Shown here piece after piece: positions 1 to 64,000 of a DNA stretch of 64,000 nucleotides; positions within the stretch are counted from its first letter, which is position 1, and every line of letters begins with the position of its first letter. The translations under genes and the position numbers were made by a program. Below the pieces are notes generated by a model, which saw nothing but the letters and a program-made list of their open reading frames with translations, had not been told where the DNA came from and ran no database searches. This DNA is from a virus (Duplodnaviria; Heunggongvirae; Uroviricota; Caudoviricetes). Where the stretch lies: the IMG/VR virus record IMGVR_UViG_2541047860_000002. One strand, written 5' to 3'.

Positions 1-75
1 TATCAATACTGCTGAAAAATTTATTTCTCAGCGGAACCTGAATAAAAAAGCAGCCTGATATAGTAAAACACATAC

Positions 76-108
76 AAAAAGCCCACTTAGCAAGTGGGCT
101 TTCCTTTG
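76..108 (+). terminator. Rho-independent terminator-like hairpin (GCCCACTT-agca-AGTGGGC + T-rich)
   Basis: GC stem 81-99 followed by TTTCCTTT. Confidence 0.45.
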
Positions 109-114
109 TAATTA

Positions 115-315
115 ATGAACATTAAACCTATCCGTACAGAACAAGATTATGAGGCCGCACTGCGTGCGGTCAAACCGATGTTCGATAACGAACCGGAAAT
201 GAATACTCCGGAAGGTGATTTCTTTGAGGTTATGAGTCTTCTCATTGAGGAGTACGAGAAGAAACATTACCCAATTCAGCCACCATCACCTGTTGAATCT
301 TTTAACTATCCATAA
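115..315 (+). CDS. HigA-family antitoxin-like N-terminal fragment (IKPIRTEQDYEAAL...PEGD...YEKKHYPI), HTH domain absent
   Basis: N-terminal signature typical of Xre/HigA antitoxins; ORF stops where the HTH would begin, at the edge of the AT-rich segment. Confidence 0.4.
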   Translation: MNIKPIRTEQDYEAALRAVKPMFDNEPEMNTPEGDFFEVMSLLIEEYEKKHYPIQPPSPVESFNYP

Positions 316-336
316 TAAAAGTAATCAGGATAAGCT

Positions 337-1065
337 ATGATGTCAGAAAAAGTTAAAGATAATCCGTCTATAAATGAAACAGAACTAAAATCATTTTCTG
401 AAATAATAAAAGATAAAATATTTAACAAGGTTTTTGCATATGTTGTCATTTCTTTTCTAATTTTTAACTGGAAGGATATTTTAATTATATTAAAGTCAAA
501 GGACGACATCCTATATACATTATCTATTGTTTTTGTTGGTGGTAATGTCCCGTTCTTTGATAATTGGATTGTATCCCCGTGGGTTTATCACTTTGTAATC
601 CCATTTGGTTATGGGGTATTTGCATCTGTGTTAGCTCCTATTCTCACACTGAAGATATCTAAGCTAACAAGTAAATTATACACTGAAATAAGATATTTAG
701 ATGAAGATGCTGATTATGATAAAAGAATAGAATTGCAAAGAAAGAAAACAAAGTTAAATCAAGCAACCAATGACGCTAAATATTCAAAACAAATCTTAGA
801 TGAAAATGAAAATAAACTTAATGACCTAGCTACGAAACGGCGAGAAATTTGTGGCGCGATAAAACTATTGCATTCTGATGTTGGCAGTATTATTGAACTA
901 TATAAAAATAAGGGGGTTAGCATTGAATCTCCGCAAGATTTATGTGATTTTATAGTCGCTATAAAAAGCACATCATTCTATAATGATGACAAGCATTTTA
1001 ATAAATTGGTGTCTGATATTTCCAGTTTGTTTGATAATACTGGAATTGATCTTTCAAAAAAATGA
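337..1065 (+). CDS. Hypothetical membrane protein (N-terminal TM helices + coiled-coil tail), very AT-rich
   Basis: 242-aa ORF, hydrophobic segments near N-terminus, K/E/D-rich C-terminal half; GC clearly below flanking phage DNA. Confidence 0.5.
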   Translation: MMSEKVKDNPSINETELKSFSEIIKDKIFNKVFAYVVISFLIFNWKDILIILKSKDDILYTLSIVFVGGNVPFFDNWIVSPWVYHFVIPFGYGVFASVLAPILTLKISKLTSKLYTEIRYLDEDADYDKRIELQRKKTKLNQATNDAKYSKQILDENENKLNDLATKRREICGAIKLLHSDVGSIIELYKNKGVSIESPQDLCDFIVAIKSTSFYNDDKHFNKLVSDISSLFDNTGIDLSKK

Positions 1066-1098
1066 AAGCCCAGCATAAACTACTAGGCTATGTGTGGT

Positions 1099-2292
1099 TT
1101 ATGCTTTTTTCACGTACTCTATAAACATCTTCTCAGCCTGTTCTTGTGGCGTTCCAGCCATGACAAGCGCATCAATGAACGCCTGCTTCTTCAGTGCGAA
1201 CTGATCGGCAAGGCGTTGCTGAAGTTCCTTATTTTTCTGTTTCTCACGTTGCAAGGCCGCTTCTTTTGCAGCCGCCCGTTTTTTCTGTGCGTCTGACAAC
1301 TTTCTGGCCCTGGTCAATTGGTCACGTAGCTTGTCGATCTTGCCGTTGTCCTTTGCCAGTTTTGTACTTAAAGCTGCCTGGCGCTTCTGATAGAGCCTCC
1401 ATTCGCGTTTGGCGGCTTCAACGTTCGTTTTACTGCTACGATTGCGATTAAACTCCTTCTCGTCTTCTTTTGAGAAGTGTTTGGTTGTACGGCGGCGATC
1501 GTCACCAAATGCAATTTGCGTTGCAGCCTTTTGTAGCGCACGAGCAATACTCATTTGCCAACTGGCGGACTGTAACCGCGTCATTGAGTGGATCACGTGT
1601 TTACAGGCGACGCCTTGCAGCTTCGGGTTGCGAACTTTTGGATAGGCGTATTCTTTTGGCGGTGCCAGGGCAAAGTTACCCGCAGTGGCGATGTAACGAT
1701 ACCAGTATTGATGACGACCACAGTCACAATCGAAAGACACTCGCCCGGCGCACAGTGATTTAGTGATTTTGAGAGCTGATTTATCGTCTTCTGCGATGTC
1801 ATCAACCATCTGATCCCATTCTTCAAAGCGTATCCGGACGATATGGTGCTGGTGGACGGATATATCCGATGCTTCTACGCGGATATTAATCACATTGTGG
1901 CGAAGAGATACGGGTGTAGCTCTTTTGATACCAGATCCGTCATCCACGGCGTTATTTGCACGCTTAATATCGATTGCCTGGCTGGATGCCACCAGCTGGG
2001 CGTATGTGATGCCAGCCGTCTTGCTGTCATATTTTTCGCGCGTTTTACTCCGTAGCTTTTCGAAACCTTTCAGGTCGTCTCGCGTGAAGAACGTGCCGCC
2101 TTTTTTCTTCCCTAACTTGAGAATATCTTCGGCGGATTTGTTCCTCAGTCTACCTGGCGTCAGCGTCCGGTGAGCTTGTCGGCGCTTACGGGTTTGTTCT
2201 TTCCTGATAAGCTCGAATAAACGCGTGAAGTCCTTAGAGGACAGGCCGTCAGTGATATAGCGCCCGTCCTGGTTTTTCAGGAAATCAGGCAT
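1099..2292 (-). CDS. Hypothetical protein with Cys/His cluster (FDCDCGRH...CKH) and K/R/Q-rich coiled-coil C-terminus
   Basis: 397-aa ORF; start overlaps the upstream 109-aa gene by 8 nt. Confidence 0.5.
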   Translation of the reverse strand: MPDFLKNQDGRYITDGLSSKDFTRLFELIRKEQTRKRRQAHRTLTPGRLRNKSAEDILKLGKKKGGTFFTRDDLKGFEKLRSKTREKYDSKTAGITYAQLVASSQAIDIKRANNAVDDGSGIKRATPVSLRHNVINIRVEASDISVHQHHIVRIRFEEWDQMVDDIAEDDKSALKITKSLCAGRVSFDCDCGRHQYWYRYIATAGNFALAPPKEYAYPKVRNPKLQGVACKHVIHSMTRLQSASWQMSIARALQKAATQIAFGDDRRRTTKHFSKEDEKEFNRNRSSKTNVEAAKREWRLYQKRQAALSTKLAKDNGKIDKLRDQLTRARKLSDAQKKRAAAKEAALQREKQKNKELQQRLADQFALKKQAFIDALVMAGTPQEQAEKMFIEYVKKA

Positions 2293-2614
2293 TTTCTATC
2301 TCCGGTTCCGCGCTCGCGTAATCACGGATCTTGTTCCTCAGCCATGCCACATCAGGAAGAGTTAACGTGGTCCCGGCGGGCATTTCTTCCATTTCTGACT
2401 CATGGCCCACCAGCACCCGGAATACCCAGCGCAAATCTGCATTGCCATACGCCCGGTAGGCTGCAAGGTCTGAACGATATACTTCATCAATCTTTATCGT
2501 GTACTGGAAATTATCAGAGTGATACTCCGATACCCGCTTAATCATTTCCTGGTGAAACAGCGCACGAAAAATATCGTCTTCAATGTACCTATCGTCGAGT
2601 CTGCTATAGCCCAT
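2285..2614 (-). CDS. Hypothetical protein
   Basis: 109-aa ORF translationally coupled to the 397-aa gene. Confidence 0.45.
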   Translation of the reverse strand: MGYSRLDDRYIEDDIFRALFHQEMIKRVSEYHSDNFQYTIKIDEVYRSDLAAYRAYGNADLRWVFRVLVGHESEMEEMPAGTTLTLPDVAWLRNKIRDYASAEPEIENA

Positions 2615-2807
2615 AACAAAGCCTCTCAGTCATAACCTGGGGGAAACTGTATGCAGGGTGTGAAATGCGAGAAACAGACAGGCCACCAGTTCAGGGGGAT
2701 GTGGCTCATAAATCCCCTCACTGGTGACAAGTGACTTTCATTAATCTTTATGCGGGGGCCAGCTTCATTTGCTGGCATTAGATTAAAAATTAAACGGAGT
2801 GAATGAC

Positions 2808-2942
2808 ATGGATGTTATCTTCGAATTATTAATTCTAATTGATCTGTTTATGAACGCTTCATTGACCACTCAAATACTCGCGTCAATATTTTTGTTACTC
2901 TTCTACCTGGTGTTGAGGGAGTTAACAAAGCTACTAATGTGA
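2808..2942 (+). CDS. Small hydrophobic peptide (44 aa, MDVIFELLILIDLF...), possible membrane toxin-like peptide
   Basis: ATG at 2808 preceded by ACGGAG; single predicted TM helix; below ORF-track cutoff. Confidence 0.25.
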   Translation: MDVIFELLILIDLFMNASLTTQILASIFLLLFYLVLRELTKLLM

Positions 2943-3638
2943 TCAAAGTATCACGGTATCTTCATCAACTTCTTTCCCAGCCAGTGACTTTGGCTGGGAG
3001 GTGCCTGCTTTAACTTTTTCATGCCCAATAATGGAAAGGAACGAAGCGAGTATGCCTGTTTTTTGCTCTTTCTCGACTGTACCGGTCATCTGCTCTACGT
3101 AATCCGCACTGGCAACGTTGTGGTATACGGTCGCGTAGCAACACAGGATCATCAGAATATGCTCCGGCCTGATATCCTGCCAGTTCACCCTGTAGACTTC
3201 TTCTCCGTTACCGTTGTATTCGGTATCAACGATAGAGTCGGGGATTTCGAAAGCACCTTTGTTATTTTGCGGCAGGGATAATAGTTTCTGGAGTTTTAAC
3301 TCTTTGTATCTTTCCATCCCGACGATGATTGCTGCTCTACCATCGGCATGACGGGTCTTGAGAGTCACCTGGCTTGCTCCGGTGCCAGCGGAGATCGTTG
3401 GCGTAATTTCGTCTACCAGTACCTTAAATTTGCTTTTCCGCAGGGCTGCTATAGCTGGAGGAATTTTTTGCTTTTGCTCCAATGCTGACGCGGGAAGGGG
3501 TTTTACTTCGTTAATAATGAGAGCACCGTCTTTCAGTATTGCAGTGAGCATTTGAGGCTTGCTGGTGGTCAGGCTGAATATTGCGATCTTTTCCATTGTC
3601 CTTCCTCCACGGATGACGGATACAAAAAAAGGCCGCAC
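2943..3638 (-). CDS. Hypothetical protein (probable start at the internal Met near 3596)
   Basis: 231-aa ORF. Confidence 0.45.
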   Translation of the reverse strand: MRPFFVSVIRGGRTMEKIAIFSLTTSKPQMLTAILKDGALIINEVKPLPASALEQKQKIPPAIAALRKSKFKVLVDEITPTISAGTGASQVTLKTRHADGRAAIIVGMERYKELKLQKLLSLPQNNKGAFEIPDSIVDTEYNGNGEEVYRVNWQDIRPEHILMILCCYATVYHNVASADYVEQMTGTVEKEQKTGILASFLSIIGHEKVKAGTSQPKSLAGKEVDEDTVIL

Positions 3639-3863
3639 ATGGCGGCCTGCTTTGGCGTTATGACTCCCTACCGCGCTTCGGCTGAAAGTTAATCGTCAAA
3701 AGAACCTTCAACGGGAGCCGTTAGCGCGATGGATTATGTGCAGTTTGTGATTTCCAAAATAGTGTCAACCACTTTTTGTGGATTTTATTTTTTGACAGAA
3801 ATTTGGCCTAAATCATGTTGATTTGGCTGATTATTTTTATAACATAAAAGTCATTTTGATTGC

Positions 3864-4763
3864 ATGAAGGACGGTGCAGTGAAGTTAAGGGTTTTAGGGA
3901 CCGCGCTCGCGGCTAAGATGGTAAGGTATGGAGTTAATGAAATGTTTTTTATAAAAAATGGAAAAAGATTTTCCTCAACAATACTAGCTACTGTTGTTGC
4001 TCTTTTTGTCCCCACACTCACCTTTGCTTATGATTTTAGCAAAATTGACTGCAATTCCCCTAAAACTAGGCAGATGTTAATCGATGATTATAATGAACTG
4101 CTGAAGGACGATCAGGAAGCAATTTCTGTAATCGATGCTTATAATCAGATCAATGAGATAAGAGAAAAAAATAAGCTCCAATGCCTGGGAACGTATGAAT
4201 TCTCAGATGGAAGTGCGCTTAGGGTTAGATATAAGTTATATTTAAATAGCCTCGGCACCCCCATATATGAATTTGCTCCAGTTGAGGAGTTAACGCAAGA
4301 TGACGTAAGCGCATCTATCCAAAATATCCCTGCAACCACAGCGAGTAAGGCTGGAGGGAATGAAGAAACGTACTCCTGTAAAGTGGCTGTAACCTACAAT
4401 GGAAAGCGCTCTAACTATATGGGGGATACTGGAGTCTGGGATCGTGTGATTACTGACTATGGCACTTATTTCTCATGGGATTTGCCGCGCGGAAATCGAG
4501 GCAATAGTACAGGCCAGGATGCTTTTAGTGGCATGGACGAATCAAAGCCAGCATTAGAAAATAAGCTGGTGAGAAAGGAAGTCGAAAAAGATGGTAGCGT
4601 GGTTGATGAATTTAGGACTGATGTAAGTTATGGGGAAAAACAACCAGTTCATAAGTTTGTATATGCTCGTAGAATAAAACCTACAGGCATGAGAGAGTAT
4701 TATGTTACGGATTTAACAGACAAGCGGGCGTTTATGTTTCTGAATTGTCAGAGAGATTCGTGA
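3864..4763 (+). CDS. Hypothetical secreted/periplasmic protein (signal-peptide-like FSSTILATVVALFVPTLTFA; probable start ATG 3939)
   Basis: N-terminal hydrophobic h-region followed by A-Y; AT-rich. Confidence 0.5.
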   Translation: MKDGAVKLRVLGTALAAKMVRYGVNEMFFIKNGKRFSSTILATVVALFVPTLTFAYDFSKIDCNSPKTRQMLIDDYNELLKDDQEAISVIDAYNQINEIREKNKLQCLGTYEFSDGSALRVRYKLYLNSLGTPIYEFAPVEELTQDDVSASIQNIPATTASKAGGNEETYSCKVAVTYNGKRSNYMGDTGVWDRVITDYGTYFSWDLPRGNRGNSTGQDAFSGMDESKPALENKLVRKEVEKDGSVVDEFRTDVSYGEKQPVHKFVYARRIKPTGMREYYVTDLTDKRAFMFLNCQRDS

Positions 4764-4803
4764 TTGACATAGCAGGCTTACTATTAAGCCTGCTTTTTGG
4801 CTA

Positions 4804-5163
4804 TTACTCGGTAATAGTTTTGCAGTTGTTTTGATTTAATGACAATCCTAGCTTGCTAGCAGCCAACTCATTTTCTGTGTGAGAACCAGCAAAAATGAAG
4901 CCTTGTTTTATCTTATTTACGGTGAAATATTTATTATACATGAACGCCCAGATAAATGAGGCAATCCACGGGCCAATTCCGGCTGTGAGGAATGCCAGTA
5001 TCAGCATCACTACGAATACCCCAATAAAAGTTATAAAGTCTTTCCTGAACAAAGCTGGAAAAGCACCAAACAAGAATGTAGTCCAGGAAAAACCATAAAA
5101 ACCGGTGATTGATTCGCCAGTTTGAGGGTTTTCAAGTTTAATTTTAGTAGCCACGATTATCAT
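4804..5163 (-). CDS. Hypothetical small inner-membrane protein
   Basis: 119-aa ORF with 2-3 hydrophobic helices. Confidence 0.45.
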   Translation of the reverse strand: MIIVATKIKLENPQTGESITGFYGFSWTTFLFGAFPALFRKDFITFIGVFVVMLILAFLTAGIGPWIASFIWAFMYNKYFTVNKIKQGFIFAGSHTENELAASKLGLSLNQNNCKTITE

Positions 5164-5299
5164 CCTTTTACATAAAAAACATATAGTTATAGTGCTGTGT
5201 GAGATTCTAATGTTACTAATTTACACTTTGTAATGCAATTAAATAACTTTAGGCAGTGAAAGTAACTATTCGTGGCAGACTATCGTTAAGACCTTTCAA

Positions 5300-5584
5300 T
5301 TATGGTTGCTGTAAGTGGAGGGGAACAGCCTGTTCTATCATCTCGCGTATCAAGCCAACTTCAAGTAGTTCCTCGGATTCCCAGTATCTGTTTGTCACCA
5401 GATCCAGGCTGGCTATGACCTTGTGCCGGTCATTCGGCATAGCCAATTTTTCTGCTATAACCATCAGTGAAAACTCTTCATCCAGTAGAATTTGATACCA
5501 GTTTTTTGATAGTTCCACTTCCCTTATGAGACTGAAACGTCGCTGGATTGTGGCAGCAGAGTAAGTGAAATCTATTTTCTTCAT
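5300..5584 (-). CDS. Hypothetical protein
   Basis: 94-aa ORF. Confidence 0.4.
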   Translation of the reverse strand: MKKIDFTYSAATIQRRFSLIREVELSKNWYQILLDEEFSLMVIAEKLAMPNDRHKVIASLDLVTNRYWESEELLEVGLIREMIEQAVPLHLQQP

Positions 5585-5643
5585 CGTGCGGAGAATCCGG
5601 TTATTTAGTAGTTAAAGCCCCGGACAGGCCGGGGCAACAGTAA

Positions 5644-6585
5644 TTAACTAACAATCCAGTCCGTAGCAACAACATCCTCTGGAGCTAAATCAATCGCATG
5701 GATTTTCCCATCCCGGATAGTGCGCCAGTGCTTTCGTGATCCACCTTCGGGCCATACCCATACACCTTCAGGCCAAGATGCTCGACGGCATACGATTGCA
5801 TACCCTGTTTTAATCCTCTCTCTGGCGGTATGCAACGACAGGTTTGCCTTTGGACTTTCAGGCACAGGATGGTGGATTGCCTGAAACATCCCCATCTTTG
5901 GATGATACCAGCGTTTATTGCGTGGTTCTGCCTCCGACATCACCTGCTTAAAGGCTTTCCGGAAGGGGGCCAGAGCCACAATGGAGCGTCGCGCAAGCAA
6001 GCCATCGGGGGTCAAAAACTCATGTGTATCGGTGGGAATCCGGTAAGCGTTAACCAGGTTGCGGCATTTGGCTTCAGTCAGGCCGCATTTCGCCGCCAGC
6101 TGGCGGTAGCCAATGTAACCTTCCGGCATATTGCCTTTCTTGATTTGCTCGAGTGTTTCAGCAACCATCGATACTTGTGCTGATACCTCGGCTACCTGGG
6201 CATTTACGGCGTTGATCCGGCGTTCATGCTCAAGATGCATTTGCGCCATTTCAGCCAGGATTTCGGCTTTTGATTTTAACTGTACCCGGGCATTCTCCAG
6301 TTCGCGCCAGCGGTCCACTAGCCGGGCGGTAAATTCGGGAGAGAGCTGCGCGACGACAACAATGCTGTCTCGTTTTCCTTGCTCGCCTTCGAAGACATAG
6401 ACCGGATCTTTGACAACCTTCCCTAAGTTATTGATTCTTTCGACGAACTCATTTTGAGTTTCTCGGATGACACCGCTAGCCATCATATTGCGAATGGTAC
6501 GTAAAACATTGCCGTGACGACTACCAACTAACTCTGCAATATCTAGGCTACTCATTGTCGCTTTTTGAGAGATGGACAGATTCAT
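5644..6585 (-). CDS. Rha-family phage regulatory protein (antirepressor-like) fused to a C-terminal DUF2829-like module
   Basis: N-terminal Rha-like region (VFEGEQGKRDSIVVVAQLSPEF...); near-identical paralog at 43223-43930; C-terminal CRRASW...ATDWIVS. Confidence 0.7.
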   Translation of the reverse strand: MNLSISQKATMSSLDIAELVGSRHGNVLRTIRNMMASGVIRETQNEFVERINNLGKVVKDPVYVFEGEQGKRDSIVVVAQLSPEFTARLVDRWRELENARVQLKSKAEILAEMAQMHLEHERRINAVNAQVAEVSAQVSMVAETLEQIKKGNMPEGYIGYRQLAAKCGLTEAKCRNLVNAYRIPTDTHEFLTPDGLLARRSIVALAPFRKAFKQVMSEAEPRNKRWYHPKMGMFQAIHHPVPESPKANLSLHTARERIKTGYAIVCRRASWPEGVWVWPEGGSRKHWRTIRDGKIHAIDLAPEDVVATDWIVS

Positions 6586-6800
6586 CAGTGCACCTCCACG
6601 CAGTTCATCGGCAGATTCCAGTAATTGAGGATCTCCATCGCATCAAGAGTGAAGCGAGCAGCAAAAATGCAGGGTTCTTCGGGAAGGTATGAGCGCGCCT
6701 CTGATTCGGTAGCAGCCATGACGCAGATATACAGGTGCTTTTGGCAGGAATAGAAACGCCAGATAAATTCAGAATGAGTTGGGGTAGGGATAGTAGCCAT
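6585..6800 (-). CDS. Small protein preceding the Rha gene (Icd position of an immI-like module); paralog at 43930-44154
   Basis: 71-aa ORF; shared EFIWRF(Y/H)S.QKH core with the 74-aa paralog; stop overlaps Rha start. Confidence 0.45.
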   Translation of the reverse strand: MATIPTPTHSEFIWRFYSCQKHLYICVMAATESEARSYLPEEPCIFAARFTLDAMEILNYWNLPMNCVEVH

Positions 6801-6862
6801 ATTGGCAGCCTCCTTTTGCTAATTTAAGGAGCTACCGCGTGAGGTCTCAATCTCAATGGCGG

Positions 6863-6938
6863 TAGCACTGGCTGGGTTGAGACTACCGGCGCAAAAGGGA
6901 ACCGGCCTGCCTTTCGGCAGCCCAGCCAGCACTACCAT
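6863..6938 (-). ncRNA. Candidate structured RNA element (16-bp stem, ~44-nt loop) upstream of the Rha module
   Basis: Arms 6863-6878 and 6923-6938 pair perfectly (two G-U) only when the minus strand is transcribed; plus strand gives two C-A mismatches. Confidence 0.3.
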
Positions 6939-6983
6939 TGATCTTGGAGCTATACGCTACGTATGGCTGTGCGATGGCATGAC

Positions 6984-7007
6984 ACAAAAAAAGACGCTTT
7001 CGGCGTC
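6984..7007 (-). terminator. Rho-independent terminator (GACGC-cgaaa-GCGTC + U7) on minus strand
   Basis: Hairpin 6993-7007 followed on the minus strand by a T run (6984-6992). Confidence 0.5.
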
Positions 7008-7112
7008 TGTGTCGCCTTTTGCATTATCCGGGGTCTCAATCCCGGCACCCGTTTTTCTAAGGTGCCGTAGAAATATACCCCACGATAATGCCAGGGCGCA
7101 ACAGTCAGTATT

Positions 7113-7280
7113 TTATGCTTTGGCGGATTTTTTCCGGGCTTGCTTGCAGGCGTAGGCCATTGCTTTAGCTTTCACTTCATCCAGCTTCCCGGTGATCACT
7201 TCTTTTCCGAGAGTGACAAACCAGTCATAGCAACCGCCAGTAATGTTCTTGATTTGAAAGTTGAGGTAGCGAACAGTCAT
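7113..7280 (-). CDS. Small hypothetical protein (55 aa, MTVRYLNFQIKNITGGCYDWF...)
   Basis: ATG 7280 preceded by GGGGGTG; followed by the terminator at 6984-7007; below ORF-track cutoff. Confidence 0.3.
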   Translation of the reverse strand: MTVRYLNFQIKNITGGCYDWFVTLGKEVITGKLDEVKAKAMAYACKQARKKSAKA

Positions 7281-7601
7281 TTTGACACCCCCAGCGCGAG
7301 TAAAGAATGCAGATTATCGCGTGAGTGGTGGACGACGAGTGATGGGAAAAGACTGTAGTTGTTCATAGTGTAGTGACTCCTTGCTTTCGGAGCCGCCATC
7401 GACTGTTCCACGGTCTGGTGGCGGCGCAATAAAGGCTGGAACACCGTGAGTCAACGGGGGCTTTTCAGCCACCTATATTGCACCGCCATAGGTATGGCGG
7501 CGGCAATAATACGAAAAACTAAACAGTTTGTCTCAAAAAGTTGACCGGTGTGCCAATCGGTAGTGAATGTACATCGGAGAAATTTTCAATTCAACTTAAA
7601 A

Positions 7602-7620
7602 TGTTAGAAAACTAATTTAT
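7602..7620 (+). promoter_or_regulatory. Operator-like motif TGTTAGAAAACTAATTTAT (copy a)
   Basis: Member of a motif family repeated at least 11 times; lies upstream of the first Rha module. Confidence 0.45.
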
Positions 7621-8190
7621 CAATTCAATTGCCATCTGATACAACGCCATTTCATCGGCATTGTGCCGCATGAAATCTGCTTTTCCGCCTATTTTTCCAT
7701 CAGCATGAACAGGGACCAGCCAGGGATATTGTTCTCGGACCTCGGCTGGCGCTGCGTACTGGTGGTGCCATTTACACAAAGGGAGGACATATTTATGCGC
7801 GTTCTCTGCCGTTCTCCCGAAGATATGGTGCAGGGATACTACTGGGCTATGTTGCCCGTGAATATGGCAGGCAATGCAGGGGAGAGTACCGATAGCGGTC
7901 TGTATCCGGCGTTCATCGGCTGTGAGTGATCTGCCCTTCAGGCCGCGTGACGTGCGTGTTTTTTTGGACGGAGCGGATACAGCTTTCTCTTTTCTCCGCT
8001 GGTCATATTGCTTTGCTTTTTCAATTTTTTTTTGCCGATATTCAGGCGATGCGGCTTTTTCTCTCGCTCGCTGCTGCTGGCGTTGAGCTTGTTGAAGGCG
8101 CTTTGCCCTTTGTTCCTCTCGCCAGGCCGGGTCAGCCAATTTTTGCATGGCTTTTTGTCTCTGTTTCTCCCAGTAGCTCTGTTTCTGCAT
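7612..8190 (-). CDS. ref: Ref-like HNH endonuclease (P1 recombination enhancement function homolog)
   Basis: 192 aa; basic N-terminus; HNH-type motif ...CIACHIHGQHSP...HHIFGRT...PLCKWHH. Confidence 0.8.
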   Translation of the reverse strand: MQKQSYWEKQRQKAMQKLADPAWREEQRAKRLQQAQRQQQRAREKAASPEYRQKKIEKAKQYDQRRKEKAVSAPSKKTRTSRGLKGRSLTADERRIQTAIGTLPCIACHIHGQHSPVVSLHHIFGRTAENAHKYVLPLCKWHHQYAAPAEVREQYPWLVPVHADGKIGGKADFMRHNADEMALYQMAIELIN

Positions 8191-8235
8191 GATGGCTGCC
8201 TCTTACTTTTCAGCGATTTTTCTATGATTGATCAA

Positions 8236-8270
8236 AATTGTTAGATATTCAAAATTGATTTTCTAACACA
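8236..8270. promoter_or_regulatory. Divergent operator pair TTGTTAGA-N16-TCTAACA between ref and the early operon
   Basis: Inverted repeat 8239-8246 / 8263-8269 in the ref upstream region. Confidence 0.5.
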
Positions 8271-8307
8271 AAACATTAATATCATTCCTGATAACTGTTT
8301 GGAGGAC

Positions 8308-8463
8308 ATGATGCTTATAGCTTTAAGTGCGATCCACCAGCCATCTGTGAATGAGATTGGCCTGTTCTATGTGTTGTTTTTCGGGGCGTTGGCGCTACTT
8401 GAGCTTGGTATTGAGCTTTTCGCAGTGCTTATGTTTTGCGTCACGATTTTGGGGAAATTTTGA
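8308..8463 (+). CDS. Small hydrophobic peptide (51 aa), first ORF of the early operon
   Basis: GGAGG then ATG; MMLIALSAI...LFFGALALLELGIELFAVLMF; stop overlaps next start (TGATGG). Confidence 0.3.
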   Translation: MMLIALSAIHQPSVNEIGLFYVLFFGALALLELGIELFAVLMFCVTILGKF

Positions 8464-9086
8464 TGGTGAAACGTGTTTTGAAAATTTACATCGCGGGGCC
8501 GATGACTGGTTATCCAGATTACAACCGTGCGGCGTTTAATGCGAAAGCGAGCGAGTTGATGGCTGAAGGGCATATCGTTCTGAATCCAGCGGTGTTACCT
8601 GGTGGCCTTTGCCAGAGTGAATACATGGATATTTGCCTGGCAATGGTGCGTTCTGCTGATGCGATCTATTTGCTCAATCAATGGGAAGAATCGGTTGGTG
8701 CTCGTGCAGAGCACGCGTTGGCTGAAAAGCTTGGGCTGACTGTAATTTATGAGTCACCAACCAACATTGAATGCCAGGTTGCTACGCATATTTACCGGGA
8801 ACTGGTCAATGCGTTACGTGATGTTGCTATTGAATGTCACGGCACGGATCAGCTTCGCGCTCGCTTAAGCCAAACCCTTTCCAGTTACCTGTCTTTGGCT
8901 GAAGGATACAACCTCCGACAGCGAAGAATGGTCAGATTAATCACGCGGTTATCTCAATCCCTGGCAAATGCTGAACCAACTAATCCGCTACCTAATGACG
9001 CAATGAATTATCTGAAGTCATGCGGCGTTGTTTCTGAAGATGCAGTTCGTTTTGTGGAGTTTATGTCTCAGAGGATGTCGGCGTGA
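8463..9086 (+). CDS. DUF4406-like protein (nucleoside 2-deoxyribosyltransferase-like fold) with a C-terminal YRELVN...GT.QLR module
   Basis: KIYIAGPMTG...N..AF...YLLNQWEESVGARAE motif; C-terminal ~30 aa shared with ORF 14824-15990. Confidence 0.5.
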   Translation: MVKRVLKIYIAGPMTGYPDYNRAAFNAKASELMAEGHIVLNPAVLPGGLCQSEYMDICLAMVRSADAIYLLNQWEESVGARAEHALAEKLGLTVIYESPTNIECQVATHIYRELVNALRDVAIECHGTDQLRARLSQTLSSYLSLAEGYNLRQRRMVRLITRLSQSLANAEPTNPLPNDAMNYLKSCGVVSEDAVRFVEFMSQRMSA

Positions 9087-9400
9087 GCTGGCGGGGATGG
9101 GGAAGGGCAGAAATCATGATACTCCGCCAGTGCGCCGGAACTATGACGGTCGAGAGTATTGGGAAGCTGATCGGTCGTACCGGTGATGCCGTCAGGACTA
9201 AAGCGCGGGAGTTGGGGATCAGCATGATTCTGAAAGGAGACTTTCATCCGTCAGCCAAATACCGGCAGAGCGATATAGAACTGGCACGGCAGCTTCATCA
9301 GTGTGGTGTTCCCCGCCGTGAGATCGCGGAAAAACTCGAAATGCCCCTGGGCATGATTAATCAGTACGTTTATTTCGAAAGGAGAGTGTATGAAGTCTGA
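9083..9400 (+). CDS. Hypothetical protein (possible HTH)
   Basis: 105-aa ORF, overlapping stop/start. Confidence 0.4.
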   Translation: MSWRGWGRAEIMILRQCAGTMTVESIGKLIGRTGDAVRTKARELGISMILKGDFHPSAKYRQSDIELARQLHQCGVPRREIAEKLEMPLGMINQYVYFERRVYEV

Positions 9401-9899
9401 AGGTTTAACGCCCGCACAACTGGCAGAGCGTAACGCTGAGTATGTAACGGAAATTTCCCGACTTGAGCAAGAACGCTCGGCGCTGGCGGCGGAGAATGCG
9501 GGAATAAAGTCTGCAATTCCAGAATCACGGGATATTGAGGATGACAATGACAATATGGATGACGTATCTCTCGCGGAAGATTTCGGGTTCAATCATGCAA
9601 TAGAACTGATGAGGAGACGGATTCCTGAAACTCCGGCCACCGACGCTTTCCTGGCTGAAGTACGTGCGGAGGCACGCAACGAGGGGATTAACTACACCGC
9701 AAGCCGTCTTGCTGCTGCGTTCAATCACGGATTTATCAATAAGTCTTTGCGTGAAGTTTTCGACGTTACACGCATGATTTTGTCAGCGAAAGAAGAGTTG
9801 GCTAATGAACCGCATCCGCTTGATGGCCTGTCCGGTGAATATGCGGAGAAATCCCTAGAAGAATGGGCGGAACAGATTCGCAAAGGAAGCAGCCAGTGA
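9390..9899 (+). CDS. Hypothetical acidic protein
   Basis: 169-aa ORF in co-directional early operon. Confidence 0.4.
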   Translation: MKSEGLTPAQLAERNAEYVTEISRLEQERSALAAENAGIKSAIPESRDIEDDNDNMDDVSLAEDFGFNHAIELMRRRIPETPATDAFLAEVRAEARNEGINYTASRLAAAFNHGFINKSLREVFDVTRMILSAKEELANEPHPLDGLSGEYAEKSLEEWAEQIRKGSSQ

Positions 9900-10171
9900 A
9901 TATCGACACCACGATAACGATCGATACGGCCCTAAATACCGGACTGGCACTTCTCGGTTGGCTTTACATCATGTCCAGTACATGGCGATGGCTGGGTTCC
10001 ATTTTCCTAAAACAGTGGAAAAAACGGCGCAAACAGGAACTACGCCAGAAGGCATTAGAAGCGTTCTATGACGCATTTGAACTTAGCCGCATAGAACCAG
10101 GCACAACAGCCAGGATAGCGACAAAAGGCGACCTGATGATAGTGATGTTCAGACAGGAGAAAACAAAATGA
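9863..10171 (+). CDS. Small membrane protein (probable start GTG ~9898)
   Basis: Hydrophobic segment LALLGWLYIM. Confidence 0.35.
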   Translation: MGGTDSQRKQPVNIDTTITIDTALNTGLALLGWLYIMSSTWRWLGSIFLKQWKKRRKQELRQKALEAFYDAFELSRIEPGTTARIATKGDLMIVMFRQEKTK

Positions 10172-10392
10172 CAGAACAGACGATGACAAATCGCGAACTT
10201 GTTGATGCCGCGATTGAACTTGCTGGCGATTTTTATTCCATGATGGGTTACGAGCATCGACCTGGTTTTAAGTATTGGGAGTCACCGCATCCGCAAGAAC
10301 AACAGGTGTTTGAAATGGCTTGCCGTGCTTTTGAGTTTATTCGCGGTTCTGATGTGATGGAGGCCGTTGCCGATTTGGAGGATGAAGAGTGA
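10168..10392 (+). CDS. Hypothetical protein
   Basis: 74-aa ORF, overlapping stop/start. Confidence 0.4.
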   Translation: MTEQTMTNRELVDAAIELAGDFYSMMGYEHRPGFKYWESPHPQEQQVFEMACRAFEFIRGSDVMEAVADLEDEE

Positions 10393-10700
10393 GCACAATT
10401 AAAGAAATGCCGGTAGAACGTGATGAATATGGCTGCTGGACACATCCGGAGTATGAAAAGTTTTGCGCAGGCCGTGAATATATTTCCACTGAGGAATTTG
10501 ACGCCTGGATGAAGGGAAATAATCTTCAGTGGACTATTCGCAGTATGGATGAAGATGATTTTGATCTGGACGCAGCTGGTCCCGATATTGCCGCCTGGGA
10601 ACCGGAGCGACCAGAGGGTGAAGGCTGGTTTGTTGGCTCTATTCATGACACTGAAGATGGTCCGGTTTGTATCTGGCTGCGTGAGAAGGTTGCCGCATGA
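10389..10700 (+). CDS. Hypothetical protein
   Basis: 103-aa ORF. Confidence 0.4.
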
Positions 10701-11389
10701 CACAGGCTATGCATGAAGTGAATTTATATAGCCGTATTGATGGTTCTGGCTACAGAAACATATGGGTTGTTGGTGATCTGCATGGTTGCTACACCAGACT
10801 GATGTCCGAACTCCATCGTGTGGATTTTGACCCGGCGCAGGATTTACTGATATCGGTTGGCGACCTTATCGATCGCGGTACTGAAAATGTCGAATGTCTG
10901 GAACTATTGCAGATGCCCTGGTTCAGGGCAGTAATGGGGAACCATGAGCGGTTGATGCTTGATGCGTTAAGTCCTGATGGCAACGTGAATAACTGGCTAA
11001 TGAATGGCGGACAATGGTTCTTCATGCTGGACACTGATCAGGAAATATTAGCCAAGGCGCTGGTGGAGCTGGTAAAGCGTCTGCCATATATCATTGAGTT
11101 GAACACCGGGCATGAAACTATCGTTATAGCCCATGCCGACTATCCAGGTGGAGAGTACCAGTTCGGTAAGGATGTGTCGCTTTTTGATGTTGTCTGGTCG
11201 CGCAGTCGCGTCGGTGATTCGATAGATGGCATTGGTGGAGAAATCACAGGCGCAGATCGCTTTATCTTTGGGCACACACCGGTACGAAGACCAAAAGCAT
11301 ACTGGAATCAGCACTACATAGACACGGGCGCGGTTTTTTGCGGAAATCTGACGCTAATGCAGGTGAAGGGAGGGCAGCTTAAAGTCTGA
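10697..11389 (+). CDS. Ser/Thr protein phosphatase (PP-lambda-type metallophosphatase)
   Basis: GDLHG, GDLIDRG, GNHE metallophosphoesterase motifs. Confidence 0.85.
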
Positions 11390-11411
11390 TCAAATCATTT
11401 ACGCACTCAAA

Positions 11412-11450
11412 ATTTGTTAGAACATTGATTATAGTTTTCTAACATATTAT
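11412..11450. promoter_or_regulatory. Operator pair TTGTTAGAAC-N14-TTTTCTAACA (copy c)
   Basis: Inverted TGTTAGA/TCTAACA halves inside the early operon, upstream of ORF 11487. Confidence 0.5.
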
Positions 11451-11486
11451 TTTACCGCTCGGAACAAAACAGAGTCGGTATACATT

Positions 11487-12482
11487 ATGAGTGCAATAAT
11501 CACACCTCATTTCGTAAACGGAGCTGGTGTGGCTGTCTTTCCGGTAGACAAGCCCACCAGTAACTACATTGGCGCAGGTCGCCGTTTCATTATCTCCCCA
11601 CTTCCGCGTGAACAGGCTGAAAACACGCCAGATGGCGTAGTGGATCTGAATTATTCGCTGGTTGCCAACCAGTCTCTGAAACCGTTTTTTCAAAGCGAGC
11701 GCGTATTTAACGCGTTGGGCGGTGAAGATTCGCTTGTTCATTGGGTAAGTTCCAATATCCACGATTGCCAGGCGCACGATAAGCGCGATTGCAGCCACCA
11801 GCTAACCACTCATTTCTATAACGGCTCTGCCGTTCGCCTGTGCTGGAAGCATGATGCGGAATACATGATGAAGGGGTACAGCAAGTTGGACGACCAGTTA
11901 TCCCTGAATCGTGCCAACTGGGTTATGAACTGGGCTGCGAGCGAGTTAAAACTACCGCCAGAACGCGATCTGAGCATGGTTGAACTCACTTTTTGGGCCA
12001 TTCGCCGGAATCTGAAAGATGAGCTACCAGATGAAGCCGGTCGCATTGCATTTTGTCAGCCAAAAACTGAAATCCCTACCGGTACGCTGAAAGAATCAGA
12101 TATCACCTGGGAGCACAGTACCCGCGAGCTGGTGGACATAACCGCAGAGCAGATCGTCAACCTGTCTGTAGATGAGGATTCCGGCCTGCTTTATATGCGC
12201 CGACCAAAAGCGGTCCTCGGTAAAAGCCCGGCTTATCTCCGGTTTGTGGTTTCTCGTCCGTGCATCGGATGCGGTGGCAAAGTTAACCACCCGTTCATGT
12301 ACCGCGCCCGCTCGTTAAACGAACACGACCGCTGGGCTGTTCCTCTTTGCGATGACTGCGCCAGAAGCGCAGAAAACGATGTCCGGGCATGGGAAAAAGC
12401 ACATGGCATACGCCTTTACGTAGCCGCTAACCAGCTTTTTGACTTCGCCATCGAGCGCGGAGTGATCACTTTCAATAACTGA
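11487..12482 (+). CDS. Hypothetical protein with C-terminal Cys-rich HNH-like finger (CIGCGG...H...CDDC)
   Basis: 331-aa ORF; C-x2-C ... C-x2-C cluster at C-terminus. Confidence 0.45.
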   Translation: MSAIITPHFVNGAGVAVFPVDKPTSNYIGAGRRFIISPLPREQAENTPDGVVDLNYSLVANQSLKPFFQSERVFNALGGEDSLVHWVSSNIHDCQAHDKRDCSHQLTTHFYNGSAVRLCWKHDAEYMMKGYSKLDDQLSLNRANWVMNWAASELKLPPERDLSMVELTFWAIRRNLKDELPDEAGRIAFCQPKTEIPTGTLKESDITWEHSTRELVDITAEQIVNLSVDEDSGLLYMRRPKAVLGKSPAYLRFVVSRPCIGCGGKVNHPFMYRARSLNEHDRWAVPLCDDCARSAENDVRAWEKAHGIRLYVAANQLFDFAIERGVITFNN

Positions 12483-12486
12483 TGAG

Positions 12487-13179
12487 GTGGATCAAAAAAT
12501 GAAAGAACGCGGGATGATTTTTAACGATGAGATGGTCAGGGCCATCCTCGAAGGAAGGAAGACGCAGACTCGCCGACCTGTAAAAAATGTCAGGGCCGAT
12601 AACTGCCTGGTTATCCGTAAACCGACAAAGAAACGCAATGGTGTCTATACCCACGTTATGGATGCACCTGAACATGGTTTATGCCCGTTCGGTAACGTTG
12701 GTGATCGCATATGGGTCCGTGAGGCGTGGGCGATATTAGGCAATGAGGATGGTTGCAGTGTGGACTGGAACGACAACCTTTGTCGTGGCGATGAGAAGAA
12801 CGCAGCAAGGATTTATCGGGCCAGTTGTGAGCAAAAGCCGGGTGATTACGGCTTGTGGTCGATACCCGATGATGCCGACTGGAAACCTCACACTGTGAAT
12901 GAAAAATTTGATGGCGGGTGGCGTCCATCAATTCACATGCCGCGCTGGGCATCGCGCATTTTGCTGGAAATTACCGACGTGCGTGTGGAACGGCTGCGTG
13001 ATATGAGCGAGGCAGATGCTAAAGCAGAAGGCGCATCTCCGGCGATGTACAAAATTACGCCGCCGGAAGCTGTTTATCGCGTTGGTTTTGGTGATATCTG
13101 GCGCAGTATTTACGGGCAGGATAACTGGCTATCTAACCCGTGGGTATGGGTAATCGAGTTTAAGCGCATTCAGGAATAA
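12487..13179 (+). CDS. ASCH/PUA-like domain protein (tentative)
   Basis: N-terminal MIFNDEMVRAILEGRKTQTRR resembles the ASCH GxKxxExR region. Confidence 0.4.
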   Translation: MDQKMKERGMIFNDEMVRAILEGRKTQTRRPVKNVRADNCLVIRKPTKKRNGVYTHVMDAPEHGLCPFGNVGDRIWVREAWAILGNEDGCSVDWNDNLCRGDEKNAARIYRASCEQKPGDYGLWSIPDDADWKPHTVNEKFDGGWRPSIHMPRWASRILLEITDVRVERLRDMSEADAKAEGASPAMYKITPPEAVYRVGFGDIWRSIYGQDNWLSNPWVWVIEFKRIQE

Positions 13180-13262
13180 ACCGTGAGTATGCATCAAATC
13201 GTCAGTTTTTCAGGTGGACGAGCATCGGCCTGTCTCGTTCATCTGTTCGAAGAGGTAGTGGC

Positions 13263-13466
13263 ATGACAATCGTAAAAACCCATACCGGCACCGTGATCAC
13301 CAAAGACGGTCCGCAGGTAAAAAAACTGCACCAAACAGAGCGGATGTGGGTCGTCGGCAAAAATGAGTTTTACCACAAAGATACCGGACGCCGCCACTTT
13401 GCAGAAAATACGCGCCGTCGACTGCTGTTAGACACCATCAAGCCTATCGAGGTGAAGCATGTTTAA
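13263..13466 (+). CDS. Hypothetical protein
   Basis: 67-aa ORF. Confidence 0.35.
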   Translation: MTIVKTHTGTVITKDGPQVKKLHQTERMWVVGKNEFYHKDTGRRHFAENTRRRLLLDTIKPIEVKHV

Positions 13467-13698
13467 ACAGAACGAAAAAGCTATCGCTCAAATTGCTGAT
13501 TATATCCCGCGTGCGTGCCGGGGTATGCAGTTGCAGGAAGCCAAAGCGCGCCTGGAGAAAAAAATTGCGCTCTATATTGATGACGGCTGTGATGCTGCCG
13601 TTCTTAACGCGGCGTTCGCACCAGCTCTTAACAGTCATACTCGGGAGTCTTTTTTTTCGTGCATCGAAGCGCAACTCCGCAAAGGAGGCAACCAGTGA
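13459..13698 (+). CDS. Hypothetical protein
   Basis: 79-aa ORF. Confidence 0.35.
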   Translation: MFKQNEKAIAQIADYIPRACRGMQLQEAKARLEKKIALYIDDGCDAAVLNAAFAPALNSHTRESFFSCIEAQLRKGGNQ

Positions 13699-14420
13699 GC
13701 CAGATTGATTATCAAAAGCTTCGTGAAATCGCTGAAAAAACAAAAATTGCCGGTGAAGCACCTGTAATGCCTTTCGATCAGCGAATTAATGCGCTTAACG
13801 ATTTTATGAAGCACTTTTCGCCAGATATCGCGCTGGCATTGTTGGATGAACGGGAAAGAAACCAGCAATACATCAAACGCCGCGACCAGGAGAACGAGGA
13901 TATTGCGCTTACGGTTGGGAGGCTGCGCGTTGAGCTGGAAGGCAAAGACAGCAAAATAGCCAATCTTACCGCCGAACGCGATGCTCTTCGTGAAGGTGAG
14001 ATGGGCGACGCTAGGCATAGCAACACACGGGCCGCAGCTGATATCTACTTCCAACTGGTCGAGGAATGCGAAATTCCTGCTGGCGGATCTCTGGTCGAGT
14101 ACGTTGACGATATGCGCGAGAAGCTGGAAGCCGCAGAGAAGCGCATTGCAGAACTGGAAGCACGGGAAATAAAACCAGCCAAAGGCGAAGTTCTTGTCGT
14201 TGTCTCTGGTTTTACTGGTTGCGGGAAAAGCGCCATTGCCGGGGAAATAGAAATTGCGATGAAAGCTATTGGTGTGCCGGTTCAATGGACTAATGGCGAT
14301 GCAGAAAAGCATATGACCGGCGCTGACTGGCTGACAGCGATTGAGATGTACAAACCAACTGTGCGCATCGTGGAAGTTAATGTGCCACGCGCCGCTGGCA
14401 TTCGCATCAAAGGAGAGTGA
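13695..14420 (+). CDS. Hypothetical coiled-coil protein (Ea22-like style), start GTG 13695
   Basis: AAAGGAGG 6 nt upstream of GTG; coiled-coil middle. Confidence 0.4.
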   Translation: MSQIDYQKLREIAEKTKIAGEAPVMPFDQRINALNDFMKHFSPDIALALLDERERNQQYIKRRDQENEDIALTVGRLRVELEGKDSKIANLTAERDALREGEMGDARHSNTRAAADIYFQLVEECEIPAGGSLVEYVDDMREKLEAAEKRIAELEAREIKPAKGEVLVVVSGFTGCGKSAIAGEIEIAMKAIGVPVQWTNGDAEKHMTGADWLTAIEMYKPTVRIVEVNVPRAAGIRIKGE

Positions 14421-14421
14421 T

Positions 14422-14616
14422 ATGGCAACCAACAACCGTAAAGCAAAGATTCTGTTAGTTCGTAGAAACGCTCCTGGCGTCTGGCAGTGGGTGAGACTCA
14501 GCAACCGACGGATGGGGTTGATGAAATATTACGGGATGATGGATTGTGGTTTTTGCAAAAAGCCCAGCGCGGCGCAAAACCGCTGGAAAAACCATTTGCG
14601 CACTAAAGGAGAGTGA
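14422..14616 (+). CDS. Small hypothetical protein (64 aa)
   Basis: AAAGGAGAGTGATATG junction; internal start of track ORF 14341-14616. Confidence 0.4.
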   Translation: MATNNRKAKILLVRRNAPGVWQWVRLSNRRMGLMKYYGMMDCGFCKKPSAAQNRWKNHLRTKGE

Positions 14617-14617
14617 T

Positions 14618-14827
14618 ATGGCTATTGCCGCAAGTTACACCATGCATCTCTATTGTGACTGCCGCCAGTGTACGGAAGGTGTATATCCAGTGCCAGACTT
14701 CGGTGAGTATATCGGTACGTCATGGTCTGGTTGTGCAAAAGAGGCGCGCAAGGATGGCTGGCGCATAAGCAAAGACAAAACGCGTGCTTTTGCGCCCGGG
14801 CATAAAGTTTTGAGGATTAACAAATGA
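14618..14827 (+). CDS. Small Cys-containing protein (69 aa)
   Basis: Identical AAAGGAGAGTGATATGGC junction as the preceding gene. Confidence 0.4.
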   Translation: MAIAASYTMHLYCDCRQCTEGVYPVPDFGEYIGTSWSGCAKEARKDGWRISKDKTRAFAPGHKVLRINK

Positions 14828-15990
14828 CCACTATTACCAAAGAGCGACTGCTGGCAATCAAGCAGTGGCGCGAAACATACGGACCTGGTAGCAACGTTGT
14901 ACTGCCAGCAGAAGAAGCGGAAGAACTGGCACGGATTGCTCTGGCAGCGCTGGAAGCTGAACCTGTTCTGTATCAGTCCTGCACTCGCCCCACTTGGAAT
15001 AGCGGTGTTCCGTGGACGGAATGGAAAGAACGTAGTCGTGAGGGCTACGAAAACGATTTGCGCTTTACAGACACGCCTGACCATGCCGGTTGGATAAACA
15101 AATGCCGAAAACAATATACCACTCCGCCAGTTCCGGTAATGCAGGCTGATGTCGCGCAAGCAATTGAAAACCTCAAGCAGAAGTTAGTGGAATGCAATCG
15201 CTATAACTACTGCGCAGATGCCGTTAAAGGTGTTGAGGATGCCAGCCGCGTCTTGGCACTCCAAAATCAAAATATGTCAGCGCCGATAACGCCGGAGGCT
15301 ATTGAAAACGCAATTGAATACATCCGCAGTATCGCTTTTCACATCAATGAAGACGATTACCACGGCAAACATATTGCGTATTTCATGCGACAAGCATTGG
15401 CCTGGCTGGAAGGGCATTCATGCAGCAACGATAGACTGGGTAAAGCCGATAATCAACCAGTACGCGGCAACCAGGCTGCCGAATCCAATCGCGGTAATGA
15501 GTGGACCGGCAATCCTGATATTGATAACGCCATCATCATGCTCGATCGCATAGATACTCTGGAAAATTGCGATGATGACCGTATTGAGGCTGTTAAGGCC
15601 GTTTTGCGTAGACTGGCTGGCAACTATCCGGATATTCCGGATAGTTCGGTGCCAGCGCCAGGAAAGGGCGTCACCGGTGAACGTATCCGAATTAAGCCGC
15701 ATGTTTATCGCGAACTGGTTAACCGTCTCCACGATACAGCGATCAAGTGTGCTGGCACCCAGCAATTACGAGAAAGAATTAGCCGTGTTTTAGGCGACGT
15801 TATTACGCCAGATCATCATAAACAAGCCGAGAAAAGTGGCTTGGAAAGGTGTCACCTTGAGGCGGCATTAAACATTAAGCCGGGGCATACACTTGGCATT
15901 ATTGATGCACTATTGGTTCATAAGATGGCCAGGGCTTTATTGCCGCTGGTGGCTGAAAAGCATGAGGTGGACCATGCCAACGAAAGCTGA
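14824..15990 (+). CDS. Hypothetical protein with the YRELVN...GTQQLR C-terminal module
   Basis: 388-aa ORF; shares ~30-aa module with ORF 8463-9086. Confidence 0.45.
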   Translation: MTTITKERLLAIKQWRETYGPGSNVVLPAEEAEELARIALAALEAEPVLYQSCTRPTWNSGVPWTEWKERSREGYENDLRFTDTPDHAGWINKCRKQYTTPPVPVMQADVAQAIENLKQKLVECNRYNYCADAVKGVEDASRVLALQNQNMSAPITPEAIENAIEYIRSIAFHINEDDYHGKHIAYFMRQALAWLEGHSCSNDRLGKADNQPVRGNQAAESNRGNEWTGNPDIDNAIIMLDRIDTLENCDDDRIEAVKAVLRRLAGNYPDIPDSSVPAPGKGVTGERIRIKPHVYRELVNRLHDTAIKCAGTQQLRERISRVLGDVITPDHHKQAEKSGLERCHLEAALNIKPGHTLGIIDALLVHKMARALLPLVAEKHEVDHANES

Positions 15991-16258
15991 ATTACAGGTG
16001 CGCGTAGATGAGCTTGAAAAAGAGAACGCGAGCCTCAAAAAAATGCTGTCGCGGGCGGAAAGGGAATTATCAGGCAAATTATTGCCAGAAGAACTGCCAC
16101 CAGCAGATATACCTGATCGAGTGTCCTGGTGGATGAAGTATTTCCGTGCACCGTGGGAGGCGTTTTGGTGCTACCACCATCGCAGATGGTGTGATGAACT
16201 TGATAGCAGTTTTCCCTACTTTGCGGAAGGGAACACCTGCCCTCAATGCAGGGGATAG
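15974..16258 (+). CDS. Hypothetical protein (start ATG 15974)
   Basis: MPTKAELQVRVDELEKEN... coiled-coil then Cys/His-rich tail. Confidence 0.4.
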   Translation: MPTKAELQVRVDELEKENASLKKMLSRAERELSGKLLPEELPPADIPDRVSWWMKYFRAPWEAFWCYHHRRWCDELDSSFPYFAEGNTCPQCRG

Positions 16259-16593
16259 CATTTGACGAAATCGATCACCCTATCCTGAACTTCAGAAAGA
16301 AGGTCTTTTTCACGCGCCAGGACGTCAGGATATTGACGTTCTGGCCTTACCAGATGCCGGAGCTTCCCATTAAGCAGAATGGCCTCAGAAAACACTTTTA
16401 CGCTGTGCTTTATCCCCTCTGTTTCACTTTTCAGCGTCAAAATAAAGCGCAATTGCTTATTAGCCTGATTCAGATTCAATACACGAATTTGCAGTTCGTC
16501 TATGCTGTTTCGCAATGGGATTGATGCCACCACACTGGTGCAGTCTCTGATTGTCTGAATTGAACGGCTAACATTGAGAACGTTGTTGTGCAT
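16243..16593 (-). CDS. Hypothetical protein divergent from humD
   Basis: 116-aa ORF. Confidence 0.4.
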   Translation of the reverse strand: MHNNVLNVSRSIQTIRDCTSVVASIPLRNSIDELQIRVLNLNQANKQLRFILTLKSETEGIKHSVKVFSEAILLNGKLRHLVRPERQYPDVLAREKDLLSEVQDRVIDFVKCYPLH

Positions 16594-16745
16594 GTGCCCG
16601 ATCCACTAACTCCTGGAGGTTTCTTGTGTCAGATCGAAATATAGCAGCTAAAAGCCAGGAAGAGCGAGACAAGGTGAACGTAGACCTTGCCGCCAGCGGT
16701 GTTGCTTACAAACCCCGCTTTCACAAACTATGCCTTTTCAATGTA

Positions 16746-16765
16746 TACTGTATGAATAAACAGTA
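16746..16765. promoter_or_regulatory. LexA (SOS) box TACTGTATGAATAAACAGTA
   Basis: Perfect CTGT-N8-ACAG palindrome 19 bp upstream of the humD ATG. Confidence 0.7.
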
Positions 16766-16783
16766 TCATTGAGGTAAAACGCT

Positions 16784-17173
16784 ATGGGCTTCCCTTCTCC
16801 TGCGGCGGATTATGTTGAAAGCCGAATTTCTCTTGATCAACAACTAATCAGGCATCCATCAGCAACCTACTTCATGCGGGCAGCTGATAGCCATCACCGT
16901 GAGGGAATATTGCAGGGTGCTTTGCTGGTGGTTGATTCTTCGCTTACTCCAGTTGATGGTTCGCTGCTTGTGTGCGCTATGGAGGGTGAATATCGCATAA
17001 AGAGATACAGGAAGTATCCGCGCCAGCACCTGGAGGATTTAAGCACCGGGAAGAAAGAGGCGTTACCAGTAGATGACGATGGATACACGGGCAGTAATGC
17101 TGTTTTTGGTGTGATCACCCACATTATCAATGACGCCAGGGGCGGTGAATTTGATGATAGTCCTGCTATATGA
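16784..17173 (+). CDS. humD: UmuD'-like S24 peptidase (P1 HumD homolog)
   Basis: MGFPSPAADY...; LexA/UmuD C-terminal fold pattern (LLVVD...GE.RIKR). Confidence 0.85.
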   Translation: MGFPSPAADYVESRISLDQQLIRHPSATYFMRAADSHHREGILQGALLVVDSSLTPVDGSLLVCAMEGEYRIKRYRKYPRQHLEDLSTGKKEALPVDDDGYTGSNAVFGVITHIINDARGGEFDDSPAI

Positions 17174-17307
17174 TTTGTTTTCAGAGAAACCATAGAGAGG
17201 CATGACTGGATCTATATCGCCCTGGCCATTTAAATGATTCCTCCCATTAGACGCGGTTACTCACTTGAAGATAAGATGAGGTTATAATTCTCTTTTTAGG
17301 TACGCGA

Positions 17308-17730
17308 ATGAGTTCGTCTGCTTTTGTCACTGTTGTCACTGGAGTAAGCGTTTTTGTCCTAGGTCGACTCATCATCAAGGGGGTTGAGTCTTACATTTCA
17401 TTCAAGGAACAGTTGGGGGAAATATCGCATCTGTTATTGTCTAACCAAGCAAAGCTATCGAATCCCCGCTCTGACTTAAAACAAGAAATCATCCATGATT
17501 TGAAAGATGCGGCAGCACAGTTACGGGTGAAGTACGAACTATTACCTTTCTATATCAAAATGTTACACATCGGTTTTCGCCTTGTTCCATCAGAAACTGA
17601 AATTCGTAAAGCGGCGCAAGAATTGAATCTGATAGCCTCGATACATGACGGTAAAACCGGAGAGCTGCCATATGAGCACATAGCCAAGATTGGATTACTG
17701 CTCAGAATTCCAACCACTTATTCTGCTTAA
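17308..17730 (+). CDS. Hypothetical membrane-anchored protein
   Basis: N-terminal TM helix; 140-aa ORF. Confidence 0.4.
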   Translation: MSSSAFVTVVTGVSVFVLGRLIIKGVESYISFKEQLGEISHLLLSNQAKLSNPRSDLKQEIIHDLKDAAAQLRVKYELLPFYIKMLHIGFRLVPSETEIRKAAQELNLIASIHDGKTGELPYEHIAKIGLLLRIPTTYSA

Positions 17731-17838
17731 TCCCAGCAATTGCAAGACTGCATCTCGAGGATTTAAGGCACCAAGAAGTGGTATTCAGCATCATTAAAAC
17801 CTATAATTGCGTACACATAACGAGCACACGAGGTGTTT

Positions 17839-18060
17839 ATGCAATCCATTAACTTCCGTACCGCGCGCGGCAACCTTTCTGAAGTGCTCAACAATGTTGA
17901 AGCCGGGGAAGAGGTTGAAATCACCCGCAGAGGCCGTGAGCCAGCAGTAATTGTTAGCAAGGCTACTTTTGAAGCCTACAAAAAAGCGGCGCTGGATGCC
18001 GAATTTGCATCCCTGTTTGACACCCTGGACTCCACCAACAAGGAACTGGTTAACCGATAA
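17839..18060 (+). CDS. phd: Phd antitoxin (prevent-host-death)
   Basis: [39 protein letters not shown]... matches P1 Phd as recalled; overlaps doc start. Confidence 0.9.
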
Positions 18061-18440
18061 TGAGGCATATATCACCGGAAGAACTTATTGCGCTTCATGA
18101 TGCGAATATAAGCCGCTACGGTGGCCTGCCGGGAATGTCAGATCCGGGTAGGGCAGAGGCCATTATCGGGAGAGTTCAGGCCAGAGTTGCCTACGAAGAG
18201 ATCAGCGACCTTTTCGAAGTCTCCGCCACCTACCTGGTGGCTACAGCGAGAGGGCATATATTCAATGATGCCAATAAGCGTACCGCGCTAAACAGTGCGC
18301 TGCTATTTCTACGCCGTAACGGGGTGCAGGTATTTGATTCACCTGAACTGGCAGACCTTACTGTAGGCGCTGCGACTGGCGAGATATCTGTATCTTCTGT
18401 CGCCGACACGTTACGTAGATTGTATGGTTCTGCGGAGTAG
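18060..18440 (+). CDS. doc: Doc toxin (Fic-fold kinase, death-on-curing)
   Basis: [25 protein letters not shown]...[19 protein letters not shown]. Confidence 0.9.
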
Positions 18441-18444
18441 ATTA

Positions 18445-18642
18445 ATGGCACGTAAATACAACAAGTTGTCCCGTGAAGCGTTAAAGATGCTTCTTGATGG
18501 CGTGAGTCGCCGCGAGGTAAAGCAATACCTGGTTGGTAAGCAAATTGGTGCCAGGACCGCTATTGCTGTGTTATGCCGTCAGGAAATGGTTGTGCTTAAA
18601 CAGAGAATGCTTGGTAGCAGACAAAGTGCTTCCAGTATTTGA
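18445..18642 (+). CDS. Small hypothetical protein downstream of doc
   Basis: ATG 18445 in frame within track ORF 18424-18642. Confidence 0.35.
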   Translation: MARKYNKLSREALKMLLDGVSRREVKQYLVGKQIGARTAIAVLCRQEMVVLKQRMLGSRQSASSI

Positions 18643-18674
18643 AAAGAAGCCCGCCATACCAAGCGGGCTTTTTG

Positions 18675-19451
18675 TTATTTCACCTCTTCTGCCGCTGTAT
18701 CATTGGACTGTTCTTCTTTGGCCCGTTCTGCAATCGCCGCACGGCATTTCGCCCTGGCTGTAGCGATTGCTTCTGCTCGCACATCGTCTGGAATCGTTGA
18801 CGTGATATACATATCCAGTTCTTCGGCACGGAATACTGTTTGGTCCAGATATTCGCGTAGCATCCAAGTAAATTCGAAATCACACGCGATAATCTCTGCG
18901 CTACCTTCTGCACCATTTGGGAAATGAATAAATGCCTGTTTAGCCAAACCGATAACACGACATGCGGTTGCCAAAACAGCGACAACCAGGTTTACATTTT
19001 CACACGCTACGGGCTGATTAACGCCGGAGATTACTCCATTTAACTGTCGGTTATATGGAAGGTAGTTTGAGATGCGTTCTACGCGCCATGTGCCAGTCAG
19101 GCTGCCATTCTTAAAGATAATTGGTGTAACGGATAGCCCAAGCTCGCGTATAAGTCGTTGCGCTATAGCAGGATCATTAAACATGTCTAATGCTACACAT
19201 TCGAAAGACTGTGCAAGGGTAAACAGTTCTTCCAGAGAGTAGTCTTTGCCCCTGGCGGTGATGTAACGATGAACGCCGCTTTCTGCATCGCTCCATATAG
19301 CTACGCCATGCTCTTCATTCAGCTCTTCATTAAAGCCGAGATACGTCATGATAGTACGTTCAATCGTGTCAAACGGCAGTGACATGTCGGCGTTAACAGC
19401 CACCAGCAGGCCATTACGCAAGCGGTATTGAATTGCTTTAGTATTTTCCAC
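18675..19451 (-). CDS. Hypothetical protein
   Basis: 258-aa ORF. Confidence 0.45.
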   Translation of the reverse strand: MENTKAIQYRLRNGLLVAVNADMSLPFDTIERTIMTYLGFNEELNEEHGVAIWSDAESGVHRYITARGKDYSLEELFTLAQSFECVALDMFNDPAIAQRLIRELGLSVTPIIFKNGSLTGTWRVERISNYLPYNRQLNGVISGVNQPVACENVNLVVAVLATACRVIGLAKQAFIHFPNGAEGSAEIIACDFEFTWMLREYLDQTVFRAEELDMYITSTIPDDVRAEAIATARAKCRAAIAERAKEEQSNDTAAEEVK

Positions 19452-19457
19452 GTTAAA

Positions 19458-20135
19458 TCACTCCACTACAAACCAGTCACATGCCAGTAAGTCGCCTACA
19501 GAAGGAACCCACGGAACAACTACACCTTGTGCATTTTTTAAGGCGAAATAAGCACCATACGGAACGAGGTCGCCGGGGAAATATCCCTTAATGGCTTCCA
19601 TTCGTGCCGGGTACTGTCCTTCAGGAACCAGCCAGCAGAATTGGTTTTCGCCGTTCCACCCGCGTCGAGCAACTTTCTTGCCATCCTTCAGCCACATCAG
19701 CGCGTCAGAAAAGTCGGCTGCTTCAAGGTCGATTTCTTCTTGCTGGGTGGTGATGCCACCAGCAGAAATAGTTACGCTCCCGGTAAGATTAATCATCACG
19801 CCGTTGTCATCCGTAATGATGACCGTGGTTCCATTTTTGGAGGCGTCGTTAACCAGGCCATAGCGTTCCTCAAATGGTTTCTCCGGGGCATAGAACAGAT
19901 AACCGTTTTCATAAACGATCAGATACCCGCCAGTTTTTGGTCGGTGTTTTTGTAAAAACATTGCGTCAACACAAACTGTTGCCCCTTTTGGTTCAACGAG
20001 TTCGATGCAGCCCCAAAGTGGGGCATCAGTTACTCCGAAAATAACAACATTTTTGATTTTCGATGCACTAACGTTTTTGTGAGCTTTGTATTTGGGAAGG
20101 AACTTAAAAAGCTCTTTCGTTGCCATGTTATTCAT
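19458..20135 (-). CDS. Protein with C-terminal DUF2829-like (Tad2-like) domain
   Basis: C-terminus ...ALMWLKDGKKVARRGWNGENQF...PWVPSVGDLLACDWFVVE. Confidence 0.5.
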   Translation of the reverse strand: MNNMATKELFKFLPKYKAHKNVSASKIKNVVIFGVTDAPLWGCIELVEPKGATVCVDAMFLQKHRPKTGGYLIVYENGYLFYAPEKPFEERYGLVNDASKNGTTVIITDDNGVMINLTGSVTISAGGITTQQEEIDLEAADFSDALMWLKDGKKVARRGWNGENQFCWLVPEGQYPARMEAIKGYFPGDLVPYGAYFALKNAQGVVVPWVPSVGDLLACDWFVVE

Positions 20136-20149
20136 AGTCTTTTCTCTGC

Positions 20150-20644
20150 TTATAACTTTTCGTACTGAAGCGGTGAACGCTTAATTTCAAAGTGGCCTTC
20201 CGATGTGCTACCAAAGCCACCAGCACCACGTTCCGTTTCGTTGAGTTCCTCAACCTCGACTAGTGAGACTTGTTCAACTCGTTCAAAAATTCCTTGCATG
20301 ACAGCCATTCCAGGCTTGAGACAAACGCCTTCCCCGCCGGGATCAGTAATCAGTTTTGCCATGATTTCGCCGCGATAATCGGAGTCGATAATTCCTACGC
20401 AGTTAGCCAGGCGAGTATGTTTTTTGCAGCCCAATCCGGATCGCGGATAGAGTTTCAGACACCAGCCGGGCGGGATCTCCATAGCCAGTCCGGTATACAC
20501 CCACCAGCTTGAGGAAATTGCACCATTGCTATCGACGCATGGTTTTATTTCAACAGCCTCAAAATCCATCGCCGCCGATCCGGAGGTGGCATAAGCTGGA
20601 AGTTTTGCTGCCGGATGTAGGCGTTTCACTTTTACGTAAATCAT
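20150..20644 (-). CDS. dut: dUTP diphosphatase (dUTPase)
   Basis: Motifs PRSGLG, GIIDSDYRGEI, RGAGGFGSTS. Confidence 0.8.
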   Translation of the reverse strand: MIYVKVKRLHPAAKLPAYATSGSAAMDFEAVEIKPCVDSNGAISSSWWVYTGLAMEIPPGWCLKLYPRSGLGCKKHTRLANCVGIIDSDYRGEIMAKLITDPGGEGVCLKPGMAVMQGIFERVEQVSLVEVEELNETERGAGGFGSTSEGHFEIKRSPLQYEKL

Positions 20645-21117
20645 TGTTTTTTAGCTCTCTGCGTGAAGGTGTAAACCCGACGTTTGATATGTGGAACGGT
20701 AGGAACAGGAAGACAGGAACTTTCAATAACTCCTTGCTCCTCCAGCGATCGCACCGCCCGCAAGAACTGCGACGTGTCGCCGCCAAACTGGCGGGCATAG
20801 GTGCTGCCGTTATGAAGTATTTGAGCTATTACCCGAGCTTTTGTCTGGCTGTCACGATATGCGAATAGCCGCACGGCCTCTTCTGGCGCAATCGCTAACT
20901 GATAGCCTTTCCCGGCACGGTGTCGAATGAATCCATGCGCCAGTAGGTTTTTGAGTTCGTTACGAGTGCGAACAGATCCGTAATCCAGGAAGTGTGGATT
21001 GATAACGACTGGCTTAAACCATTCCGTAGGTGCTTTAGCTAATAGAGCTAACAGCTTCCCGGATAATTCTGGATAGGAAGACGGGTAACAATTCAGAGAT
21101 GTGTAATAAGTTTTCAC
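20641..21117 (-). CDS. Hypothetical protein
   Basis: 158-aa ORF, overlapping stop/start with dut. Confidence 0.4.
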   Translation of the reverse strand: MKTYYTSLNCYPSSYPELSGKLLALLAKAPTEWFKPVVINPHFLDYGSVRTRNELKNLLAHGFIRHRAGKGYQLAIAPEEAVRLFAYRDSQTKARVIAQILHNGSTYARQFGGDTSQFLRAVRSLEEQGVIESSCLPVPTVPHIKRRVYTFTQRAKKQ

Positions 21118-21458
21118 CGACGCCCCCTTGCAGGATAGCGACCTGCATTAGTATCCGGTGCAATAAAGCCGGTAGTGGGGCGAGTGAAAGCGAGATTAAT
21201 CTTCTCGACCATAGTGCGATAATTTTCCTGATAGTGGGCCAGGAGTTTTTCGGCGGCAATGATGGTTACTTTCCGGACGTAGCTTTCTGCTTCCTCCAGA
21301 TTTCGCCAGTTTTTTTCGAGGGTAAACACAGGGACGGCCTCAAGCCCGGTCATGATGCCGAACACAACGACAGCATGACTGTTCTTAACACCAGCGGCGA
21401 AGGTTACGGTGTAACCATCCACCTTAAAGCGTCTTGATTCCGTGATTTGACTCTGCAA
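21114..21458 (-). CDS. Hypothetical protein downstream of cre
   Basis: 114-aa ORF. Confidence 0.4.
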   Translation of the reverse strand: MQSQITESRRFKVDGYTVTFAAGVKNSHAVVVFGIMTGLEAVPVFTLEKNWRNLEEAESYVRKVTIIAAEKLLAHYQENYRTMVEKINLAFTRPTTGFIAPDTNAGRYPARGRR

Positions 21459-21515
21459 AGCACCCTCCGAAATAGGCGAGGGTACTTTACAGCAAAGATA
21501 ACAATCTAAAAAGAT

Positions 21516-21536
21516 GTGTTAGAAATTTAATTTATG
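21516..21536 (+). promoter_or_regulatory. Operator-like motif TGTGTTAGAAATTTAATTTAT (copy d)
   Basis: Overlaps cre stop; precedes downstream minus-strand genes. Confidence 0.4.
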
Positions 21537-22560
21537 AATCCATCAGGCGGCTATTAGCCCCCACAGACACGCCGCCACGGCGCAGATACCGCATAAGTGT
21601 TTCCGGTTTCTTCCAGGTTCCTTCCTGCATGATCTCCACCATAGACACCTGCTTTTCTGCCATATCGATAGCAGCCCCGACACGAGCACTATGCCCGGTC
21701 CACGTCCGGTATCTCCCCTTGTTTGGAGTGGCATCTCTTTTATTCAGCAACACCCAGGCGTCACTAAATATTTTCTCCATTGCAGGTGCAGTAAGGGGCG
21801 TTGTCGTAATCCTGGCCTTATTGCTACGGTGTATCGGCGGGAACAGCACCGCGTCAGGATGTTCACGAAGCCCGGAAACATCCAGCCAGTCATTCAGCAC
21901 AGCAGTAGTGCGACGGGAAAGCACCTTATCAAGCCCGGCGGCGGTCGTTATTGTCTTCGTGTGTGAAATATGTAGCGTGACAGTGTCACCTGTTTGGTCC
22001 AGATCTCCTACACGAATACGCGAGATTTCAGACATGCGCATCAGCGTATTGTATGCAACAAAGAGAAAAGCCCGGTTGCGCAGGTCCACCAGCCGTTCTG
22101 ACCTGGACAACAGGACGTCGAGCAGTTTCAGATCGTCCCACCGCAGCGGTATAGCCTGGCCTGTTCGTTCGCCTTTTTCCGTTGCCGCTTCACGCCGGAT
22201 GCGCCGCATAGCCAGAGAAACACTTTTATCATCCGAAAGTGGCGGAAGGCCACAATGCGAAAGCAGCATGTTCAGCATGGCGTAGTGCTTATCAATGGTG
22301 GTCGAAGCCAGATCAGCATCATGCAGCTGAAGAAAATACTCGCGGGCCATCTCTGGAGAGATCGGGAACCAGGCGAGCTGGCGAGCGTGACACCATCTCG
22401 CCCAGGAGTGAAACACTAACCGGAGATCGCGCAAAGTATTAGGCGCGTAAGCCCCCTGGTCATTCATGAACCGCATAAAGTTTTCTGCGGCCTCCTGGTA
22501 CTCTTTGCCAATGTTGCGCAGAAAACCACTGGAGCTGCCAGAGATAATTAATTCACTCAT
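21532..22560 (-). CDS. cre: Cre-like tyrosine recombinase (diverged from P1 Cre)
   Basis: Colinear similarity to P1 Cre incl. WFP...P..V..Y, VSLVMRRIR-like, NTL.R..EI.RIRV.D, SGHSARVGAA.DMA, E.MQ.G.W motifs. Confidence 0.9.
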   Translation of the reverse strand: MSELIISGSSSGFLRNIGKEYQEAAENFMRFMNDQGAYAPNTLRDLRLVFHSWARWCHARQLAWFPISPEMAREYFLQLHDADLASTTIDKHYAMLNMLLSHCGLPPLSDDKSVSLAMRRIRREAATEKGERTGQAIPLRWDDLKLLDVLLSRSERLVDLRNRAFLFVAYNTLMRMSEISRIRVGDLDQTGDTVTLHISHTKTITTAAGLDKVLSRRTTAVLNDWLDVSGLREHPDAVLFPPIHRSNKARITTTPLTAPAMEKIFSDAWVLLNKRDATPNKGRYRTWTGHSARVGAAIDMAEKQVSMVEIMQEGTWKKPETLMRYLRRGGVSVGANSRLMDS

Positions 22561-22711
22561 GAAACTATTTAACCTCTATATACAGATGACGCTACGCGAA
22601 AAATATAAAAATGACAGGGTAGCTATAAGTTAATTTTCAAGATTCAAACCTTTGATTCGAGGCACGTATTTTCAGTGATGTCAACACTGATCATCCACCC
22701 ATGATTATAGC

Positions 22712-22745
22712 TTAACTTTAAATAATGCCAATTATTTAAAGTTAT
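22712..22745. other. lox-like recombination site TTAACTTTAAATA-ATGCCAAT-TATTTAAAGTTAT
   Basis: 13-bp arms (12/13 inverted match) around an 8-bp asymmetric spacer, ~150 bp upstream of cre; outer ATAACTT-like arms as in loxP. Confidence 0.7.
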
Positions 22746-22927
22746 AAAGTGCCAATTTTTTTTAATCCATCATAGATTGATGATGACCAGTAACACGTTG
22801 CCTTCATGGTCTTTAATTTGCGAAGTGTGGTTTCTACGGTTGGTTTTCTAAAATTGATGACAAAAAATCACAGTTCGATCCTTTACTCACTCTGTTATTC
22901 GACATAAATTTGTCATAGTAATTTTAT

Positions 22928-22945
22928 GTTAGAAAACTAAATCGA
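22928..22945 (+). promoter_or_regulatory. Operator-like motif TGTTAGAAAACTAAATCG (copy e); degenerate inverted copy at 22843-22863
   Basis: 10 bp upstream of ORF 22955. Confidence 0.45.
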
Positions 22946-22954
22946 GTAGGAATA

Positions 22955-23992
22955 ATGAGTAAGAAGTCGATCGAGAAAGAGTACAAACGGTTCCTGCAAA
23001 CCGCTGAACGGTGGAAAGAGCTGGTGGTCGCAAACTCTGTTTTCCATGATACCAGTTATGCTGGCGAGGAATTCCGCCATGTTGCATTAACGCATGACCA
23101 AAACATATTAGAAGAAGCTGAAAAATGTCTTGCTGAATGGAAAGCCTTCGTTGACATGTGCCGCGATTCCGACGGCAAAGCGTCGAACATTGTTGAGTCT
23201 GTATATTCTCCGATCCCATTCATCATTGAGGACACCAATCAAAGCACGCATGTTGTTGTGCAAAGCGCTACAACAACACGTACATTTACACGTGAACAAT
23301 TGCTCAAAAAATACGACAAAATCATAAAGAAAAGCCTGAAAAATAGGGTTTTTTCTCAAATCGTAGGCGCTCTTGAAGAAGAACAGCGCTTCTTTGAAGC
23401 TGAGCCTGAAGGCGAGATCTACCGGGCGCGTAAAGAGGCATATACAGATGTTGTGCTGACAACAAATATCGAAGGCAGCAATGCCCTTTCTCGCTTTAGA
23501 GTTGGCGCACATGGCGCATTGGTTTTCGCAAGACTACCGAAGACAACGATCCCCGTTGTCAATAATGTTGGTGAACGCCGGAGCATTACAATTTATTCTG
23601 GCGTCGAATCGGTACCTTGCAGCCTTCTCGGCGATTTTAACTTATATCGTGTTCGTGACCTGGAAAAACACCAGCCAAGCTACGTTGCGAAGTCGTACAT
23701 CTTAAGGAACATCGATATTCGCAATGAAAGCCTTAAGCAGAAATCCGCTAAGATGCTGGAGGATGCCGATCCGGCTATTCGCCATATCATTGAGCGTAAG
23801 ATACGTACATCACGTGAAGCAATGGCAAGGCTGGATAAAATGGATCTGGAATTGTTAGACGTAATGATGGCCTCTGGAGACGACCTGACCGGCATTAAAC
23901 TGAATGAAGCTCGTAAAAAATACGGCAAAGCAATCGAAGAACGTTACGGATACACATTCCCCCAAACGCAGTACGCCGCGAAGCTCTGGTAA
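22955..23992 (+). CDS. Hypothetical protein between lox and pacB (c1/coi region equivalent)
   Basis: 345-aa ORF preceded by operator copy e; function not recognisable from sequence. Confidence 0.45.
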   Translation: MSKKSIEKEYKRFLQTAERWKELVVANSVFHDTSYAGEEFRHVALTHDQNILEEAEKCLAEWKAFVDMCRDSDGKASNIVESVYSPIPFIIEDTNQSTHVVVQSATTTRTFTREQLLKKYDKIIKKSLKNRVFSQIVGALEEEQRFFEAEPEGEIYRARKEAYTDVVLTTNIEGSNALSRFRVGAHGALVFARLPKTTIPVVNNVGERRSITIYSGVESVPCSLLGDFNLYRVRDLEKHQPSYVAKSYILRNIDIRNESLKQKSAKMLEDADPAIRHIIERKIRTSREAMARLDKMDLELLDVMMASGDDLTGIKLNEARKKYGKAIEERYGYTFPQTQYAAKLW

Positions 23993-24019
23993 TCACAACC
24001 GGCCCCGCATCGCGGGGCT

Positions 24020-25528
24020 TTATATATCCAGATCAGGCATTTCGATATCCGCCAGAACCTGATCTCGGAAAGTTGCCATTTCGGCACCAATATCTTCATT
24101 AGCAGGCACATAGTCCACCAGCATAGTGAAGCAGTAGGTATCCCATCGGTCAGGCGATTTGATGTTTAGCTTTTGCCGCATGTGCTCTTTGCGCATCATC
24201 GCCATTTTCCCTTCTTCATTCAGTAAAAAGGGGATTTTTGACGCTTGCTCTGCCGTTTTAGGGTCACTGTCTATCCGCATACGCCCTGACTTTATGGCAT
24301 CACGCGCCATAATATTTGCGTAGGCACGCTGATTAACAAATCGCTCCCTGTCTTTGTTCGCAAACATGGGTTTTCCCCACCGAATACGTACCGGGTTCGC
24401 ACCACGACGCACCAACTGCGCACACGTATCAGAACCAAAACCATCAGCATCAACCGCGATTGTTATATTCGGGTATTTTTCCGGCGTACATTCGTTATAT
24501 ATGAAGTCAGCAAAGGCCAATGGGTCCATAGTGCCAGGCATCTCCATTACCTTAAAGTTAACAACGCGACGCTTATCCCTGTGACCAGATACCTTGCAGA
24601 TGTTGAGGACCGACTTATCTCGCCCATTACCAACGTCAGCCGTTGCCACCCATCCCCAGTTTTTCTCCAACAACACCTTGCGGCGAGCAGCGCGATCGCA
24701 TTCATCACGACCAAGCAAATAGCCGTTAATTTCTCGTGGGAACTGACCAAGCACCTTGACCATGTACTCAATAGAATCGCGCCCGCCATATTCCAGAAGC
24801 TTCTGCTTGATGAATTGTGGTGTGACGAACGGTGATTCTTCCGAGTTAAGAACAATTGCTGTCCAGATCCCTTTCGGGTTGTCTGGGGTTTTTGCTTGAG
24901 AATGGTGCGAATCGTAGAAATAACCACTTGGCCTTGTTGGCTGGGATAGCATCAACATCCGGTTATCTTCTTCAGTAAGAGCACCGGTCATTACGCCGAT
25001 CGCCTTATCAGATATACCAGATGCTTCGTCCAGAATTAGAAGCAAATGTGCCGCGTGTTCCCCCGCCAGCGCTTCTTCGTTGCCGAGTCGATAACCTTTG
25101 CAGAGAACTTCCCAAATCCCCTTACGGGAGCGCTCATAAAACATGGTGTCAGAGAGGACAAAATAGGTCTGCAACCACCCATGACGCTTAACTGCATTCG
25201 CCCAATACTGTTTAACGTATTTGAATACGCCTGTTTTTACCTGGCCTATCTTGTTAGCAACAATGATGACACGGGCATCGGGGAACAGGATCATAAAAAT
25301 CAACAGCAACATCGCGGTAAGGGACGACTTCCCCGTTCCGTGTCCGGACGTGACGGTCGTCCTACTCCCCGTTTCCTGCACTGACTGAATGATCTGCTGC
25401 TGCTGGTGGGAGGGGAACATCCCAAAAATATCGACAACAGCCTGGGTAAAGTTGTAGCGGTATTTGATTACCATATCGCGCCAGCGTGGATCGCTGGTGA
25501 CGCATTTAATCTTGCGCCCGCCAGCCAT
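24020..25528 (-). CDS. pacB: Terminase large subunit (PacB-like)
   Basis: Walker A SGHGTGKSS, Walker B LLILDEASG; size and position after pacA. Confidence 0.8.
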   Translation of the reverse strand: MAGGRKIKCVTSDPRWRDMVIKYRYNFTQAVVDIFGMFPSHQQQQIIQSVQETGSRTTVTSGHGTGKSSLTAMLLLIFMILFPDARVIIVANKIGQVKTGVFKYVKQYWANAVKRHGWLQTYFVLSDTMFYERSRKGIWEVLCKGYRLGNEEALAGEHAAHLLLILDEASGISDKAIGVMTGALTEEDNRMLMLSQPTRPSGYFYDSHHSQAKTPDNPKGIWTAIVLNSEESPFVTPQFIKQKLLEYGGRDSIEYMVKVLGQFPREINGYLLGRDECDRAARRKVLLEKNWGWVATADVGNGRDKSVLNICKVSGHRDKRRVVNFKVMEMPGTMDPLAFADFIYNECTPEKYPNITIAVDADGFGSDTCAQLVRRGANPVRIRWGKPMFANKDRERFVNQRAYANIMARDAIKSGRMRIDSDPKTAEQASKIPFLLNEEGKMAMMRKEHMRQKLNIKSPDRWDTYCFTMLVDYVPANEDIGAEMATFRDQVLADIEMPDLDI

Positions 25529-26892
25529 TAATCATCCTCCGGCGGTTCTATCGCGATATCATCATCTCCGGCGTCATACCCTGCATCAGATGCATCATAA
25601 TCACCGTAAATTTCAGCCGTTGCCGAAGGGTCAATATCCAGCTCTTCGTCGTTGGCCTCGAATTCTCCAGCTTTACGCTCGCCATTGCGGTCGTAATCTC
25701 CGCACCCCAATTCTTCAACAATGGTTGCCACATCCGCCCGGCGCTCTGCCAGCCATTGCGGATGGTTAGCCTGAAGCGTTGCAAACTCCCTTGCCTCTTT
25801 GTCCAGCTGTTCATCATCAACATCATTGACGTCAGAAACAGGTGGTTCGAGAAGAGTGATAGCTTTCGCCGCGCGCGCCGCGAGGATAGCCGGGACGCTG
25901 ACCCCCTGGCGCTCGATGTATTCAGCAACACCGATATCATCCAGTTCCTCGCGCTCACGCATACGTATAGCGGCGGCGATAACTCTGGCAGCGCGTGCGT
26001 CAGCGCCAATGCGATATTCAATCTCTTTGCCACGCTGTTCGGCCTGTAGGCGTGCTAATTCGAGTTTTTCTCTGGCCTCAGCCTCTTTGAATGCTTGCTG
26101 GCGAGCGCTCTGACGAAGCTTTTCATCCCCCTGTCGCAGCTTTTGTTCGGACTGATATATAGCTGCCAACCTACTGATAAAATCATTCATGTAGTAGGCC
26201 GCGTCACTGATTAGACCGAGAAGGCGCTGCCCAGGGTGCATTCCTTCTGGCTCTTTATCGCCCAAGGCGTCTATTTCCGCCTGTAGACGTTCGGCCTCCT
26301 GATCAACAATGCTTTGATACTGAAGTGCGCGCTCTTGCGCCATTTGAATTGCTAACCGCAGGTGTTCTTCTGCGCCGTTCTTCATCATGTCGCGAGCCAC
26401 ATTCGTAGTGGGCAATGTGGCACGTTGCACAGCACCGCCAGGGATCATTGCTGAAGATCCCTCAATTTTTGGGGCGCTTTTATCTTCTTCGGGGATCATT
26501 TTCGCCATTTTTTCGCGCAATGATCTCCTGACAGATTCTTTTATCTCATTGTTATTATTTGCATTATTTTCATGATCCGAAGTTTTCTTTCTCGGCATAC
26601 TTCGGAAAGAACCTGCGCCCTGCGAATTGTCAATTTCTGTAAATTTTGTTTTTTCTGCACCCTCTTCCAGCTTTTTTGTTGCTCTTCCCGCCCGTTTTTT
26701 TTCAGGTGATTTGGTGCTTTTTTTTGTTGTCTTTACCTGCGACCGCACCTCATTTTTTTTCATATTGAGATGCTTTCTGGCTGTATTGAAGCTAAGGCCA
26801 TGCTCCTCACAGTATTCCTTTACAGTGATCCCTTTTTCTTCACGCAACGCTATAAAGCGGGCGCGGTGCTCCTCCCAATTAACCAGACTCAT
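25528..26892 (-). CDS. pacA: Terminase small/pac-recognition subunit (PacA-like)
   Basis: N-terminal HTH; cluster of 5 GATC sites inside the 5' third; directly upstream of pacB. Confidence 0.7.
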   Translation of the reverse strand: MSLVNWEEHRARFIALREEKGITVKEYCEEHGLSFNTARKHLNMKKNEVRSQVKTTKKSTKSPEKKRAGRATKKLEEGAEKTKFTEIDNSQGAGSFRSMPRKKTSDHENNANNNNEIKESVRRSLREKMAKMIPEEDKSAPKIEGSSAMIPGGAVQRATLPTTNVARDMMKNGAEEHLRLAIQMAQERALQYQSIVDQEAERLQAEIDALGDKEPEGMHPGQRLLGLISDAAYYMNDFISRLAAIYQSEQKLRQGDEKLRQSARQQAFKEAEAREKLELARLQAEQRGKEIEYRIGADARAARVIAAAIRMREREELDDIGVAEYIERQGVSVPAILAARAAKAITLLEPPVSDVNDVDDEQLDKEAREFATLQANHPQWLAERRADVATIVEELGCGDYDRNGERKAGEFEANDEELDIDPSATAEIYGDYDASDAGYDAGDDDIAIEPPEDD

Positions 26893-27281
26893 AAAGCAAC
26901 ACCACGCTTTTTAACGGCGGCATTCCACAGCTTATTCGCCATGTCCACCAGCTCTCGTTGCTCTTTTCGCGCCTGTTCGACTGATTTCCTGCTACAGTTT
27001 TTAACCAGTAAGCTACCGTATTCAGGCGTGCGCCCGCGCACCTTGAACTGATATCCGTTCAGACCATGTAGCCAGTATTTTCGTGGATACACACGATCAT
27101 CCAGCTCACAGATTGCCCTGCTTGAACGAACAAAATGACGAATGATGTTAGTTACACTTACTCGTGAAACATGGAGATGAGGGTATTTTTCTTTGGCGAG
27201 AGTGGTAATTTCAGTGACTGTCAGATAGCAGTCAGCCCTGATCATGATATCCGCAATTTCTGCGCTGCTGATTTGTTCCAT
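26889..27281 (-). CDS. Small protein in Lpa (late promoter activator) position
   Basis: 130-aa ORF overlapping pacA start; operator-like motif upstream. Confidence 0.35.
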   Translation of the reverse strand: MEQISSAEIADIMIRADCYLTVTEITTLAKEKYPHLHVSRVSVTNIIRHFVRSSRAICELDDRVYPRKYWLHGLNGYQFKVRGRTPEYGSLLVKNCSRKSVEQARKEQRELVDMANKLWNAAVKKRGVAL

Positions 27282-27357
27282 TAATCCCCCGGGCAGGAAA
27301 TGACCGAGGGGATGATAATGAGAATGTTAAAACTGTATAGACTGGTAAAAAGATGAT

Positions 27358-27382
27358 TATATTAGAAAATTAATATTAAATA
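27358..27382 (+). promoter_or_regulatory. Operator-like motif ATTAGAAAATTAATATTAAATA (copy k, degenerate)
   Basis: Upstream of the lpa-like/pacAB transcription unit. Confidence 0.35.
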
Positions 27383-27389
27383 CCTAACG

Positions 27390-27782
27390 CTACCAGCGAG
27401 ACAAACGAACAACATGTTTCACTTTTGCGATCCACTTTCCGCGATAACTATTGATTACGGCCTGTGCCAGCTTCAAATTGGCTTCAAAATCAGCCTTACT
27501 ACCATCAGACTCCACCAGCATTCCTCCATCTATTTCTGGTAAACATAGATAATCCTGCTCAACCTGCAGCGGCATTGATGGCTCTCTGAATGGCGTTACT
27601 TGCTCTGCTTTCCAGCGAAATCTAACCCTCATCCCCCTGGTGGTCATTACTAGATAGCCTGTTATAGTGCTTTTATGGCCCACATCAGTACGCGTGGCAT
27701 TGCATGACACGATCTTACAGTTAGCGATAGACCACTCCATATTGGTGGCCTGTTGAGTGCTTAATTTGGTAGTCCCGTACAT
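27390..27782 (-). CDS. Hypothetical protein
   Basis: 130-aa ORF. Confidence 0.4.
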   Translation of the reverse strand: MYGTTKLSTQQATNMEWSIANCKIVSCNATRTDVGHKSTITGYLVMTTRGMRVRFRWKAEQVTPFREPSMPLQVEQDYLCLPEIDGGMLVESDGSKADFEANLKLAQAVINSYRGKWIAKVKHVVRLSRW

Positions 27783-28357
27783 CAGAAAGCCTCCCAGTCA
27801 GTCGCGATAATATCCACACCAGTTGCAAACCAGTCTGTCTGCGCCTGTAAATCCCCATTCATCATTACCAGGCGAGGCATCACCATCACATCGCACCCTT
27901 CCACAATATCGAATGCCTCTTCCGGCAAGAATTCGAAGAGCTTTTCTTTGCTGCCAATGCTGCCACGGAACATCGATATATAGCTCCCTTTAGGCCATGA
28001 TGTCCGCCGGGCATCAAGCCCTTTCATCATCCAGTAAAAAGCCGAGGAAAAAGGGATATTCTTTTTGCCAATGATTACATTATTCGCTTCTGTGTACTTC
28101 AGGAACTTAACTAACCTTACCATTGACTCGGATAACGCAACGTATGGCTCATGATTGATTGCTGACACGCTTACACCGTGCAATCCAACGCTTACCACTG
28201 TCATATCGCCGCTCTGTGCGGTTTCGATATTGACGCCTTTGCGAACTAATGAGGCGTAAAGTTCCTCTCGCTTTTGGGTCCAGCGTTCCCGCTTCCCTAT
28301 GAAGTCACTCAAAATGAGATCTTCTTCTGCATATGCGTTATCGTTCGCCATTAACAT
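27782..28357 (-). CDS. Protein with C-terminal DUF2829-like module
   Basis: ...YWMMKGLDARRTSWPKGSYISMF...DWFATGVDIIATDWEAF. Confidence 0.45.
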   Translation of the reverse strand: MLMANDNAYAEEDLILSDFIGKRERWTQKREELYASLVRKGVNIETAQSGDMTVVSVGLHGVSVSAINHEPYVALSESMVRLVKFLKYTEANNVIIGKKNIPFSSAFYWMMKGLDARRTSWPKGSYISMFRGSIGSKEKLFEFLPEEAFDIVEGCDVMVMPRLVMMNGDLQAQTDWFATGVDIIATDWEAF

Positions 28358-28811
28358 AACGTCTCCTTTTTTACACGCGCGACTATCCCCCGGAAGTGCC
28401 GGTAGTGATGTCGTAAATTCGTATTAATTAAGGGGTACAGCCTGAGCGGCTATATGATGAATTGAAAGGAGTTGTGGCGGTGGTGCCTCCACCTGCCAGG
28501 TTAGCCACTCCTGGCGACGTCACTTATCAGAACGTAGTGAATAAAAATGGCTTCGTCACGAGCGCATAGCCGCAATTACCACAACGGAAACGGCGCTCAC
28601 GCTAATTAAACGCCTTTTCCTGTTGTGCGCCGTGCTCTTCCGGCTGTCACACCGAATCGCCAGGATGGTGAGTCCTCGGTCCGCCACTGTTATCGGGGCT
28701 TGCACATTCCGGCTACCTGGTCCGTTTGCCTGAGCAAGAGTCAAAGATACCCCTTTAACGTCACCAGACCGCTAACGACGCATGTGCCAGACGCCGTGTT
28801 ACAACCAAATA

Positions 28812-28887
28812 TGGTGGCCCCTACCGGACTTGAACCGGTGACCGTGCGATTATGAGTCGCCAGCTCTAACCACTGAGCTAAAGGGCC
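28812..28887 (-). tRNA. tRNA with CAU anticodon (Ile2/Met-type, close to E. coli ileX)
   Basis: GGCCCTTTAGCTCAGTGGTTAGAGC...CTCATAA...GGTTCAAGTCC...CCA cloverleaf folded by eye. Confidence 0.8.
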
Positions 28888-28896
28888 AGATTACTG

Positions 28897-29028
28897 TTAA
28901 TTCCGCTTACGCTTTTTGCCAGGACCGCGTAAGGCTTTTGCTGCTTGCTCGACCCCATATGCAACCACCAGCAGAAATAAAAATGTCCACCAAGGGTTCT
29001 TGTCGGCAAACGTCCAAAATTCCATCAT
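28897..29028 (-). CDS. Small hydrophobic peptide (43 aa) between tRNA and plp
   Basis: MMEFWTFADKNPWWTFLFLLVVAYG... then basic tail. Confidence 0.2.
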   Translation of the reverse strand: MMEFWTFADKNPWWTFLFLLVVAYGVEQAAKALRGPGKKRKRN

Positions 29029-29041
29029 GTTATCTATTTGG

Positions 29042-29869
29042 TTATTTCACCGGAACAAACGGAACAGCGGTATTACTGGTCATATACTGCGGTAGCGTTC
29101 CGTTCCATTTGTTGATCGCTTCCAACTCCATAACGCCGGGGTTCTGGCGCAGAGCCTCACCGCGTAAACGAATGGCATCAGCTTCAGCCTGGGCTTTTGT
29201 GCGAATGGCATCGGCCTGTCCAGCAGCTTCTGCGCGCAGCATGTTGGCTTCTGCTTCGCGTTGCTTGACTTCCTGCTCGCGTTGCAGAGTTTTCTGGTTC
29301 GCCGTGACTTTGGCATTAATGCTGTCGATAACGGTTGGCGGGTACTCCGGCTTGCCCACATATGAGAGGCTCATTACCTGAATACCGATGGGCGTCATTT
29401 CTTCCTGAATGTCTTTAAGGGCTGCATCAAGCAATTCAGATTTGCCACCGTCGATAAATTTGTCGGTGGTCATTTTGCTGGCTAACCGGTTCAGAGCATC
29501 TGCAACCTTCTGGCGTAGATCGGTATCAGTAATATCATCTACACCTTTGCGATAGGTCTGAAATACCGTTGTGACTTTTGCTGGATCAACCTTGTAGGCT
29601 ACGCCGATGTGGTAACCAATGGTTGTTCCGTCGCTCATCTGGAAGCTGAACGGCTCATCGTATGTCTTCATTTGCTTAAAGGTCGGGAAGATATAAACTT
29701 CAGTATTCAAGCCTGTCCAGTAGCGACCAACGCCAACTACTTCACCGATACCTTTATCATCCCCCAGCTTATTTACTTTGATCCCTACGTTACCTGGCTC
29801 TACCCGATCGCATCCGGTCAGACATAAAGAACCAAAAATAATCGCTGCACTAATCAACGTTTTTTTCAT
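29042..29869 (-). CDS. plp: SPFH/band-7 domain lipoprotein (P1 Plp-like)
   Basis: Lipobox ...SLCLTGC; prohibitin-like core and coiled-coil tail; located inside tRNA cluster as in P1. Confidence 0.75.
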   Translation of the reverse strand: MKKTLISAAIIFGSLCLTGCDRVEPGNVGIKVNKLGDDKGIGEVVGVGRYWTGLNTEVYIFPTFKQMKTYDEPFSFQMSDGTTIGYHIGVAYKVDPAKVTTVFQTYRKGVDDITDTDLRQKVADALNRLASKMTTDKFIDGGKSELLDAALKDIQEEMTPIGIQVMSLSYVGKPEYPPTVIDSINAKVTANQKTLQREQEVKQREAEANMLRAEAAGQADAIRTKAQAEADAIRLRGEALRQNPGVMELEAINKWNGTLPQYMTSNTAVPFVPVK

Positions 29870-30086
29870 TAATCAATTTCCTGGTTTTTTCACGAAAAAA
29901 GACTACTGCAAAAGCCGGGTAAATGAGCGCGAGAAGGACTCCCAACAATACAAGTATTGTGCTGTCAGATGAGATCATATTTGGCAAAAGCCAAACATAC
30001 AGAACCAGTGACACAATCAAACAGAGGACGACATAAATATATAACCGCACCCATAGCGTTCGACATTTGTTCGGATTGTTCTGCAT
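29850..30086 (-). CDS. Small membrane protein upstream of plp
   Basis: 78-aa ORF with two hydrophobic helices. Confidence 0.45.
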   Translation of the reverse strand: MQNNPNKCRTLWVRLYIYVVLCLIVSLVLYVWLLPNMISSDSTILVLLGVLLALIYPAFAVVFFREKTRKLINEKNVD

Positions 30087-30349
30087 CCTCTCACTCCATT
30101 ATTTACCGAATAAAAAAGCTGCGGTGCCTGGTGCCTCCAGGTGACGTTAACCAGTTAACAATTAACGCCGGGATGTTTGACTTAACCACTAAGGAGGATT
30201 GTTTTAACTGTTCCGCGTGCGCTTAGCCGCATTCACCGCAATGGTAAGAGCACTTGGCTGGCTGGGCGGCGATGACGCCTGTACGCATTTGGTGATCCGG
30301 TTCTGCTTCCGGCATTCGCTTAATTAGCCAAATACTCTTAACGTTGCAC

Positions 30350-30436
30350 TGGCGGAGAGTAATGGAATCGAACCATCATCGCTTGCGCAATGGGACGGTT
30401 TTCAAGACCGCTTGAGCACCATGCTCCCTACTCTCC
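30350..30436 (-). tRNA. tRNA-Ser-like (UGA anticodon, long variable arm, atypical short D-loop)
   Basis: Perfect 7-bp acceptor stem, anticodon loop CTTGAAA, T-arm GATGG-TTCGATT-CCATT, CCA encoded. Confidence 0.55.
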
Positions 30437-30533
30437 AGTGATTGTGATGGTCGGTGCTGAACTCCGACACAGGGTTGTAGCAAGCCCCGCAAAGCGCGCA
30501 CTACTGTAGTTGCGGCACATCAGCCTGTGCATT

Positions 30534-30633
30534 CACCACAATGTTGAGAACACTGGTTGTCACGCTGCAACGCAACATTTATTCATAGATTGGGATATGA
30601 CCCCGTTACGCCAGTGTTCTCAACGTTGTGGTG
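30534..30633. repeat. 23-bp inverted repeat (CACCACAATGTTGAGAACACTGG / rc) with 54-nt loop; related copies at ~30233 and ~30765
   Basis: 22/23 match between 30534-30556 and rc of 30611-30633. Confidence 0.6.
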
Positions 30634-30838
30634 CCGGTTACGGTTCCGGCCAGGCCTCTTCCTCAACGGGGTGTTCTCCATACGGACTACCGTTTATTGG
30701 TCGTTCCTGCGGTTTATGTTGTGAAGCCAGATGCTTATCTTCTGGTTGCTTCAAAGAGCTGCACTTCATCACAACGGTAAGAGCACTCGATGCATTTAAG
30801 CCAAGCCCCATAAGGGAGAATGCCCTTACCTGTTGTGT

Positions 30839-30914
30839 TGGTGCCGGTTAACGGACTCGAACCGCTGACATCCTGCTTACAAGGCAGGCGCTCTACCAAC
30901 TGAGCTAAACCGGC
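30839..30914 (-). tRNA. tRNA-Thr (UGU)
   Basis: GCCGGTTTAGCTCAGTTGGTAGAGC...CTTGTAA...GGTTCGAGTCC...CCA. Confidence 0.85.
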
Positions 30915-30918
30915 AATT

Positions 30919-31005
30919 TGGTGGGGAGTGATGGAGTCGAACCACCCGAGTCGCAATGACAGTAGATTTACAGTCTACCCCGCTACCCCTACGGACTAAC
31001 TCCCC
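30919..31005 (-). tRNA. tRNA-Tyr (GUA), type II
   Basis: GGGGAGT acceptor, anticodon loop CTGTAAA, long variable arm, GGTTCGACTCC T-loop, CCA. Confidence 0.85.
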
Positions 31006-31010
31006 TAAAT

Positions 31011-31087
31011 TGGCGATGGTGGGTGGATTCGAACCACCGACCGACAGCTTAGAAGGCTGCTGCTCTATCCTACTGAGCTACACCATC
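31011..31087 (-). tRNA. tRNA-Arg (UCU)
   Basis: GATGGTG acceptor, GCTCAGTAGGATAGAGC D-arm, anticodon loop CTTCTAA, GGTTCGAATCC, CCA. Confidence 0.8.
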
Positions 31088-31590
31088 ACTTGCCGGGTAC
31101 GTCTCCGGCGAGGGCTTCCACCTCCGTATGCTTTTCGGCGCACCGCGCCCTGGCTGCAATTCGGTAACAGGGGATGCACAACCCTGGCTTCCAGCGTGAT
31201 TAGCGCCTTCAGCATGACGGGATATACCCGTAGTAGGATGTTATCCCAGAAAGCCATTAATCAATGGCTGTTACGCGGGAGGGACGTAACAGGTAAGGGC
31301 GCTGACCAGAAAGACCTGACCCTTCTCATTCATCTGGTTAATCACACCAGCGCCCTTGCCTGTTATGCCTCCCCGTTCCCTAATACACAGACGGGGACAC
31401 TCTGCGGTCGATTTTTTGACGGGGGACGACTCATACCCCGTGGCGTCTGGCTTCTTAGGCCGCTACCATCATCAGATCATCGTTTGCATTTACTTTAATG
31501 GTCGGTTTCTAAACCGCCGCAAAGTCGCTAACCATGACGAAAACCCTAAAAAAGCCCACCCGAAGATGGGCAAATACGCTACATCTCACA

Positions 31591-31669
31591 CAAGAAAGAA
31601 GCCGACTGCCTGAGCTGGATTCACTTTCAAATGCCCGCAGAAAGGGATCACAAGTCGGCTTCTTTCTTG
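31591..31669. repeat. Perfect 17-bp inverted repeat (CAAGAAAGAAGCCGACT ... AGTCGGCTTCTTTCTTG), 45-nt spacer
   Basis: Direct reading of 31591-31607 and 31653-31669. Confidence 0.7.
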
Positions 31670-32303
31670 ATGCGGCACTCTCTCCGCCCGTCACCGCTCT
31701 GTCTCGGTTGTCGCGTTTGCCACGCCAGCCGTAACGAGGTTTAAAGTCTTTACACGTTTCCATCACTCGACTGCCGTCTGTGGCTGTTCGTTGCAGCGGG
31801 GGTGCCTCCCCCTGGGGATATCCCCGGCCTTACCCCATTCTTTCAAGACACAATGCAAGGCCACATCCGCATAGGTGCATTACCGCAACATTAAGGAGAC
31901 TCAGGGCAAAAGGTAACCGCCACAAAAATCCCTATGCCTCCTTAATGTTGAAGATGTGCATTGATGATTAGATGCAGCATGTACCGTTACTCTCTGCCGG
32001 ACCATCATCAATGAACACCTTAAAAAGACCTTCCGTGGCTCAACATGTATTGTCGTTTACTCCGCAAAGTGCTCTCTCTGAAACCACTTTCCGCACTAAA
32101 CCTGCTGAACTTTGGCCTGCACGGTGCCAAAGCGTGCTCTTGCATTACCATCCTTTTCTAACACTTTAATTTGTTAAATGCTGGTGGGCGAACAATAACC
32201 AATAAGTGACTATCAAGCCCAGCAAGCGAAACGTGGGTACTGCCCACCAGCAAGGAAAATTCTATGTTAAGTTATCTCCACAATCAATACATTCGAATTG
32301 TGA

Positions 32304-32327
32304 TTTTAGATTTCTAACACATTATTT
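32304..32327 (-). promoter_or_regulatory. Operator-like motif (rc TGTGTTAGAAATCTAAAA, copy f) ahead of the noncoding leader and tRNA operon
   Basis: Overlaps stop of ORF 32322-33530; upstream (minus strand) of the tRNA cluster. Confidence 0.4.
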
Positions 32328-33530
32328 CCCATAAAGATCTTCTACACCCCCATTCTTCTTATCCCATTCGTTCGCCCATACCCGGCAAGCGTCAATGATT
32401 TCCTGACGACGATCTCCTTGCATGAACGGGATGCTTTCATGGAAACAGCTTGGAATGCAGGCCACACTGAATACAGTATCAAACTCCGTCTGCTTGATTG
32501 CCTCCAGCGTCTCCGGACGCATTTTTAATTCATCGATTGGCGCATCCTTAGAGTCCATAATCCGGCGATATAAGCGCGGAAAATCCGTCTCCAGGTACGC
32601 CATAATTTTATCTGCGAGACATTCGTCTATGTCGGTATTCCAGTCCTTTTCGAAGCCCGGCAGGCGATAGTAAAGCGGCGTTCCCCATACCGATGGGATC
32701 ACATCCATCGTTAACAGGCGATTGGTTCTGATTTGTTGATGGTAATTAGCCGTCAACAGTGCTTCGCCACGCTGCCCTGTTTCCGCAACCAGGCCGTGCG
32801 GATACTCATGGATGTAGGCAATGGCATCCCTTCCATCATACATGAGTGGAAATGTCTCTGGTCTTTGTCCCATGCCACAAGCACGGTTCAGATCGTGACC
32901 AAGCTGTGAGCACTCTCGCTTTAATGTTTCGATAATGCTCTGCGCTGTAGCCAACTTTTTACGCAGTGTGACGCCTTCGCCTTGATAATCAATGCATTGC
33001 TGATTGAGCTTGGTTAAACGCTCTTTTAGTTCCCTGCGCTCTCTTTTCAGCGTGCGGTTATCCTTCTCCGCAACATCCAGCCGCTTTGTCAGGCTTGGCG
33101 GATAGTCTTTTTTGTAACGGTTCAAATCGGCTTCGGCAGATTTACGCAGTGTATTTGCCTGTTCAAGACGCGCTTCCAGATTGCCGATCTCATTACGCAT
33201 ATTCGCGGCAAATTGATTAACTGCATCACCTAGGCTTTCAACTGTCGCTGATACGCCTGTGACTTGTGAAAAACGGATCAAGCCATCATTAACGGCTTGT
33301 TGGTATTCCTCAAACTGATCCACCAGCTTATTGTAATCAACTGCCCCATCATCAAGCAGCTTGTTGATTTCCGCCACCAGGTTATCTGTAGTGGCAATGA
33401 CACTCTCGTGCAGTCGCTTTGACAGGTCATCACCCGGATTCCGTTTCTGTATAAGAGCGATTTGTGTGCGCAGCGTTTCAATTGCTGTCGAGATAATTTC
33501 CAGATTAGAAGTATCAGTGTGTTGACTCAT
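32322..33530 (-). CDS. Hypothetical protein (probable ATG start 33530)
   Basis: ~400-aa ORF preceded by operator copy g. Confidence 0.5.
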   Translation of the reverse strand: MSQHTDTSNLEIISTAIETLRTQIALIQKRNPGDDLSKRLHESVIATTDNLVAEINKLLDDGAVDYNKLVDQFEEYQQAVNDGLIRFSQVTGVSATVESLGDAVNQFAANMRNEIGNLEARLEQANTLRKSAEADLNRYKKDYPPSLTKRLDVAEKDNRTLKRERRELKERLTKLNQQCIDYQGEGVTLRKKLATAQSIIETLKRECSQLGHDLNRACGMGQRPETFPLMYDGRDAIAYIHEYPHGLVAETGQRGEALLTANYHQQIRTNRLLTMDVIPSVWGTPLYYRLPGFEKDWNTDIDECLADKIMAYLETDFPRLYRRIMDSKDAPIDELKMRPETLEAIKQTEFDTVFSVACIPSCFHESIPFMQGDRRQEIIDACRVWANEWDKKNGGVEDLYGK

Positions 33531-33552
33531 TGCTGTTCCCGTCACTTTGTTA

Positions 33553-33577
33553 AATTAGTTTTCTAACATATTTTATT
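33553..33577 (-). promoter_or_regulatory. Operator-like motif (rc ATGTTAGAAAACTAATTT, copy g)
   Basis: Immediately upstream of ORF 32322-33530. Confidence 0.45.
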
Positions 33578-33643
33578 AGTTTGATGACGGTATCGGAAGA
33601 TGCAATAAACAAAAAACCCGCTAATTGGCTGGTTTTTATGCAA

Positions 33644-33958
33644 TTACTGTGTTGCAGCCTGATAAATAAGATACGCGATAAATACAGGTACGATGGCCCA
33701 TTGCAGCAATGAAAGTAGCCTCATTACTGTTATTGGGGTAACTCCATCCACGTATTGTTTCTCTGACATTTTCCCTAACCAACTAACCGACAACAGTGCC
33801 GAGTTTTCCCCCAATTCCAGCTCTCTGAGAGCTTCACGGATTAACGGCGCTGTCACAGCCTTAACCGGCGTGCTCAACGTGATACTCCGCGTCCTCCCCG
33901 CATCGTCAGCGAACGCCAGACTCACATGATATTTTTTGCTCAATGCACAAACTCCCAA
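33644..33958 (-). CDS. Hypothetical protein with C-terminal TM helix
   Basis: 104-aa ORF. Confidence 0.4.
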   Translation of the reverse strand: MGVCALSKKYHVSLAFADDAGRTRSITLSTPVKAVTAPLIREALRELELGENSALLSVSWLGKMSEKQYVDGVTPITVMRLLSLLQWAIVPVFIAYLIYQAATQ

Positions 33959-34140
33959 TCATCAGCGCTTGCACTTTCCGGGGTTATGTGAACCTTATCG
34001 CCAGTAACAATATTGCGAGCTTCAAAACTTCCATTGATACGTTTCGAGATCTCAATACATAGAGCCTGCTGCCATGAGCGACGACGAGCGATAGCATTAG
34101 TTCCTGCAGGGATAAGTTCTGCCACGTTAAGTAAACGCAA
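33940..34140 (-). CDS. Small protein with RRRSW ... ADDWEFV signature (DUF2829-like, short)
   Basis: 66-aa ORF; same terminal signature as four other ORFs. Confidence 0.35.
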   Translation of the reverse strand: MRLLNVAELIPAGTNAIARRRSWQQALCIEISKRINGSFEARNIVTGDKVHITPESASADDWEFVH

Positions 34141-34154
34141 AACGATTTCTCCGT

Positions 34155-34617
34155 TTAATCAAGACAAACATACTCCGTGATAGCTTTTATGGCTTCAGCG
34201 GCACTGCGCGCCTCAAAGCAGTAGTAACCGGCTTCAGTGAGGCGGGTCATCCAGACGAGTTGTTCGGGAGTCAGGCGATTTCTCCCATGTTTCATCTCAA
34301 TGCGCATTCCGTGGTATCCCCCCACAAGCAAGGTCTATAGAAAGATCGGGATATCCCTTCTTTTGGCCCTCTGCCACCATTTTTATTGCCGTCCTTATGC
34401 CTCGCAGGCCACCGTTTGGAGTGGCGTGAGTATGCTCATACACATAACGCATATTGCGATACAACCAGTCCAGGACGCGAACCTGCTCGTAATGCTCATG
34501 GTTCCTTTTGATTAGATCTGGGTTTTTCTCCAGTTCTCTAAGAGCTGCGGCATGTGGGGATGTTTCAGAATATTCACTGCGACGCCTTCTCTTTCGCGCT
34601 ATTTTTCTAACACACAT
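34155..34617 (-). pseudogene. VRR-NUC domain nuclease gene interrupted by a frameshift at a C6 tract (34318-34323)
   Basis: N-part ...GYPDLSIDLACGG then, in the adjacent frame, YHGMRIEMKHGRNRLTPEQLVW... completes the PD..(I)E(M)K nuclease core. Confidence 0.6.
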
Positions 34618-34620
34618 ATT
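34604..34620 (-). promoter_or_regulatory. Operator-like motif (rc TGTGTGTTAGAAAA, copy h) overlapping the VRR-NUC start
   Basis: Overlaps ATG 34615-34617. Confidence 0.4.
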
Positions 34621-34786
34621 GATAGTAAATATGCGAAATAATAACAACAACGTTAGATTTATAAAACAAGAGAGATACTACTCAAGGATGGTCTATATGC
34701 AACAGGTCGGATTTGCTTTTAGAGTAAAGAGTGACCTTAATCAACAAGGAGGGTAAATCGCATGGCATTTACCCAACCTGTTATTT

Positions 34787-35047
34787 TTAAAGGGTTATTT
34801 TATCCTGTTCGGATAATTCTTTGATTGTCTTGTCGATTGCGATCAACCAACCTTCATAGGTTAAATCATCAACAAGTTCTACCAACTTATCATCGGTGTG
34901 AGGAAAGTATACCCAGCTCCAGTTCGCGGGGTTTTCTGCTTTTCGCAGCGTAAAAACCTTCTTGTATCGGTGGAACTCAAGGACATACCCCTTCGATATG
35001 GAATATTCCTTTAGGTCTTCGACCGTAAACCTACGATTCTTTCGCAT
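34787..35047 (-). CDS. Hypothetical protein downstream of darB
   Basis: 86-aa ORF. Confidence 0.4.
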   Translation of the reverse strand: MRKNRRFTVEDLKEYSISKGYVLEFHRYKKVFTLRKAENPANWSWVYFPHTDDKLVELVDDLTYEGWLIAIDKTIKELSEQDKITL

Positions 35048-35049
35048 GG

Positions 35050-35484
35050 CTACCCCATGATTCGATATTTCTCTATAGACTCGTCGTAACTTGTGTACAC
35101 GTATGGCTCTGTATCATCGGCATAAGGTGCGACTTCCAGAGCATGAACAGGATTGTATACCGCGTCATTTTCCAGGCGATCGCTCGAATACAGATGCCCA
35201 GCCAAAACCGTAAGCGCCGGGCGACTCATTTTGTAGATCTCTGCCACATCACTATCTACAACTTGTCCAAATGATATGTCGCCGCGCTCCAGCAATAACG
35301 TTTTAAGCGCAGGCCACCACGGCCCATAAAGGTGATAAAGCTGTGGATCTCGTTTCAGCCTTTCCACCATGCCATTCAGATATGCATCCAGAAACGCCTC
35401 TTCACTCCTGCCATTGAGCGCCTGCGGCAAAATGTCCTCAAGGTAGGATTCCGTCGGTTTTACAGTGTCAATTAGTGTCGTCAT
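35050..35484 (-). CDS. Hypothetical protein downstream of darB
   Basis: 144-aa ORF. Confidence 0.4.
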   Translation of the reverse strand: MTTLIDTVKPTESYLEDILPQALNGRSEEAFLDAYLNGMVERLKRDPQLYHLYGPWWPALKTLLLERGDISFGQVVDSDVAEIYKMSRPALTVLAGHLYSSDRLENDAVYNPVHALEVAPYADDTEPYVYTSYDESIEKYRIMG

Positions 35485-35520
35485 TCAAATTCGGCCCCGG
35501 TTGGGGCCGCTCCTTATCTG

Positions 35521-38500
35521 TTAAGCCGCATCGGCGATTATTTTACGCAGTTCATCTACCGAGTAACGCGTAGATACCATCCACGCCGGACGGTCAAAGT
35601 CCACATCCGCGACAGGATTCACTTCAAAATTCCAGAAACGCCCGCCAATCTTCTTAATCGCGTCTTTGGCGTTCCGTATTGTCGAGGAACCTGGTTGGTC
35701 GGCAATGAGATAAACCGCGCCAACGTCCTCGCTGACGCTCCACCAGCGCCCGCGAACACGCGCCTTAGCGCGAATAGGCTTATCATTAACCACAATGATA
35801 TAGTCATCATTTGCCGCTTCATCAGCTCTGGCTTCAGCCACTGCCGCCTGCTCTTCTCTTTTGCTTTCAGCCTGCTCAAGCCTTTCCGCGATCTCTGATT
35901 CAGTGGCCCCGCCGTTTTTCAGCGATACATAGTCCTGCCACGTTGCCGATTTGAGCGTATCCGGCAACTCATTCACATAGTCGCCATCTTTCAACTCACG
36001 GGCGCGGCGGGTAGCCATTTCTACCAGGCGATTAACAGAAACAGCATCAGCAAAATCGTCCTTACTAATGTGTTTTTCATCAAATGCATTGATGACAGCC
36101 CCCACCTTAATCCACTGTGCTGCCGGTGATTCCAGGGGGTTATCAGCCTGGACAATGGCGAGTTTCGCTCCATCTACCCCATTATTCGCCAACTGTTCCA
36201 GCGCCGCCCATCCATCTGCATCACTGAGTGATTTATATTGCTCAAACAATGCATCGCGCCAGGCCACCAGCGCAGAACGTGTTTTTTCGATCTTCGCCTT
36301 AATTTTCGCGATCTTGACCTGATTAAACATCCGTTCAATATCATCGATATTGCTAAAGGCTTTCATCCTGCCCTGGAATAAACGGTATGCCAGCACGGTC
36401 CTCCAGAATGATTCCAGACCTTCTCCGGACGGTTTACGGAACAAGCTAAGAATATCTTCAGAAGTGACTTTATTAAGCGAACGACCTGACAGACCACGCC
36501 CAGCCATCCAGTTTTCGAACTCCTTGGCAACATCATCCATCGTTGCCTGTGCGCCCCATGCCTGCATTCCCTGGATGTAATCATACCCATACAATGCCTG
36601 GAGGAATCCCTCTCCGTCCACGATATTCAGCGGGTTATCACTGGCTTGTATTTTTGCCACTTCACGCTTCAGCGCCTCGTCGTTGCCATCAGGATATATC
36701 CATCGTTCAGGTGCTATATCCGATGCTCGCCCGATTTTTTGGCCTATCACGCCATCATAGGTCGATGACAGCGCGATCTGCCCATCATCTGTGCGATAGG
36801 CCCAGTATTTAATAGCTGATCCACCGCCCCATGCATTACCAGGTTTACCAGCAATAACATTCATTACCCCATTGCGAATAGCATCATAGAACTGATCGCG
36901 AGTAAGTATTGTTGATAGCTGGTGGCACTGAACACCACGCGCAGCCGTTGCGCGCGATTCAGCAACCCCCTCTTCAAAAGTTACCGCTTCAATCACAGAG
37001 TCAAACGGCAATGTAACGATTGACCCCGGTGATCGAGCGTAACGACTTGCTCTATCCAGCCAGGCGATACGACAGATGTATTGTGCTTTTTCACCGTCAA
37101 TTTTTTCCACCCGGACAATCGCTGTTGTTTCGCGATCATCAATGACTGCACGGTAATAACTACCTTTATGCAACAGGATATTCTTGTCAGTGCGCATATA
37201 TTCCTGTGGGTTCTGAATAACATCGATACTGATATCCAGCACACCAGACTTAATAGCGCGCTCCACATCACCACGAGAGCGTTTCATTATGGTATCCGCG
37301 TCTTTTGCCCTGGTGATCGCAAACCGCAGCACCCGCGCACGTTTTCTGTAGCTACTCAACTGCTCAAGCGCGTATTTTTGCCCATTCCTGTTCGTACCCG
37401 CTTTTATCAGGTCGTCAAGATTGCGCTGGTAATACTCTATCTGTTCCATCGCGCTTTTCAGTTCTGTCTCCATCATGCCGATATCTTTTCCGGCGGCGTT
37501 TGCCGCTTTCAGGTAGATATCGAGAGCATTGTTGGCCTCGCGCTGTGCTTTCAGTTTCAGACGTTCTTCACGCTCTTGCGCCTGGCGAGCCATGATTGCG
37601 CGGCGTTCTTCCGGGTTTGCCGCCAGCATAATGGCGCGTTCATCAGCATCATCCACATCACCATTGGCGATCTCTGACATGTCGGAGGTCATCACCATCT
37701 TGATCCAGTCTTTCTTACGTTTCAGCGTATCCAGACGGAAGTCGTCGAATGTGCCTTTGCCACAATAGTAGTGAACATTGACCTTCTCTTGCGGTGAACC
37801 TACGCGCGCACCGCGCCCATTTCGTTGGTCGATACTGGCTGGTGTCCAGGGTAGTGTCAGGTGGTGGATATCGGTTGTCCCGATGTGCAGGTTAATACCT
37901 ACTTCAGCCTTCTTGTTACAGATTATGATGCGCGTGCGACCTTCGTTATAGTCGGCGGCAATACCTTCCATGCCCTCAAGGCCAGCATCATTTTTAGCTG
38001 AGAGATAATCCTCATATTGGGCAAGTTTGCTGTAGTAGGTTTCCCATGCCCCTTCTTTGTATTCACCGTTTTTGTTTGGAGTAGGTTCGGTCGGCTTATT
38101 CACCTTCTTCAGCTTGATGCCGCCAGCCTGGCTAACTGTCGTCGCATTGATAATGCCAATCTCCTGCTCCGGCATTTGCAGTGCACTGGCGATAATACGG
38201 CGCAGCTTCTGGTGCTGGGCTTTTTCATCAATAAAGACGATCTGCTTACCGTTCTTCAGACCTTCACGAAGATTTTCGATCAGCGCGGCATACTTCGGCG
38301 GGATGGGGTGCGATACCTGCTGCATATCAATACCGGCAGCCGCAATGGCCTTCAGTATTTCAGCTTCCAGTTCAATGCTGGCACGTATTTCAACATGCGT
38401 CGGATGTTCACTAAAAGCGGTCTTCACTACCTTGCTGGTACGCGTACTGACCAGCCCGCCAGCGCCGTCTTCCTCGGCCTCATCAACATCATCTGCCACT

Positions 38501-41500
38501 TTACCACCAGCTACTTTTGGCAAGGCATCAGCAATAGCTTTTACCTGGTCTGCAAGCTCAACGGGGAACTGGAATGTAATCGCACTGGCATACAGATCCG
38601 GGTCTATAGCAACCTTGTCCATGTCACGGATGATGGAGAAGATGAAATCATCCGGTTTGTCGTTAGTGATATGCCCGTTTTCATCGACTGTCAGCTCATC
38701 ATTGCGACTTAACTCCTGAGCACGCTTACGAAGTTCTTCATAAGCAGACTCCTGCTCCCCTGTCATCGGGATCTGCAAGGTGTTCTCGATGATGTCGGGA
38801 ATTTTAACCGTCGCTCCGACATCTGCGGCAGTCTTCAGAGTGGTCCAACGATGGAAAATACCACGCAGGCCATCAAGGTTCTGGAAGCCCACCAGCCCCT
38901 GCTTCTCTTCCACTTCCCCGGAAATTTTCTGGACCTGAACTGTGGCTGTTTTGCCAAACACACGAACGAAATCATCAGGCGTAATGATGCCCATGCGCAT
39001 CCACTCTTCCTGCGGAATGACAGTAGACAGCATGTTGAAGGCATCAATCGGACTGTTCACCAGCGGAGTTGCCGTCAGCATGACTACACCACGTCCGTTG
39101 TTGCGTTTCATCATGTACGCAGCTTTTACAGCCATGTCGCGGGCCATCTTGGATACTGCCGGGTTAGGCAAATATGCCAGTTGTCCCGCTTCACGCCCGG
39201 CATTAAAGGAGTTGCGGTAGTTATGCCCCTCGTCGGCAATCACGCTATCGAAGTTCATATCCTCAAAGTACGGGATATTCTGCTTCTTCGTTGTACCGGT
39301 ATTCGCGGCCTGATCCTTAATCTTGTTCTTCTTCTGTGCATCACGGTGTTTGCCAGACGCCAGGTCAAGACGCCCCATTTCCACAGCATTAAAGACAGCT
39401 TGCTGTGAGTTCTCCTCGATGGTTTTTTCTCGTAGCGGGATAGACGCGAATTGTTCTTTTGTCATGATGACCGTTCGCCAATTTGACGACGGGATCATGT
39501 TCATGCGCTGAACGATAACGGCGCTGGCGGACTCTTTCACAACATTTCTGGTAAGAGGCTGCCCGTTACTGTCGAGGCGTGGTTCGCCATTTTCATCAAG
39601 CACCGGCGCGGTCAGAATATTTCCGCTGTCATCACGAACTTCATCCAAACCGATAAACATCATATTGGCGAAGGCATCAGCACTGTAGAAACTCTGTGCC
39701 TCGTGATACCAGTTCTGATAAACCGCCTTCGGAACAACAATACACGTGCGTTTAGTGCGACCTGTTTCGAAGTTATACGCCTCAAGCGCAAGCGCGGTCG
39801 TGGTTTTACCCAGCCCGGTACCAAATCCCATGATGCCGCGCCCATCTTCTGACAAGCGACGAACTTCTTCATTTTGATAAGTCAGAGGAATGCGCTTTCC
39901 ACTAATCCCTTCCAGGCCAAGCGGTGCGTTAGAGTGCGTGAACGGAATGAAGCCATTGAATGCGTCGTTATAGTCACGGGCTATCTGATCCGCCTGCGGG
40001 TGGGTGCGTAACCAGTCGTTAAAGCTAACTTCCAGTTGAGCAATTTTATCCAGGTACTCGTTAGCGTTCTGCCCACGCGGTTTAACACCGTTCAGGTAGT
40101 TTTCTAACTGGTTCAGGAAGCCGTCTTTATTGTTGGCCTTCTTGAACTCATTCCCGTTTTTGCCGTTTACGGTTCGTAGCTGATAGCCGGTAAATACCCC
40201 GTCCTTACCTTCGTAATCGTCCGGAGATACCAGAATGCCATCGACGACCTTCAGATCAGGTTCAGTGTACTTAAACTCGTCATAGCCCTGCTCTGCCAGG
40301 AACTCTTTTATCAAGCGGCGATCCAGCCAGCGGGCATTCAGATTAACGGTGACTTTATTTAGTGGCGTGAAAATGCGTTTCTCTTCGATTTTCGCCAACT
40401 GACGCTCAAAGTTCGCTTTCTGCTCACCTGTTGACGCATCACGCCAGCCCACCAGCAATGCTGTTTTGGTTGCAATATCGCCGCTGGTGGCGCGGTCCAT
40501 CGGCAGCAGGCAGCCATACCCATCAATAGCGATATCATCAAATTTCGCTAGGTATTCAAGGGCCGCGTCGTCGTCCTCTGGCAATTCACCAGCAAACGCC
40601 TCACGAAAGTCGCCCAGCGTTATAGGATTAAGGGCTACATCACTGAAAAGATGTGCTATCACTTGTTCAGGACGTGTAAAGTCAATACCGGCAGCACCAT
40701 CCGTTACATCAAGTCGCCCTGCCAGAAGGTCAGAAGTGGAACCATCCTGTTTCACATTGCCAGTGAACGTCATCCAGTTTTTAGCGCCAGCTTCAGCAAG
40801 CCCATTCAGCTTAATCGCGTGCGGTGGTCCATACTTCGCAACTTCTGCTGCCGCCAGGCGGGATGCATCTGCCAGTTTGTCATCAACGTTCACCCCCAGG
40901 TTACGCAAATCAAGTGCCTTGTTGATCAACTGCCCTATCAGCGCACCGCGCATAACGCGCTCTCTGTCTTTTTCTCGCTGCTTGCCAGCAAAGCGAATCA
41001 TTGCTGCCACTTCATCACTGACAACCGATGGATAGTCGGACGCGATCGCCGATATCTGGTCCCATGACAAAGCCAGAATCCCGTTTGTTGACTGGAACGC
41101 GATCTGCAGATCGCCAAACGTCGAAACACCATATCGACTTACATCAAGCGCGGAGGATTTGGTTGTCGTGTCCTTAACCCATTTCAGGCCATCAAACTCA
41201 TGCCAGATACCGCCTACAAGGCGTTTATCGCCCACTTTCGCGCCCTGCCATGCCTGAGTAGTTACGCCGAGCAAATCCCAATTGATGCGACTATCAAAGC
41301 GACGAGATAGCGCGGTTTTCATCGACTCATTGGATACACGGCCGTCTTTTTTCACCACTAGGGTATTGCGGAAGCTGGTACGTTCCATGTCGCCGTAAAC
41401 AAACCGCTTCCCTTCGGTTGTAAACCATTTTCCTTTGAGGAAGGTATCCCAAAGGACGTTTGCCGATTTGAGCGTGGCATCATCCGTGTCGGGGATCATC

Positions 41501-42357
41501 TCCAGGAAGGTTTCCGGGTGTTTACGCAATACCCATACGTCCACCACGGTATCTGTACCGGATTCGCTGAACGTACCAGAAGGCATACGATGTGCGGCCA
41601 AAAATTCCGCTTTACGGCTGACTTTATCGCGCAATTTTTTGTATTTCGTACCATCGGTCATGCCATTCGGCACCACCAATACGATAAGCCCACCAGGCTT
41701 AACCTTGTCGATCGTGCGCAACACAAAATAATTGCCAACGTTCTTCTCGTTTGCATATGCCGGATCAAGCCCGGCAACGCCGGAACGCCCTTCACCAAAC
41801 GGTACGTTACCAACAGCGTGGTCATACATTGCATCTTTCGCCGCCAGCGCCTCAAACGCCCCGATATTCACATCGTCTTCCGGGTGCAAAAGCTGGTTTA
41901 TTCGACCAGAAATCGGAGACAGTTCGGCGCTGGTCATTATCATGCCCTGCCGTTTTGTCTCCTGGAAAATACCTGTGCCCGCTGATGGTTCCAGTACGTG
42001 CCCGCCATCAATACCGTAGTCAGCAAACAGATCCCATATACCTTCAGCCATAAACTGTGGCGTGTAGTATTCGTATTGGCTGCCCTCACCATCTGTCAGG
42101 CCGCCTTCACCGGTATACCCGGCAAGAATCTGACGTTGTTCGTCAGTTAATTTCGCCCCATCGAAGCCGGGCGGAAGGGAATTAAGAAGATTTACTGCGG
42201 CGTTGTTTGCTGCACGGCGTGTTTTCTGAATACTGACGCCATCGGCTTTCCTGACGCCAAAGGTCGCAACAGCACGTAATTTATGCAACCGACTAACAAT
42301 TTCAATCAGTTCGCCTAAGCTGGAGGCTTCACTGATTGAATGAAGTAATTTGTCCAA
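35521..42357 (-). CDS. darB: DarB-like giant N6-adenine methyltransferase + SF2 helicase (capsid-packaged antirestriction protein)
   Basis: 2278 aa; MTase motifs (EPSAGTG, GNVPFG); helicase motifs GFGTGLGKTT, DEGHNYRN, LTATPLVNS, QRNGRGARVGS. Confidence 0.85.
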   Translation of the reverse strand: MDKLLHSISEASSLGELIEIVSRLHKLRAVATFGVRKADGVSIQKTRRAANNAAVNLLNSLPPGFDGAKLTDEQRQILAGYTGEGGLTDGEGSQYEYYTPQFMAEGIWDLFADYGIDGGHVLEPSAGTGIFQETKRQGMIMTSAELSPISGRINQLLHPEDDVNIGAFEALAAKDAMYDHAVGNVPFGEGRSGVAGLDPAYANEKNVGNYFVLRTIDKVKPGGLIVLVVPNGMTDGTKYKKLRDKVSRKAEFLAAHRMPSGTFSESGTDTVVDVWVLRKHPETFLEMIPDTDDATLKSANVLWDTFLKGKWFTTEGKRFVYGDMERTSFRNTLVVKKDGRVSNESMKTALSRRFDSRINWDLLGVTTQAWQGAKVGDKRLVGGIWHEFDGLKWVKDTTTKSSALDVSRYGVSTFGDLQIAFQSTNGILALSWDQISAIASDYPSVVSDEVAAMIRFAGKQREKDRERVMRGALIGQLINKALDLRNLGVNVDDKLADASRLAAAEVAKYGPPHAIKLNGLAEAGAKNWMTFTGNVKQDGSTSDLLAGRLDVTDGAAGIDFTRPEQVIAHLFSDVALNPITLGDFREAFAGELPEDDDAALEYLAKFDDIAIDGYGCLLPMDRATSGDIATKTALLVGWRDASTGEQKANFERQLAKIEEKRIFTPLNKVTVNLNARWLDRRLIKEFLAEQGYDEFKYTEPDLKVVDGILVSPDDYEGKDGVFTGYQLRTVNGKNGNEFKKANNKDGFLNQLENYLNGVKPRGQNANEYLDKIAQLEVSFNDWLRTHPQADQIARDYNDAFNGFIPFTHSNAPLGLEGISGKRIPLTYQNEEVRRLSEDGRGIMGFGTGLGKTTTALALEAYNFETGRTKRTCIVVPKAVYQNWYHEAQSFYSADAFANMMFIGLDEVRDDSGNILTAPVLDENGEPRLDSNGQPLTRNVVKESASAVIVQRMNMIPSSNWRTVIMTKEQFASIPLREKTIEENSQQAVFNAVEMGRLDLASGKHRDAQKKNKIKDQAANTGTTKKQNIPYFEDMNFDSVIADEGHNYRNSFNAGREAGQLAYLPNPAVSKMARDMAVKAAYMMKRNNGRGVVMLTATPLVNSPIDAFNMLSTVIPQEEWMRMGIITPDDFVRVFGKTATVQVQKISGEVEEKQGLVGFQNLDGLRGIFHRWTTLKTAADVGATVKIPDIIENTLQIPMTGEQESAYEELRKRAQELSRNDELTVDENGHITNDKPDDFIFSIIRDMDKVAIDPDLYASAITFQFPVELADQVKAIADALPKVAGGKVADDVDEAEEDGAGGLVSTRTSKVVKTAFSEHPTHVEIRASIELEAEILKAIAAAGIDMQQVSHPIPPKYAALIENLREGLKNGKQIVFIDEKAQHQKLRRIIASALQMPEQEIGIINATTVSQAGGIKLKKVNKPTEPTPNKNGEYKEGAWETYYSKLAQYEDYLSAKNDAGLEGMEGIAADYNEGRTRIIICNKKAEVGINLHIGTTDIHHLTLPWTPASIDQRNGRGARVGSPQEKVNVHYYCGKGTFDDFRLDTLKRKKDWIKMVMTSDMSEIANGDVDDADERAIMLAANPEERRAIMARQAQEREERLKLKAQREANNALDIYLKAANAAGKDIGMMETELKSAMEQIEYYQRNLDDLIKAGTNRNGQKYALEQLSSYRKRARVLRFAITRAKDADTIMKRSRGDVERAIKSGVLDISIDVIQNPQEYMRTDKNILLHKGSYYRAVIDDRETTAIVRVEKIDGEKAQYICRIAWLDRASRYARSPGSIVTLPFDSVIEAVTFEEGVAESRATAARGVQCHQLSTILTRDQFYDAIRNGVMNVIAGKPGNAWGGGSAIKYWAYRTDDGQIALSSTYDGVIGQKIGRASDIAPERWIYPDGNDEALKREVAKIQASDNPLNIVDGEGFLQALYGYDYIQGMQAWGAQATMDDVAKEFENWMAGRGLSGRSLNKVTSEDILSLFRKPSGEGLESFWRTVLAYRLFQGRMKAFSNIDDIERMFNQVKIAKIKAKIEKTRSALVAWRDALFEQYKSLSDADGWAALEQLANNGVDGAKLAIVQADNPLESPAAQWIKVGAVINAFDEKHISKDDFADAVSVNRLVEMATRRARELKDGDYVNELPDTLKSATWQDYVSLKNGGATESEIAERLEQAESKREEQAAVAEARADEAANDDYIIVVNDKPIRAKARVRGRWWSVSEDVGAVYLIADQPGSSTIRNAKDAIKKIGGRFWNFEVNPVADVDFDRPAWMVSTRYSVDELRKIIADAA

Positions 42358-42507
42358 AGGATTTCCCCCTCTAAACCGTAAAAATTCCGCTATGCGGTAC
42401 GGTTGAGAGGGTATGGAGAATGTTATTTTCAGGGGGACGATACTACCGTCAAAATCACATACTCCCCATAGTTTGCCTACTTATTAACCCATGACCGGGA
42501 GAAAAAT

Positions 42508-42993
42508 ATGGCAAACATTGAACCTCGCTGGCTAATTGAAGCCCGTAAGCACATTGGCCTGACTGAAATAAAAGGCGCTAAACACAACCCTGAAATCGTT
42601 CAGTTCTGGCGCGACATCAAGCGCGGCGGAATTAAAGACGATGAAACGCCGTGGTGCGCAGCATTTGTCGGTGCAATGCTGGAACGTGTAGGCATCCGCT
42701 CAACAAGATTTGAGTCGGCAAAATCCTATCTGGATTGGGGCGAGAAATTAGATACACCGGCATACGGATGTATCGTTGTATTTACCCGCGTAGGCGGTGG
42801 GCACGTAGGCTTCGTTGTCGGACGCCGCGCCAATGGCGATCTGCTTGTCTTGGGTGGGAACCAGGGGGATGCGGTTAATATTCGCGCATTCCCAACATCA
42901 AGAGTGTCAGGCTATCGCTGGCCTGCTGGCGAACCACGCAATACCGCTCTGTTACCAGTCGGAGACGCAGCAACCTCAACTAATGAGGCATGA
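42508..42993 (+). CDS. CHAP/NlpC-P60-like peptidoglycan hydrolase (phage TIGR02594-like)
   Basis: Catalytic Cys (PWCAAFVG) and His (GGGHVGFVV) context. Confidence 0.55.
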   Translation: MANIEPRWLIEARKHIGLTEIKGAKHNPEIVQFWRDIKRGGIKDDETPWCAAFVGAMLERVGIRSTRFESAKSYLDWGEKLDTPAYGCIVVFTRVGGGHVGFVVGRRANGDLLVLGGNQGDAVNIRAFPTSRVSGYRWPAGEPRNTALLPVGDAATSTNEA

Positions 42994-43025
42994 AAAAAGC
43001 CCCGGCCAGGCCGGGGCATCACGCT

Positions 43026-43226
43026 TCAAGTCACGATCCAATCATTACCGACAATATCAGCCGTCGATAAATCAACTTCCCGGATCTGGAGTCCATTAAT
43101 ACAAAACCATCCGGTAGTAGAGTAATTATCAGGCCAGGCCCATACACCAACACTCCATGCTTTACGGCGGCACACTTCAGCCTGTCCTTCCCTGATTTTT
43201 TTTACCGCCTGCATGATGTCCATCAC
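43026..43226 (-). CDS. Stand-alone DUF2829-like small protein
   Basis: 66 aa; ...VCRRKAWSVGVWAWP...DLSTADIVGNDWIVT; corresponds to the fused C-terminus of ORF 5644-6585. Confidence 0.45.
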   Translation of the reverse strand: MMDIMQAVKKIREGQAEVCRRKAWSVGVWAWPDNYSTTGWFCINGLQIREVDLSTADIVGNDWIVT

Positions 43227-43930
43227 TCACCTCCCCAACCGATCACCTGGAATTGCCCCATTTTTGGGTGATACCAACGTTTTCCTCGGTGTTCAGCCTC
43301 CGACATCATCCGGTTAAAAGCATTCATGAAGGGAGATAAGGCGACGATGGAACGACGCGACAATACCCCCTCTGGAGTTAAAAACTCATGTGTATCTGTG
43401 GGAATCCGGTAAGCGTTGACAAGGTTGCGGCATTTGGCTTCGGTCAGGCCGCATTTCGCCGCCAGCTGGCGGTAGCCAATGTAACCTTCCGGCATGTTGC
43501 CCTTCTTGATTTGCTCGACGGTTTCTACCACCTGGCTAACCTTTGACTCAACAACATGAAGCCGCTTTTGCTGCTGAACTGCATTTGCAGCCATTGCGGC
43601 GATCATCTCTATTTCGGTCAACGGCTGGCGTACTTGTTCTTCCAGTTCGCGCCAGCGGTCCACCAGCCGGGCGGTGAATTCCGGAGAGAGCTGCGCAACG
43701 ACAATGATACTGTCACGCTTGCCTTGTTCGCCTTCGAAGACGTAGTGTGAATTTTTAACTTTAAATCCTAAGTTATTGATATTTTCGGAAACCTCCATTG
43801 GAGGAAGTGGAATAACACCTGATTTACTCAAGCGTTCAATAGTGCGTTTAACGTTATCCGGGCGACTTCCCACCAGCTCCGCGATCTCAATGCTGGTCAT
43901 TGATGGCTTTTCAAGAATGCAGATTTCCAT
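43223..43930 (-). CDS. Rha-family phage regulatory protein (antirepressor-like), copy 2
   Basis: Paralog of 5644-6585 over ~230 aa. Confidence 0.7.
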   Translation of the reverse strand: MEICILEKPSMTSIEIAELVGSRPDNVKRTIERLSKSGVIPLPPMEVSENINNLGFKVKNSHYVFEGEQGKRDSIIVVAQLSPEFTARLVDRWRELEEQVRQPLTEIEMIAAMAANAVQQQKRLHVVESKVSQVVETVEQIKKGNMPEGYIGYRQLAAKCGLTEAKCRNLVNAYRIPTDTHEFLTPEGVLSRRSIVALSPFMNAFNRMMSEAEHRGKRWYHPKMGQFQVIGWGGE

Positions 43931-44154
43931 CAGTGTGCCTCCGCAATTCCGGGATTGGTAATATTGCGATACCAGGGATTAGTGTTTGGTTGTGGGGAAG
44001 TAGAGAAACGACCAGTAAGAACACCATACTGATCAGGGATCAGAGAACGGGCTTCTTTTTCGGTTGCGGCAATTGCGAAGTGATCGCAGTGTTTTTGCAG
44101 GGAGTGGAAACGCCAGATGAATTCTGGACGTGAGCAAGGATTGGCATTAACCAT
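43930..44154 (-). CDS. Small protein preceding Rha copy 2 (paralog of 6585-6800)
   Basis: 74-aa ORF; EFIWRFHSLQKH core. Confidence 0.45.
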   Translation of the reverse strand: MVNANPCSRPEFIWRFHSLQKHCDHFAIAATEKEARSLIPDQYGVLTGRFSTSPQPNTNPWYRNITNPGIAEAH

Positions 44155-44485
44155 AGTTACGGCCTCACTAACAGGTTTAACAACCTGCTACCCGCTGTCA
44201 AACAGGTGGCAGGACGTGACAGGGTTGACAGACTGGCGTTAGTGAAACCAGCAGGCCGAAGCCTCCCCATCACGCCCCACCATAATTCGGGCGTAACGCG
44301 GTTTACGGACACAAAAATACCGCAATATCGGAAATCTGCGGTTGTCCGCACTAACATTCAGGCTGTCAAACCTGGTCGCAGAATTTGCTACGACGGCATG
44401 AATATAAGCCTGAAAACATGGAAGATCAACTAAAAAATTTCAGCAATGGATGACTTCAGTCGATGATGCAGATCATACATTCCGA

Positions 44486-44520
44486 TTTAGAAACAGCAAA
44501 TTAATTTTCTAACACAAATC
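44486..44520. promoter_or_regulatory. Operator pair TTTAGAAA-N11-TTTTCTAACACA (copy i) upstream of Rha module 2
   Basis: Inverted TTAGAAA/TTTCTAA halves between the repL-like gene and the Rha module. Confidence 0.45.
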
Positions 44521-44568
44521 ATCGAGCGAGCATTTTCCGATCATTGGGATGCTTTGTAGACACACAGG

Positions 44569-45531
44569 TCATCCCCTAAATCCCGCAGGGATTGACCAAT
44601 CCTCCCGGTCAAATTCAGACCGATAGCCACGTTGTTTCATCAGGTCAAAGGCTTCACCAATGGTTACACACCCCTGGGAGCCAGAATAATCCATTGAGAA
44701 ATCCAGGGCACTGGATTGTTTAGGCTTATTCACTGCGGTAGCGGCACTACGTATCCATGCAAATTTTTTTGCCAGCTTTTCAGCGGTACGATACAGAGCC
44801 TGCCGTTTTGCGTGCCCCTCGTCTGAACGACGCTTTGCAGCTCTCGCTTTTGCCGCCGCCAGGCAGTGGTTGGTATGTTCTTCCCTGATTACTGTTTTTT
44901 TATCCAGTCCCCCATTATCCGCTTGAGTACTATCTGCTGGTGAAGCCTTTGGCTGAACCGCGCATGATCTTTCTCTTCTTTTGGCTATAGAGTGACTCTT
45001 ATTTTCTATTGGCTGTTCATTTTGAACATGGGGGGACTTGTTCAATTTGAACAGGGGGTTCCCAGTTTCAAAAAAATAACGTACCTTTGAAATCAATTGC
45101 TTAACCAGCTTTGTGGCGTTGGCAAATTTGATGCCCTGCTTACCCCCTATCTCCATTGCTACATGAATGAAGTGGAGAAATTGTGTCGTAAACCGATATA
45201 CGTTACACACCTGGGCATTGTTATTCGCTACCTGATGTTGCTTAACAAGCATTCCGCACTTCGTCGCTTCAGCAAATGCCCGGCGCACAGTAGAAATGCT
45301 GCGTCCTGTAATCTCGGACATATCAGCATATGAGCGACGGATCATGTATTCATCGGTAGACCCTGCCAGGTTGGCGAACTCGGCAATAATGGCGCTATGT
45401 GAAGGGGAAAGAAGACCGCTATGACGAGCAAAAAAACTCAACTGATGACCTTTGATTTTTTTGTGGTATTCAGTGTTGTTTTTATACTCAGAAGTGTTGA
45501 AAGTTACTGAAACTGAATTTAAAATACTCAC
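44569..45531 (-). CDS. HTH DNA-binding protein, RepL-like replication initiator or repressor candidate
   Basis: N-terminal helix-turn-helix-like ...SEITGRSISTVRRAFAEATKCGMLV; operator copy j upstream. Confidence 0.35.
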   Translation of the reverse strand: MSILNSVSVTFNTSEYKNNTEYHKKIKGHQLSFFARHSGLLSPSHSAIIAEFANLAGSTDEYMIRRSYADMSEITGRSISTVRRAFAEATKCGMLVKQHQVANNNAQVCNVYRFTTQFLHFIHVAMEIGGKQGIKFANATKLVKQLISKVRYFFETGNPLFKLNKSPHVQNEQPIENKSHSIAKRRERSCAVQPKASPADSTQADNGGLDKKTVIREEHTNHCLAAAKARAAKRRSDEGHAKRQALYRTAEKLAKKFAWIRSAATAVNKPKQSSALDFSMDYSGSQGCVTIGEAFDLMKQRGYRSEFDREDWSIPAGFRG

Positions 45532-45593
45532 CAGATAGTTCCGTGAAAAAATCTATCTACCGTATAAATCTATGGCAGTGGATTTATACACCC

Positions 45594-45626
45594 AAAAAGC
45601 CGCTTCTCAGCGGCTTTTGCTTTTTT
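45594..45626. terminator. Bidirectional rho-independent terminator (GCCGCT-tctc-AGCGGC flanked by A5 and T-rich runs)
   Basis: Direct reading. Confidence 0.55.
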
Positions 45627-45704
45627 GGCAGTCGCTACCGGAGCAGTGACCGCGATCCTACTCGATCCCATCCACCAGGATCAACAGTGTATATAAATAC
45701 ACTA

Positions 45705-45724
45705 TGTTAGAAATTTAACTTAAC
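45705..45724 (+). promoter_or_regulatory. Operator-like motif TGTTAGAAATTTAACTTAAC (copy j)
   Basis: Between head genes and the repL-like gene. Confidence 0.45.
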
Positions 45725-45731
45725 AAGGCGG

Positions 45732-46730
45732 TTACCCCCTTCTAGAAACGAAGAGTAACGGGGTGGTGTTTTTGTTCTCCTTCGGTGATAACTCTGGTTC
45801 TTTCTTGCCTGATACCGGTAAGCCATAAGTAGCATTTGCCCCAAGAGATTCAAGCATCGCAGCCACTATGCGGGCATCATCTTCAGACTGCATACGGCAG
45901 AGCGCCCGGCGCTGTTCTGCGCTGATAAAAACAGGCATTTCCTGGATAGCGTCACGCAAAATCCGGCGGCATTGCTTTGCATTTTCCCCCTGGCTTTCCA
46001 TCATCGCTGTTTGAGCGCGCAGCTTATCTCGAAGCTGTATGTTTTCCACTTCAAGGAGCATCAATTCTGATTCCAGGGCTTCACGATGTGCAGATTCGAG
46101 CATGGCTTGCTGATTTTTCATTGCTGAAAAGTGGTGAACCAGATCCGTAGCAGCGTTATCGGTAAAACCTTGTTCGATAAGTGCTGCATGAATAGCCGCA
46201 TCGCGCTCTTCTGCTGATTCAAGCATCAGGCTTTTCTTGTCGAGGCTGATATAGTTAGGCACAGTTACGTAATCAAAGCCGTGGAAAGACTTTACCAGGG
46301 ATACCGATGAATCTGGACCAGATGTAGCCCACGACCAACCACCAGCACCAGAATTAATCATGCCCTGAACAATACGCCCGGTGTCTGTATCCAGTATTTC
46401 CTGCGTATGCGTAACAATGCCGTTGTCGTCAATCGAAATGTCGATAGTCCTGTTTGACGGCACGTTCTCCAATACAACAGGCTTCCCATCTACCATCACA
46501 ACAGAGACTTCCGGCAAGTTCAGGCTTTTCGTTTTGTTATAGTGCATCGCCCGGCGACCATGACCGTAATAACCATACATCTCACCCAGCGCGATACGCT
46601 CTTTTGTTTCTGGCGAGTTGAATGTGTCTCGTACCGACTGAATGACATAATTTCGGTTGTTCTGCGGTGTGTGTTTGCGGATTTTCTCCACCAGGGAGAA
46701 GCGATCCGTAACAGTATTCAGTGATTGCAT
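45732..46730 (-). CDS. Putative head morphogenesis protein (prohead protease/scaffold position)
   Basis: 332-aa ORF immediately downstream of the putative portal gene; assignment by context only. Confidence 0.35.
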   Translation of the reverse strand: MQSLNTVTDRFSLVEKIRKHTPQNNRNYVIQSVRDTFNSPETKERIALGEMYGYYGHGRRAMHYNKTKSLNLPEVSVVMVDGKPVVLENVPSNRTIDISIDDNGIVTHTQEILDTDTGRIVQGMINSGAGGWSWATSGPDSSVSLVKSFHGFDYVTVPNYISLDKKSLMLESAEERDAAIHAALIEQGFTDNAATDLVHHFSAMKNQQAMLESAHREALESELMLLEVENIQLRDKLRAQTAMMESQGENAKQCRRILRDAIQEMPVFISAEQRRALCRMQSEDDARIVAAMLESLGANATYGLPVSGKKEPELSPKENKNTTPLLFVSRRG

Positions 46731-46743
46731 TATTTCCCTCCGG

Positions 46744-48426
46744 TTAATTGCTCATCACAAATTTTGCAAAGTTTATTAACTGTTCTGGCGTCCAGTTTTC
46801 CGGATCGTCACCGGACGACAACGGCGCGGATTCGTACATACCATGCTCGTTGTTTTGCTCTGATTCATTCGCCTTAAACTCTTTGATCATGGTGTTGAGA
46901 GTGTCATCGTCGATGTGCAACTGCTCAGTGAACAGATAACGCATAAACGCGTCACTACCAGCCAGTTTCGGGTTGTTCTGGATCTGGTCCATAATTTGGG
47001 AGATGACAGCAACAAAGTTGGCGCGTGCATCCAGTTCTCGGTTTTCCTCTTCCTGGATAGCAGTGTTCATTGAGTTGAATTGCACGTCATAAGGGCGGTT
47101 TGTTTCGGTGTAAACCTTGCCGTATTTATAAGCGAGGTGAATGTCCAGAAGCCGATAAATAGTTCGCTGGGCGGCCTGTCTGATCCAGTTCGCACGCAAT
47201 GCAGCCTGGATAGCAGTTTGCTGCCAGCCGCCTTCTCCAAGCCCTCCGCTCATCTGATCAGCCCAGCCAAGCATTGTTGCGTCAATGCCGAGGCTTGCAG
47301 CAAGCTGCCGGAGGTGAAACATAACGTCTTCGATACCACTGATATCTGCGGGTATGGATTGCGTATCAATGGTGATGCCGTTCTTCCCGTCTCCCATAAC
47401 AGGTATCAGATGGTTAAGCACAGTCGGAATAGCGTTGGCATTAATCGACCTTTGCGCCACCAGGTCACTATGACGCTTCAATGCCTGGCTGACGCCACGC
47501 GTATAGTTCGCCGCATTAACCGGGTCCAGTGTGTTCGTCGTAAGAGCAATCAGGCGGTCAATTTTGGCTGCATTATTTCGCGTTGATTTCAGCGCGGCGA
47601 GCGCAGCACATAAATTCAGGTAAGGTTCATAGCTGTATTCAAGGAATGAAGTTCCGTAATTCTGCGTCTCCATTAACGGCTTATCAGCCTGCTCACTTAA
47701 CAGTGAGTACCCTTTTGTGCCGTAGCTGACCGGAATAACTTTATGCTGCGGCGTCCAATAGGGATTTTTCATGGAAACCAGATTCCACGGTTCGGTTATT
47801 ACTCTGCGCAAACTATGCGTATCCAGGATGTAATCACCACTGAAACCTACCAGCTGGCTACCACGATAAAACTCCTGGACGAAGTGTGGCAGAGTGTAAT
47901 AACTGGACTCAATGCCTGTTATCCCCCTGCCCTGTTCAGCATAAGGGCGGACATAAGACACCCCAAAGATAGCCATAATCATGGCCCATGAAGGAAGTCC
48001 GTCATTAATCATCGCCCCCAAATCAGCGGTTAACTCTTCACATCTACTTACTGCCTCGGCATCGGAACCATCCTTTGGCGAAAGGATGAATGCTTGTCCG
48101 GTTTTTTTTGAAGGCGCAAGCGCATGTGCAATGTGAATGTTTAAAGCCGTCGAGATAGTCGGGCTTTTAGCCATCGTTTCCAGGATGTTGTACTTTTGCA
48201 GGCGCTCGCCGGGCAGTTCAGCGGATAAAGAAATTGAATCTGCTGCACTCGTCATGCCATCGCTATTGCTCCCCAGGATGCCTGGACGTAAAGCAGACAG
48301 GCCGGAACGAGCAACGACACTATGTCCGCTCGTAAAAACGACCGGATCGGCGGGCGTAACATCACCACCGTTGAAGGCTTTCTTCAATGCTGACAGAAAG
48401 CCTTTGTTTTTGTCTTTCGTTGCCAT
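46744..48426 (-). CDS. Putative portal / large head structural protein
   Basis: 560-aa ORF within virion-gene block; assignment by size/context. Confidence 0.4.
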   Translation of the reverse strand: MATKDKNKGFLSALKKAFNGGDVTPADPVVFTSGHSVVARSGLSALRPGILGSNSDGMTSAADSISLSAELPGERLQKYNILETMAKSPTISTALNIHIAHALAPSKKTGQAFILSPKDGSDAEAVSRCEELTADLGAMINDGLPSWAMIMAIFGVSYVRPYAEQGRGITGIESSYYTLPHFVQEFYRGSQLVGFSGDYILDTHSLRRVITEPWNLVSMKNPYWTPQHKVIPVSYGTKGYSLLSEQADKPLMETQNYGTSFLEYSYEPYLNLCAALAALKSTRNNAAKIDRLIALTTNTLDPVNAANYTRGVSQALKRHSDLVAQRSINANAIPTVLNHLIPVMGDGKNGITIDTQSIPADISGIEDVMFHLRQLAASLGIDATMLGWADQMSGGLGEGGWQQTAIQAALRANWIRQAAQRTIYRLLDIHLAYKYGKVYTETNRPYDVQFNSMNTAIQEEENRELDARANFVAVISQIMDQIQNNPKLAGSDAFMRYLFTEQLHIDDDTLNTMIKEFKANESEQNNEHGMYESAPLSSGDDPENWTPEQLINFAKFVMSN

Positions 48427-48490
48427 GAATCACCGCAAATTGTTTCCAGTTTTGCGGCAGCATAATCAGTATGTGATTTCAGCGGTTGGT

Positions 48491-49888
48491 TTAGTTTTCC
48501 GTACGGCAATTATTTAGAACTGTAGAATTTTCAAACATAGCAAAGTTCAGACCTTTCCCTTCGCCAAATTCACCCTCAATTTCATCAGATACAGCAGACA
48601 AAATACAACGCAGATCAACATCGCCACCGCCGAACATATCGCCCAATGCCTGTTGTTTATGAGTCAGCTCGTCGTTGATTTTTTGCGCCATTTTTTTGAA
48701 TGCTGCCCCCATACGCTTCGCACTGCGATTATTTGCTACGATGAATAGCGCCAATGCCTCAGCTTCCGGTGTACTGTCGCCGAATAACCCCCTTTGGGCG
48801 ATCACTTCTTCAACGGCCTGACCGTTGTCTTTGGCTTCACGTACAAGATTAATTGCTTCCTGGAGTGCTGCTATCGCCTGTGTATCCAGGCCATTAACCT
48901 GCTCTATACCGTCCACTAAGCCTGTTACTGCGTCATGGTGAGCGTCGCCAGACAGCGACTGCATTTGCGCAAAATCGCTGGCTGCCGTATTTAATGCGGT
49001 CAGGATATTACGCATTTCCGGATCTGGCTCTTCCGACACCAGCCGAACAAGCCTTTCATCCTTGTACGCTTTGGCAAAAATTGCATTCTGGATGCGATCG
49101 ATAAGCTGTTTCGTGGGACGCCCATCGGCAGTAAGCAAGCCTGCCGTCGCTGTATCGCCAATTTCGCACAAAAACGCACGAATAAACGCATCATTGGACC
49201 GCGCCAGCAGATTTCCATCATCTGAAGGATTAAATAGCGCCATGACGCTCTCAGTGAGAAATTGCGCATCCGCATACGCTTTTTCACTTGCTGCCATCTC
49301 TTGCAGATCGCTAATGTTTGAATCGCGGGCAAATTGAGCGCGGTCTACATCTGTGAGTCTTTCTCGCACCAGTACGGGCATAGACATTTGCGAAATTTCG
49401 TCAGGATTCAGACCAAACTCTTTCGCATGGTCGATCAGGTACTGGCGATACTCATCCGCCTGTCCTTGCTCATAGGCACGCCAGATACCCATACTCCTTC
49501 CGTTGCCGGATTCAACAACGTTGTCCGGACCAACTATCGGCGCTCCGTGGCTGCTCATACCGGAATCCGTTAATTGTGCCGGGCGTAAATTGGAGGCAAT
49601 ACGGTTAACCTGGAGTTTGCTGGATAGCCGGGTACGATCTCGTGGTTGGAGTTCTTCCGGGAAGGCCGGGTTAATCGTACCGTCAAGGTTGTTCGAAATG
49701 ATCAGACTGCTGGCATCAACGACCTTAAAAGCCGTCTTTACCTCTGCACCTTTGCTGGTGACTACGTAGCTACTTCGCCCCAAGCGTGTTTCTTTCCTCT
49801 CTAATGAAGAAACCAGAGCAATGACGCTGTTAATATCTGTGGCCCCGGAAAGCGCAGAAGTAACTGATTTGTTCAAAATACACTCCAA
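48491..49888 (-). CDS. Hypothetical virion-associated protein (Ddr-like position)
   Basis: 465-aa ORF downstream of DarA-like gene. Confidence 0.3.
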   Translation of the reverse strand: MECILNKSVTSALSGATDINSVIALVSSLERKETRLGRSSYVVTSKGAEVKTAFKVVDASSLIISNNLDGTINPAFPEELQPRDRTRLSSKLQVNRIASNLRPAQLTDSGMSSHGAPIVGPDNVVESGNGRSMGIWRAYEQGQADEYRQYLIDHAKEFGLNPDEISQMSMPVLVRERLTDVDRAQFARDSNISDLQEMAASEKAYADAQFLTESVMALFNPSDDGNLLARSNDAFIRAFLCEIGDTATAGLLTADGRPTKQLIDRIQNAIFAKAYKDERLVRLVSEEPDPEMRNILTALNTAASDFAQMQSLSGDAHHDAVTGLVDGIEQVNGLDTQAIAALQEAINLVREAKDNGQAVEEVIAQRGLFGDSTPEAEALALFIVANNRSAKRMGAAFKKMAQKINDELTHKQQALGDMFGGGDVDLRCILSAVSDEIEGEFGEGKGLNFAMFENSTVLNNCRTEN

Positions 49889-49944
49889 CTATAGAGAAAG
49901 CTGTGAGTGTAAAAAGTGTGTGATTTATGTGAGAACAGATAAGT

Positions 49945-49968
49945 AAAAGGGGCATTTCAGCCCCTTTT
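49945..49968. terminator. Bidirectional terminator-like hairpin (AAAAGGGG-catttcag-CCCCTTTT)
   Basis: Direct reading. Confidence 0.5.
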
Positions 49969-49970
49969 GA

Positions 49971-50339
49971 TTACCCGGCATAACCGTTAGCTTTCACCCA
50001 GCTTATGGTCTGCTCTTTAGCCTGCTCCAACGTAAGGAACTCGCCAACATAGTTTGAGATCCCACGCAGCGCATCAATAAATTCCATTTGTGTGGACTTT
50101 GTGAACACACCGCCCAGGAAGTCAGTCACTATCTTAGGGACTTCATCTACAACAGGATCAGCCTGTTGTTGCGGTTCCGCTGCCGGTTGCGCGGCAGTCC
50201 CCAGGCCCAATTTCAGCATCACATCAACAATCTGCTTACCAATGGTGACGCGTTGCAATACTGGCGCAGTTTTCTGCGCCTGCATTAGATCTGATAGCTC
50301 TTTACCTAATTTCAGGCGGTCTAAAACAGAGATGGTCAT
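49971..50339 (-). CDS. Small protein (DdrA-like position, ~13 kDa)
   Basis: 122-aa ORF overlapping stop/start with upstream gene. Confidence 0.3.
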   Translation of the reverse strand: MTISVLDRLKLGKELSDLMQAQKTAPVLQRVTIGKQIVDVMLKLGLGTAAQPAAEPQQQADPVVDEVPKIVTDFLGGVFTKSTQMEFIDALRGISNYVGEFLTLEQAKEQTISWVKANGYAG

Positions 50340-52282
50340 TAAACACCTCCCTGCTGAATTTCAGCCAGAATATTGATCAGGTAGTCAACTGCTGCACCCA
50401 CAGTGGCTTCGTTCTCGTCGTATCGACCTGCACTGATTAGAGCGTTTGCTGCTTCCTGCACATGATCAAGTTCAGCACTGATGACCGTCAGATCGCGGGA
50501 TGTAAACTGCTCCGGCACGGATTTCAGGTACTCCAGCGCTTTATCTGCTTCCTGATCAGCTTCACTTGCTGATTCACCCGCTTCTTCTGGCTCCGACTCC
50601 TGTTCTGGTGCTGGTTGTGGTTGTGGTTGTGGTTGTGGTTGTGATTCTGGCTCAACCACATGCTCTGTTTTTACTTCGCTTGAATGATTTTGAAGGGCGT
50701 TATACACGTCCATAATGAAAAGGTTCTCCCCATCACTAAGTGGATACGCCACGTTTGGAAACGCTTTGCGGAAAAGAATTTTCACTTGCGCCTTGAATGT
50801 TTTCAGGTCACTGCCAAACAGGTCCACATAGCCATCAATATGTTTCGACATGCTGGACGCAACCAATTGGCCTGCAAAATCTTTCAGCTCATCTTCATCA
50901 GGAAGATAAAGCAACTCGTACTGGCTGACTTCTTCATCTGTCAGTTTACGGTCATACGTAATGATACCGTGACGAGCATATTCGTAATACTGATCAGCCT
51001 GGTCAGGACGATCAAGCACGGCTTTATTTCCATCCGGAACAGCACCAACACCAGCTGGGCGAGATTGAAGTGCATAGTGGTATTTACCTACATCTTGGCT
51101 CTCTGGTTGTAATACTGGGTTCGTTTCGGGGTCTGTCTGTGGTGGCTCGGAGTCTTCCAACTGGCCTGGTAACACATCAACTTTATATTTATTTGCGTTA
51201 TGCTCTCGGTAGGCTTTAAGTAATTTGGTTGCAGCATCTGCCAAACTGCCTCCTTTGACAGCACTGGCATCAATACTGAATTTACCTTCAGGTGCTACTA
51301 TCGTAACGAAATTGTCACTGCCGGACGTGACATAATTAACTTCAGCGCCATTATCCAGCACTGTTTTTCCGTCAATGGCAAGATTATGTTTTACATGTCG
51401 CAGCTGGTCACTAAACGCTCGTTCTTTCGTTTTTTCACCTTTAGCAGACAACAATTTATCGCGTTTTGCTTGTAATTCCGCGTTGATGGCTTTCTGGGCA
51501 TCAAGTTTTTTTTGCATCTCCGTAAGAGCAGCACGCTTTTCAGTCAGCCCACGTTGCGCAACGTCCACCTGATCAATCATTATTGACCGTTCTTCTGCCA
51601 GTTTATCTGCTTCATTGAGATAACTCTCAATATCTGCCTTCATTTTGTCCTGGCGCTCTTTTGCTTTCTTAAATTTTTCGCTGTTACGCTCAATCAAATT
51701 AGATAGCGCCTGACATACTTGGCTTAAAGAAACATCTCTCCCACCAATCGGGGCGACAACGTGAGTTACGTTACGCTTATTAAGTAAAAACTGAAATGCA
51801 ACAAGCTCGTCGTTACTCTTTATTTTTGCCCCATCAGCTGTTGGAGAGTGGAAAATTATGCTTGTGCTCTGCCCGTCAGTAAGCGGTATCTGCGCGGTCA
51901 AAACAGGGATATTAGCTACCCGACGTACACGACCGATAATTGCACCACCAATACAATTACGTCCATTTTCATCGGTCCCAGCTTCATCAGTCCCTGCCAT
52001 AATATTCGTACCATTCAGGCCACGATTCAGCGCACGGACGAAAGCTCGCATTGTTTGAGCTAACCGAATTCTGGTTGTAGTTATGGACTCAAACATAGCT
52101 TCGTCAGACACAACCAGAATTTCATTGCCCATATAGGCAAGCTCAATATCTTCTAAGGTCGCCGCCTCAAAAATCAGGTCATCTTCGCTTAATTCTTCTG
52201 AAGACCAGCGACTTGGCATATAGCCGGGGATCGTATCAGCAAAAGTAGACTGAATATTAATTCGTAAAGGATTGTTAATCAT
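50339..52282 (-). CDS. Large coiled-coil protein with C-terminal PQ/acidic repeats (DarA-like by size and operon context)
   Basis: ~648 aa from ATG 52282 (GGAGG 6 nt upstream); follows holin-like genes as lydA-lydB-darA does in P1. Confidence 0.35.
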   Translation of the reverse strand: MINNPLRINIQSTFADTIPGYMPSRWSSEELSEDDLIFEAATLEDIELAYMGNEILVVSDEAMFESITTTRIRLAQTMRAFVRALNRGLNGTNIMAGTDEAGTDENGRNCIGGAIIGRVRRVANIPVLTAQIPLTDGQSTSIIFHSPTADGAKIKSNDELVAFQFLLNKRNVTHVVAPIGGRDVSLSQVCQALSNLIERNSEKFKKAKERQDKMKADIESYLNEADKLAEERSIMIDQVDVAQRGLTEKRAALTEMQKKLDAQKAINAELQAKRDKLLSAKGEKTKERAFSDQLRHVKHNLAIDGKTVLDNGAEVNYVTSGSDNFVTIVAPEGKFSIDASAVKGGSLADAATKLLKAYREHNANKYKVDVLPGQLEDSEPPQTDPETNPVLQPESQDVGKYHYALQSRPAGVGAVPDGNKAVLDRPDQADQYYEYARHGIITYDRKLTDEEVSQYELLYLPDEDELKDFAGQLVASSMSKHIDGYVDLFGSDLKTFKAQVKILFRKAFPNVAYPLSDGENLFIMDVYNALQNHSSEVKTEHVVEPESQPQPQPQPQPAPEQESEPEEAGESASEADQEADKALEYLKSVPEQFTSRDLTVISAELDHVQEAANALISAGRYDENEATVGAAVDYLINILAEIQQGGV

Positions 52283-52910
52283 GCTCATCCTCCAGGCGCG
52301 CGATTTCTTCTTTAAGAGCACGTGTCTTAGCTACTTCCTGAGACAAGGCAGCTTTAACGTTACCCGTATCTTGCATTACTTTGTCTGACTTGCTCTGGAG
52401 TTTAGACAGTTTGTCGTTAGCATTAGCGATATCTTCACGGAGTGCATCACGTGATTCTTTCGCTTCAGCTAATTTCTGAGCGTTAGATTTAACTCCCTGC
52501 CGCTTCTTATTTCCGTCATCAATATTTTTTGCTGCACGAGCAAGTTTTCGAGCTAATGACTTCTGGAAAGAAGTTGCTCCGCGATTAAATAAAGCCGCAA
52601 GAGATTGCCCCAAAGCCGACATTGTTTTTACTGGCTTGAACGGTACTGTTTTACCATTCAGTTTGATCCCAGATATATCACCGGTATCGTTAACCTGAAC
52701 TTCCATTGTCTGTTCATCAATACCAATAAGAGTAAACGTGCGCGTCATGATCCCATCTTTCTTCCTGCCATTACTTACAGGGATCACCCTCGCTATCTTG
52801 TAACCACCTTTGCTGATTTCTTTGACGAGTTTTGCCAGCCCCTTTTCGTTTAATTCAGCATAATTAAGAAGAACATAATTATTCTTATTTGACATCCCAG
52901 TCTCCTTCAC
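52275..52910 (-). CDS. Hypothetical K/A-rich coiled-coil protein
   Basis: 211-aa ORF. Confidence 0.35.
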   Translation of the reverse strand: MKETGMSNKNNYVLLNYAELNEKGLAKLVKEISKGGYKIARVIPVSNGRKKDGIMTRTFTLIGIDEQTMEVQVNDTGDISGIKLNGKTVPFKPVKTMSALGQSLAALFNRGATSFQKSLARKLARAAKNIDDGNKKRQGVKSNAQKLAEAKESRDALREDIANANDKLSKLQSKSDKVMQDTGNVKAALSQEVAKTRALKEEIARLEDEHD

Positions 52911-53331
52911 GCTTTTCGATCGTAAACTGGCGCTCTATGCAGTCATTGATAGGGAAAATGCGATAAAGCGGATTCAGTCGGCAGTTACCGTTAGTCAATG
53001 TGACTTTCAGATCCCACTTCGTTGGCTCAAGATATTTCGTATCGATGAGCAAATACTCTTCTCTCTCACCGCGTTTTGAGGCGTCAACTGGTCGCGTTTT
53101 CCCTGAAATAACCACAGATGGATTTTTCAGGTCTTGCAACCAATATTCGATTTGAGCATTGCTGACCCAGCTTCGCTTAACACGTAGCGAAACAGGAAAT
53201 GCTATAGCGGATTCTTTCACTACAGCGTCACCAATACTCAAAATCTCAACACTCTTGCGACGAAAAATGAAACGGTCAATGATGGCAACAAATGCCATGA
53301 TAAAAATGAAATAATTTCCAAAGTTACCCAT
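52885..53331 (-). CDS. Membrane-anchored protein (LydB-like position)
   Basis: N-terminal TM helix; 148 aa. Confidence 0.35.
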   Translation of the reverse strand: MGNFGNYFIFIMAFVAIIDRFIFRRKSVEILSIGDAVVKESAIAFPVSLRVKRSWVSNAQIEYWLQDLKNPSVVISGKTRPVDASKRGEREEYLLIDTKYLEPTKWDLKVTLTNGNCRLNPLYRIFPINDCIERQFTIEKREGDWDVK

Positions 53332-53657
53332 TATTTCTCTCCACCTTTTCCCCCATTCGCTATTACGCTTAAGAGATTCAAGACGTTACTAGCTCTGGAC
53401 TTCAAGCCCTGTAAAATTTCACTACCGTTGTTACTGGCAATCAGAACAACGCAGAAAATGATACCTTCAGGCCATTCTTGGCTAACCGCCACCCCATACC
53501 CCGCAAGCCCGGCTGTTACCGCAGTAAACAATTCACTCGCAAGATTGAGCAGGGACGCAGAAATGCGCCCGTCTCTAACTCCGAGAAGGAATACGCCGGT
53601 TCCACTTAGTAGGGATGTTATGACTACTACAGCCAGATTTTCATAATCTGCAAACAT
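53331..53657 (-). CDS. Holin-like small membrane protein (LydA-like position)
   Basis: 108 aa with 2-3 hydrophobic helices and charged C-terminus; first gene of operon. Confidence 0.45.
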   Translation of the reverse strand: MFADYENLAVVVITSLLSGTGVFLLGVRDGRISASLLNLASELFTAVTAGLAGYGVAVSQEWPEGIIFCVVLIASNNGSEILQGLKSRASNVLNLLSVIANGGKGGEK

Positions 53658-53763
53658 ACCCCTCCAGAAATAACATCTAATGCGCCACTAACTTAGTCAG
53701 TTTGTTATTTCCTTACAGGACATCTTCTAAAATCTCCCCCCTTAACATACAAGGGGGGGACAT

Positions 53764-54324
53764 ATGCTTATTGGATACATTCGCGTATCAACTAATGACC
53801 AAAACACCGCTTTACAACGAAACGCCCTTGAAAGCGCAGGATGTGAGCTAATTTTTGAGGATAAGGCGAGCGGCAAAAAGGCTGAACGCCCAGGGTTAAA
53901 AAAGGTTCTCCGTATGCTTTCCAGAGGTGACACCCTAGTCGTATGGAAGTTAGATCGTCTTGGGCGCAGCATGCGTCACTTAGTTGTGCTGGTGGAAGAG
54001 CTGCGTGACAGAGGCATTAACTTCCGGAGTCTCACTGACTCCATCGACACCAGTACACCAATGGGGCGCTTTTTCTTTCACGTAATGGGGGCGCTGGCAG
54101 AAATGGAACGTGAGCTTATCGTTGAACGTACACGCGCTGGACTTGATGCAGCTCGCGCAGAAGGTCGTATAGGTGGGCGTCGGCCTAAATACCAAGAAGA
54201 AACATGGCAGCAAATGCGGCGATTGCTCGAGAAGGGCATCCCCCGTAAGCAGGTTGCAATCATCTATGATGTGGCTGTTTCCACGCTTTATAAGAAGTTT
54301 CCGGCGTCATCATTTCAATCCTAA
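53764..54324 (+). CDS. cin: Serine recombinase DNA invertase (Cin/Gin/Hin family), copy 1
   Basis: MLIGYIRVSTNDQNTALQ...; catalytic Ser region and C-terminal HTH. Confidence 0.9.
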   Translation: MLIGYIRVSTNDQNTALQRNALESAGCELIFEDKASGKKAERPGLKKVLRMLSRGDTLVVWKLDRLGRSMRHLVVLVEELRDRGINFRSLTDSIDTSTPMGRFFFHVMGALAEMERELIVERTRAGLDAARAEGRIGGRRPKYQEETWQQMRRLLEKGIPRKQVAIIYDVAVSTLYKKFPASSFQS

Positions 54325-54341
54325 ACCTTGGTTTAAGAGAA
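54316..54341. other. gix/cix-like crossover site CAATCCTAAACC-TT-GGTTTAAGAGAA (left)
   Basis: AAACC-NN-GGTTT core overlapping invertase-1 stop codon. Confidence 0.6.
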
Positions 54342-54371
54342 CTCGGTACCAGTGGTGAAAAGATCCCCCTG

Positions 54372-55907
54372 TTGAGCACGGCTAACACATGGAGTGCGCG
54401 CCAGACTTTCAACGGCGGGATCACCGGGGCGCTGACAGGGAACGCCGATACCGCGACGAAATTGAAAACAGCCAGAAACATTAATGGCGTCAGGTTCGAT
54501 GGTTCGGCTGACATTAATATCAATACTCTGGTATCACGCGGTCGAGTAACTGCTCTGGCGTCGAATGCGCAGGGGACATCCGGGATTCAGCTGTATGAGG
54601 CATACAACAATGGCTACCCTTCCCCCTATGGCAATGTGCTTCACCTTAAAGGTGCCACCGCTGCTGGCGAAGGTGAGTTATTCATTGGCTGGAGTGGCAC
54701 GAGCGGTGACCATGCGCCCGTACATATCCGTTCGCGGCGGGATACTGATTCTGCCAACTGGTCTGAATGGGCGCAGGTCTATACGTCAAAAGATTCCGTT
54801 CCCGGCGTTAATACCAAAGGGAATCAGGACACCTCTGGTAATGCGGCTACAGCGACCAAATTGCAGACAGCACGTACTATTAACGGTGTCTCGTTTGATG
54901 GTTCTAAAAACATTGAGCTAACAGCGGAAGATTTAAATCTTGAGCAAACCGTAGAATTAGCCGCTGGATCATTGCAGAAAAACCAGAACGGCGCAGATAT
55001 TCCAAACAAAGATAAATTTACGCAAACAATAGGTGCTTGCCGCTCTTTTCATGGTGCTATTAGCACAGGTGCAGGAAACTGGACGACGGCACAATTGATT
55101 GAATGGCTGGATTCTCAAGGGGCATTCAATCACCCATACTGGATGTGCAAATGTTCATGGTCATACGGCAATAATAAAATTATTACCGATACTGGCTGTG
55201 GAACTATTCATCTTGCAGGTTGCGTTATTGAGGTTATGGGTAATAAAGGTGCCATGACTATCCGTGTAACCACCCCGAGCACTTCCAGAGGTGGCGGAAC
55301 TACTAATGCACAATTTACTTATATAAACCATGGCGCAGATTACGCACCAGGCTGGCGGCGTGACTACAGTACCAAAAATCAGCAGCCTGCATTTGCTTTA
55401 GGGCAGACAGGAAGCACTGTTGGAAATGACAAAGCTGTTGGATGGAACTCAATTAGTGGCGTTTATAATGCGACTATTGGTGGAGCATCAACATTGATTC
55501 TTCACTTTAATATGAATGCGGGGAGTTGCCCTGCTGTACAGTTCCGTGTGAATTACAGGAACGGTGGTATTTTTTATCGTTCAGCGCGTGATGGTTACGG
55601 ATTCGAAGCTGACTGGTCAGAATTTTACACCACAACACGCAAGCCATCAGCAGGAGATGTTGGTGCATATACCAAAGCGGAGGCGGACTCCCGTTATGTA
55701 CGTGATATCCGACTTGGTGGCGCATCATCATACAAACCAGCAAATAATGGCACAACATGGACACATCAGGCTCCATCTGGTTGCGCATATACCGGAATAA
55801 TTGTTCAGGATACAGGCTCAAACTCTGCCGATAATATTGGTGGTGTTTATTACAGACCAATTCAAAAAAATATTAATGGCACATGGTATAACGTATCGAG
55901 TATTTGA
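54372..55907 (+). CDS. Tail-fibre cassette (middle repeats + variable C-terminus), no ATG start
   Basis: Two tail-fibre repeats GNA.TATKL.TAR.INGV.FDGS; frame open from 54294 without ATG. Confidence 0.65.
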   Translation: MSTANTWSARQTFNGGITGALTGNADTATKLKTARNINGVRFDGSADININTLVSRGRVTALASNAQGTSGIQLYEAYNNGYPSPYGNVLHLKGATAAGEGELFIGWSGTSGDHAPVHIRSRRDTDSANWSEWAQVYTSKDSVPGVNTKGNQDTSGNAATATKLQTARTINGVSFDGSKNIELTAEDLNLEQTVELAAGSLQKNQNGADIPNKDKFTQTIGACRSFHGAISTGAGNWTTAQLIEWLDSQGAFNHPYWMCKCSWSYGNNKIITDTGCGTIHLAGCVIEVMGNKGAMTIRVTTPSTSRGGGTTNAQFTYINHGADYAPGWRRDYSTKNQQPAFALGQTGSTVGNDKAVGWNSISGVYNATIGGASTLILHFNMNAGSCPAVQFRVNYRNGGIFYRSARDGYGFEADWSEFYTTTRKPSAGDVGAYTKAEADSRYVRDIRLGGASSYKPANNGTTWTHQAPSGCAYTGIIVQDTGSNSADNIGGVYYRPIQKNINGTWYNVSSI

Positions 55908-56443
55908 TTATGATGCATTTAAAAAACATAAAGCCAGGCAATCCAAAAACCGAAGAGCAATATCTTTTAACTAAAAACTCAGGCGTCGTCTGGTTATGGA
56001 CCGAAGATGGTAAGAACTGGTATGAGGAACAAAAGAACTTTCAGGAAGACACCATAAAGATTGCATATGATGAAAATAATGTTATATGCGACGTGCAAAA
56101 GGATGTGACTGCAATTTGCCCGGAGGGAAAAAGTGTCGTTGAGGTTCCTGATATTACAGCAAATCGCCGGGCTGATATTTCGGGTAAATGGATGTTCAAA
56201 GATGGCGTAGTGATAAAGCGAACTTATACCGAGGAAGAGCAGAGGCAACAAGCGGAAAATGAAAAGCAAAGCCTGCTACAGCTCGTCAGGGATAAAACAC
56301 AGCTATGGGACTCACAGTTACGGCTGGGTATCATTTCCGACGAGAATAAACAAAAATTAACCGAGTGGATGCTCTATGCGCAGAAGGTCGAATCCACAGA
56401 CACCTCCAGCCTGCCAGTAACATTTCCCGAACAACCAGAATGA
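55904..56443 (+). CDS. Tail-fibre assembly chaperone (U-type)
   Basis: 179 aa; paralog on opposite strand; follows fibre cassette. Confidence 0.75.
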   Translation: MIMMHLKNIKPGNPKTEEQYLLTKNSGVVWLWTEDGKNWYEEQKNFQEDTIKIAYDENNVICDVQKDVTAICPEGKSVVEVPDITANRRADISGKWMFKDGVVIKRTYTEEEQRQQAENEKQSLLQLVRDKTQLWDSQLRLGIISDENKQKLTEWMLYAQKVESTDTSSLPVTFPEQPE

Positions 56444-56471
56444 GAGAAGGCCCGATATCGGGCCTTAATTT

Positions 56472-56999
56472 TTATTCAGGCTTTTGTGGCCATTCAGGAT
56501 TTGCCGTATCCACACGGCTGACCAGAACACTGTAGCGTTCCCATGACTCCAGTCGTGCGCGTTCCTCATCCGTCGCCATATTCAGCCTGACAGCGCGTTC
56601 CAGTGGCTGAATAACGCTTTCTGCTTCGGAAAGTAACGCGGCCTTTTGTGATTCGGCCTGTTGTTGCTGTTCATCTGCCGTATAAATCCGTTTAACCACA
56701 GCTCCGTCCTTAAACATCCACTTCCCTGAATCATCGGCACGACGATTGGCTGTTATGTCGGGAACCTCAACGACGCTAAAACCTTCAGGGTTAAGCGTGG
56801 AGGCATCTTTGGTGATGGCGACAATAATATTATTTTCATCGTAAACAATCTTTATGGTGTCTGGCTGAAAGTTTTTCACTTCCTCATACCAGTTTTTTTC
56901 GTCCTCAGAGTAAAGCCAGATGACTCCGTGCTTCTTTGTTAACTCATACTGATCCAGTGTTTTAGCATTACCCGCTTTTATGTTCTTTAAGTGCATCAT
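56472..56999 (-). CDS. Tail-fibre assembly chaperone (U'-type)
   Basis: 175 aa; ~60% identical to ORF 55904-56443. Confidence 0.75.
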
Positions 57000-57000
57000 A

Positions 57001-58011
57001 TTAAACGCTCGCTACATTATACCAGGTGCCATTTATATACTTTTGAACGGGTCTGTAATAAACGCCCGCTATATTATCGGCAGAGTTGGACCCTGTATCC
57101 TGAACATTAATACCAGACAATACATGACCTGACGGGCACTGGAAATTCCATGTTTGCCAGTTGTTTACTCCATAATATTGCTGTGAACCAAGTCGAACAT
57201 CTTTCACATAACGGGAATCAAAGTTACCGTAATCCGAGGGATTAACACGCCCTGTAATATTTATGGTTTTATTACTTTGAATGCTGCCGGAGACAAAGCG
57301 CATAACATGGACGTTATTAGCATAAACGTCCAGATTACCGTCGCCATTTTGTTTAAAGCCCGTGTCATTATCACCCAAAACAATCGAGTTACCGCCAAGA
57401 GCACTGGATGTTCCGATACCCAATGCACCATTCAATTGACCGCCAGATAATGACAACGCCCCAACCTCAGCAGCAGTCGGTTTAATGTGCGAACTGTAAA
57501 TTACATATACAGTTCCATCTGTCAGGCCTGTTGGTTTATTCGCTGTATAAGTTGGTGATGTATGAATTTGTACAGTTGCATCCTTTGTATAATCCCACTG
57601 GATATTAACACCTGTGGCGTAATTACCTATTTTTACATAAATGTCATAGGTATCACCGGATGTATTCACCCATGCAAAATTAGTAAATCCAACCGAGGTC
57701 CGTCGCCATAATGCACCAGTAAGACCTTTTGGATTTCCATTTCCCGCACGAAGAACAAGTTCAGATATACCAGCCTGCATAGGGGAGTTAACATTATATC
57801 CAGCACCACCAATCAGACTTATGTAAACCACGGAACTGGCTTGTGGCATTGTTACAGTTGCCAGTTTGAACCATCCAGCACCACCACTAAAAGACATGGT
57901 TGTTGAATTTGTTGTGCCGATATTACGCAGGAATAGTTTTTTATCGGGAATATCTGCGCCGTTCTGGTTTTTCTGTAATGCGCCAGAAGCCTGATTTACC
58001 GTTTCCTGCAA
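57001..58011 (-). CDS. Alternative tail-fibre variable cassette (Sv'-type), no ATG start
   Basis: Shares ...[11 protein letters not shown]... junction with the plus-strand cassette; TAA stop 3 codons upstream inside the crossover site. Confidence 0.65.
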
Positions 58012-58028
58012 ACCGAGGTTTTAGATAA
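58003..58028. other. gix-like crossover site TTCCTGCAAACC-GA-GGTTTTAGATAA (right)
   Basis: 24/26 identical to the Mu gixL sequence as recalled. Confidence 0.75.
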
Positions 58029-58082
58029 TGGCCGTTTCTGACCTGCATGGCATGATTTACGCTTTTGGACGGGAGATTCAGC

Positions 58083-58670
58083 GTGCTGATTGGCTATGTA
58101 AGGGTATCAACAAATGACCAGAATACAGACCTGCAACGAAACGCTCTTGTTTGTGCAGGATGTGAACAAATATTTGAAGATAAATTAAGCGGGACAAAGA
58201 CAGACCGACCGGGATTAAAACGCGCTTTAAAGCGCCTTCAAAAAGGTGACACGCTGGTTGTCTGGAAACTGGATCGCCTCGGGCGAAGCATGAAACATCT
58301 GATTTCTCTCGTCGGGGAACTACGGGAGCGAGGGATTAATTTTCGCAGTCTGACCGACAGCATAGATACATCTTCTCCAATGGGACGTTTTTTCTTCCAC
58401 GTGATGGGTGCCCTGGCTGAAATGGAACGTGAATTAATTGTTGAACGTACACTGGCCGGACTGGCAGCAGCGCGCGCACGGGGGCGCACAGGCGGACGTC
58501 GCCCGAAGCTGACAAAAGAACAGCATGAGCAAATAGCAAGGCTGATTAAAAACGGTCACGACAGAAAACAACTGGCAATAATTTACGGCATTGGTACATC
58601 GACGATTTATCGTTACCACCCCGCAGGAGAATCAAGCGGAACAATAGAGAAGAGTCAGAAAACAAAATAA
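58083..58670 (+). CDS. Serine recombinase DNA invertase (Cin/Gin/Hin family), copy 2
   Basis: (M)LIGYVRVSTNDQNTDLQ...; GTG start 58083 with GGGAG upstream. Confidence 0.9.
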   Translation: MLIGYVRVSTNDQNTDLQRNALVCAGCEQIFEDKLSGTKTDRPGLKRALKRLQKGDTLVVWKLDRLGRSMKHLISLVGELRERGINFRSLTDSIDTSSPMGRFFFHVMGALAEMERELIVERTLAGLAAARARGRTGGRRPKLTKEQHEQIARLIKNGHDRKQLAIIYGIGTSTIYRYHPAGESSGTIEKSQKTK

Positions 58671-58700
58671 CCGCTAATCTGACCATTAGCGGTTTTTGTG
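58670..58700. terminator. Bidirectional terminator (ACCGCTAAT-ctgacc-ATTAGCGGT + T5)
   Basis: Direct reading between invertase 2 and tail gene U. Confidence 0.55.
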
Positions 58701-58705
58701 TTAAA

Positions 58706-59200
58706 TCAGAACAGCCCTTTAACTGAACTGGCCGCGCTGTTAAGAGATGATGTCACCTTATCTTTGAAGCCGGACAGCATATCGCTGAACGATGAGGATT
58801 GCAGGCGCTCCCGCAAATCCTCATCACAGCGTTCAAGGGTCAGTGAAAATTCTATCTTTTTCGCCTTACCGTAGCGATCAAACTCGGAACGGGTCGTATT
58901 CGTTCCGGTCAGGACATACATGCCGTAAATCTGCCCGACGCCATCAATCAAAGGCCAGGGTCGTCCTGTATACGCCTGCGTGGTCAGCAGCGACAGCGAC
59001 ACTTCGCCACCTGTAATTTCAGGATAAAGCACACCAGAAAGAACGATGCGATCATCACCTGCACCGATATACTGCCAGCTTGCTGAACGGTTAACGCGTT
59101 CATTTTTCACATGCCGCCAGCTTTTGTTTTGCTGTAACTGCTGATGCGGCAGCGTGCGCAGCTCAAAAACAAACATGCCGTAGATCATCATCATGGCCAT
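58706..59200 (-). CDS. Tail protein (P2 gpU-like position)
   Basis: 164 aa immediately downstream of tape measure. Confidence 0.5.
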   Translation of the reverse strand: MAMMMIYGMFVFELRTLPHQQLQQNKSWRHVKNERVNRSASWQYIGAGDDRIVLSGVLYPEITGGEVSLSLLTTQAYTGRPWPLIDGVGQIYGMYVLTGTNTTRSEFDRYGKAKKIEFSLTLERCDEDLRERLQSSSFSDMLSGFKDKVTSSLNSAASSVKGLF

Positions 59201-59206
59201 GACTCC

Positions 59207-62014
59207 TCAATCTTTATCGTAAAAACTGCCACGCCCGGCACGGGCGCGCCGTTCCATTTCTGCCCTGACCATTTCACCGACCAGTTTCGCCAGTTCGCGG
59301 GGATTCTGTGTAACAACGTTATGCAGATGAACATGAATTTCACCGCCAAATCCGGAGGCAACAGGCTCCCGGTTACGGGAAGTTGCAGGAACTGATGCCA
59401 CTGGCGATCGTATGGCCTCCGCCACCGGGCGGGAGCTGGCCGCAACAACAGGGACCAGCGCCGGAGGCAGCGGAGCCGGAACCACGGGTGTGATATTAAT
59501 TGCGGGGGCAGGCTTACTGACCTGCGCAATCTTCCGCTCCTGCCACTCCCCACGAACAGCAAGTGCGCGGGGCAGGTTCTTAAAGACAATATCGCCGGGG
59601 CCAATGCGTTTTTTCGTCTCATCAACCAGCTTACCTGTGTTATCAGCAATTTTGCTGAGTCTGCGTAGCGTCCCGGTATTGCTGTCTGTGAGCGGTTTGT
59701 TGTCTTTGGGTTTATCACCTCCGGTGCCATTGCCATTTTCCACAGGCTTCGGCGGATTGATTTTCGCCAGGTCCCCCTGAAGCAAGGCAACCTTGTCCTG
59801 AAGAATGGCCGCACGCTGTGCGTCTTCGATTTTCTTGCGCGCCCTTTCCGCTTCATCCGGAAGGACGCCAAGTTTTTCAAGTATCCACGCCAGCGTATCC
59901 AGTAGCATTTTTGCAGGTGTCAGAACAAGTTGTAACGCACCGCCAAGAACGTTACCGAATATCTCGCCAGCACTGGTACATTTATCCAGAGTTTCCTTGC
60001 TGGATTCCATCGGTGACAGCAGCGATTTAAACCAGTTAAACACCTGGCTGATCCCGCTTCCGATTGCGTCAAAAACAGGACCAAACCGTTCAAAGGTTTC
60101 GCGCAACGGGGTCAGCCTTTCCATAATCCCGCTGAACACCCCGGCAAAAAATGCCCTGATGGGATCCCAGTATTTCCAGATAAGAACGGCAGCTCCGGCA
60201 AGCGCAGCCACGATAAGACCAACCGGACTGAACAACGCCCCGATGGCGCCTCCCAGTAAAGAAACGGAACCCGTCACCATTCCCCACAGCGCAGGCAACG
60301 CCCTGACGACATTCATTGACCGGGTAAGAATGTCAAAACCAAGACGCAGGGTGGCCAGCTTCCCGTAAAGCACCCCAATAACCAGCGACAACGAGCCAAT
60401 CGTTGCAGTCATTGCCAACAACGCACCGCCTGCTATCAGTAGCTGGCGCGTCAGTACCGGATGGGCCTGCGCCAGCGAGGTGATTTTTTCAAGCACCCGC
60501 GTGAGCCACTGCGTGACAGAACGCAGCGGACCGTCAACCAGATCACTGATGCGAATACGAAGACCTTCCCATGCGCTGTCGAGATTTTTCAGGTCCCCAT
60601 CAAGATTATCGGCCATTACTTTTGCAACGCGATCGGACTCTCCCCTTGCCCCCTGCAATTCTCTGGTCAGTTTTTGCAGCTCTCCTGAACCAGCCGCCGC
60701 AACAAGCGTCTGCAAACCAACGAACGCCTCTTCTCCGGCGATGTCCTTGAAGAAGGAAACCTGGTCCACCTGTCCGTATTTTTGTGTCGCCTTATAGAGA
60801 TCAAGCAGCACATCCTCCATCGGGCGCATTTTGCCTCTGGCGTCAGCAACTGACACCCCCAGCTCTTTCAGTGCATCAGCCGCAGCTTTTGGCGGTGATG
60901 CAAGGCGGGACAGACTTGCGCGCATGGCCGTACCAGCATCGCTTCCACGAAGACCATTATTGGCAAGCATCCCGGCCATAGCTGCCGCTTCTTCAAGACT
61001 GATACCAAGTTTTGCGGCAACCGGACCGGTATACTTCATGGTTTCGCCCAGCGCGCGTAAATCAGTATTGGTCCGGGTGAATGCCGCTGTCAGCGTATCG
61101 CCAACCCGGTCCATTTGATCGGCTGTCAGGTTGAACTGTGTGAGGATATTGGAGCCTATATCAGCCGTCTCGCCGAGTTCGACGCCACCTGCCAGCGCCA
61201 TATTAAGAACACCGGGCAATGCGGCCTGAATGGCCTGCGGAGTAAAACCAGCCATTGCCAGAAAGCTCTGCCCACTGGCGGCATCACTCGCAGTAAACTG
61301 TGTTTCAGAGCCAAGTTTTAACGCCTGCTCACGCAGCGCCTTAAACTGCGGGCTGTTTTTGTCGATTCGCGTCAGCGCCTGAACGCGGGACATCTCTTTG
61401 CCGAACCCGATCGCGGGCTGCAAAAAACGCCCGGCAGCATAGCCGCCCGCCGCTGCCGCACCAATTGCCAGCGCACCACCTGTTTTCAGTTTTCCCGCGG
61501 TTTCCTGCGCGCGCGAATACCGCTCACGCGCCCGCGTTACACGCGCAAGCGCCTGCCGTTCGCGTTCAAGCTGGTTGTTGTACTGTTCGGTGCGTCTGAT
61601 GGCCTGCTGGATGGTGTTATCGCTGCCTGTCAGGGAAATGCCGTGGCGTTTCAGTTCTCCGCCAATCTCCCGCATTTTCTGAATTTCCCGTGTGCGCGAT
61701 TCATTCAGGCGTTCAAGCCGGGTGCTTAACTGCTGCATCAGCTTTTGTTGTTTTTCGCTGAGCACTGTACCCGTGCGTTGTAACTGATTAAGGGCGTTAA
61801 GCTGGCGTCGTGCTTTCACGATGCCCGCATCCGCTTTACTGACAGCGTCACGGGCGCGCTCAAATGAACGCGCCTGACGCTCGAGATTTTTGATCGCCCC
61901 CTGCGTTCGCTGGATGGAGTCACCAAACTGCCCCATCAGGCGGCGGGCGTTTTCGGCAGGCCGGGTCAGCCTGTCAACGGCGCTGAAAGCGACCCGGATA
62001 TCAAGAGTCTTCAT
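59207..62014 (-). CDS. Tail tape-measure protein
   Basis: 935 aa, coiled-coil N-terminus, Gly/Ala-rich hydrophobic middle; follows E/E' frameshift pair. Confidence 0.85.
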   Translation of the reverse strand: MKTLDIRVAFSAVDRLTRPAENARRLMGQFGDSIQRTQGAIKNLERQARSFERARDAVSKADAGIVKARRQLNALNQLQRTGTVLSEKQQKLMQQLSTRLERLNESRTREIQKMREIGGELKRHGISLTGSDNTIQQAIRRTEQYNNQLERERQALARVTRARERYSRAQETAGKLKTGGALAIGAAAAGGYAAGRFLQPAIGFGKEMSRVQALTRIDKNSPQFKALREQALKLGSETQFTASDAASGQSFLAMAGFTPQAIQAALPGVLNMALAGGVELGETADIGSNILTQFNLTADQMDRVGDTLTAAFTRTNTDLRALGETMKYTGPVAAKLGISLEEAAAMAGMLANNGLRGSDAGTAMRASLSRLASPPKAAADALKELGVSVADARGKMRPMEDVLLDLYKATQKYGQVDQVSFFKDIAGEEAFVGLQTLVAAAGSGELQKLTRELQGARGESDRVAKVMADNLDGDLKNLDSAWEGLRIRISDLVDGPLRSVTQWLTRVLEKITSLAQAHPVLTRQLLIAGGALLAMTATIGSLSLVIGVLYGKLATLRLGFDILTRSMNVVRALPALWGMVTGSVSLLGGAIGALFSPVGLIVAALAGAAVLIWKYWDPIRAFFAGVFSGIMERLTPLRETFERFGPVFDAIGSGISQVFNWFKSLLSPMESSKETLDKCTSAGEIFGNVLGGALQLVLTPAKMLLDTLAWILEKLGVLPDEAERARKKIEDAQRAAILQDKVALLQGDLAKINPPKPVENGNGTGGDKPKDNKPLTDSNTGTLRRLSKIADNTGKLVDETKKRIGPGDIVFKNLPRALAVRGEWQERKIAQVSKPAPAINITPVVPAPLPPALVPVVAASSRPVAEAIRSPVASVPATSRNREPVASGFGGEIHVHLHNVVTQNPRELAKLVGEMVRAEMERRARAGRGSFYDKD

Positions 62015-62269
62015 TATCTACATTCCCGCTGCGAAGTGCCGCCCGCTCACGCCAGCTAACCACTTCGCCGGGCGTCATCATGAAGATTTCGGCGGGCGAC
62101 CAGTTAAAAATGGCGGCGATATCTGCCACCAGATCTTCGATGTGCTCAAAGCACACCAGGGTGATTACGCTGCCGTCTCCTGCACGCTCTTCGCGCCAGA
62201 GTCTGGCTCGCTCATAAAATTTACAGCCACAGCGCACAACTGAATAAAATCGCGTGACGACATTTTTTT
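62001..62269 (-). CDS. E' extension of tail assembly chaperone, reached by programmed -1 frameshift on A7 (62263-62269)
   Basis: -1 frame open from 62267 to 62001 overlapping the 3' end of E; slippery AAAAAAA in IKKM codons. Confidence 0.5.
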
Positions 62270-62539
62270 AATCATCACTTCATCCAGTCGTGGCGAGGTC
62301 ACGCGAGGCAACAGCGTGAACATGGTATCCGCTTTCAGATTCAGCACATCAGACAGCGACAGACCACGCAGGGATCCAGCCTGTTCAATAGCCCCGGTGA
62401 TCTCCACATACGTGATTTTTTCGCCACCACGCTCAATTGGTCGGGTCAGTTTTACGCCACGTTCGACAGCCATATCCTCACCTGCCGTCACATCATCCGC
62501 CACGGTGTTATTCCGGGTTTCAGTATCGATGTCTTTCAT
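62165..62539 (-). CDS. Tail assembly chaperone (P2 gpE-like)
   Basis: 124 aa between tube and tape measure with overlapping -1 frame. Confidence 0.6.
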   Translation of the reverse strand: MKDIDTETRNNTVADDVTAGEDMAVERGVKLTRPIERGGEKITYVEITGAIEQAGSLRGLSLSDVLNLKADTMFTLLPRVTSPRLDEVMIKKMSSRDFIQLCAVAVNFMSEPDSGAKSVQETAA

Positions 62540-62594
62540 CAGTTGTCTCCTTTTCAGTCAGAGGCGACGCACTGCGCCGCCTGCATATTACTTA

Positions 62595-63107
62595 TCAGCC
62601 AAGCCCGAGCGCGGAACGGATGCGATCGGGCACAATGTCCTTGCCGTCCTTCCGGTAAATGAAGTTCAGCAGGTCAATCTCCCACAACGGGCGATCGTTA
62701 ACACTCAGCTTGTAGTAGGTGTTTTTAATGGCGTAAGTGTGTGATGTGGCTTCGCCCTGTTTGGCTTCCCCCATATCAATTTCCGTCACACGTCCGCGCA
62801 TTTCGACTTCATACAGGTCGCTTTCTGCATCGGTGTAGTATTCACCCGCAAAACGCAGCAGCGTGCCGTCAATCGTGCCGCCATACTTAAGGAACAGCTC
62901 ACGAACTGCGCCCCCCATGACAAAGCTCGCATCAAGCGCGGAGTCGTCCAGACCGAGATCAATACTTACCGCACCCATCATGCCACCACCCCGGTAGCTG
63001 TCGGTTTTGCGCGTCAGCTTAGGCAGAGTGACGGACGTCACCTTACCCACTTCGTTTTCACCATCCACAAACAGCGTAAAAAAGCGAAGATGTTTTGGTA
63101 CAGCCAT
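62595..63107 (-). CDS. Tail tube protein (P2 FII-like position)
   Basis: 170 aa between sheath and E. Confidence 0.55.
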   Translation of the reverse strand: MAVPKHLRFFTLFVDGENEVGKVTSVTLPKLTRKTDSYRGGGMMGAVSIDLGLDDSALDASFVMGGAVRELFLKYGGTIDGTLLRFAGEYYTDAESDLYEVEMRGRVTEIDMGEAKQGEATSHTYAIKNTYYKLSVNDRPLWEIDLLNFIYRKDGKDIVPDRIRSALGLG

Positions 63108-64000
63108 CAGGCACCTCCCAGCACCGCAAATGCGGGACCAAAGAATTCATCAGTAAACGACTGGTAAAGCTCCATGTCTTCCAGCGGGGGAACAGGCGTA
63201 TATTTGTAGCGAATACGCACGCGCCCCTGACGTAAATTCGTGGTGCCGTTATCCACCACGTCATACCAGCACGACGCCCCAATCAGTTTCCCGGCAGTAA
63301 CCAGTGAATCCAGTTTTGCCCTGATGGCACTGATAACATCTTTCACGTTCGCAGGCGTCAGTGGACTGTCGATGGTTTCAAACTGCGCTTCCGCAATTGA
63401 ATCAGCCAGCACCTGTGCGGTTCGGGTATACACCTCAAAGATGTAGGCGTTCGTTTCCGGTGTGCGGTTGCCCCAGAAGCGGAACCCATTGCGACGAATA
63501 ATGGTCGTGATTTCTTTGTTGTTGAGGCTGTTGGCATCGCTGTCTTCGGCCTGCAACGACCAGAACACATGCCTCGACATCCCCAGCACATTTTTAACCG
63601 GAACGTTGGACAGTGATTTGTGCCAGCCCTGCTCATGGTCAATGTACGCACGAAGGCCGCACGCATAGGCAGGCGCGGGGAACGTTTCGTTTTTGCCACT
63701 TTTCGGGTTGTAGGCAATGAAGTCCGGCCATAAGAGCATCACCTCACGTTCGTTGAATTTCTGGCGGTAGGTAATCGCCTCAGCCATCGTGTTACAGCCG
63801 TAACATGAGGCATACACAAACGCGCGCAGTTTACCTGCAATCACGCACAGGGATTTTGTTACAGCCTCCGTGTCCAGCTCCGGCGCGGCCAGAATACGCG
63901 GACGGTATCCGATGCTTTCATCCTGCTCTGCAACAAGCAGCGCATACATCCCCGTATAGCTGCCGTCAGATTCAGAGCCACCGATAACCAGTTGATCCTG
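63107..64000 (-). CDS. Tail sheath protein, 5' end beyond window
   Basis: Frame open to window edge; precedes tube gene. Confidence 0.55.
   Translation of the reverse strand, partial: QDQLVIGGSESDGSYTGMYALLVAEQDESIGYRPRILAAPELDTEAVTKSLCVIAGKLRAFVYASCYGCNTMAEAITYRQKFNEREVMLLWPDFIAYNPKSGKNETFPAPAYACGLRAYIDHEQGWHKSLSNVPVKNVLGMSRHVFWSLQAEDSDANSLNNKEITTIIRRNGFRFWGNRTPETNAYIFEVYTRTAQVLADSIAEAQFETIDSPLTPANVKDVISAIRAKLDSLVTAGKLIGASCWYDVVDNGTTNLRQGRVRIRYKYTPVPPLEDMELYQSFTDEFFGPAFAVLGGA

Follow-up and report, generated by a model that had tools for sequence, protein, structure and literature searches.

A One-Base Expansion of a Short G Run Disrupts a pmgM-Like VRR-NUC Nuclease Gene in a D6-Like Plasmid Prophage

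In the window (the whole stretch of 64,000 nucleotides analyzed here), a gene for a pmgM-like nuclease of the VRR-NUC family, part of the PD-(D/E)xK superfamily, was found to be disrupted by one additional G in a run that consists of five Gs in nearly all relatives. The interpretation that we favor, with a probability of approximately 0.78, is that this allele reflects recurrent, recent slippage knock-outs of a dispensable pmgM-like VRR-NUC gene, which occur as a minority allele. The sequence, distribution, and ancestry of the disrupted and intact alleles are presented below, together with other explanations for the frameshift.

Genomic Context of the Disrupted Gene

The region containing the gene was 98.9% identical to the genome of Escherichia phage D6, a plasmid prophage of the P1 family, and was matched by approximately 110 plasmids from E. 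coli, Salmonella, and Shigella in PLSDB. These results identified the window as a D6-like plasmid prophage of the P1 family. At the corresponding position, the D6 annotation lists one gene (orf12, D6_12), described as 'similar to P1 gene pmgM', and orthologs carry the PGAP name 'VRR-NUC domain-containing protein'. The gene order darB-ulx-orf13-pmgM-orf11-pmgR-pmgS is common to the window and D6. Based on sequence similarity and its conserved position within the P1 family, the window gene is regarded as the counterpart of P1 pmgM. A study on D6-like prophages in Salmonella ST213 did not mention this gene and reported no pseudogenes in pYU39_89 (PMC6799933).

Elsewhere in the window, comparison with two long relatives showed that, against one of them, a GGTTGT repeat within the darA-like head gene (position 50612) carries a 6-bp deletion. 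In addition, short patches at 43731–43830 and 55022–55224 (ant/rha-like gene, tail-fibre region) diverge strongly from the sequences of close relatives, in a mosaic pattern.

A Single Additional G Separates the Two Halves of the Gene

Six consecutive Cs on the plus strand (34318–34323) correspond to six Gs (G6) on the coding minus strand. Two overlapping minus-strand open reading frames, located at 34297–34650 and 34155–34331, flank this run. Its counterpart in nearly all relatives has five Gs (G5) and encodes Gly109-Gly110 (GGG GGA), so that the extra G causes a +1 shift. The proposal in the preliminary description, that these frames represent one VRR-NUC gene broken at the C6 tract, was borne out: removal of one G fused both frames into a single open reading frame. 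Read with G5, the whole gene extends over 34155–34650 on the minus strand, ends with a TAA stop codon at 34155–34157, and encodes 153 amino acids from an ATG at 34615–34617, or 163 or 164 amino acids from TTG codons at 34645–34650. In an alignment with D6 and other relatives, the difference between G6 and G5 was the only length difference in the gene, and relatives carried a single intact gene rather than two genes.

Replication slippage would have added one G to GGG GGA, upon which translation would proceed through six wrong codons to a premature stop. In the window, the upstream frame reads ...GYPDLSIDLACGG, followed by IPRNAH and a TGA at 34297–34299. This frame specifies an N-terminal product of 106 amino acids from the ATG (34297–34617, minus strand), or of 117 amino acids from TTG. 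The downstream frame reads YHGMRIEMKHGRNRLTPEQLVW... up to the TAA at 34155–34157. Its C-terminal remnant (34155–34307, minus strand) comprises 50 amino acids from an ATG at 34305–34307, or 58 amino acids from a TTG at 34329–34331.

The codons for the Pro-Asp pair of the catalytic PD motif (CCC GAT, 34345–34350, minus strand) lie 5' of the frameshift. Those for Glu-Met-Lys of the catalytic ExK motif (GAG ATG AAA, 34290–34298, minus strand) are now out of frame, and the premature TGA overlaps the Glu codon of this motif. As a consequence of the frameshift, which parts E and PD from ExK and Q, the catalytic E...PD...ExK(+Q) residues do not occur in one polypeptide: the 106-amino-acid product retains Glu51 and Pro100-Asp101 and is without the ExK half of the active site, while the 50-amino-acid remnant contains the E-M-K codons and Gln129 and is without the E/PD half. 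The window thus carries a disrupted member of the VRR-NUC family. With Tyr111, His112, Gly113, Glu117, Lys119, and Gln129 lost and only Glu51 and Pro-Asp kept, the truncated product should be catalytically dead, and the downstream 50-amino-acid product is itself missing the Glu/Pro-Asp half of the site.

The Intact Gene Encodes a VRR-NUC Protein With a Resolvase-Like Fold

When the frameshift was repaired by removal of one G, the resulting protein matched the Pfam VRR_NUC profile (PF08774) over residues 35–139 with a score of 26.4 bits, above the gathering cut-off of 23.8 bits. Neither fragment reached this cut-off; no match was found for the N-terminal fragment and the C-terminal fragment scored 17.5 bits against 23.8. 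The coordinates of the gene and the view that its joined frames form a complete VRR-NUC core, both part of the preliminary description, were correct. PHROG families matched by the repaired protein included PHROG 5702, 'Holliday junction resolvase' (4e-37), and the protein also matched the solved VRR-Nuc structure 4QBL (E 9.5e-14, 33% identity).

An AlphaFold2 (AF2) model of an intact representative (P0001) had a mean pLDDT of 81 and a pTM of 0.73. Its best matches in the PDB were chains of 4QBL (E 2e-9, TM 0.77, rmsd 2.1 Å), followed by 4QBN, 4QBO, and FAN1. Across 43 homologs, E51, P100, D101, E117, K119, and Q129 were invariant. In the model, a hairpin that links the PD strand to the ExK strand contains Gly109-Gly110, and the frameshift splits the active site because the run lies between these two strands.

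4QBL is a dimeric Holliday-junction resolvase with an E-PD-ExK-Q site (Pennell et al., 2014, PMC4103454). From the 33% sequence identity and the fold match, we infer that the intact pmgM-like protein is a nuclease of the Holliday-junction-resolvase type. It would act as a stand-alone E-PD-ExK VRR-NUC nuclease, as in its solved, dimeric relatives, and may trim branched DNA of the phage as it replicates lytically or is packaged.

The Sixth G Is a Genuine Allele

Homopolymer miscalls are the commonest source of apparent frameshifts, and a sequencing or assembly error in an element that truly has G5, and hence an intact gene, was among the readings offered in the preliminary description. The only G6 record among curated plasmids (CP042632.1) is clearly error-rich. 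Relative to D6, 35 kb of this record contained 32 isolated 1-bp indels, of which 28 were in homopolymers; half of its genes are unannotated, and darB, pacA/B, and c1 are absent from its annotation. The NCYU plasmid records L032/L003/L042 (CP042632.1) and L043 (CP042620.1, from the same study) are both error-rich, and their G6 calls are unreliable. In addition, three other homopolymers (42380, 44432, and 53753) differed in length between the window and four long relatives. The last of these (53753–53759) is intergenic, lies between the holin gene and cin, and is G7 in the window but G6 in the four long relatives.

A first view, in which curated sets were nearly all G5 and G6 was taken to be private to the window or erroneous, was overturned by look-ups of the exact protein product. 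The window's 106-amino-acid frameshift product was on record in three other assemblies, generated with different pipelines: GCA_907175305.1 and the Logan assemblies of SRR13156631 and ERR2138297. Clade-mates of the window carried G6, as did further NCBI and Logan contigs (L035–L038, L041, and L044–L047). The idea that the window derives from an assembly prone to homopolymer errors was likewise rejected: its allele at 42380 was shared with L014, and its A5 at 42380 and A6 at 44432 were both reproduced in GCA_907175305.1. Over 46 kb of the window, no other gene was broken, including the gene for the 2,278-amino-acid DarB, and no other homopolymer indel was found in coding sequence. Private single-nucleotide polymorphisms (SNPs) of the window occurred at approximately 1.3 per kb, and a few private indels are in proportion to this rate.

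Because the exact product recurs, the independent assembly GCA_907175305.1 shares the other unusual homopolymer alleles, and no other gene is broken, G6 is concluded to be a real allele. An error at the run is accordingly considered very improbable.

Distribution of Intact and Disrupted Alleles

Alleles at the run were surveyed by megablast with a 34-mer probe for G6, designed so that any 28-nt seed includes the run, and a 33-mer probe for G5. The G5 probe matched 89 PLSDB plasmids and 76 complete E. coli replicons. The G6 probe matched none of the 76 in complete E. coli genomes and one of 90 in PLSDB (CP042632.1). A gapped pattern that allowed G4 to G8 matched 15 IMG/VR viral contigs and 8 metagenome contigs, all of which had G5; G4, G6, G7, and G8 were not found by this pattern in the IMG/VR and metagenome contigs. 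No match to the tract pattern was obtained in a scan of the genome-contigs collection. G4 was also not found in PLSDB, and none of G4, G7, and G8 was encountered among the fetched loci that were read. The absence of G7 rests on the gapped-pattern scans and these loci, since a 7-nt run would presumably be masked in the seed look-up.

The 50-amino-acid C-terminal product, which was used as a marker for disruption, had been called on 114 contigs. All ten places at which this product was read were disrupted copies of the gene. Seven were plain G6 alleles. The other three comprised six Gs combined with a T-to-C change just upstream (CP042620.1, L043), a G-to-T nonsense mutation inside the run that yields TGT GGG TGA (L040, GCA_032412665.1), and a 1-bp deletion in CCCGATC, approximately 20 nt upstream of the run (L039, GCA_045883065.1). 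A similar 1-bp deletion within CCCGATC, a Dam site, was observed in L010 (IMGVR_UViG_2778261184_000002). Broken copies were thus mostly G6, with one nonsense allele and one or two 1-bp-deletion alleles in addition.

Intact products were recorded on at least 1,729 contigs, as compared to 114 contigs with the disruption marker, which corresponds to approximately 6%; this is a rough figure, as contig counts are redundant (the same isolates occur in NCBI, ENA, and Logan) and clonal. A share of approximately 6% broken copies sits oddly with the single G6 record among 90 in PLSDB and none among 76 in complete E. coli genomes. No exact-product record was found for the 58-amino-acid, TTG-started C-terminal open reading frame, nor for the 116-amino-acid N-terminal products of G6 copies with the 'GG' haplotype. 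The latter products are unrecorded because gene callers skip them, and look-ups of N-terminal fragments are therefore unusable for counting.

Recent and Probably Recurrent Origin of the G6 Allele

Beyond the single additional base, no decay of the window's gene was detected, and the window differed by 0.2% from its closest relatives, the sole gap in the alignment being the run. Of the three readings in the preliminary description, that of a decaying gene came closest; with one base as the only lesion, the gene is better described as a recent knock-out allele. The window belongs to a clade marked by ATG at 34615–34617 (AT clade). Within this clade, no SNP separated L041 (G6) from L053 (G5) over 5.6 kb, and 9 SNPs separated the window from either. 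G6 also occurred on at least two haplotypes that were 1–3% diverged, outside the window's clade. For one of these backgrounds (L038/L045), the nearest G5 copy was 72 SNPs away and, for another (L044), 49 SNPs. Flanking markers of these backgrounds differed within 80–300 nt of the run.

The most parsimonious interpretation of these haplotypes is an independent origin of G6 on three backgrounds by recurrent slippage. Alternatively, G6 may have spread by recombination of a patch of less than approximately 370 bp, in line with the visibly mosaic structure of the population that carries the gene. The former interpretation would imply that the same +1 change arose on several backgrounds, as genuine and recent events. 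The run alleles that were found were only +1 and never –1, which is not obviously predicted by simple neutral slippage; the number of independent events is small.

Relative to homologs with 83% identity, the long-term dN/dS of the gene was 0.09, indicating strong long-term purifying selection on the intact gene. Broken alleles are therefore placed at short-lived tips, and we infer that they are neutral or transient in the populations that carry them, with long-term purifying selection eventually clearing them. P1 pmgM was found to be non-essential by CRISPRi (EOP 0.38) as well as by deletion (PMC10695390). Persistence of disrupted alleles at a few per cent may be explained by a gene that is dispensable for plaque formation and not needed during plasmid inheritance.

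An Unstable Start Region and a Putative Operator

The codon that serves as a canonical ATG start in the window (34615–34617, minus strand) was highly variable among relatives that are nearly identical in other respects. In related loci, the sampling of which was biased, this codon was GGG in 28, ATG in 13, GAG in 3, AGG in 2, GTG in 2, and TGG in 1, and position 34616 ranked within the top five of 5,642 alignment columns for variability. A canonical start codon results from ATG or GTG; with the other alleles, and hence in most copies, only the upstream TTG TTG (34645–34650) is available. A second polymorphism, A4 or A5 at 34602–34606 (T5 on the plus strand), affects the same region. The A4 allele, found in L006, L007, L018, and L020, introduces a stop codon into the TTG-started frame, and annotated gene lengths therefore vary (297, 309, 447, and 495 nt).

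In homologs with 70–83% identity, the basic N-terminal stretch is retained and preceded by a normal ATG or GTG, which indicates that the long form is real and that the short PGAP starts are probably wrong. The PGAP starts, which yield 98 or 102 amino acids, were rejected: P1 homology and the alignments with Pfam and 4QBL reach upstream as far as residues ~18–45 of the 153-amino-acid form, and the invariant E51 lies upstream of these starts.

An operator-like 12-mer (TTTTCTAACACA) is located at 34603–34614 on the plus strand and abuts the ATG. It represents the right half of a repeated motif, AAATTAR-WTTTCTAACAYA, for which 13 matches were found in the window as compared to 5.6 expected; none of 100 shuffled sequences reached 13. 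Copies were located at 8259, 11435, 21515(–), 22925(–), 32154, 32310, 33559, 34603, 44505, and 45703(–). These sites were promoter-proximal and intergenic. One precedes the c1 start by 19 nt; others lie before repL, in the repL–icd interval, ahead of pmgS, and elsewhere. The repeated motif probably represents the set of C1 operators of D6-type elements. For the copy at 34603–34614, the match is confined to the right half, as the left flank is GCGCTAT rather than the consensus AAATTAR; homologs with 83% identity preserve the core GTGTTAGAAA. An operator copy at the start codon had been noted in the preliminary description. Such a copy is indeed present, as a half-site, but it ends one base before the ATG and thus abuts rather than overlaps this codon, and ATG is a minority allele. 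In the window, the P1 consensus ATTGCTCTAATAAATTT had a single match with three mismatches where 0.32 were expected, a result not above chance level; as an operator probe it was uninformative, and an operator motif was instead derived from sequences repeated within the window.

Upstream of the operator-like motif, a sigma-70 promoter-like site (TTTATA, a 16-nt spacer, and TG-n-TATTAT; 34638–34665, minus strand) was identified by consensus match, with one site found and 2.0 expected in shuffled sequences. A terminator-like hairpin, identified by pattern match, follows the upstream orf13 (34787–35047) at 34751–34774 on the minus strand. These pattern matches suggest separate transcription of the nuclease gene from a regulated promoter and start site of its own, which may be controlled by the repressor.

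Slippage Without Support for an Evolved Switch

Recurrence of the same +1 change on at least three backgrounds raises the question whether the G run is an evolved contingency locus, that is, a reversible ON/OFF switch kept because it is useful to the phage-plasmid. The AT clade, in which G6 and G5 are interleaved among near-identical copies such as L041 and L053, could reflect forward and back switching; this interleaving gives no direction of change. Known contingency tracts are typically 7–8 nt or more in length. With only 5 nt in the ON state and 6 nt in the OFF state, the pmgM-like run is far below this usual length, and G4 and G7 were both missing from the scans and the loci read. Nor is the run conserved, as homologs with 75–83% identity encode the two glycines as GGC GGT or GGT GGT and P1 has GGT ATT. 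Irreversible lesions (one nonsense mutation and 1-bp deletions) occur in the gene as well, and G6 is rare in the complete-genome sets (1/90 and 0/76). An evolved switch is, against this background, highly unlikely. The slipped-strand phase variation suggested in the preliminary description is thus upheld as far as recurrent slippage is concerned, and unsupported as an evolved switch, given a short and unconserved run, the +1 state as its only variant, and the presence of other knock-outs.

Loss or reduction of the nuclease might instead be positively selected in the plasmid state, for instance if the lysogen paid a cost for leaky synthesis of an enzyme that cuts DNA junctions, especially for haplotypes with an ATG or GTG start. 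Such selection would be consistent with the occurrence of several independent types of knock-out within one 0.5-kb gene and with the unstable start region, with its six-allele codon and its frameshifting A4/A5 polymorphism. Moreover, 7 of the 16 disrupted places read had the ATG haplotype, while ATG/GTG-start copies accounted for 81 of at least 1,729 intact copies. This enrichment may, however, reflect a single event followed by clonal expansion, as contigs are not independent samples. A dN/dS of 0.09 shows long-term maintenance of the gene, and the knock-down and deletion of P1 pmgM demonstrate dispensability only. Positive selection for loss is therefore judged to be an unlikely, if not implausible, explanation.

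The G6 allele could also be a leaky hypomorph rather than a null allele, if ribosomes slipped +1 on GGG GGG A and thereby regenerated the wild-type ...CGGYHG.... The sequence TGT GGG GGG ATA would permit re-pairing of the P-site tRNA-Gly from GGG to GGG, and the next codon in the +1 frame, GGA, corresponds to the wild-type reading. Against this possibility, no stimulatory element was identified, be it a stop or hungry codon context, a Shine-Dalgarno-like stimulator, or a structure. Efficient +1 frameshift sites known to us differ from GGG GGG A. Appreciable read-through of this kind appears doubtful, and we give it little credence.

A more elaborate proposal is that, under fluctuating selection, the G5 run and the start region act together as a crude tuning device for nuclease expression. 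Copies with an ATG or GTG start would then be preferentially silenced by a change from G5 to G6 in the plasmid state and restored by the reverse change for lytic spread, thus forming a reversible, selected ON/OFF system. We regard such a system as a long shot.

Implications for Annotation and Phage-Plasmid Biology

Recurrent, recent slippage knock-out of a dispensable gene, the reading preferred here, has direct consequences for annotation. The two short open reading frames in the window should be annotated as one disrupted pmgM-like VRR-NUC gene. Likewise, the 50-amino-acid 'norphogenetic protein' and the 46-amino-acid 'hypothetical protein' in public databases are fragments or mis-starts of this same gene. 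The latter entry (P0074, 82 contigs) is annotated by RefSeq in, for example, L004 and L005 (NZ_CP066033.1 and NZ_CP061103.1), even though the 163-amino-acid open reading frame is intact in these sequences. The non-canonical start, rather than a disruption, seems to have given rise to this entry as an annotation artefact.

The case is an ordinary loss-of-function polymorphism of an already known, dispensable gene; it is mildly unusual only in that a run of 5 nt is hit repeatedly and that the start region is unstable. It illustrates how accessory lytic-cycle genes of phage-plasmids can be repeatedly lost at a short homopolymer despite strong long-term purifying selection, a pattern that fits elements that are mostly inherited as plasmids. 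If the knock-outs were selected or reversible, they would constitute a modest addition to phage-plasmid biology.

Comparison With Known Systems

Among the closest known counterparts is orf12 of phage D6, whose product is 99% identical to the repaired protein. For P1 PmgM (gp086, 'putative morphogenetic function'), identity is 57% across residues 18–152 (135 amino acids), and a basic N-terminal stretch and the same E-PD-ExK core are likewise present. P1 PmgM differs in being longer (192 amino acids) and in its codons GGT ATT at the position where the D6 type has GGG GGA, and P1 pmgM is intact whereas the window copy is frameshifted. The immediate neighbors of P1 pmgM also differ from those in the window, while the genome neighborhood in D6 is the same. 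In P1, pmgM follows pmgL; in the window, the gene is preceded by the unrelated orf13 and is apparently transcribed from a promoter of its own. Annotated C1 operators (O26/Op82 and Op83) lie on either side of the P1 pmgL-pmgM operon, which has, in addition, a late promoter. The putative operators in the window resemble P1 C1 operators in that an asymmetric motif is repeated at promoter-proximal sites; the core, TCTAACA in the window, is similar to TCTAATA in P1. The P1 consensus ATTGCTCTAATAAATTT as a whole differs from the window's AAATTAR-WTTTCTAACAYA.

With psNUC (4QBL), saNUC (4QBN), and stNUC (4QBO), homodimers of which cleave four-way junctions symmetrically (PMC4103454), the intact pmgM-like protein shares the PF08774 match, the fold, and conserved E-PD-ExK-Q residues. 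Unlike these enzymes, it has an extra basic N-terminal stretch of approximately 40 amino acids that is predicted to be disordered or of low confidence, and in the window's copy the domain is split between its PD and ExK halves.

Poly-G/C phase-variable loci of Neisseria, Haemophilus, and Campylobacter resemble the pmgM-like gene in that a one-unit frameshift within a G run silences a gene and recurs across backgrounds. In contrast to these loci, the pmgM-like run is only 5 nt long in the ON state, has a single OFF length, is not conserved, shows a low frequency of the OFF state, and occurs in a gene that is also inactivated by irreversible knock-outs.

Follow-up and report, generated by a model that had tools for sequence, protein, structure and literature searches.

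A 6.8-kb reading frame that joins a methyltransferase to a helicase raises two questions: which known protein, if any, it encodes, and how such a protein might serve the element that carries it. The frame lies at 35521..42357, on the minus strand, of a 64,000-nucleotide stretch of viral DNA (IMG/VR record IMGVR_UViG_2541047860_000002) that was analysed in full and that we call the window. An initial annotation proposed that it is a relative of the phage P1 protein, DarB. Sequence comparison supports this, and identifies the frame as an intact counterpart of P1 darB in a D6-like, P1-related phage-plasmid of E. coli—a gene that is, as such, already known and ordinary. What is observed, and described below, is orthology to P1 darB, catalytic motifs that are all intact, a signature of purifying selection, and partner genes whose set is complete.

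Identity and spread of darB

The 2278-aa frame is present as first described. It runs without interruption from a TTG codon, with a Shine–Dalgarno sequence, GAGGGGG, approximately 7 nt upstream, and the same TTG start has been adopted in the GenBank record of phage D6 and in RefSeq annotations of plasmids. The counterpart in Escherichia phage D6 is gene D6_15 (GenBank MF356679), which carries the annotation ‘defense against restriction, similar to P1 darB’ and has the same length and the same start; it differs by about 100 substitutions, and is identical at 98.5% of nucleotides and 99% of amino acids. Its neighbours are the same, too: a CHAP hydrolase gene upstream, and ulx, orf13 and a pmgM-like gene downstream. 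The window departs from D6 in lacking orf23 and orf24, which lie between the portal gene and ddrB in the phage, in its set of tRNAs, and in a frameshift of the pmgM-like gene. About 110 phage-plasmids of E. coli, Salmonella and Shigella carry darB genes of up to 99.4% identity, and the full-length gene occurs in about 113 plasmid records.

The protein matches phrog_1685 over its full length, and its resemblance to P1 DarB is collinear from end to end, as the architecture first proposed would have it (BLASTP, 1513 bits, 40% identity over 2370 columns). Identity is 43% over residues 1–1935, and in a global MAFFT alignment, in which all 50-residue blocks align, it is 39.6%. DarB of P1 and P7 is 2255 aa long rather than 2278, with the same collinear architecture, identical catalytic motifs and ulx immediately downstream; overall identity is ∼40%, and the capsid-targeting N-terminus has diverged. 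Across the whole gene dN/dS is ∼0.05, in comparisons of alleles that reach a dS of ∼1, and for residues 1–1550 it is 0.04–0.05.

Domains of the DarB protein

Residues 1–90 (42088..42357, minus strand) comprise a presumed capsid-targeting N-terminus and a helical region resembling the LPD36 domain described in PMC5512222. The AlphaFold2 model places helices at residues 2–10, 14–24 and 43–60. In P1 the N-terminal 30 aa of DarB suffice for capsid targeting (PMC9024508), and this targeting sequence has no known consensus in the literature. The corresponding 30 residues here are about 27–32% identical to it (8/30 by hand count; BLASTP alignment); P1 residues 6–10, MGVFR, align to HSISE, and not one of residues 2–33 is invariant among 40 DarB homologues. 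In a GxG(G/A/S) motif, GYTGEGG (residues 80–86), Y81, G83, G85 and G86 are invariant across the same 40 proteins.

A gamma-class N6-adenine DNA methyltransferase core follows at residues 91–300 (41458..42087, minus strand), as Pfam, motifs and Foldseek agree; the methyltransferase-like N-terminus reported at the outset is thus borne out. The Pfam N6_Mtase match, to residues 152–282, scores 21.2 bits, just over the cut-off of 20.4. The motifs are YYTP97 (the TP cap), LEPSAGTG122 (SAM motif I) and NVPF184 (the NxP(F/Y) motif IV), and these, like the helicase motifs below, have the same letters in P1 DarB. Y97-Y98-T99-P100, N184, P186 and F187 are invariant in the 40 homologues (36–96% identity); all three motifs stay invariant, or nearly so, even in homologues as distant as 36% identity. 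Within this segment dN/dS is 0.01–0.08. Foldseek matches the core to type I HsdM, M.TaqI, BsaXI, PacII, BseCI and CamA (E 5e-8 to 1e-5), HsdM and M.TaqI being its closest structural neighbours. The closest solved structures are those of type I HsdM—M.EcoKI (PDB 2ar0) and Vibrio vulnificus HsdM (7eew)—at 13–16% identity, and 7eew is also matched at the level of sequence (E 4e-4). The DarB methyltransferase differs from HsdM in lacking partners of the HsdS and HsdR kind and in being joined to an SNF2 motor; by homology with P1, it would also be a virion protein.

That motor, a SWI2/SNF2-type SF2 helicase or translocase, lies C-terminal to the methyltransferase at residues 816–1550 (37708..39912, minus strand), and the helicase core is as complete as had been claimed. 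Pfam SNF2-rel_dom matches residues 840–964 (47.3 bits; cut-off 24.9), Helicase_C matches residues 1464–1520 (24.3 bits; cut-off 23.5), and ResIII is matched as well. Motifs I, II, III and VI are GTGLGKT846, DEGH1042, TATP1095 and QRNGRGARVG1511. An insert, at about residues 1221–1440, separates the two lobes, which are 59–70% identical to those of P1 DarB. Between methyltransferase and helicase, residues 301–815 (39913..41457, minus strand) belong to no assigned family: a Pfam search with residues 301–830 alone gave no match at E ≤ 1. This segment is modelled confidently, but the PDB matches to DarB are restricted to the methyltransferase core; the segment is 37–44% identical to P1-type DarB.

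The same dyad of methylase and helicase occurs in the ‘polyvalent proteins’ described by Iyer et al. (2017, PMC5512222) and in ‘DarB-like antirestriction’ proteins from phages of Ralstonia and Thermus and from Bcep22-like phages. These, too, have an LPD36-like N-terminus with a GxGU motif, and an EcoKI/TaqI-like adenine methyltransferase, with TP cap and NxP(F/Y), fused to a SWI2/SNF2 ATPase. They share the dyad alone, at 25–33% identity over residues ∼70–1600; they have other domains, and lack the C-terminal third of the P1 and D6 proteins.

This C-terminal third (residues 1551–2278; 35521..37707, minus strand) is the part of DarB that is mildly new: it is restricted to the family, has no known fold, evolves fast, and is a mosaic of alleles. 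Its predicted parts are a group of three long helices, a domain rich in beta structure, a helical stretch and, at the terminus, a small alpha/beta domain, modelled with a pLDDT of 85.4; neither a Pfam search nor a PDB fold search returned a significant match for it. When the C-terminal fragment by itself served as query, a homologue search gave close fragments only, and the full-length protein was used instead. The C-terminal third is confined to the C-terminus of DarB-sized proteins and their fragments, 38 among 1.84 billion representatives. Over 730 aa it is 12–28% identical to P1 DarB. With a dN/dS of 0.12–0.14 it evolves ∼3 times faster than the rest of the protein, and patches of it have been swapped between near-identical darB alleles. 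Positive selection was considered and rejected, these ratios being those of relaxed yet purifying selection. Because the segment is family-restricted, confidently modelled as domains that lack a known counterpart, fast-evolving and patchwise exchanged, it could be read as an exchangeable specificity module that chooses which host defences—families of type I enzymes, or BREX—are neutralised. We regard this as doubtful; co-evolution with diverged partners in the head interior (DarA, Hdf and Ulx) would explain the same data equally well. Were it a specificity module, the anti-defence spectra of D6-type and P1 DarB would differ.

Gene neighbourhood and the other Dar functions

Both of the small same-strand frames first reported downstream of darB exist. 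The nearer, at 35050..35484 (minus strand), encodes a 144-aa orthologue of P1 Ulx (46% identity, E 7e-45) that matches phrog_1629, ‘Ulx-like anti-restriction’ (E 2e-59). It lies directly 3′ of darB on the same strand, as in P1, and this order is preserved in a relative from Aeromonas (33% identity). The next, at 34787..35047 (minus strand), encodes an orf13-like protein of 86 aa that matches phrog_6844 (unknown function); a 29%-identical homologue follows darB–ulx in an Enterobacter phage-plasmid. It occupies the slot that lxc holds in P1. Identification as Lxc was considered and rejected, the protein having no similarity to P1 Lxc.

Beyond these is a pmgM-like gene (34155..34650, minus strand, from alignment with D6), which had been called a VRR-NUC gene. 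The name holds for the 164-aa D6 orthologue, which matches Pfam VRR_NUC at 27 bits, and fails for the copy in the window: a G-run at 34318–34323 has 6 Gs where D6, pE2863-2 and the TUM1586 plasmid have 5, and the 117-aa frame left by this one extra G (34297–34650) has no Pfam VRR_NUC match. The initial annotation was imprecise about what surrounds darB. It placed head genes after darB in P1, where ulx, lxc and the EcoP1I mod and res genes follow instead, and it missed them here, where a head-morphogenesis cluster of pmgR-like and pmgS-like scaffold genes (the latter at 32322–33545) does lie downstream. The EcoP1I genes are absent from this position in the window. The prt/pro genes, directly upstream of and divergent from darB in P1, are here co-oriented with it, and set apart by a repL–icd–antirepressor–CHAP block.

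The remaining Dar genes lie together on the minus strand at 48.5–52.9 kb, so that, to judge from similarity, the window encodes the whole of the P1 Dar system, with DdrB at half length. The hdf homologue (52275..52910; the longest frame, whose true start may differ, as the D6 gene has 206 aa) is 39% identical to P1 Hdf and matches Pfam DarA_N. The darA homologue (50339..52321) is 38% identical to P1 DarA, matches DarA_N and DarA_C, and exceeds the NCBIfam anti_RE_DarA cut-off of 350 bits with a score of 1133; its true start is probably ∼15 codons into the frame. The ddrA homologue (49971..50339) is 33% identical to P1 DdrA (E 9e-22). The ddrB homologue (48491..49888; Pfam ddrB-ParB, E 3e-42) has 465 aa versus 995 in P1, and is 64% identical to residues 2–442 only, the N-terminal ParB-like half, a shortening common to the window and D6. 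As in P1 and P7, these four genes belong to one lydA–lydB–hdf–darA–ddrA–ddrB operon.

The gap 5′ of darB, 150 bp long, holds a candidate sigma-70-like promoter at 42425..42452 (minus strand; TTGACG, 16-nt spacer, GAAAAT), found by consensus scan only; it scores 9/12, and such sites occur no more often here than in shuffled DNA. A P1 late-promoter pattern, AAGTKAYT-N5-TANNNT, built from LPlyz, LPpro and LPdar, matched the window once, at 2729, away from darB, and a search for P1 C1 operators gave one chance-level match, also distant; both were rejected as signals for darB. EcoKI sites number 7 (9.2 expected) and EcoBI sites 14 (10.9 expected). Neither is depleted, so the element does not escape restriction by avoiding these sites.

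How DarB might protect DNA

In P1, mass spectrometry detects DarB in virions (PMC9024508), the Dar proteins are incorporated in order and ejected together (PMC12810830), DdrB aids the incorporation of DarB, and protection acts in cis only (PMC12707154). By analogy, it is very probable that the protein described here, too, is packaged and acts in cis against restriction, and we would extend both virion location and antirestriction phenotype from P1 to this lineage. On this model the 250-kDa protein would be synthesised during lytic growth and steered into the procapsid by the ∼30 residues at its N-terminus, after entry of Hdf/DarA, DdrA and DdrB and with help from the adjacent Ulx, and some tens of copies would ride in the head and be ejected with the DNA, shielding only the DNA delivered with them from type I enzymes of the EcoKI/EcoBI kind. 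Three features were counted against a P1-like course: the half-length DdrB, the diverged N-terminal 30 residues, and the lack of a P1-type late promoter upstream. We found no experiment on the D6 lineage; the D6 genome paper (Gilcrease & Casjens 2018, cited in PMC10879196) was covered through its citations elsewhere and the GenBank notes.

The biochemical step by which DarB protects is a matter of inference, for P1 as much as here. In the version that we prefer, the SNF2 motor would move along incoming double-stranded DNA and, as it did so, the HsdM/TaqI-like domain would methylate adenines, or the motor would displace restriction complexes, or both would happen. On this view the C-terminal third would mediate contacts with proteins, either head-interior partners or host targets. 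A translocating methylase has been proposed (PMC5512222). That translocation is coupled to methylation in DarB is possible, at somewhat less than an even chance by our reckoning. The antirestriction seen with plasmid-borne darB proved to be an artefact: the DNA mediated it, and neither the protein nor its catalytic residues were required (PMC11109961), and so that result lends no support to a catalytic mechanism.

Protection might instead be steric. Packaged DarB, perhaps with other Dar proteins, would coat or block the entering DNA, or stall translocating HsdR motors, and the methyltransferase fold would be a module for binding DNA or bases, with no need of methyl transfer. We consider this rather unlikely, even though protection is strictly cis, a shielding model was advanced in a 2025 review (PMC12707154), neither an M.TaqI-like target-recognition domain nor an HsdS partner was detected, and the N6_Mtase score is marginal. 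Against it, a few tens of copies of DarB could not coat about 90 kb of DNA, and the conservation of LEPSAGTG, NVPF and YYTP to 36% identity, together with the low dN/dS of the methyltransferase, is hard to account for without catalysis.

That DarB serves the plasmid prophage in defence or exclusion—as an enzyme that is R-M-like, or akin to DISARM, Zorya or Dpd—and protects the lysogen from other phages strikes us as highly improbable. There are local resemblances of the helicase, in its C-lobe and around motif I, to the DrmD, DpdE, ZorD and BrxHII models, but these are short, generic SNF2 or methyltransferase segments that score at most 46 bits where curated cut-offs are 500–1100. No curated restriction or defence family (type I, ISP and III R-M, DISARM, Zorya, Dpd, BREX) matches the whole protein; the highest NCBIfam score, for DrmD, is 46 bits where the cut-off is 610, PADLOC matches reach 39 bits at most and lie within short helicase or methyltransferase motifs, and membership in a defence system was rejected on these scores. 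Pfam searches of all segments found no nuclease and no TRD or specificity family, nor was a specificity subunit found, the P1 orthologue is a protein of the virion head, and darB is grouped with ulx and head-morphogenesis genes. Least credible is that darB is a decaying or inactive relic, as the frameshifted VRR-NUC gene and shortened DdrB might hint, for the 6.8-kb frame and all its motifs are intact, dN/dS is about 0.05–0.14 against alleles with dS up to ∼1, the full-length gene recurs in those 113 or so plasmid records, and D6, a viable phage, has the short DdrB, too.

The public annotation of D6, like that of about a hundred phage-plasmids of enterobacteria, already covers the gene, its homology with P1 darB and its neighbourhood. 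The value of the present analysis is one of context: almost 40 years on, the mechanism of DarB is still described as undefined, and the D6-type allele provides a second, natural DarB, 40% identical to the first, with all of the catalytic residues and a very different C-terminal third.

A DarB homologue in a D6-like phage-plasmid

The darB ORF runs without interruption from 42357 to 35521 on the minus strand—2278 codons, beginning with a TTG start that has a GAGGGGG ribosome-binding sequence ~7 nt on its 5' side. Pfam matches identify an N6-adenine methylase segment at residues 152–282 (21.2 bits, marginally over the cut-off), an SNF2-related domain at residues 840–964 (47.3 bits), and a helicase C-terminal domain at residues 1464–1520; ResIII is matched, too. 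The object described in the initial annotation—a large ORF (35521–42357) with a methyltransferase-like N-terminus and an SF2 helicase, accompanied by two small co-directional ORFs (35050–35484 and 34787–35047)—is real, since ORF calls, translation and domain matches all recover it.

Among phage genomes searched with megablast, darB matches Escherichia phage D6, a P1-related plasmid prophage, at 98.5% identity over 100% of the gene length. The D6 record annotates the corresponding gene, D6_15, as ‘defense against restriction; similar to P1 gene darB’, and, judged by sequence, the two are the same gene. At least 80% of darB is also carried by 113 plasmid records, nearly all of them ~90 kb non-mobilizable replicons of E. 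coli, Salmonella or Shigella; the best match (99.4%) is to pE2863-2, from bovine E. coli. Together, the D6 and plasmid matches identify the window as a D6-like phage-plasmid.

BLASTP aligns the protein with P1 DarB from residue 1 to the end (1513 bits, 40% identity; 39.6% by global alignment), and the likeness varies along its length. Identity is 32% in the first 50 residues, the stretch where P1 DarB has its capsid-targeting sequence, ~50–68% in the methyltransferase, 26–50% in the pre-helicase region, 44–76% in the two helicase lobes, and only 12–28% past residue 1550. Both proteins have YYTP97 (‘TP cap’), LEPSAGTG122 (SAM binding), NVPF184 (catalytic), GTGLGKT846 (Walker A), DEGH1042, TATP1095 and QRNGRGARVG1511. 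When 40 homologues (36–96% identity) are aligned, Y97-Y98-T99-P100, E123, P124, G129, N184, P186 and F187 are invariant, and so is GYTGEGG of the N-terminal LPD36-like region, a region described by Iyer et al. (PMC5512222). With the proteins called ‘DarB-like’ in Bcep22-like, Ralstonia, Thermus and other phages, the protein has only the methylase-helicase dyad in common. By every sequence-level criterion that could be tested, then, this protein belongs to the P1 DarB family; identity to D6_15, end-to-end homology to P1 DarB, shared motifs and the presence of Dar partner genes all support the original DarB-like reading.

Partner genes and gene order

Next after darB comes a ulx homologue (35050–35484, minus strand; 46% identity to P1 Ulx; PHROG ‘Ulx-like anti-restriction’, E 2e-59), and then an 86-aa gene of phrog_6844 (34787–35047, minus strand), at the position that lxc, the gene for the C1 co-repressor, occupies in P1. 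The product of this third gene has no similarity to P1 Lxc, and an identity with lxc was rejected; a 29%-identical homologue lies 3' of darB-ulx in an Enterobacter phage-plasmid. Enterobacter and Aeromonas phage-plasmids retain the darB-ulx pair and, like P1, have portal and protease genes upstream of it in divergent orientation.

Homologues of hdf (52275–52910; 39% identity to P1), darA (50339–52321; 38% identity; NCBIfam anti_RE_DarA, 1133 bits), ddrA (49971–50339; 33% identity) and ddrB (48491–49888), all on the minus strand, come after lydA-lydB, as they do in P1. The ddrB gene is half length: its 465-aa product matches only residues 2–442 of the 995-aa P1 DdrB (64% identity), i.e. the N-terminal, ParB-like half. 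The C-terminal half—‘possible metallopeptidase’ in the P1 annotation—is absent from the window and from D6, and the version in an Aeromonas relative is 1212 aa long. Some ~1.06 kb that separates the portal gene from ddrB in D6, and contains orf23 and orf24, is missing at 48427–48490, and ddrB directly follows the portal gene.

The initial annotation had placed head genes after darB in P1. This was imprecise: ulx, lxc and EcoP1I mod/res are found there, while prt/pro, which are head genes, lie upstream of darB in divergent orientation. In D6 and the window, unlike P1, prt/pro are co-oriented with darB, and repL, icd, an antirepressor gene, a small ORF and a CHAP hydrolase gene intervene; pmgR-like and pmgS-like scaffold head-morphogenesis genes lie ~1.5 kb downstream of darB. 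The gene for the CHAP-domain peptidoglycan hydrolase (42508–42993, plus strand), divergent from darB, stands where P1 and the Enterobacter and Aeromonas relatives have portal and protease genes. Its product is similar to the C-terminal ends of baseplate-hub/tail-lysozyme proteins, and the gene points toward the strong hairpin terminator (42999–43017, GC-rich) that closes the convergent icd-antirepressor operon.

A VRR-NUC gene had also been reported near darB. The label is right by homology, because the D6 counterpart, D6_12, scores 27 bits on VRR_NUC, but the reading frame is broken in the window. This pmgM-like gene (34155–34650, minus strand) has six G at 34318–34323, versus five in D6, pE2863-2 and the TUM1586 plasmid, and the sixth shifts the frame, shortening the ORF to 117 aa. 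The extra G reflects either a sequencing error in the homopolymer or a mutation that has recently inactivated the gene. Five tRNA genes are present at 28812–31087 (minus strand; Met-CAT, Ser-TGA, Thr-TGT, Tyr-GTA and Arg-TCT), whereas the D6 record annotates three (Asn, Thr and Ser) at the corresponding place; the tRNA cluster thus differs between two otherwise ~98% identical elements.

Predicted structure and the divergent C-terminal third

An AlphaFold2 model of residues 1–830 (pLDDT 83.4), searched against the PDB, matches Type I HsdM (V. vulnificus 7eew and 3ufb, and M.EcoKI 2ar0), and also M.TaqI, BsaXI, PacII, BseCI and CamA. E-values for these HsdM/TaqI-type matches range from 5e-8 to 1e-5, and the matches span only some 200–300 columns, the methyltransferase catalytic core. 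In residues 300–815 the same search of the model found no match resembling the TaqI target-recognition domain, and the segment matches no Pfam family.

Residues 1550–2278 are predicted (pLDDT 85.4) to form three long helices, a beta-rich domain, a helical region and a small terminal alpha/beta domain. Among 1.84 billion representative proteins searched exhaustively with HMMER, only 38 clusters contain this region; all are either DarB-sized proteins, in which the match falls at the corresponding C-terminal place, or fragments of such proteins. It is in the C-terminal third (residues 1551–2278; 35521–37707) that family members diverge fastest: in the P1 cluster identity is 55–70% in the enzymatic cores versus 15–21% in this third, and the last 340 residues match P1 DarB only marginally, collinearly, at the extreme C-terminus (E 0.001). 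One homologous allele (P0014) is 97–100% identical in each 40-residue block to residue 1560, and beyond (from ~1640) falls to as low as 45%; another (P0013) drops to 65–70% at residues 1721–1800 only. Near-identical alleles differ in sharply bounded C-terminal patches, especially ~1640–1800 and 1840–2120. Synonymous divergence varies by segment, too, and is raised in the divergent patches, pointing to mosaic recombination among DarB alleles.

Nei-Gojobori estimates against the alleles of the E. coli TUM1586 plasmid (dS ~0.23–0.38) and a Shigella dysenteriae plasmid (dS ~1.0–1.3) give dN/dS of 0.04–0.05 for residues 1–1550 and 0.12–0.14 for residues 1551–2278. Purifying selection acts on the whole protein, with roughly threefold weaker constraint on the C-terminal third than on the rest; the average for this third argues against positive selection. 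That the C-terminal third determines which defences the protein counters strikes us as improbable, because the data fit no less well with co-evolution with the head-interior partners, which have diverged as much.

Proposed action

P1 DarB has been found in virions, and its N-terminal 30 residues are enough to send a reporter into the capsid (PMC9024508); its copy number is estimated at ~40 per head. P1 DarB, Ulx and DdrB have been linked to EcoB/EcoK (PMC12810830, PMC12707154). Because all the partner genes are present, both catalytic centres are invariant across deeply diverged homologues, and purifying selection is strong, we infer that the DarB of the window would have the same life history.

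For its mode of action, we tentatively favor a scheme in which the SNF2 motor would carry the adenine methylase along the entering duplex, methylating as it goes (Iyer et al., PMC5512222). The main mechanistic rival, in which no methyl group is transferred and the DNA is shielded sterically or the motor displaces its attackers, is only somewhat less likely. A host-defence role can be dismissed: matches to DrmD, DpdE, ZorD and BrxHII consist of short, generic motifs that score far under curated cut-offs, and neither a nuclease nor a specificity module was found.

The window shows no depletion of EcoKI or EcoBI sites, as would fit an element that relies on a protein to counter restriction. Chi sites (GCTGGTGG) number 36 in the window versus 2.1 expected, a ~17-fold excess reached in 0 of 100 shuffles; seven lie inside darB (35740, 36264, 36918, 38504, 38889, 40449 and 40483). 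P1 is reported to have the same enrichment, with 11 Chi sites in its darB; these gave rise to the antirestriction seen with plasmid-borne darB, which proved to be a DNA artefact that needs Chi and EcoKI sites (PMC11109961).

Since the D6 gene was already annotated as darB-like, the central finding was known. What is modestly new is the C-terminal third—restricted to the family, an orphan in fold, and mosaic—together with the half-length DdrB and the differing third gene.

Follow-up and report, generated by a model that had tools for sequence, protein, structure and literature searches.

The window analysed here, a stretch of 64,000 nucleotides of viral DNA, holds two minus-strand gene modules, at positions 5644-6800 (copy 1) and 43026-44154 (copy 2). 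In a preliminary description these were presented as duplicated Rha-type antirepressor modules, with a small DUF2829-like module fused in frame to the larger protein in copy 1 and encoded by a separate open reading frame (ORF) in copy 2. This arrangement raises the question of what the two modules are, how their expression is controlled and what the fused and split forms signify. The ORFs are found where that description placed them, all on the minus strand, and code for products of 71 and 313 amino acids (aa) in copy 1 and of 74, 235 and 65/66 aa in copy 2.

Judged by its sequence, the window represents a plasmid prophage of the D6 type, related to P1; phage D6 shares 98.0-98.8% nucleotide identity with both loci and ~98% with the window overall. 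Both modules are immI-type operons with a C4 antisense RNA at their head, a regulator which had gone unnoticed in the earlier reading. The interpretation favoured here, with moderate confidence, is that they are two paralogous immI-type operons, in each of which a C4/icd gate would control a regulator, with a probable role in promoting lytic development, and a Tad2-like module, the two gates being predicted to be independent of each other. Their layout is a variation on a known system, annotated earlier in D6, the record of which contains an icd-like and anti-repressor gene pair at both loci. The suggestion that two antirepressor modules in one phage are unusual was therefore overstated: D6 annotates both, and phage JL22 also carries a second isrK/C4-icd-ant locus. 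A second c4/icd region was noted in a D6-like plasmid in 2019 (PMC6799933), and pSvP1 has been reported with extra icd-ant1/2 homologs (PMC6906374). Copy 1 is apparently absent from some D6-like plasmids and may thus be dispensable.

Organisation of the two operons

The copy 2 region begins with a candidate C1-type operator, identified by motif enrichment, which matches ATTAATTTTCTAACA exactly (44500..44514, plus strand). All subsequent elements lie on the minus strand. A promoter-like sequence recognised by eye, TTGCTG-N16-TATGAT (44499-44472), abuts the operator candidate, and a second one found by promoter scan, TTGATC-17-TATATT (44429-44401), is located 5' of the a1/b1 decoy target hairpins (44355..44407; Rfam c4-a1b1, 54.4 bits vs a gathering threshold (GA) of 46.7), within which a complementarity search identified the sites TTGACAG and GTTAGTG. 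These hairpins are followed by the C4 antisense RNA (44202..44287; Rfam C4, RF01695, 68.8 bits vs GA 45) and, as revealed by the same type of search, by the a2 (TTGACAG, 44201-44195) and b2 (GTTAGTGA, 44172-44165) sites, which together span 44165..44201 and the latter of which overlaps the Shine-Dalgarno sequence of the icd-like gene (icd-2). This gene codes for 74 aa (43930..44154; NCBIfam phage_ICD_like, NF033153, 40 bits with a cut-off of 25; phrog_1426), and its stop codon overlaps the start of the next gene (ant) in the sequence TGATG. The latter encodes the 235-aa Rha/Roi-type protein in the 'Ant slot' (43223..43930; phrog_63, 2e-47; Pfam pRha 26.4 bits, HTH_24 30.3 bits). The third cistron is the separate Tad2/DUF2829-like ORF of 65 aa (43026..43223, or 66 aa from 43226; phrog_7385, 1.7e-49), which corresponds to D6 orf17, has its own GGAGG Shine-Dalgarno sequence and is coupled to ant by a further TGATG, in which its ATG overlaps the ant stop. 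An intrinsic terminator with eight GC pairs and a T run (42999..43017, terminator scan) closes copy 2.

In the copy 1 region, where all elements are on the minus strand, the candidate C1-type operator ATTAGTTTTCTAACA (7602..7616, one mismatch) lies upstream of a third, weaker C4-like RNA (7414..7493; Rfam C4, 40.2 bits, under the GA of 45). This RNA has a canonical C4-shaped predicted fold (-36.2 kcal/mol) and targets of its own, TGGAACA (7410) and GAGTCA (7379), at the Shine-Dalgarno sequence of a tiny ORF (ATG at 7366). Together with a 55-aa ORF (7113-7280; phrog_7786), the tiny ORF occupies the interval between the third C4-like RNA and the isrK-type leader (7113..7366). The leader itself comprises the a1/b1-equivalent hairpins (6987..7065; Rfam isrK, RF01394, 59.1 bits vs GA 50), with an intrinsic terminator inside it (7008-6992) and C4 targets at 7022 (GCAAAAGG) and 7039 (TTGAGAC). 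The copy 1 C4 antisense RNA (6855..6942; RF01695, 76 bits vs GA 45) has a predicted fold of -49.1 kcal/mol and is followed by the downstream targets retrieved by complementarity search (6812..6850), TTGAGAC (6850-6844) and GCAAAAGG (6819-6812), the latter overlapping the AAGGAGG Shine-Dalgarno sequence of icd-1. The icd-like gene (71 aa, 6585..6800; NF033153, 50.3 bits, cut-off 25) again overlaps the start of ant in TGATG. The 313-aa product of this ant gene (5644..6585; Pfam pRha 36.9 bits, phrog_63 over its full length) is a Rha/Roi-type Ant-slot protein to which the Tad2-like module is fused, the latter being encoded by codons 249-313 (5647-5841), with phrog_7385 matching residues 252-312.

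RNA gates and operator-like motifs

Perfect complements of 7-8 nt to both C4 loops occur, in each copy, upstream as well as at the icd Shine-Dalgarno sequence. The C4 loops and targets of copy 1, which are of the isrK type, are unlike those of copy 2, the leader of which scores 43.5 bits against the isrK model (under the 50-bit cut-off) and is better described by the c4-a1b1 model, at 54.4 bits. Specificity was assessed from runs of exact complement, as RNAduplex energies on the loop segments were too noisy, and the longest C4-target match between the two modules is 6 nt. Since the sets of loops and targets differ, the gates should be independent, and they look orthogonal on this comparison. 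The annotated 77-nt c4 of P1 is identical to a stretch of the copy 2 C4, and the a and b sites are identical too, so that copy 2 should cross-react with the P1 C4 RNA.

The immI switch of P1 is a textbook example of how an antisense RNA controls an antirepressor. By analogy with it, the processed C4 RNA would, in the lysogen, pair with its targets at the icd ribosome-binding site and turn off icd translation, and this block would, via coupling and polarity, also silence both the regulator and the Tad2-like module further downstream. Once the gate opens, icd, the regulator and the Tad2-like module would all be made together.

The elements of P1/P7 immI (P51a/b-Op51, a1 b1, c4, a2 b2, icd, ant1/ant2) occur in the same order here, with a candidate operator in place of Op51. 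P1/P7 have an operator-adjacent promoter with a second promoter, comparable to the two promoter-like sites of copy 2, and likewise an Icd-like first cistron with a stop/start overlap with the next gene. The repL gene is a neighbour in both, located upstream here and downstream in P1. However, the place of ant is taken here by a gene for a non-homologous Rha/Roi-type protein lacking the KilAC/ANT domain, two operons and a third C4-like RNA are present rather than a single operon, a Tad2-like module is added and the operator consensus differs from the motif observed here. In the punaviruses JL22 and RCS47, the isrK/C4 leader of the second immI-like locus is 94-95% identical to that of copy 1 over 328 nt. 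The JL22 leader is followed by a small ORF and an Ant-slot gene, coding for an ORF6N+KilAC protein, and the second locus of both phages adjoins c1/pacB, whereas copy 1 adjoins ref. As in the isrK-orf45-anrP region of Salmonella Gifsy-1 (PMC4825925), copy 1 combines an isrK-family leader containing its own terminator and a C4/CI-type RNA with a small coupled ORF and an antirepressor-slot gene. While the Gifsy-1 orf45 product reportedly shows poor amino acid conservation, the small ORF here is Icd-like, and IsrK of Gifsy-1 is a trans-acting activator (PMC4825925). AnrP was ruled out as support for an antirepressor role of the proteins encoded here, as its N-terminal sequence differs in type and does not resemble the Rha/Roi one.

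With up to three mismatches allowed, the ATTAATTTTCTAACA motif has 14 matches in the window against 2.6 expected, a number reached in none of 100 shuffles, and copies are located 5' of the homologs of c1, ref, repL, lpa and c4. The motif is considered a candidate operator to which C1 may bind. The earlier statement that each module lies downstream of an operator copy thus holds for this D6-type motif (44500-44514 and 7602-7616), the orientation of which is opposite at the two modules, but not for the C1 operator consensus of P1, which is absent at the modules and gave one chance-level match elsewhere in the window.

The Rha/Roi-type proteins and the relation between the copies

The Rha-type N-terminal domain proposed for the larger proteins was recovered with Pfam Phage_pRha (PF09669) at 36.9 bits in copy 1 (cut-off 29.9); the copy 2 protein, at 26.4 bits, falls under the cut-off, yet is 66% identical to that of copy 1. 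Roi proteins of lambdoid/Stx phages show 46-57% identity over the N-terminal 140 aa, and certain proteins of Stx phages align with residues 1-237 at 56-57%. Coverage of 80% or more of the query is reached in only four phage records, and none of the matches listed spans the fused C-terminal module. The genes of the Roi/Rha family (HK97, HK022 and Stx phages; PF09669) are often located beside NinF in the nin region, and none was seen beside icd among the matches listed. The AlphaFold2 (AF2) model of the 313-aa protein consists of a winged helix-turn-helix (wHTH), a long helix and a second wHTH-like unit, the latter predicted from secondary structure only. BLASTP between these N- and C-terminal units identified no internal repeat, and the full-length model yielded only generic, weak winged-helix fold matches (MarR, TFIIE and DnaD-N types, E of at least 0.02).

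Characterised Roi and Rha proteins are DNA-binding, IHF-related growth modulators and, to our knowledge, have not been proven to be antirepressors. An antirepressor function of the proteins encoded here is inferred from gene position only. Comparison with P1 Ant1 by BLASTP gave E values of only 0.14 and 0.38, and the KilAC/ANT domain (PF03374) of P1 Ant1 and KilA was not found in the Ant-slot proteins of the window. Most likely, the two Rha/Roi-type proteins promote lytic development, either as C1 antirepressors or as DNA-binding regulators. A more specific proposal, that they are not antirepressors but Roi-like, sequence-specific DNA-binding regulators of lytic genes which the gate would silence in the lysogen, is possible but of fairly low probability. 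It is consistent with the nearest annotated relatives, which are Roi genes labelled 'DNA-binding protein' in HK97-like and Stx phages, with the two winged-helix units of the AF2 model and its wHTH fold matches, weak as these are, and with the missing KilAC/ANT domain. The exact ant slot of the genes, 3' of c4-icd, argues for an antirepressor instead, as does JL22, in which a like leader drives a KilAC antirepressor-type protein, and the phrog_63 label 'anti-repressor Ant' points the same way, as an annotation rather than an assay.

The larger proteins of the two copies had been described as near-identical over ~230 aa, but their identity amounts to 66% over 237 aa (E 9e-111). It is concentrated in two patches, residues 61-98 (89.5%) and 143-197 (94.5%), the remainder ranging from 27 to 72%. 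The small upstream proteins share 45% identity (E 1e-15). The nucleotide alignment of the loci called for in the preliminary description yielded detectable similarity over two stretches only, of 272 nt (84%) and 109 nt (88%). The synonymous divergence (dS) between the copies is saturated (>1) in most segments, which argues against a recent duplication, and the copies are, on sequence grounds, old paralogs with 66-68% amino acid identity and two conserved or recombined patches. A recent intragenomic duplication, now diverging, would account for the shared gene order, the similar terminator hairpins and the two DNA patches of 84-88%, but is very improbable: besides the saturated dS, the Tad2-like parts retain only 51% nucleotide and 40% amino acid identity, and the leaders belong to different Rfam types, each ~93-95% identical to a different P1-like phage locus. 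The low-dS patches, together with chimeric copy 1 alleles, point to patchy recombination between old paralogs.

The Tad2-like module in its fused and split forms

The fused and split forms reported earlier were confirmed, with residues 249-313 of the 313-aa protein aligning end to end with the 65-aa ORF (40% identity, E 2e-17). In copy 1 the module follows in frame after a short linker, roughly a dozen residues long (HHPVPESPKAN...). A single-base sequencing or assembly error, raised in the preliminary description as a cause of the split or the fusion, can be virtually discounted. Formally, a 1-nt insertion in the TGA of ...GAG TGA TGG... would join the copy 2 frames, but the split and the fusion are each kept in ~100 or more independent assemblies, and both are also present in the independently sequenced D6. 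Among plasmids, 110 records match 80% or more of copy 2 at 91-99% identity, and nearly all of the records listed annotate a separate hypothetical protein beside the Rha gene; pSa1423-90k (88.5% identity) was left out as a frameshift-ridden assembly. The 65-aa protein constitutes its own PHROG family, in a cluster of 165 member sequences (a word-indexed homolog search found only three near-identical proteins), and the 313-aa protein is encoded on hundreds of contigs, with identical sequence on 72. The junctions are, furthermore, non-homologous, with an in-frame linker in copy 1 and a stop codon, Shine-Dalgarno sequence and start codon in copy 2.

The assignment of the module as DUF2829-like is weakly supported by Pfam itself, where PF11195 scores 15.1 bits for the 65-aa ORF and 12.4 for the fused module (cut-off 25), with an E value of 0.034 for the ORF against the Tad2-like family. 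A profile search of 1.84 billion representatives retrieved seven relatives, a very narrow family for which a deep alignment is therefore impossible. One of these relatives, P0127, exceeds the PF11195 cut-off at 37.4 bits, and P0124 reaches 23.9 bits, which ties the family to PF11195. The AF2 model of the 65-aa protein (pLDDT 72.7) was compared with the PDB using Foldseek, and the top 17 matches are all Tad2, at E values of 0.19-0.6, TM scores of 0.45-0.53 and an rmsd of ~9 A. Five of the six PDB profile matches of the module are likewise DUF2829 proteins. The module also has the signature RR..W....W...D....DW in common with a bona fide Tad2-like protein encoded in the same window, with which it aligns weakly in hhalign (probability 1.3% with four sequences, 15% with five). 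Its size class and predicted helix-plus-beta topology resemble those of the Tad2/DUF2829 family (PF11195; AcrIIA7), as do the terminal motifs ..G..v.RR.W.. and ..D...DW.v. In contrast to this family, the module scores under the Pfam cut-off, belongs to a narrow family and is shorter, without a central insert; the insert of ~17-20 aa found in the bona fide Tad2-like domain of the window is missing, and ligand binding may therefore be lost. Each direct score is thus sub-threshold, but all point in the same direction, and the module probably adopts a DUF2829/Tad2 fold in minimal form.

Most likely, the module acts alone as an early-made putative binder of a small ligand or immune signal, and the copy 1 fusion would then be an outcome of adjacency and coupling. 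The activity that characterises the Tad2 family is the sequestration of gcADPR or related immune signals, by which these sponges counter Thoeris; its bona fide members work on their own (bioRxiv 10.1101/2023.05.01.538930). One copy here, in contrast, is fused to a transcription-factor-like protein. The standalone relatives P0124 and P0125, found at a different accessory locus in other ~90-kb plasmid prophages with no adjoining Rha gene, are also in keeping with autonomy. An unlikely alternative is that the module is an integral oligomerisation or ligand-sensing partner of the regulator, forming a two-subunit complex in copy 2 and a single chain in copy 1, such that an immune or stress nucleotide tunes induction. 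The fusion/fission pair would be a Rosetta-stone signal for such a partnership, to which may be added the tight coupling of ant and the ORF in the TGATG overlap, the retention of both architectures in ~100 plasmids and the reach of the PHROG 63 profile across the fused module. However, with a family of seven relatives this signal derives from essentially one lineage, the standalone relatives stand apart from any Rha gene, and the module reaches a pLDDT below 50 in the full-length AF2 model, where confident contacts to the remainder of the protein could not be discerned. Taken further, the module may be a ligand sensor on the lysis-lysogeny switch, where binding of a nucleotide (gcADPR-like or cyclic) from host immunity or stress would let it control the regulator, in cis in the fused copy and as a separate subunit in the split one, and the two orthogonal gates would serve two independent inputs; this is decidedly improbable, but, if true, the prophage would induce or escape when host abortive-infection signalling fires.

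The two operons show the immI switch to be a cassette, in which the C4/icd gate is kept while the protein placed under it varies between the KilAC, ORF6N-KilAC and Rha/Roi types. Two gates with seemingly orthogonal RNA specificity, one of which is identical to that of P1, can reside in a single genome, and cross-immunity between D6-like and P1 plasmids is therefore predicted. The fused and split module further provides a natural test of whether a DUF2829 protein works with the regulator or its gene serves anti-defence and has come under immunity control, in which case the protein would be made only on the lytic switch. Either answer would inform the expression timing of anti-defence genes in plasmid prophages, elements frequent in clinical E. 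coli and Salmonella.

Two operons with a probable C4 gate

The two minus-strand modules are encoded where the preliminary description had placed them. Copy 1 comprises a small upstream ORF of 71 aa (6585-6800) and a large ORF of 313 aa (5644-6585), while copy 2 comprises a small ORF of 74 aa (43930-44154), a large ORF of 235 aa (43223-43930) and a 65-aa ORF, which spans 43026-43223 from its ATG or extends to 43226 from an upstream GTG. The small proteins share 45% identity (E 1e-15), and both count as Icd-like, scoring 50.3 and 40 bits in NCBIfam against a cut-off of 25. The large proteins, previously described as near-identical over ~230 aa, are only 66% identical over 237 aligned residues (E 9e-111). 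Residues 249-313 of the 313-aa protein match the separate 65-aa ORF (40% identity, E 2e-17), confirming that this Tad2-like module is fused in one copy and split in the other. TGATG overlaps occur at every cistron junction (icd/ant in both copies, ant/65-aa ORF in copy 2). In copy 2, a GGAGG Shine-Dalgarno precedes the 65-aa ORF and a strong intrinsic terminator closes the module; copy 1 ends in a comparable hairpin whose T tail is weak.

The regulator overlooked in the preliminary description is a C4 antisense RNA, located before each icd-like gene at 6855-6942 (copy 1; Rfam 76 bits) and 44202-44287 (copy 2; 68.8 bits), both above gathering scores. An isrK-family leader (6987-7065; 59.1 bits) is found in copy 1 and a c4-a1b1 element (44355-44407; 54.4 bits) in copy 2, and these likewise exceed their gathering scores. 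Both C4 RNAs are predicted to fold into the canonical closing stem and two hairpins. Two single-stranded segments of the copy 2 C4 have perfect complements in TTGACAG and GTTAGTG(A/C), which occur upstream at 44369 and 44355 and downstream at 44201 and 44172, the last site overlapping the icd Shine-Dalgarno. For the copy 1 C4, the complements of its two segments are TTGAGAC and GCAAAAGG, with sites upstream at 7039 and 7022 and downstream at 6850 and 6819, the last overlapping an AAGGAGG Shine-Dalgarno. The longest run of C4-target complementarity across the modules is 6 nt. Given these cognate target sets, both modules are, on sequence grounds, complete operons of the P1 immI type, and their antisense specificities look orthogonal. 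The C4 and all four target sites of copy 2 have the same sequence as their annotated P1 counterparts, and the leader of copy 1 matches a second locus of the punaviruses JL22 and RCS47 at 94-95% identity. Similarity to P1 (44043-44414; 93% nt) begins in the copy 2 leader and ends within icd-2; Icd-2 resembles its P1 counterpart in the N-terminal half but not in the C-terminal half, which places a mosaic joint inside this gene.

The two operons would each be gated independently. C4 RNA would block icd translation and, via coupling, the block would extend to the Rha/Roi-type regulator and the Tad2-like module, such that opening of the gate would yield all products together. The P1 C4 would be expected to cross-repress copy 2 and not copy 1.

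A third C4-like RNA is present at 7414-7493 (minus strand; Rfam 40.2 bits, below the GA of 45), with a canonical fold and complementary sites of its own, TGGAACA at 7410 and GAGTCA at 7379. The GAGTCA site covers the Shine-Dalgarno of a tiny ORF (7277-7366), which is followed by a 55-aa ORF (7113-7280; phrog_7786), both on the minus strand. Its location between an operator-like motif and the isrK leader suggests that the copy 1 upstream region may contain two riboregulators in tandem. An extra perfect TTGAGAC, the copy 1 C4 target, occurs upstream of this RNA (7530-7536, minus strand) within a promoter-like GAGACA-17-TATTAT, and may reflect chance or a cross-link between two tandem gates. The 99-aa plus-strand ORF at 6856-7155 (D6 orf84) is exactly antisense to the copy 1 C4 and isrK RNAs and is probably not a real gene.

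No P1 C1-operator consensus occurs near either module. The 15-mer ATTAATTTTCTAACA has 14 matches against 2.6 expected, a count reached in none of 100 shuffles. One copy (44500-44514) precedes the copy 2 leader and abuts a promoter-like TTGCTG-N16-TATGAT, and another (7602-7616) is upstream of the copy 1 region. Further copies precede the c1, ref, repL and lpa homologs, genes under C1 control in P1. Across the window, the 15-mer occurs at 3830, 8254, 11415/11430 (one inverted pair, 11415-11444), 21517, 22927, 27360, 33554, 44500, 45705 and other positions. The motif is a candidate for the C1 operator of D6-type phages. A second promoter-like site, TTGATC-17-TATATT, lies ahead of the a1/b1 element of copy 2, and a similar TTGCGC-18-TATATT was read from the sequence ahead of isrK in copy 1.

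Origin of the fused and split forms

A single base inserted in the TGA could formally join the copy 2 frames, but sequencing error, raised in the preliminary description as a possible source of the split or fusion, is excluded by population data. Copy 2 is covered at least 80% by 110 plasmid records (91-99% identity), nearly all of those listed annotating a separate 'hypothetical protein' beside the Rha gene, and 165 sequences belong to the cluster of the 65-aa protein. Copy 1 is covered at least 80% by 92 plasmids, and the fused 313-aa protein occurs on hundreds of contigs, with the identical sequence on 72. The junctions are non-homologous, with an in-frame linker in copy 1 versus a stop, Shine-Dalgarno and start in copy 2. 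The D6-like Salmonella plasmid NZ_CP028198.1 carries copy 2 at 98.8% and is matched by the copy 1 query through the copy 2 locus only; copy 1 thus appears absent from at least one D6-like plasmid and would be dispensable.

Synonymous divergence has reached saturation (dS over 1) in residues 1-60 (copy 1 numbering; 51.7% aa identity, dN 0.459, dS 1.563), residues 198-237 (72.5%, dN 0.18, dS 1.868) and the 65 codons of the Tad2-like module (40%, dN 0.616, dS 3.355). Two patches show lower dS and strong purifying selection, residues 61-98 (89.5%, dN 0.073, dS 0.754) and 143-197 (94.5%, dN 0.032, dS 0.454), and flank a coiled region (residues 99-142; 27.0%, dN 0.839) for which dS is not computable. 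The saturation in most measurable segments and the 51% nucleotide identity of the Tad2-like parts rule out a recent duplication. Other D6-like plasmids have, at the copy 1 locus, chimeric alleles (L011, 3001-3906; proteins P0109, P0115 and P0120) with a copy-2-like middle (coiled) segment and a copy-1-type fused C-terminus, indicating recombination between the two paralogous loci. To judge from these alignments, the copies are either long-diverged paralogs or alleles acquired separately, patchily recombined.

Rha/Roi-type proteins in the ant slot

The large proteins, which hold the position of ant in P1, have an N-terminal Rha-type winged helix (Pfam 36.9 bits in copy 1 and 26.4 in copy 2; cut-off 29.9) and fall in PHROG 63, labelled 'anti-repressor Ant'. 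They have no homology to P1 Ant1/Ant2, which carry KilAC/ANT domains, and the N-terminal sequence of Gifsy-1 AnrP is unlike theirs. In the AF2 model (mean pLDDT 64.5), a predicted wHTH (10-81) is followed by a long helix (83-149) and then by another unit of strand-helix-helix-strand-strand-helix (157-219); the model's PDB fold matches are generic winged-helix proteins only.

From its position, the regulator may inactivate C1. Direct DNA binding is a serious rival, as the closest annotated relatives, from lambdoid and Stx phages, are Roi proteins labelled 'DNA-binding'. Against this, the leader type of copy 1 stands before an ORF6N+KilAC gene in JL22, lending positional support to a lysis-promoting role, although this is no proof of antirepressor activity. 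The JL22 locus (L006, 1232-2564), a second isrK/C4-small ORF-Ant locus whose leader is also matched by RCS47, lies between pacB and c1, and its ant-slot protein is annotated 'Roi' but is in fact ORF6N+KilAC. Copy 1 shares this leader type and encodes a Rha/Roi-type protein, so the slot behind the C4/icd gate is exchangeable.

The Tad2-like module and the D6 annotation

The module matches Pfam Tad2-like (PF11195, formerly DUF2829) only below the cut-off (E 0.034 and 0.25). When 1.84 billion representatives were searched exhaustively with a profile, just seven relatives emerged, two of which provide the link to PF11195 (P0127, 37.4 bits, above cut-off; P0124, 23.9 bits). A five-sequence profile gave six PDB matches, all sub-threshold, five of them DUF2829 proteins (AcrIIA7/'Inhibitor of Type II CRISPR-Cas', SptTad2, ModTad2 and Tad2). 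The AF2 model (pLDDT 72.7) has a helix-beta topology, and its best 17 PDB fold matches are all Tad2, with weak scores (E 0.19-0.6, TM ~0.5). The 225-aa protein at 19458-20135 (minus strand) also has a clear Tad2-like/DUF2829 domain at its C-terminus (80 bits); the module shares R19, R20, W23, W28, D56, D61 and W62 with this domain in alignment and lacks its central insert of ~17-20 aa. The module is thus quite probably a minimal DUF2829-fold protein, which would bring the DUF2829-type modules of this phage to three. The D6 homolog of the 225-aa protein, orf114, is shorter (146 aa).

The module could alternatively serve as a sensor or partner of the regulator, with which it is fused in copy 1. 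The standalone relatives P0124 and P0125 belong, however, to another accessory locus, carried by other ~90-kb plasmid prophages, with no adjoining Rha gene, favouring an autonomous function. Most simply, the module would be an early-expressed small-ligand binder or anti-defence protein, with the fusion arising from adjacency.

Escherichia phage D6, a plasmid prophage related to P1, matches both loci at 98.0-98.8% identity. Its record names an anti-repressor 'similar to HK97 Roi' (orf18) between a hypothetical (orf17) and an Icd-like gene (orf19) at one locus, and an anti-repressor 'similar to Rha/Roi/KilA' (orf82) and an Icd-like gene (orf83) at the other. The duplication is therefore annotated knowledge and the system is largely annotated already in D6, while no description of the RNA specificities or the Tad2-like fusion/fission was found in the literature searched. 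The new points are modest and testable, namely the seemingly orthogonal C4 gates, the exchange of cassettes in the ant slot and the fusion/fission of the Tad2-like module.

Follow-up and report, generated by a model that had tools for sequence, protein, structure and literature searches.

A tail-fibre segment between two invertase genes: a probable chimera of P1-like and P2-like host-range switches

Why should a phage tail-fibre segment be bounded by gix-like sites, carry an invertase gene on each side and have no constant fibre part? The locus lies in a stretch of 64,000 nucleotides (the window), which is positions 32001-96000 of scaffold KE701072.1 in draft assembly GCA_000459435.1. The scaffold totals 99,257 bp, has its terminus within tRNA-Leu, and its contig runs through the region without any N. 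An earlier note on this DNA described the arrangement and offered two readings: silent cassettes, or a remnant of recombination between a P1-type segment and a P2-type tail module. All the features it listed are present where it placed them, apart from three small corrections, and misassembly, which it had set as a refuting outcome, is essentially what the evidence indicates. The locus is very probably a chimeric contig that joins two canonical host-range switches, one of a P1-like plasmid-prophage and one of a P2-like prophage, and not a single genetic element. We infer that the join most likely arose during assembly and not through recombination in the cell. Each half is a textbook system, and the unusual architecture is almost certainly no new kind of element.

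A P1-like left half and a P2-like right half

Up to about position 56185 the window is P1-like plasmid-prophage, and from 57947 on it is the right arm of a P2-like prophage (Table 1); the identity of each half is observed directly. On the left, the first invertase is identical to P1 Cin at 184/186 amino acids and reads toward the segment, its stop codon lying within the outer half of cixL. Many contigs carry this exact protein in the usual P1-like context darA-hdf-lydB-lydA-cin. The adjoining site is identical to annotated P1 cixL and to its equivalent in P1-like plasmids, and the frame of cassette A is open from the cix core (…GLRELGTSGEKI…). The exact 511-aa cassette A ORF was found only on KE701072.1. 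The 0.6-kb leader has 97-100% identity to P1-like relatives, is missing from P2-like relatives and matches both ends of the P1 C segment, where it forms an inverted repeat. The backbone supports the same assignment: window positions 1104-55678 are colinear with a complete 89.7-kb P1-like plasmid, and 47000-53750 have 95-99.8% identity to E. coli plasmids of about 90 kb. This is a divergent P1-like group, matched only patchily by P1 itself. Colinearity with pEP91B-2 puts the expected S constant part at the opposite scaffold end, ~32 kb before the window begins. The 64-kb window holds no cixR, second 0.6-kb arm or S constant part, and has a gix-type sequence at the right end of the segment instead.

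On the right, the frame of cassette B is open from the gix core (GLQETVNQ…), in agreement with the frame of the P2-like H gene. Its site is identical to that of the P2-like relative L002 and matches Mu gixR/gixL at 24/26 positions, the figure given for gixL in the earlier note; both gix-like sites of that note are present. The second invertase ORF spans 58065-58670 (+) and reads away from the segment; translation most likely begins with the GTG at 58083, the start annotated both for the source scaffold and for 10 chromosomal relatives. The protein is identical to Mu Gin at 158/194 amino acids, and nucleotides 19-90 of the gene, which align with the P1 enhancer, are identical to Mu gin at 72/72 positions. 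In 10/10 chromosomes listed, the exact protein occurs in a canonical P2-like context. The right arm continues with gpU, T, E, FII and FI and reaches the sheath start at the window end. The invertase genes are indeed in direct orientation, both on the plus strand, and the ORF list together with Caudo_TAP domains bears out two opposed cassettes without ATG, each with a chaperone. The exact U protein occurs in Mu-like, P1-like and 48-kb phage-plasmid contexts. A GC-rich hairpin (56447-56466), terminator-like in a consensus scan only, lies between the convergent chaperone genes.

Table 1. Features of the locus, in window coordinates.
Feature	Position	Strand	Basis or detail
cin, P1-type serine DNA invertase, 186 aa	53764-54324	+	Resolvase and HTH_7 domains
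Putative counterpart of the recombinational enhancer inside P1 cin	53782-53853		68/72 identical to annotated enhancer, NC_005856 31678-31749
cixL crossover site, CAATCCTAAACC TT GGTTTAAGAGAA	54316-54341		core TT at 54328-54329
P1-specific 0.6-kb leader of variable fibre part	54342-54974	+	one copy only here
Cassette A, Sv-type C-terminal fibre part, without ATG	54372-55907	+	ORF list; Pfam gp37_C match
29-bp conserved cassette-start motif, left copy	54975-55003		encodes 11 residues
U-type tail-fibre assembly chaperone, 177 aa	55910-56443	+	Caudo_TAP domain
Proposed zone joining P1-like and P2-like paths	56186-57975		left bound, last difference from chromosomal copy (56185)
U'-type chaperone, 175 aa	56472-56999	-	Caudo_TAP domain
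Cassette B, Sv'-type C-terminal fibre part, without ATG	57001-58011	-	ORF list
29-bp conserved cassette-start motif, right copy	57947-57975		perfect inverted repeat with left copy
Right arm of chromosomal P2-like prophage	57947-64000		gix, invertase, then tail genes; present twice in assembly
gix-type crossover site, TTCCTGCAAACC GA GGTTTTAGATAA, invertase-proximal in P2-like prophage	58003-58028		core GA at 58015-58016
Gin-like serine invertase, 195 aa from most likely GTG start	58083-58670	+	Resolvase and HTH_7 domains
gpU	58706-59200	-	right arm
Tape measure (T)	59207-62014	-	right arm
124-aa ORF	62165-62539	-	right arm
Tube	62595-63107	-	right arm

Within the 64 kb, WAACCNNGGTTT is matched at the two crossover sites and nowhere else (0.26 matches expected by chance), and the cores of the two sites are mismatched: cixL has TT, and the right site (GA) reads TC in inverted alignment. 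In the related Hin system, a single core change blocks ligation in the inverted orientation (PMC4817059). The window contains no second gix site with a matching GA/TC core fused to an H or S constant part. Two further details had appeared unusual. An in-frame TAA does lie in the right site (58023-58021, minus strand), but within the outer half-site; it is present in every P2-like relative examined, being native to the invertase-proximal site, and is never joined to the fibre frame. The perfect 29-bp inverted repeat is also real, with its right arm one base from the coordinates first given, and P1-like, P2-like and 48-kb plasmid relatives all conserve the motif at the start of each cassette. 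Both TAA and repeat are ordinary, native features of the family.

A complete prophage copy and its two inversion isomers

The same assembly holds a complete canonical copy of the P2-like prophage at leuZ on KE701069.1, a 3.37-Mb chromosome scaffold. Its order is W-J-I-H-gixL-[3,240 N]-B(C-term)-U'-U-A*-gixR-invertase-gpU-T-E-FII-FI-D-ogr-hok-tRNA-Leu-pgsA-uvrC, with H linked to the rest of the segment across the 3,240-N gap by scaffolding only. The duplication of the right arm is seen directly: the last 9,311 bp of KE701072.1 are 99.989% identical to KE701069.1, with a single mismatch at window position 58009. This base reads C in the window but T in KE701069.1 and belongs to the inner half-site, the half carried along when the segment inverts. 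Further left, window positions 56186-57581 are 100% identical to the reverse complement of the KE701069.1 segment, that is, to its flipped orientation. The C-terminal part of cassette B is likewise 100% identical to the cassette of the chromosomal prophage, and the exact U' protein is also encoded on KE701069.1, occurring elsewhere in P2-like and P1-like contexts. Cassette A has about 80% identity to the chromosomal cassette A*.

A second gix site follows H on KE701069.1 (TTATCGAATACC TC GGTTTACAGGAA), with a core that matches in the GA/TC pairing. The start of A* adjoins both gixL and gixR, and the KE701069.1 contigs therefore derive from two inversion states. Both isomers are represented in the assembly, as A*-gixR and H-gixL-A* on KE701069.1 and as B-gixR in the window. 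The independently assembled Logan contig SRR784825_237 (9,154 bp; from a run possibly of another strain) is identical to both scaffolds; one end falls exactly at 58010, beside the polymorphic base, and the other at the att repeat. Even without experiment, these data show that the P2-like prophage segment was actively inverting in the sequenced culture.

The chromosomal copy also bears on the suggestion that the locus is a native silent cassette store whose functional fibre gene lies elsewhere, upstream of sheath as in P2. In its favour, both cassettes lack a start codon and a constant part within the window. A fibre gene does lie outside the window: the absence of a constant part holds for the window, and the constant part H is located on KE701069.1, another scaffold of the same assembly, abutting the segment. 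The proposed position is nevertheless wrong for this P2-like family, in which H sits on the far side of the segment. Past sheath, the scaffold continues with gpD, ogr, hok and then the prophage end, with no fibre gene. In all relatives, as in the same strain's chromosome scaffold, H adjoins the segment at the place occupied here by P1 DNA, and the two flanks come from unrelated replicon types. A silent store is consequently scarcely credible.

How the two halves may have been joined

We propose that the strain carries two separate canonical switches, one per replicon. The first would belong to the P1-like plasmid-prophage (cin - cixL - 0.6-kb leader - cassette A - U ...), with cixR and S outside the window. 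The second would belong to the P2-like prophage at leuZ, arranged as H(constant)-gixL-[B, U', U*, A*]-gixR-Gin-like invertase-gpU, T, E, FII, FI, D, ogr. As the prophage segment flipped in culture, reads of both isomers would have existed. The two segments would also be identical over some stretch within the region of the U 3' end, U' and B. Such a repeat common to both parental segments is plausible: the exact U and U' proteins recur in P1-like, P2-like, Mu-like and 48-kb plasmid contexts, and long stretches of identity between such segments are therefore normal. The assembler most likely left the P1-like C segment through the common stretch, entered the flipped prophage isomer (…U'-B-gixR-invertase) and continued along the prophage right arm until the graph branched again, at the att repeat inside tRNA-Leu. 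In this way the right arm would have been written twice, in KE701072.1 and in its true chromosomal context. The right bound of the join zone is set by the first gix-type sequence missing from P1-like C segments (57976), and the part of the zone beyond 57581 coincides with the N gap of KE701069.1.

A chimera of this kind would account for each oddity of the locus. There are two invertases in the window because each parent supplies its own, in native position and orientation. The constant fibre part is missing because the constant parts of both parents sit on the opposite, missing side, and for the same reason both cassettes occupy the silent slot. The presence of just one 0.6-kb leader follows as well.

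The same junction could instead be a real cointegrate, in which RecA-dependent homologous recombination in the common U/U'/B sequence of the two invertible segments inserted the P1-like plasmid into the leuZ P2-like prophage. The window would then represent the right-hand junction, where an orphan segment would have two silent cassettes and be locked by the mismatched cores (TT vs TC); at the reciprocal junction, one segment would be faced by two constant parts. The continuity of the contig, with no N, is in keeping with such an event. So are the intact parental crossover sites on both flanks, which place any crossover inside the segment, as homologous recombination would give, and the scaffold appears to contain one entire P1-like genome opened at the C segment. 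Identical chaperone modules are common to these phage families, and the literature describes a few P1-like elements integrated in chromosomes with prophage genes on their flanks, their cause left open (PMC10879196). However, the right arm, A*-gixR-invertase and H-gixL-A* all stand in canonical chromosomal context in this assembly, the B-gixR adjacency is the ordinary flipped isomer and does not need P1, and the assembler would still have used the right arm twice. On balance we consider a cointegrate unlikely, and of the earlier note's recombination remnant we retain the two parents, both correctly named, and attribute the joining most likely to the assembler rather than the cell.

The survey for natural counterparts points the same way. 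Among 5,426 complete E. coli genomes no record covers both flanks, the best coverage being 62%. In 100 complete genomes the P1-like backbone occupies 106 places, every one of them on a plasmid (0/106 chromosomal). A single element with two invertases would have to combine flanks of different replicon types, a plasmid-only backbone and a leuZ prophage, in an arrangement without recurrence in the 5,426 genomes. One further form of hybrid, a genuine ~99-kb circular plasmid whose P1-like fibre/tail end has given way to the P2-like right arm, would suit the 99,257-bp scaffold, which is within the size range of P1-like plasmids. Against this, the P2-like part is a base-for-base chromosomal copy whose end coincides exactly with the att repeat in tRNA-Leu, it would not be a functional tail module since baseplate and fibre genes are lacking, and no hybrid plasmid of this layout was found in PLSDB or the complete genomes. 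We regard it as very improbable.

Relation to known inversion systems

As biology, the locus carries little weight, since both halves are textbook systems. It serves as a caution that invertible, cassette-sharing tail-fibre segments of co-resident phages trap short-read assemblies, and that the resulting plasmid-to-chromosome chimeras can mimic novel elements or integrated phage-plasmids. If the join were real, it would illustrate the entry of phage-plasmids into chromosomes and supply a concrete mechanism by which P1-like elements, so far unexplained, could come to lie beside prophages in chromosomes (PMC10879196).

The left half resembles the P1 C segment (Cin) in having cin directed toward the segment, cixL overlapping the cin stop, the leader, an Sv-type cassette and U. 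It differs in that the window is without cixR, the second 0.6-kb arm and the S constant part, and the TT/AA core pair is not formed. The right half resembles the Mu G segment (Gin) as found in E. coli P2-like prophages, with an Sv'-type cassette, a gix site and a downstream invertase reading away, and it shares with all P2-like relatives the run gpU-T-E-FII-FI after the invertase, on the opposite strand. Unlike these G-type systems, it has its H constant part and gixL outside the window, on KE701069.1. Inversion in P2-like prophages of EPEC has been documented experimentally (PMC4272514). Plasmid p15B Min and the three-repeat P2-like EPEC locus are likewise multi-cassette, with several fibre cassettes, more than two crossover sites and one invertase; such multiple-inversion systems have at least three compatible sites, compared with two sites of mismatched cores in the 64-kb window. 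Across P1-like, P2-like, Mu-like and 48-kb phage-plasmid genomes, chaperone and cassette modules circulate in identical form.

Layout of the locus

The locus contains all of the features listed for it in an earlier note, and that observation stands. The 3′ end of invertase 1 overlaps the left crossover site, and within the 64 kb the motif WAACCNNGGTTT is matched only at the two crossover sites, against an expectation of 0.26 matches. An inner pseudo-gix site at 54922-54947 was dropped, with 10 of 26 bases matching by eye. The perfect 29-bp inverted repeat is present at 54975-55003 and 57947-57975, its right arm having been placed one base off, and corresponds to the conserved start (11 aa) of every cassette in all families compared.

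Features of the invertible segment and its flanking invertase genes (U and U′ are tail-fibre chaperones)
Feature	Position	Strand	Remarks
Invertase 1	53764-54324	+	Resolvase and HTH_7; 184/186 aa identical to P1 Cin
cixL-type 26-bp site	54316-54341		CAATCCTAAACC TT GGTTTAAGAGAA; identical to annotated P1 cixL
0.6-kb stretch 3′ of cixL			Exclusive to P1-type C segments
Cassette A, fibre ORF without ATG	54372-55907	+	511 aa
Chaperone U (Caudo_TAP)	55910-56443	+	Convergent with U′
Chaperone U′ (Caudo_TAP)	56472-56999	-	Convergent with U
Cassette B, second fibre cassette without ATG	57001-58011	-	336 aa
gix-type site	58003-58028		TTCCTGCAAACC GA GGTTTTAGATAA; 24/26 identical to Mu gixR
Invertase 2	Start most likely GTG at 58083	+	195 aa; 158/194 aa identical to Gin

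Two parental backbones

DNA searches divide the locus between two sources. Matches up to about 57920 are P1-like plasmids and phages (holin, cin and C segment), and those from about 54945 onward are chromosomal P2-like or Mu-like prophages (segment, invertase and tail protein); among complete E. coli genomes, phages and plasmids, no single record covers at least 80% of the locus. Positions 1104-55678 are colinear with the complete 89.7-kb P1-like plasmid pEP91B-2, which served as the backbone reference, P1 itself being poor for this purpose with its patchy matches. The backbone at 47000-53750 was found at 106 places in 100 complete E. coli genomes, every one of them on a plasmid. The P1-like part carries five tRNA genes on the minus strand at 28812-31087 (Met-CAT, Ser-TGA, Thr-TGT, Tyr-GTA and Arg-TCT), compared with three in P1. 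Its DarA homologue (50339-52321, a 660-aa ORF) contains a short PQ-repeat, PQPQPQPQPQ, within acidic sequence around residue 570; in relatives the protein varies in length from 639 to 649 aa.

The right flank, whose minus strand encodes gpU, tape measure, tube and sheath, corresponds to the right arm of P2-like prophages belonging to a common family. In this family the order is W-J-I-H-[segment]-invertase, followed on the opposite strand by gpU-T-E-FII-FI and then D and ogr. The exact invertase-2 protein sits in this canonical order in 10 of 10 chromosomal contexts among the matches listed. The suggestion that a functional fibre gene lies upstream of the sheath gene is therefore wrong, since the family order puts the fibre gene H beyond the segment, and D and ogr past FI. 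A third type of element, a plasmid of about 48-50 kb that encodes an IncFII-type RepA and an invertase of its own as well as a P2-like module for baseplate and fibre (the 48-kb plasmid NZ_CP062206.1 and loci L047 and L051), provides the closest whole 3-kb segment, at 95.5% identity from gix to gix.

Relation to the chromosomal prophage

Exact matches to the 511-aa and 336-aa cassette ORFs come from a single record, scaffold KE701072.1 (99,257 bp), of which the window represents positions 32001-96000. Looking up the U′ protein led to a second place in the same assembly (GCA_000459435.1), the 3.37-Mb chromosome scaffold KE701069.1. Here a complete P2-like prophage reads W-J-I-H-gixL-[3,240 N]-B (C-terminal part)-U′-U-A*-gixR-invertase-gpU-T-E-FII-FI-D-ogr-hok, where A* is the counterpart of cassette A, and tRNA-Leu, tRNA-Cys, tRNA-Gly, pgsA and uvrC follow 3′ of hok. 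From 57947 to its end, KE701072.1 (the last 9,311 bp) is KE701069.1 DNA with one mismatch, a C at 58009 where KE701069.1 has T. This mismatch falls in the inner half-site, which moves together with the end of the segment. Positions 56186-57581 (3′ part of U, the whole of U′ and C-terminal B) are 100% identical, in reverse complement, to the KE701069.1 segment; leftward, differences start at 56185, 56170 and 56146, and the identity between cassette A and A* is no more than about 80%.

The start of A* adjoins both gixL, before the N gap, and gixR on KE701069.1, which can only mean that the contigs of this scaffold come from both inversion states. Both isomers of the prophage segment are captured in one draft assembly, KE701069.1 mixing the two around its 3,240-N gap. 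At 58009 the B end carries C and the A* end carries T (KE701069.1: L053, 6000-6178 and 11930-12060, and L062). A Logan contig of 9,154 bp from an independent assembly (run SRR784825, apparently one of the Illumina fragment and jumping libraries of GCA_000459435.1) shows no difference from either scaffold; one end is exactly at 58010, beside the polymorphic base, and the other is the att repeat. The right end of KE701072.1 also falls at the prophage att repeat, inside tRNA-Leu (leuZ). In the leuZ region of KE701069.1 (L062, 4758-4852) the Logan contig breaks at 4852 and KE701072.1 at 4758, 94 bp apart, which suggests an att repeat of about 94 bp comprising the 3′ 55 nt of tRNA-Leu and some 40 nt beyond.

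The most economical reading, which we consider highly probable, is that the assembler crossed between two replicons via a shared repeat. On this reading the strain has a P1-like plasmid and, at leuZ, a P2-like prophage, neither of them out of the ordinary. In the culture that was sequenced, the prophage segment existed in both orientations. The left part of the window is then the plasmid, and the right part, from somewhere in 56186-57975, is the flipped isomer of the prophage segment with its right arm. The assembly contains two copies of the right arm, of which the one in the window breaks off at the first branch point. The window contains no N, and colinearity with pEP91B-2 implies that the 32 kb to its left should end at about cixR; KE701072.1 would thus comprise an entire P1-like genome, opened at the C segment, followed by about 11 kb of right-arm DNA of P2-like type. 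The earlier note was right to name a P1-type and a P2-type parent; the arrangement itself is, on this reading, not a real feature.

The contig would be identical if a true cointegrate had arisen through homologous recombination in the shared stretch, and integrated P1-like elements beside prophages are on record, their cause unknown (PMC10879196). We nevertheless regard a cointegrate as unlikely, as neither the locus (in phages, PLSDB plasmids and 5,426 complete E. coli genomes) nor an 11-kb query across both flanks (in the same genomes; best coverage 62%) retrieved a hybrid, no place of the P1-like backbone is chromosomal, and the adjacency of B and gixR is accounted for by the normal prophage alone. 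Other alternatives, even taken jointly, are very improbable. A site-specific (Cin/Gin) origin of the join was rejected, both sites in the window being fully parental in their outer and inner halves.

Sliding identity to 30 relatives, comprising P1, P1-like plasmids, P2-like prophages, Mu and a 48-kb plasmid, did not place the junction, the 3-kb core being a fine mosaic in which none of the 30 reaches at least 99% throughout; its bounds came solely from the comparison with KE701069.1. The join lies inside sequence commonly shared by such segments. Proteins identical to U (177 aa) and U′ (175 aa) are found in Mu-like and P2-like prophages, P1-like plasmids and 48-kb phage-plasmids (L042-L055), the U/U′ modules (55910-56999) moving unchanged between unrelated phage backbones.

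Unusual details and possible rearrangements at other loci

The cin gene of P1 is located upstream of cixL and points toward the segment, whereas the invertase of Mu and of P2-like phages is found downstream of the invertase-proximal site and points away; in both, the constant part of the fibre gene (S in P1) is at the far side. When a cin-proximal end is joined to an invertase-proximal end, the product thus has two invertases in direct orientation, lacks a constant part and keeps each cassette in the silent slot. The in-frame TAA in the right crossover site is real, but it was rejected as a silencing mutation because it is native to the P2-like family and lies in the outer half-site GGTTTTAGATAA, which is identical in 6 of 6 P2-like relatives and never enters a fibre frame. 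The H-proximal site of the six P2-like relatives examined reads TTATCGAATACC.

The core dinucleotides also differ, TT at cixL versus TC at the gix-type site in inverted alignment. For Hin, a change of one core base blocks ligation in the inverted orientation (PMC4817059). Given this result and the TT/TC mismatch, efficient inversion of the segment as written would not be expected. Iida and Hiestand-Nauer reportedly described Cin recombination between mismatched cores at low frequency, accompanied by local conversion.

On a 216-kb contig of GCA_053865625.1 (L003, 10553-11183), a P1-like cin and outer cixL half continue, from the TT core exactly, into another inner half, GGTTTTCAAGAA, then a truncated cassette start and iroBCDEN. 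The arrangement resembles a true site-specific rearrangement of the Cin type, or else an alternative set of cassettes, carried by a large cointegrate plasmid. On a 4.69-Mb chromosome-sized contig of GCA_033843625.1 (L004, 11440-11620), P1-like darA...cin, cixL, the 0.6-kb stretch and about 280 bp of cassette neighbour ybfG-potE-speF-kdp. This P1-like region ends in what we take, by eye, to be IS1 terminal sequence, and would be a remnant or integration linked to IS1 that has nothing to do with the invertible segment.
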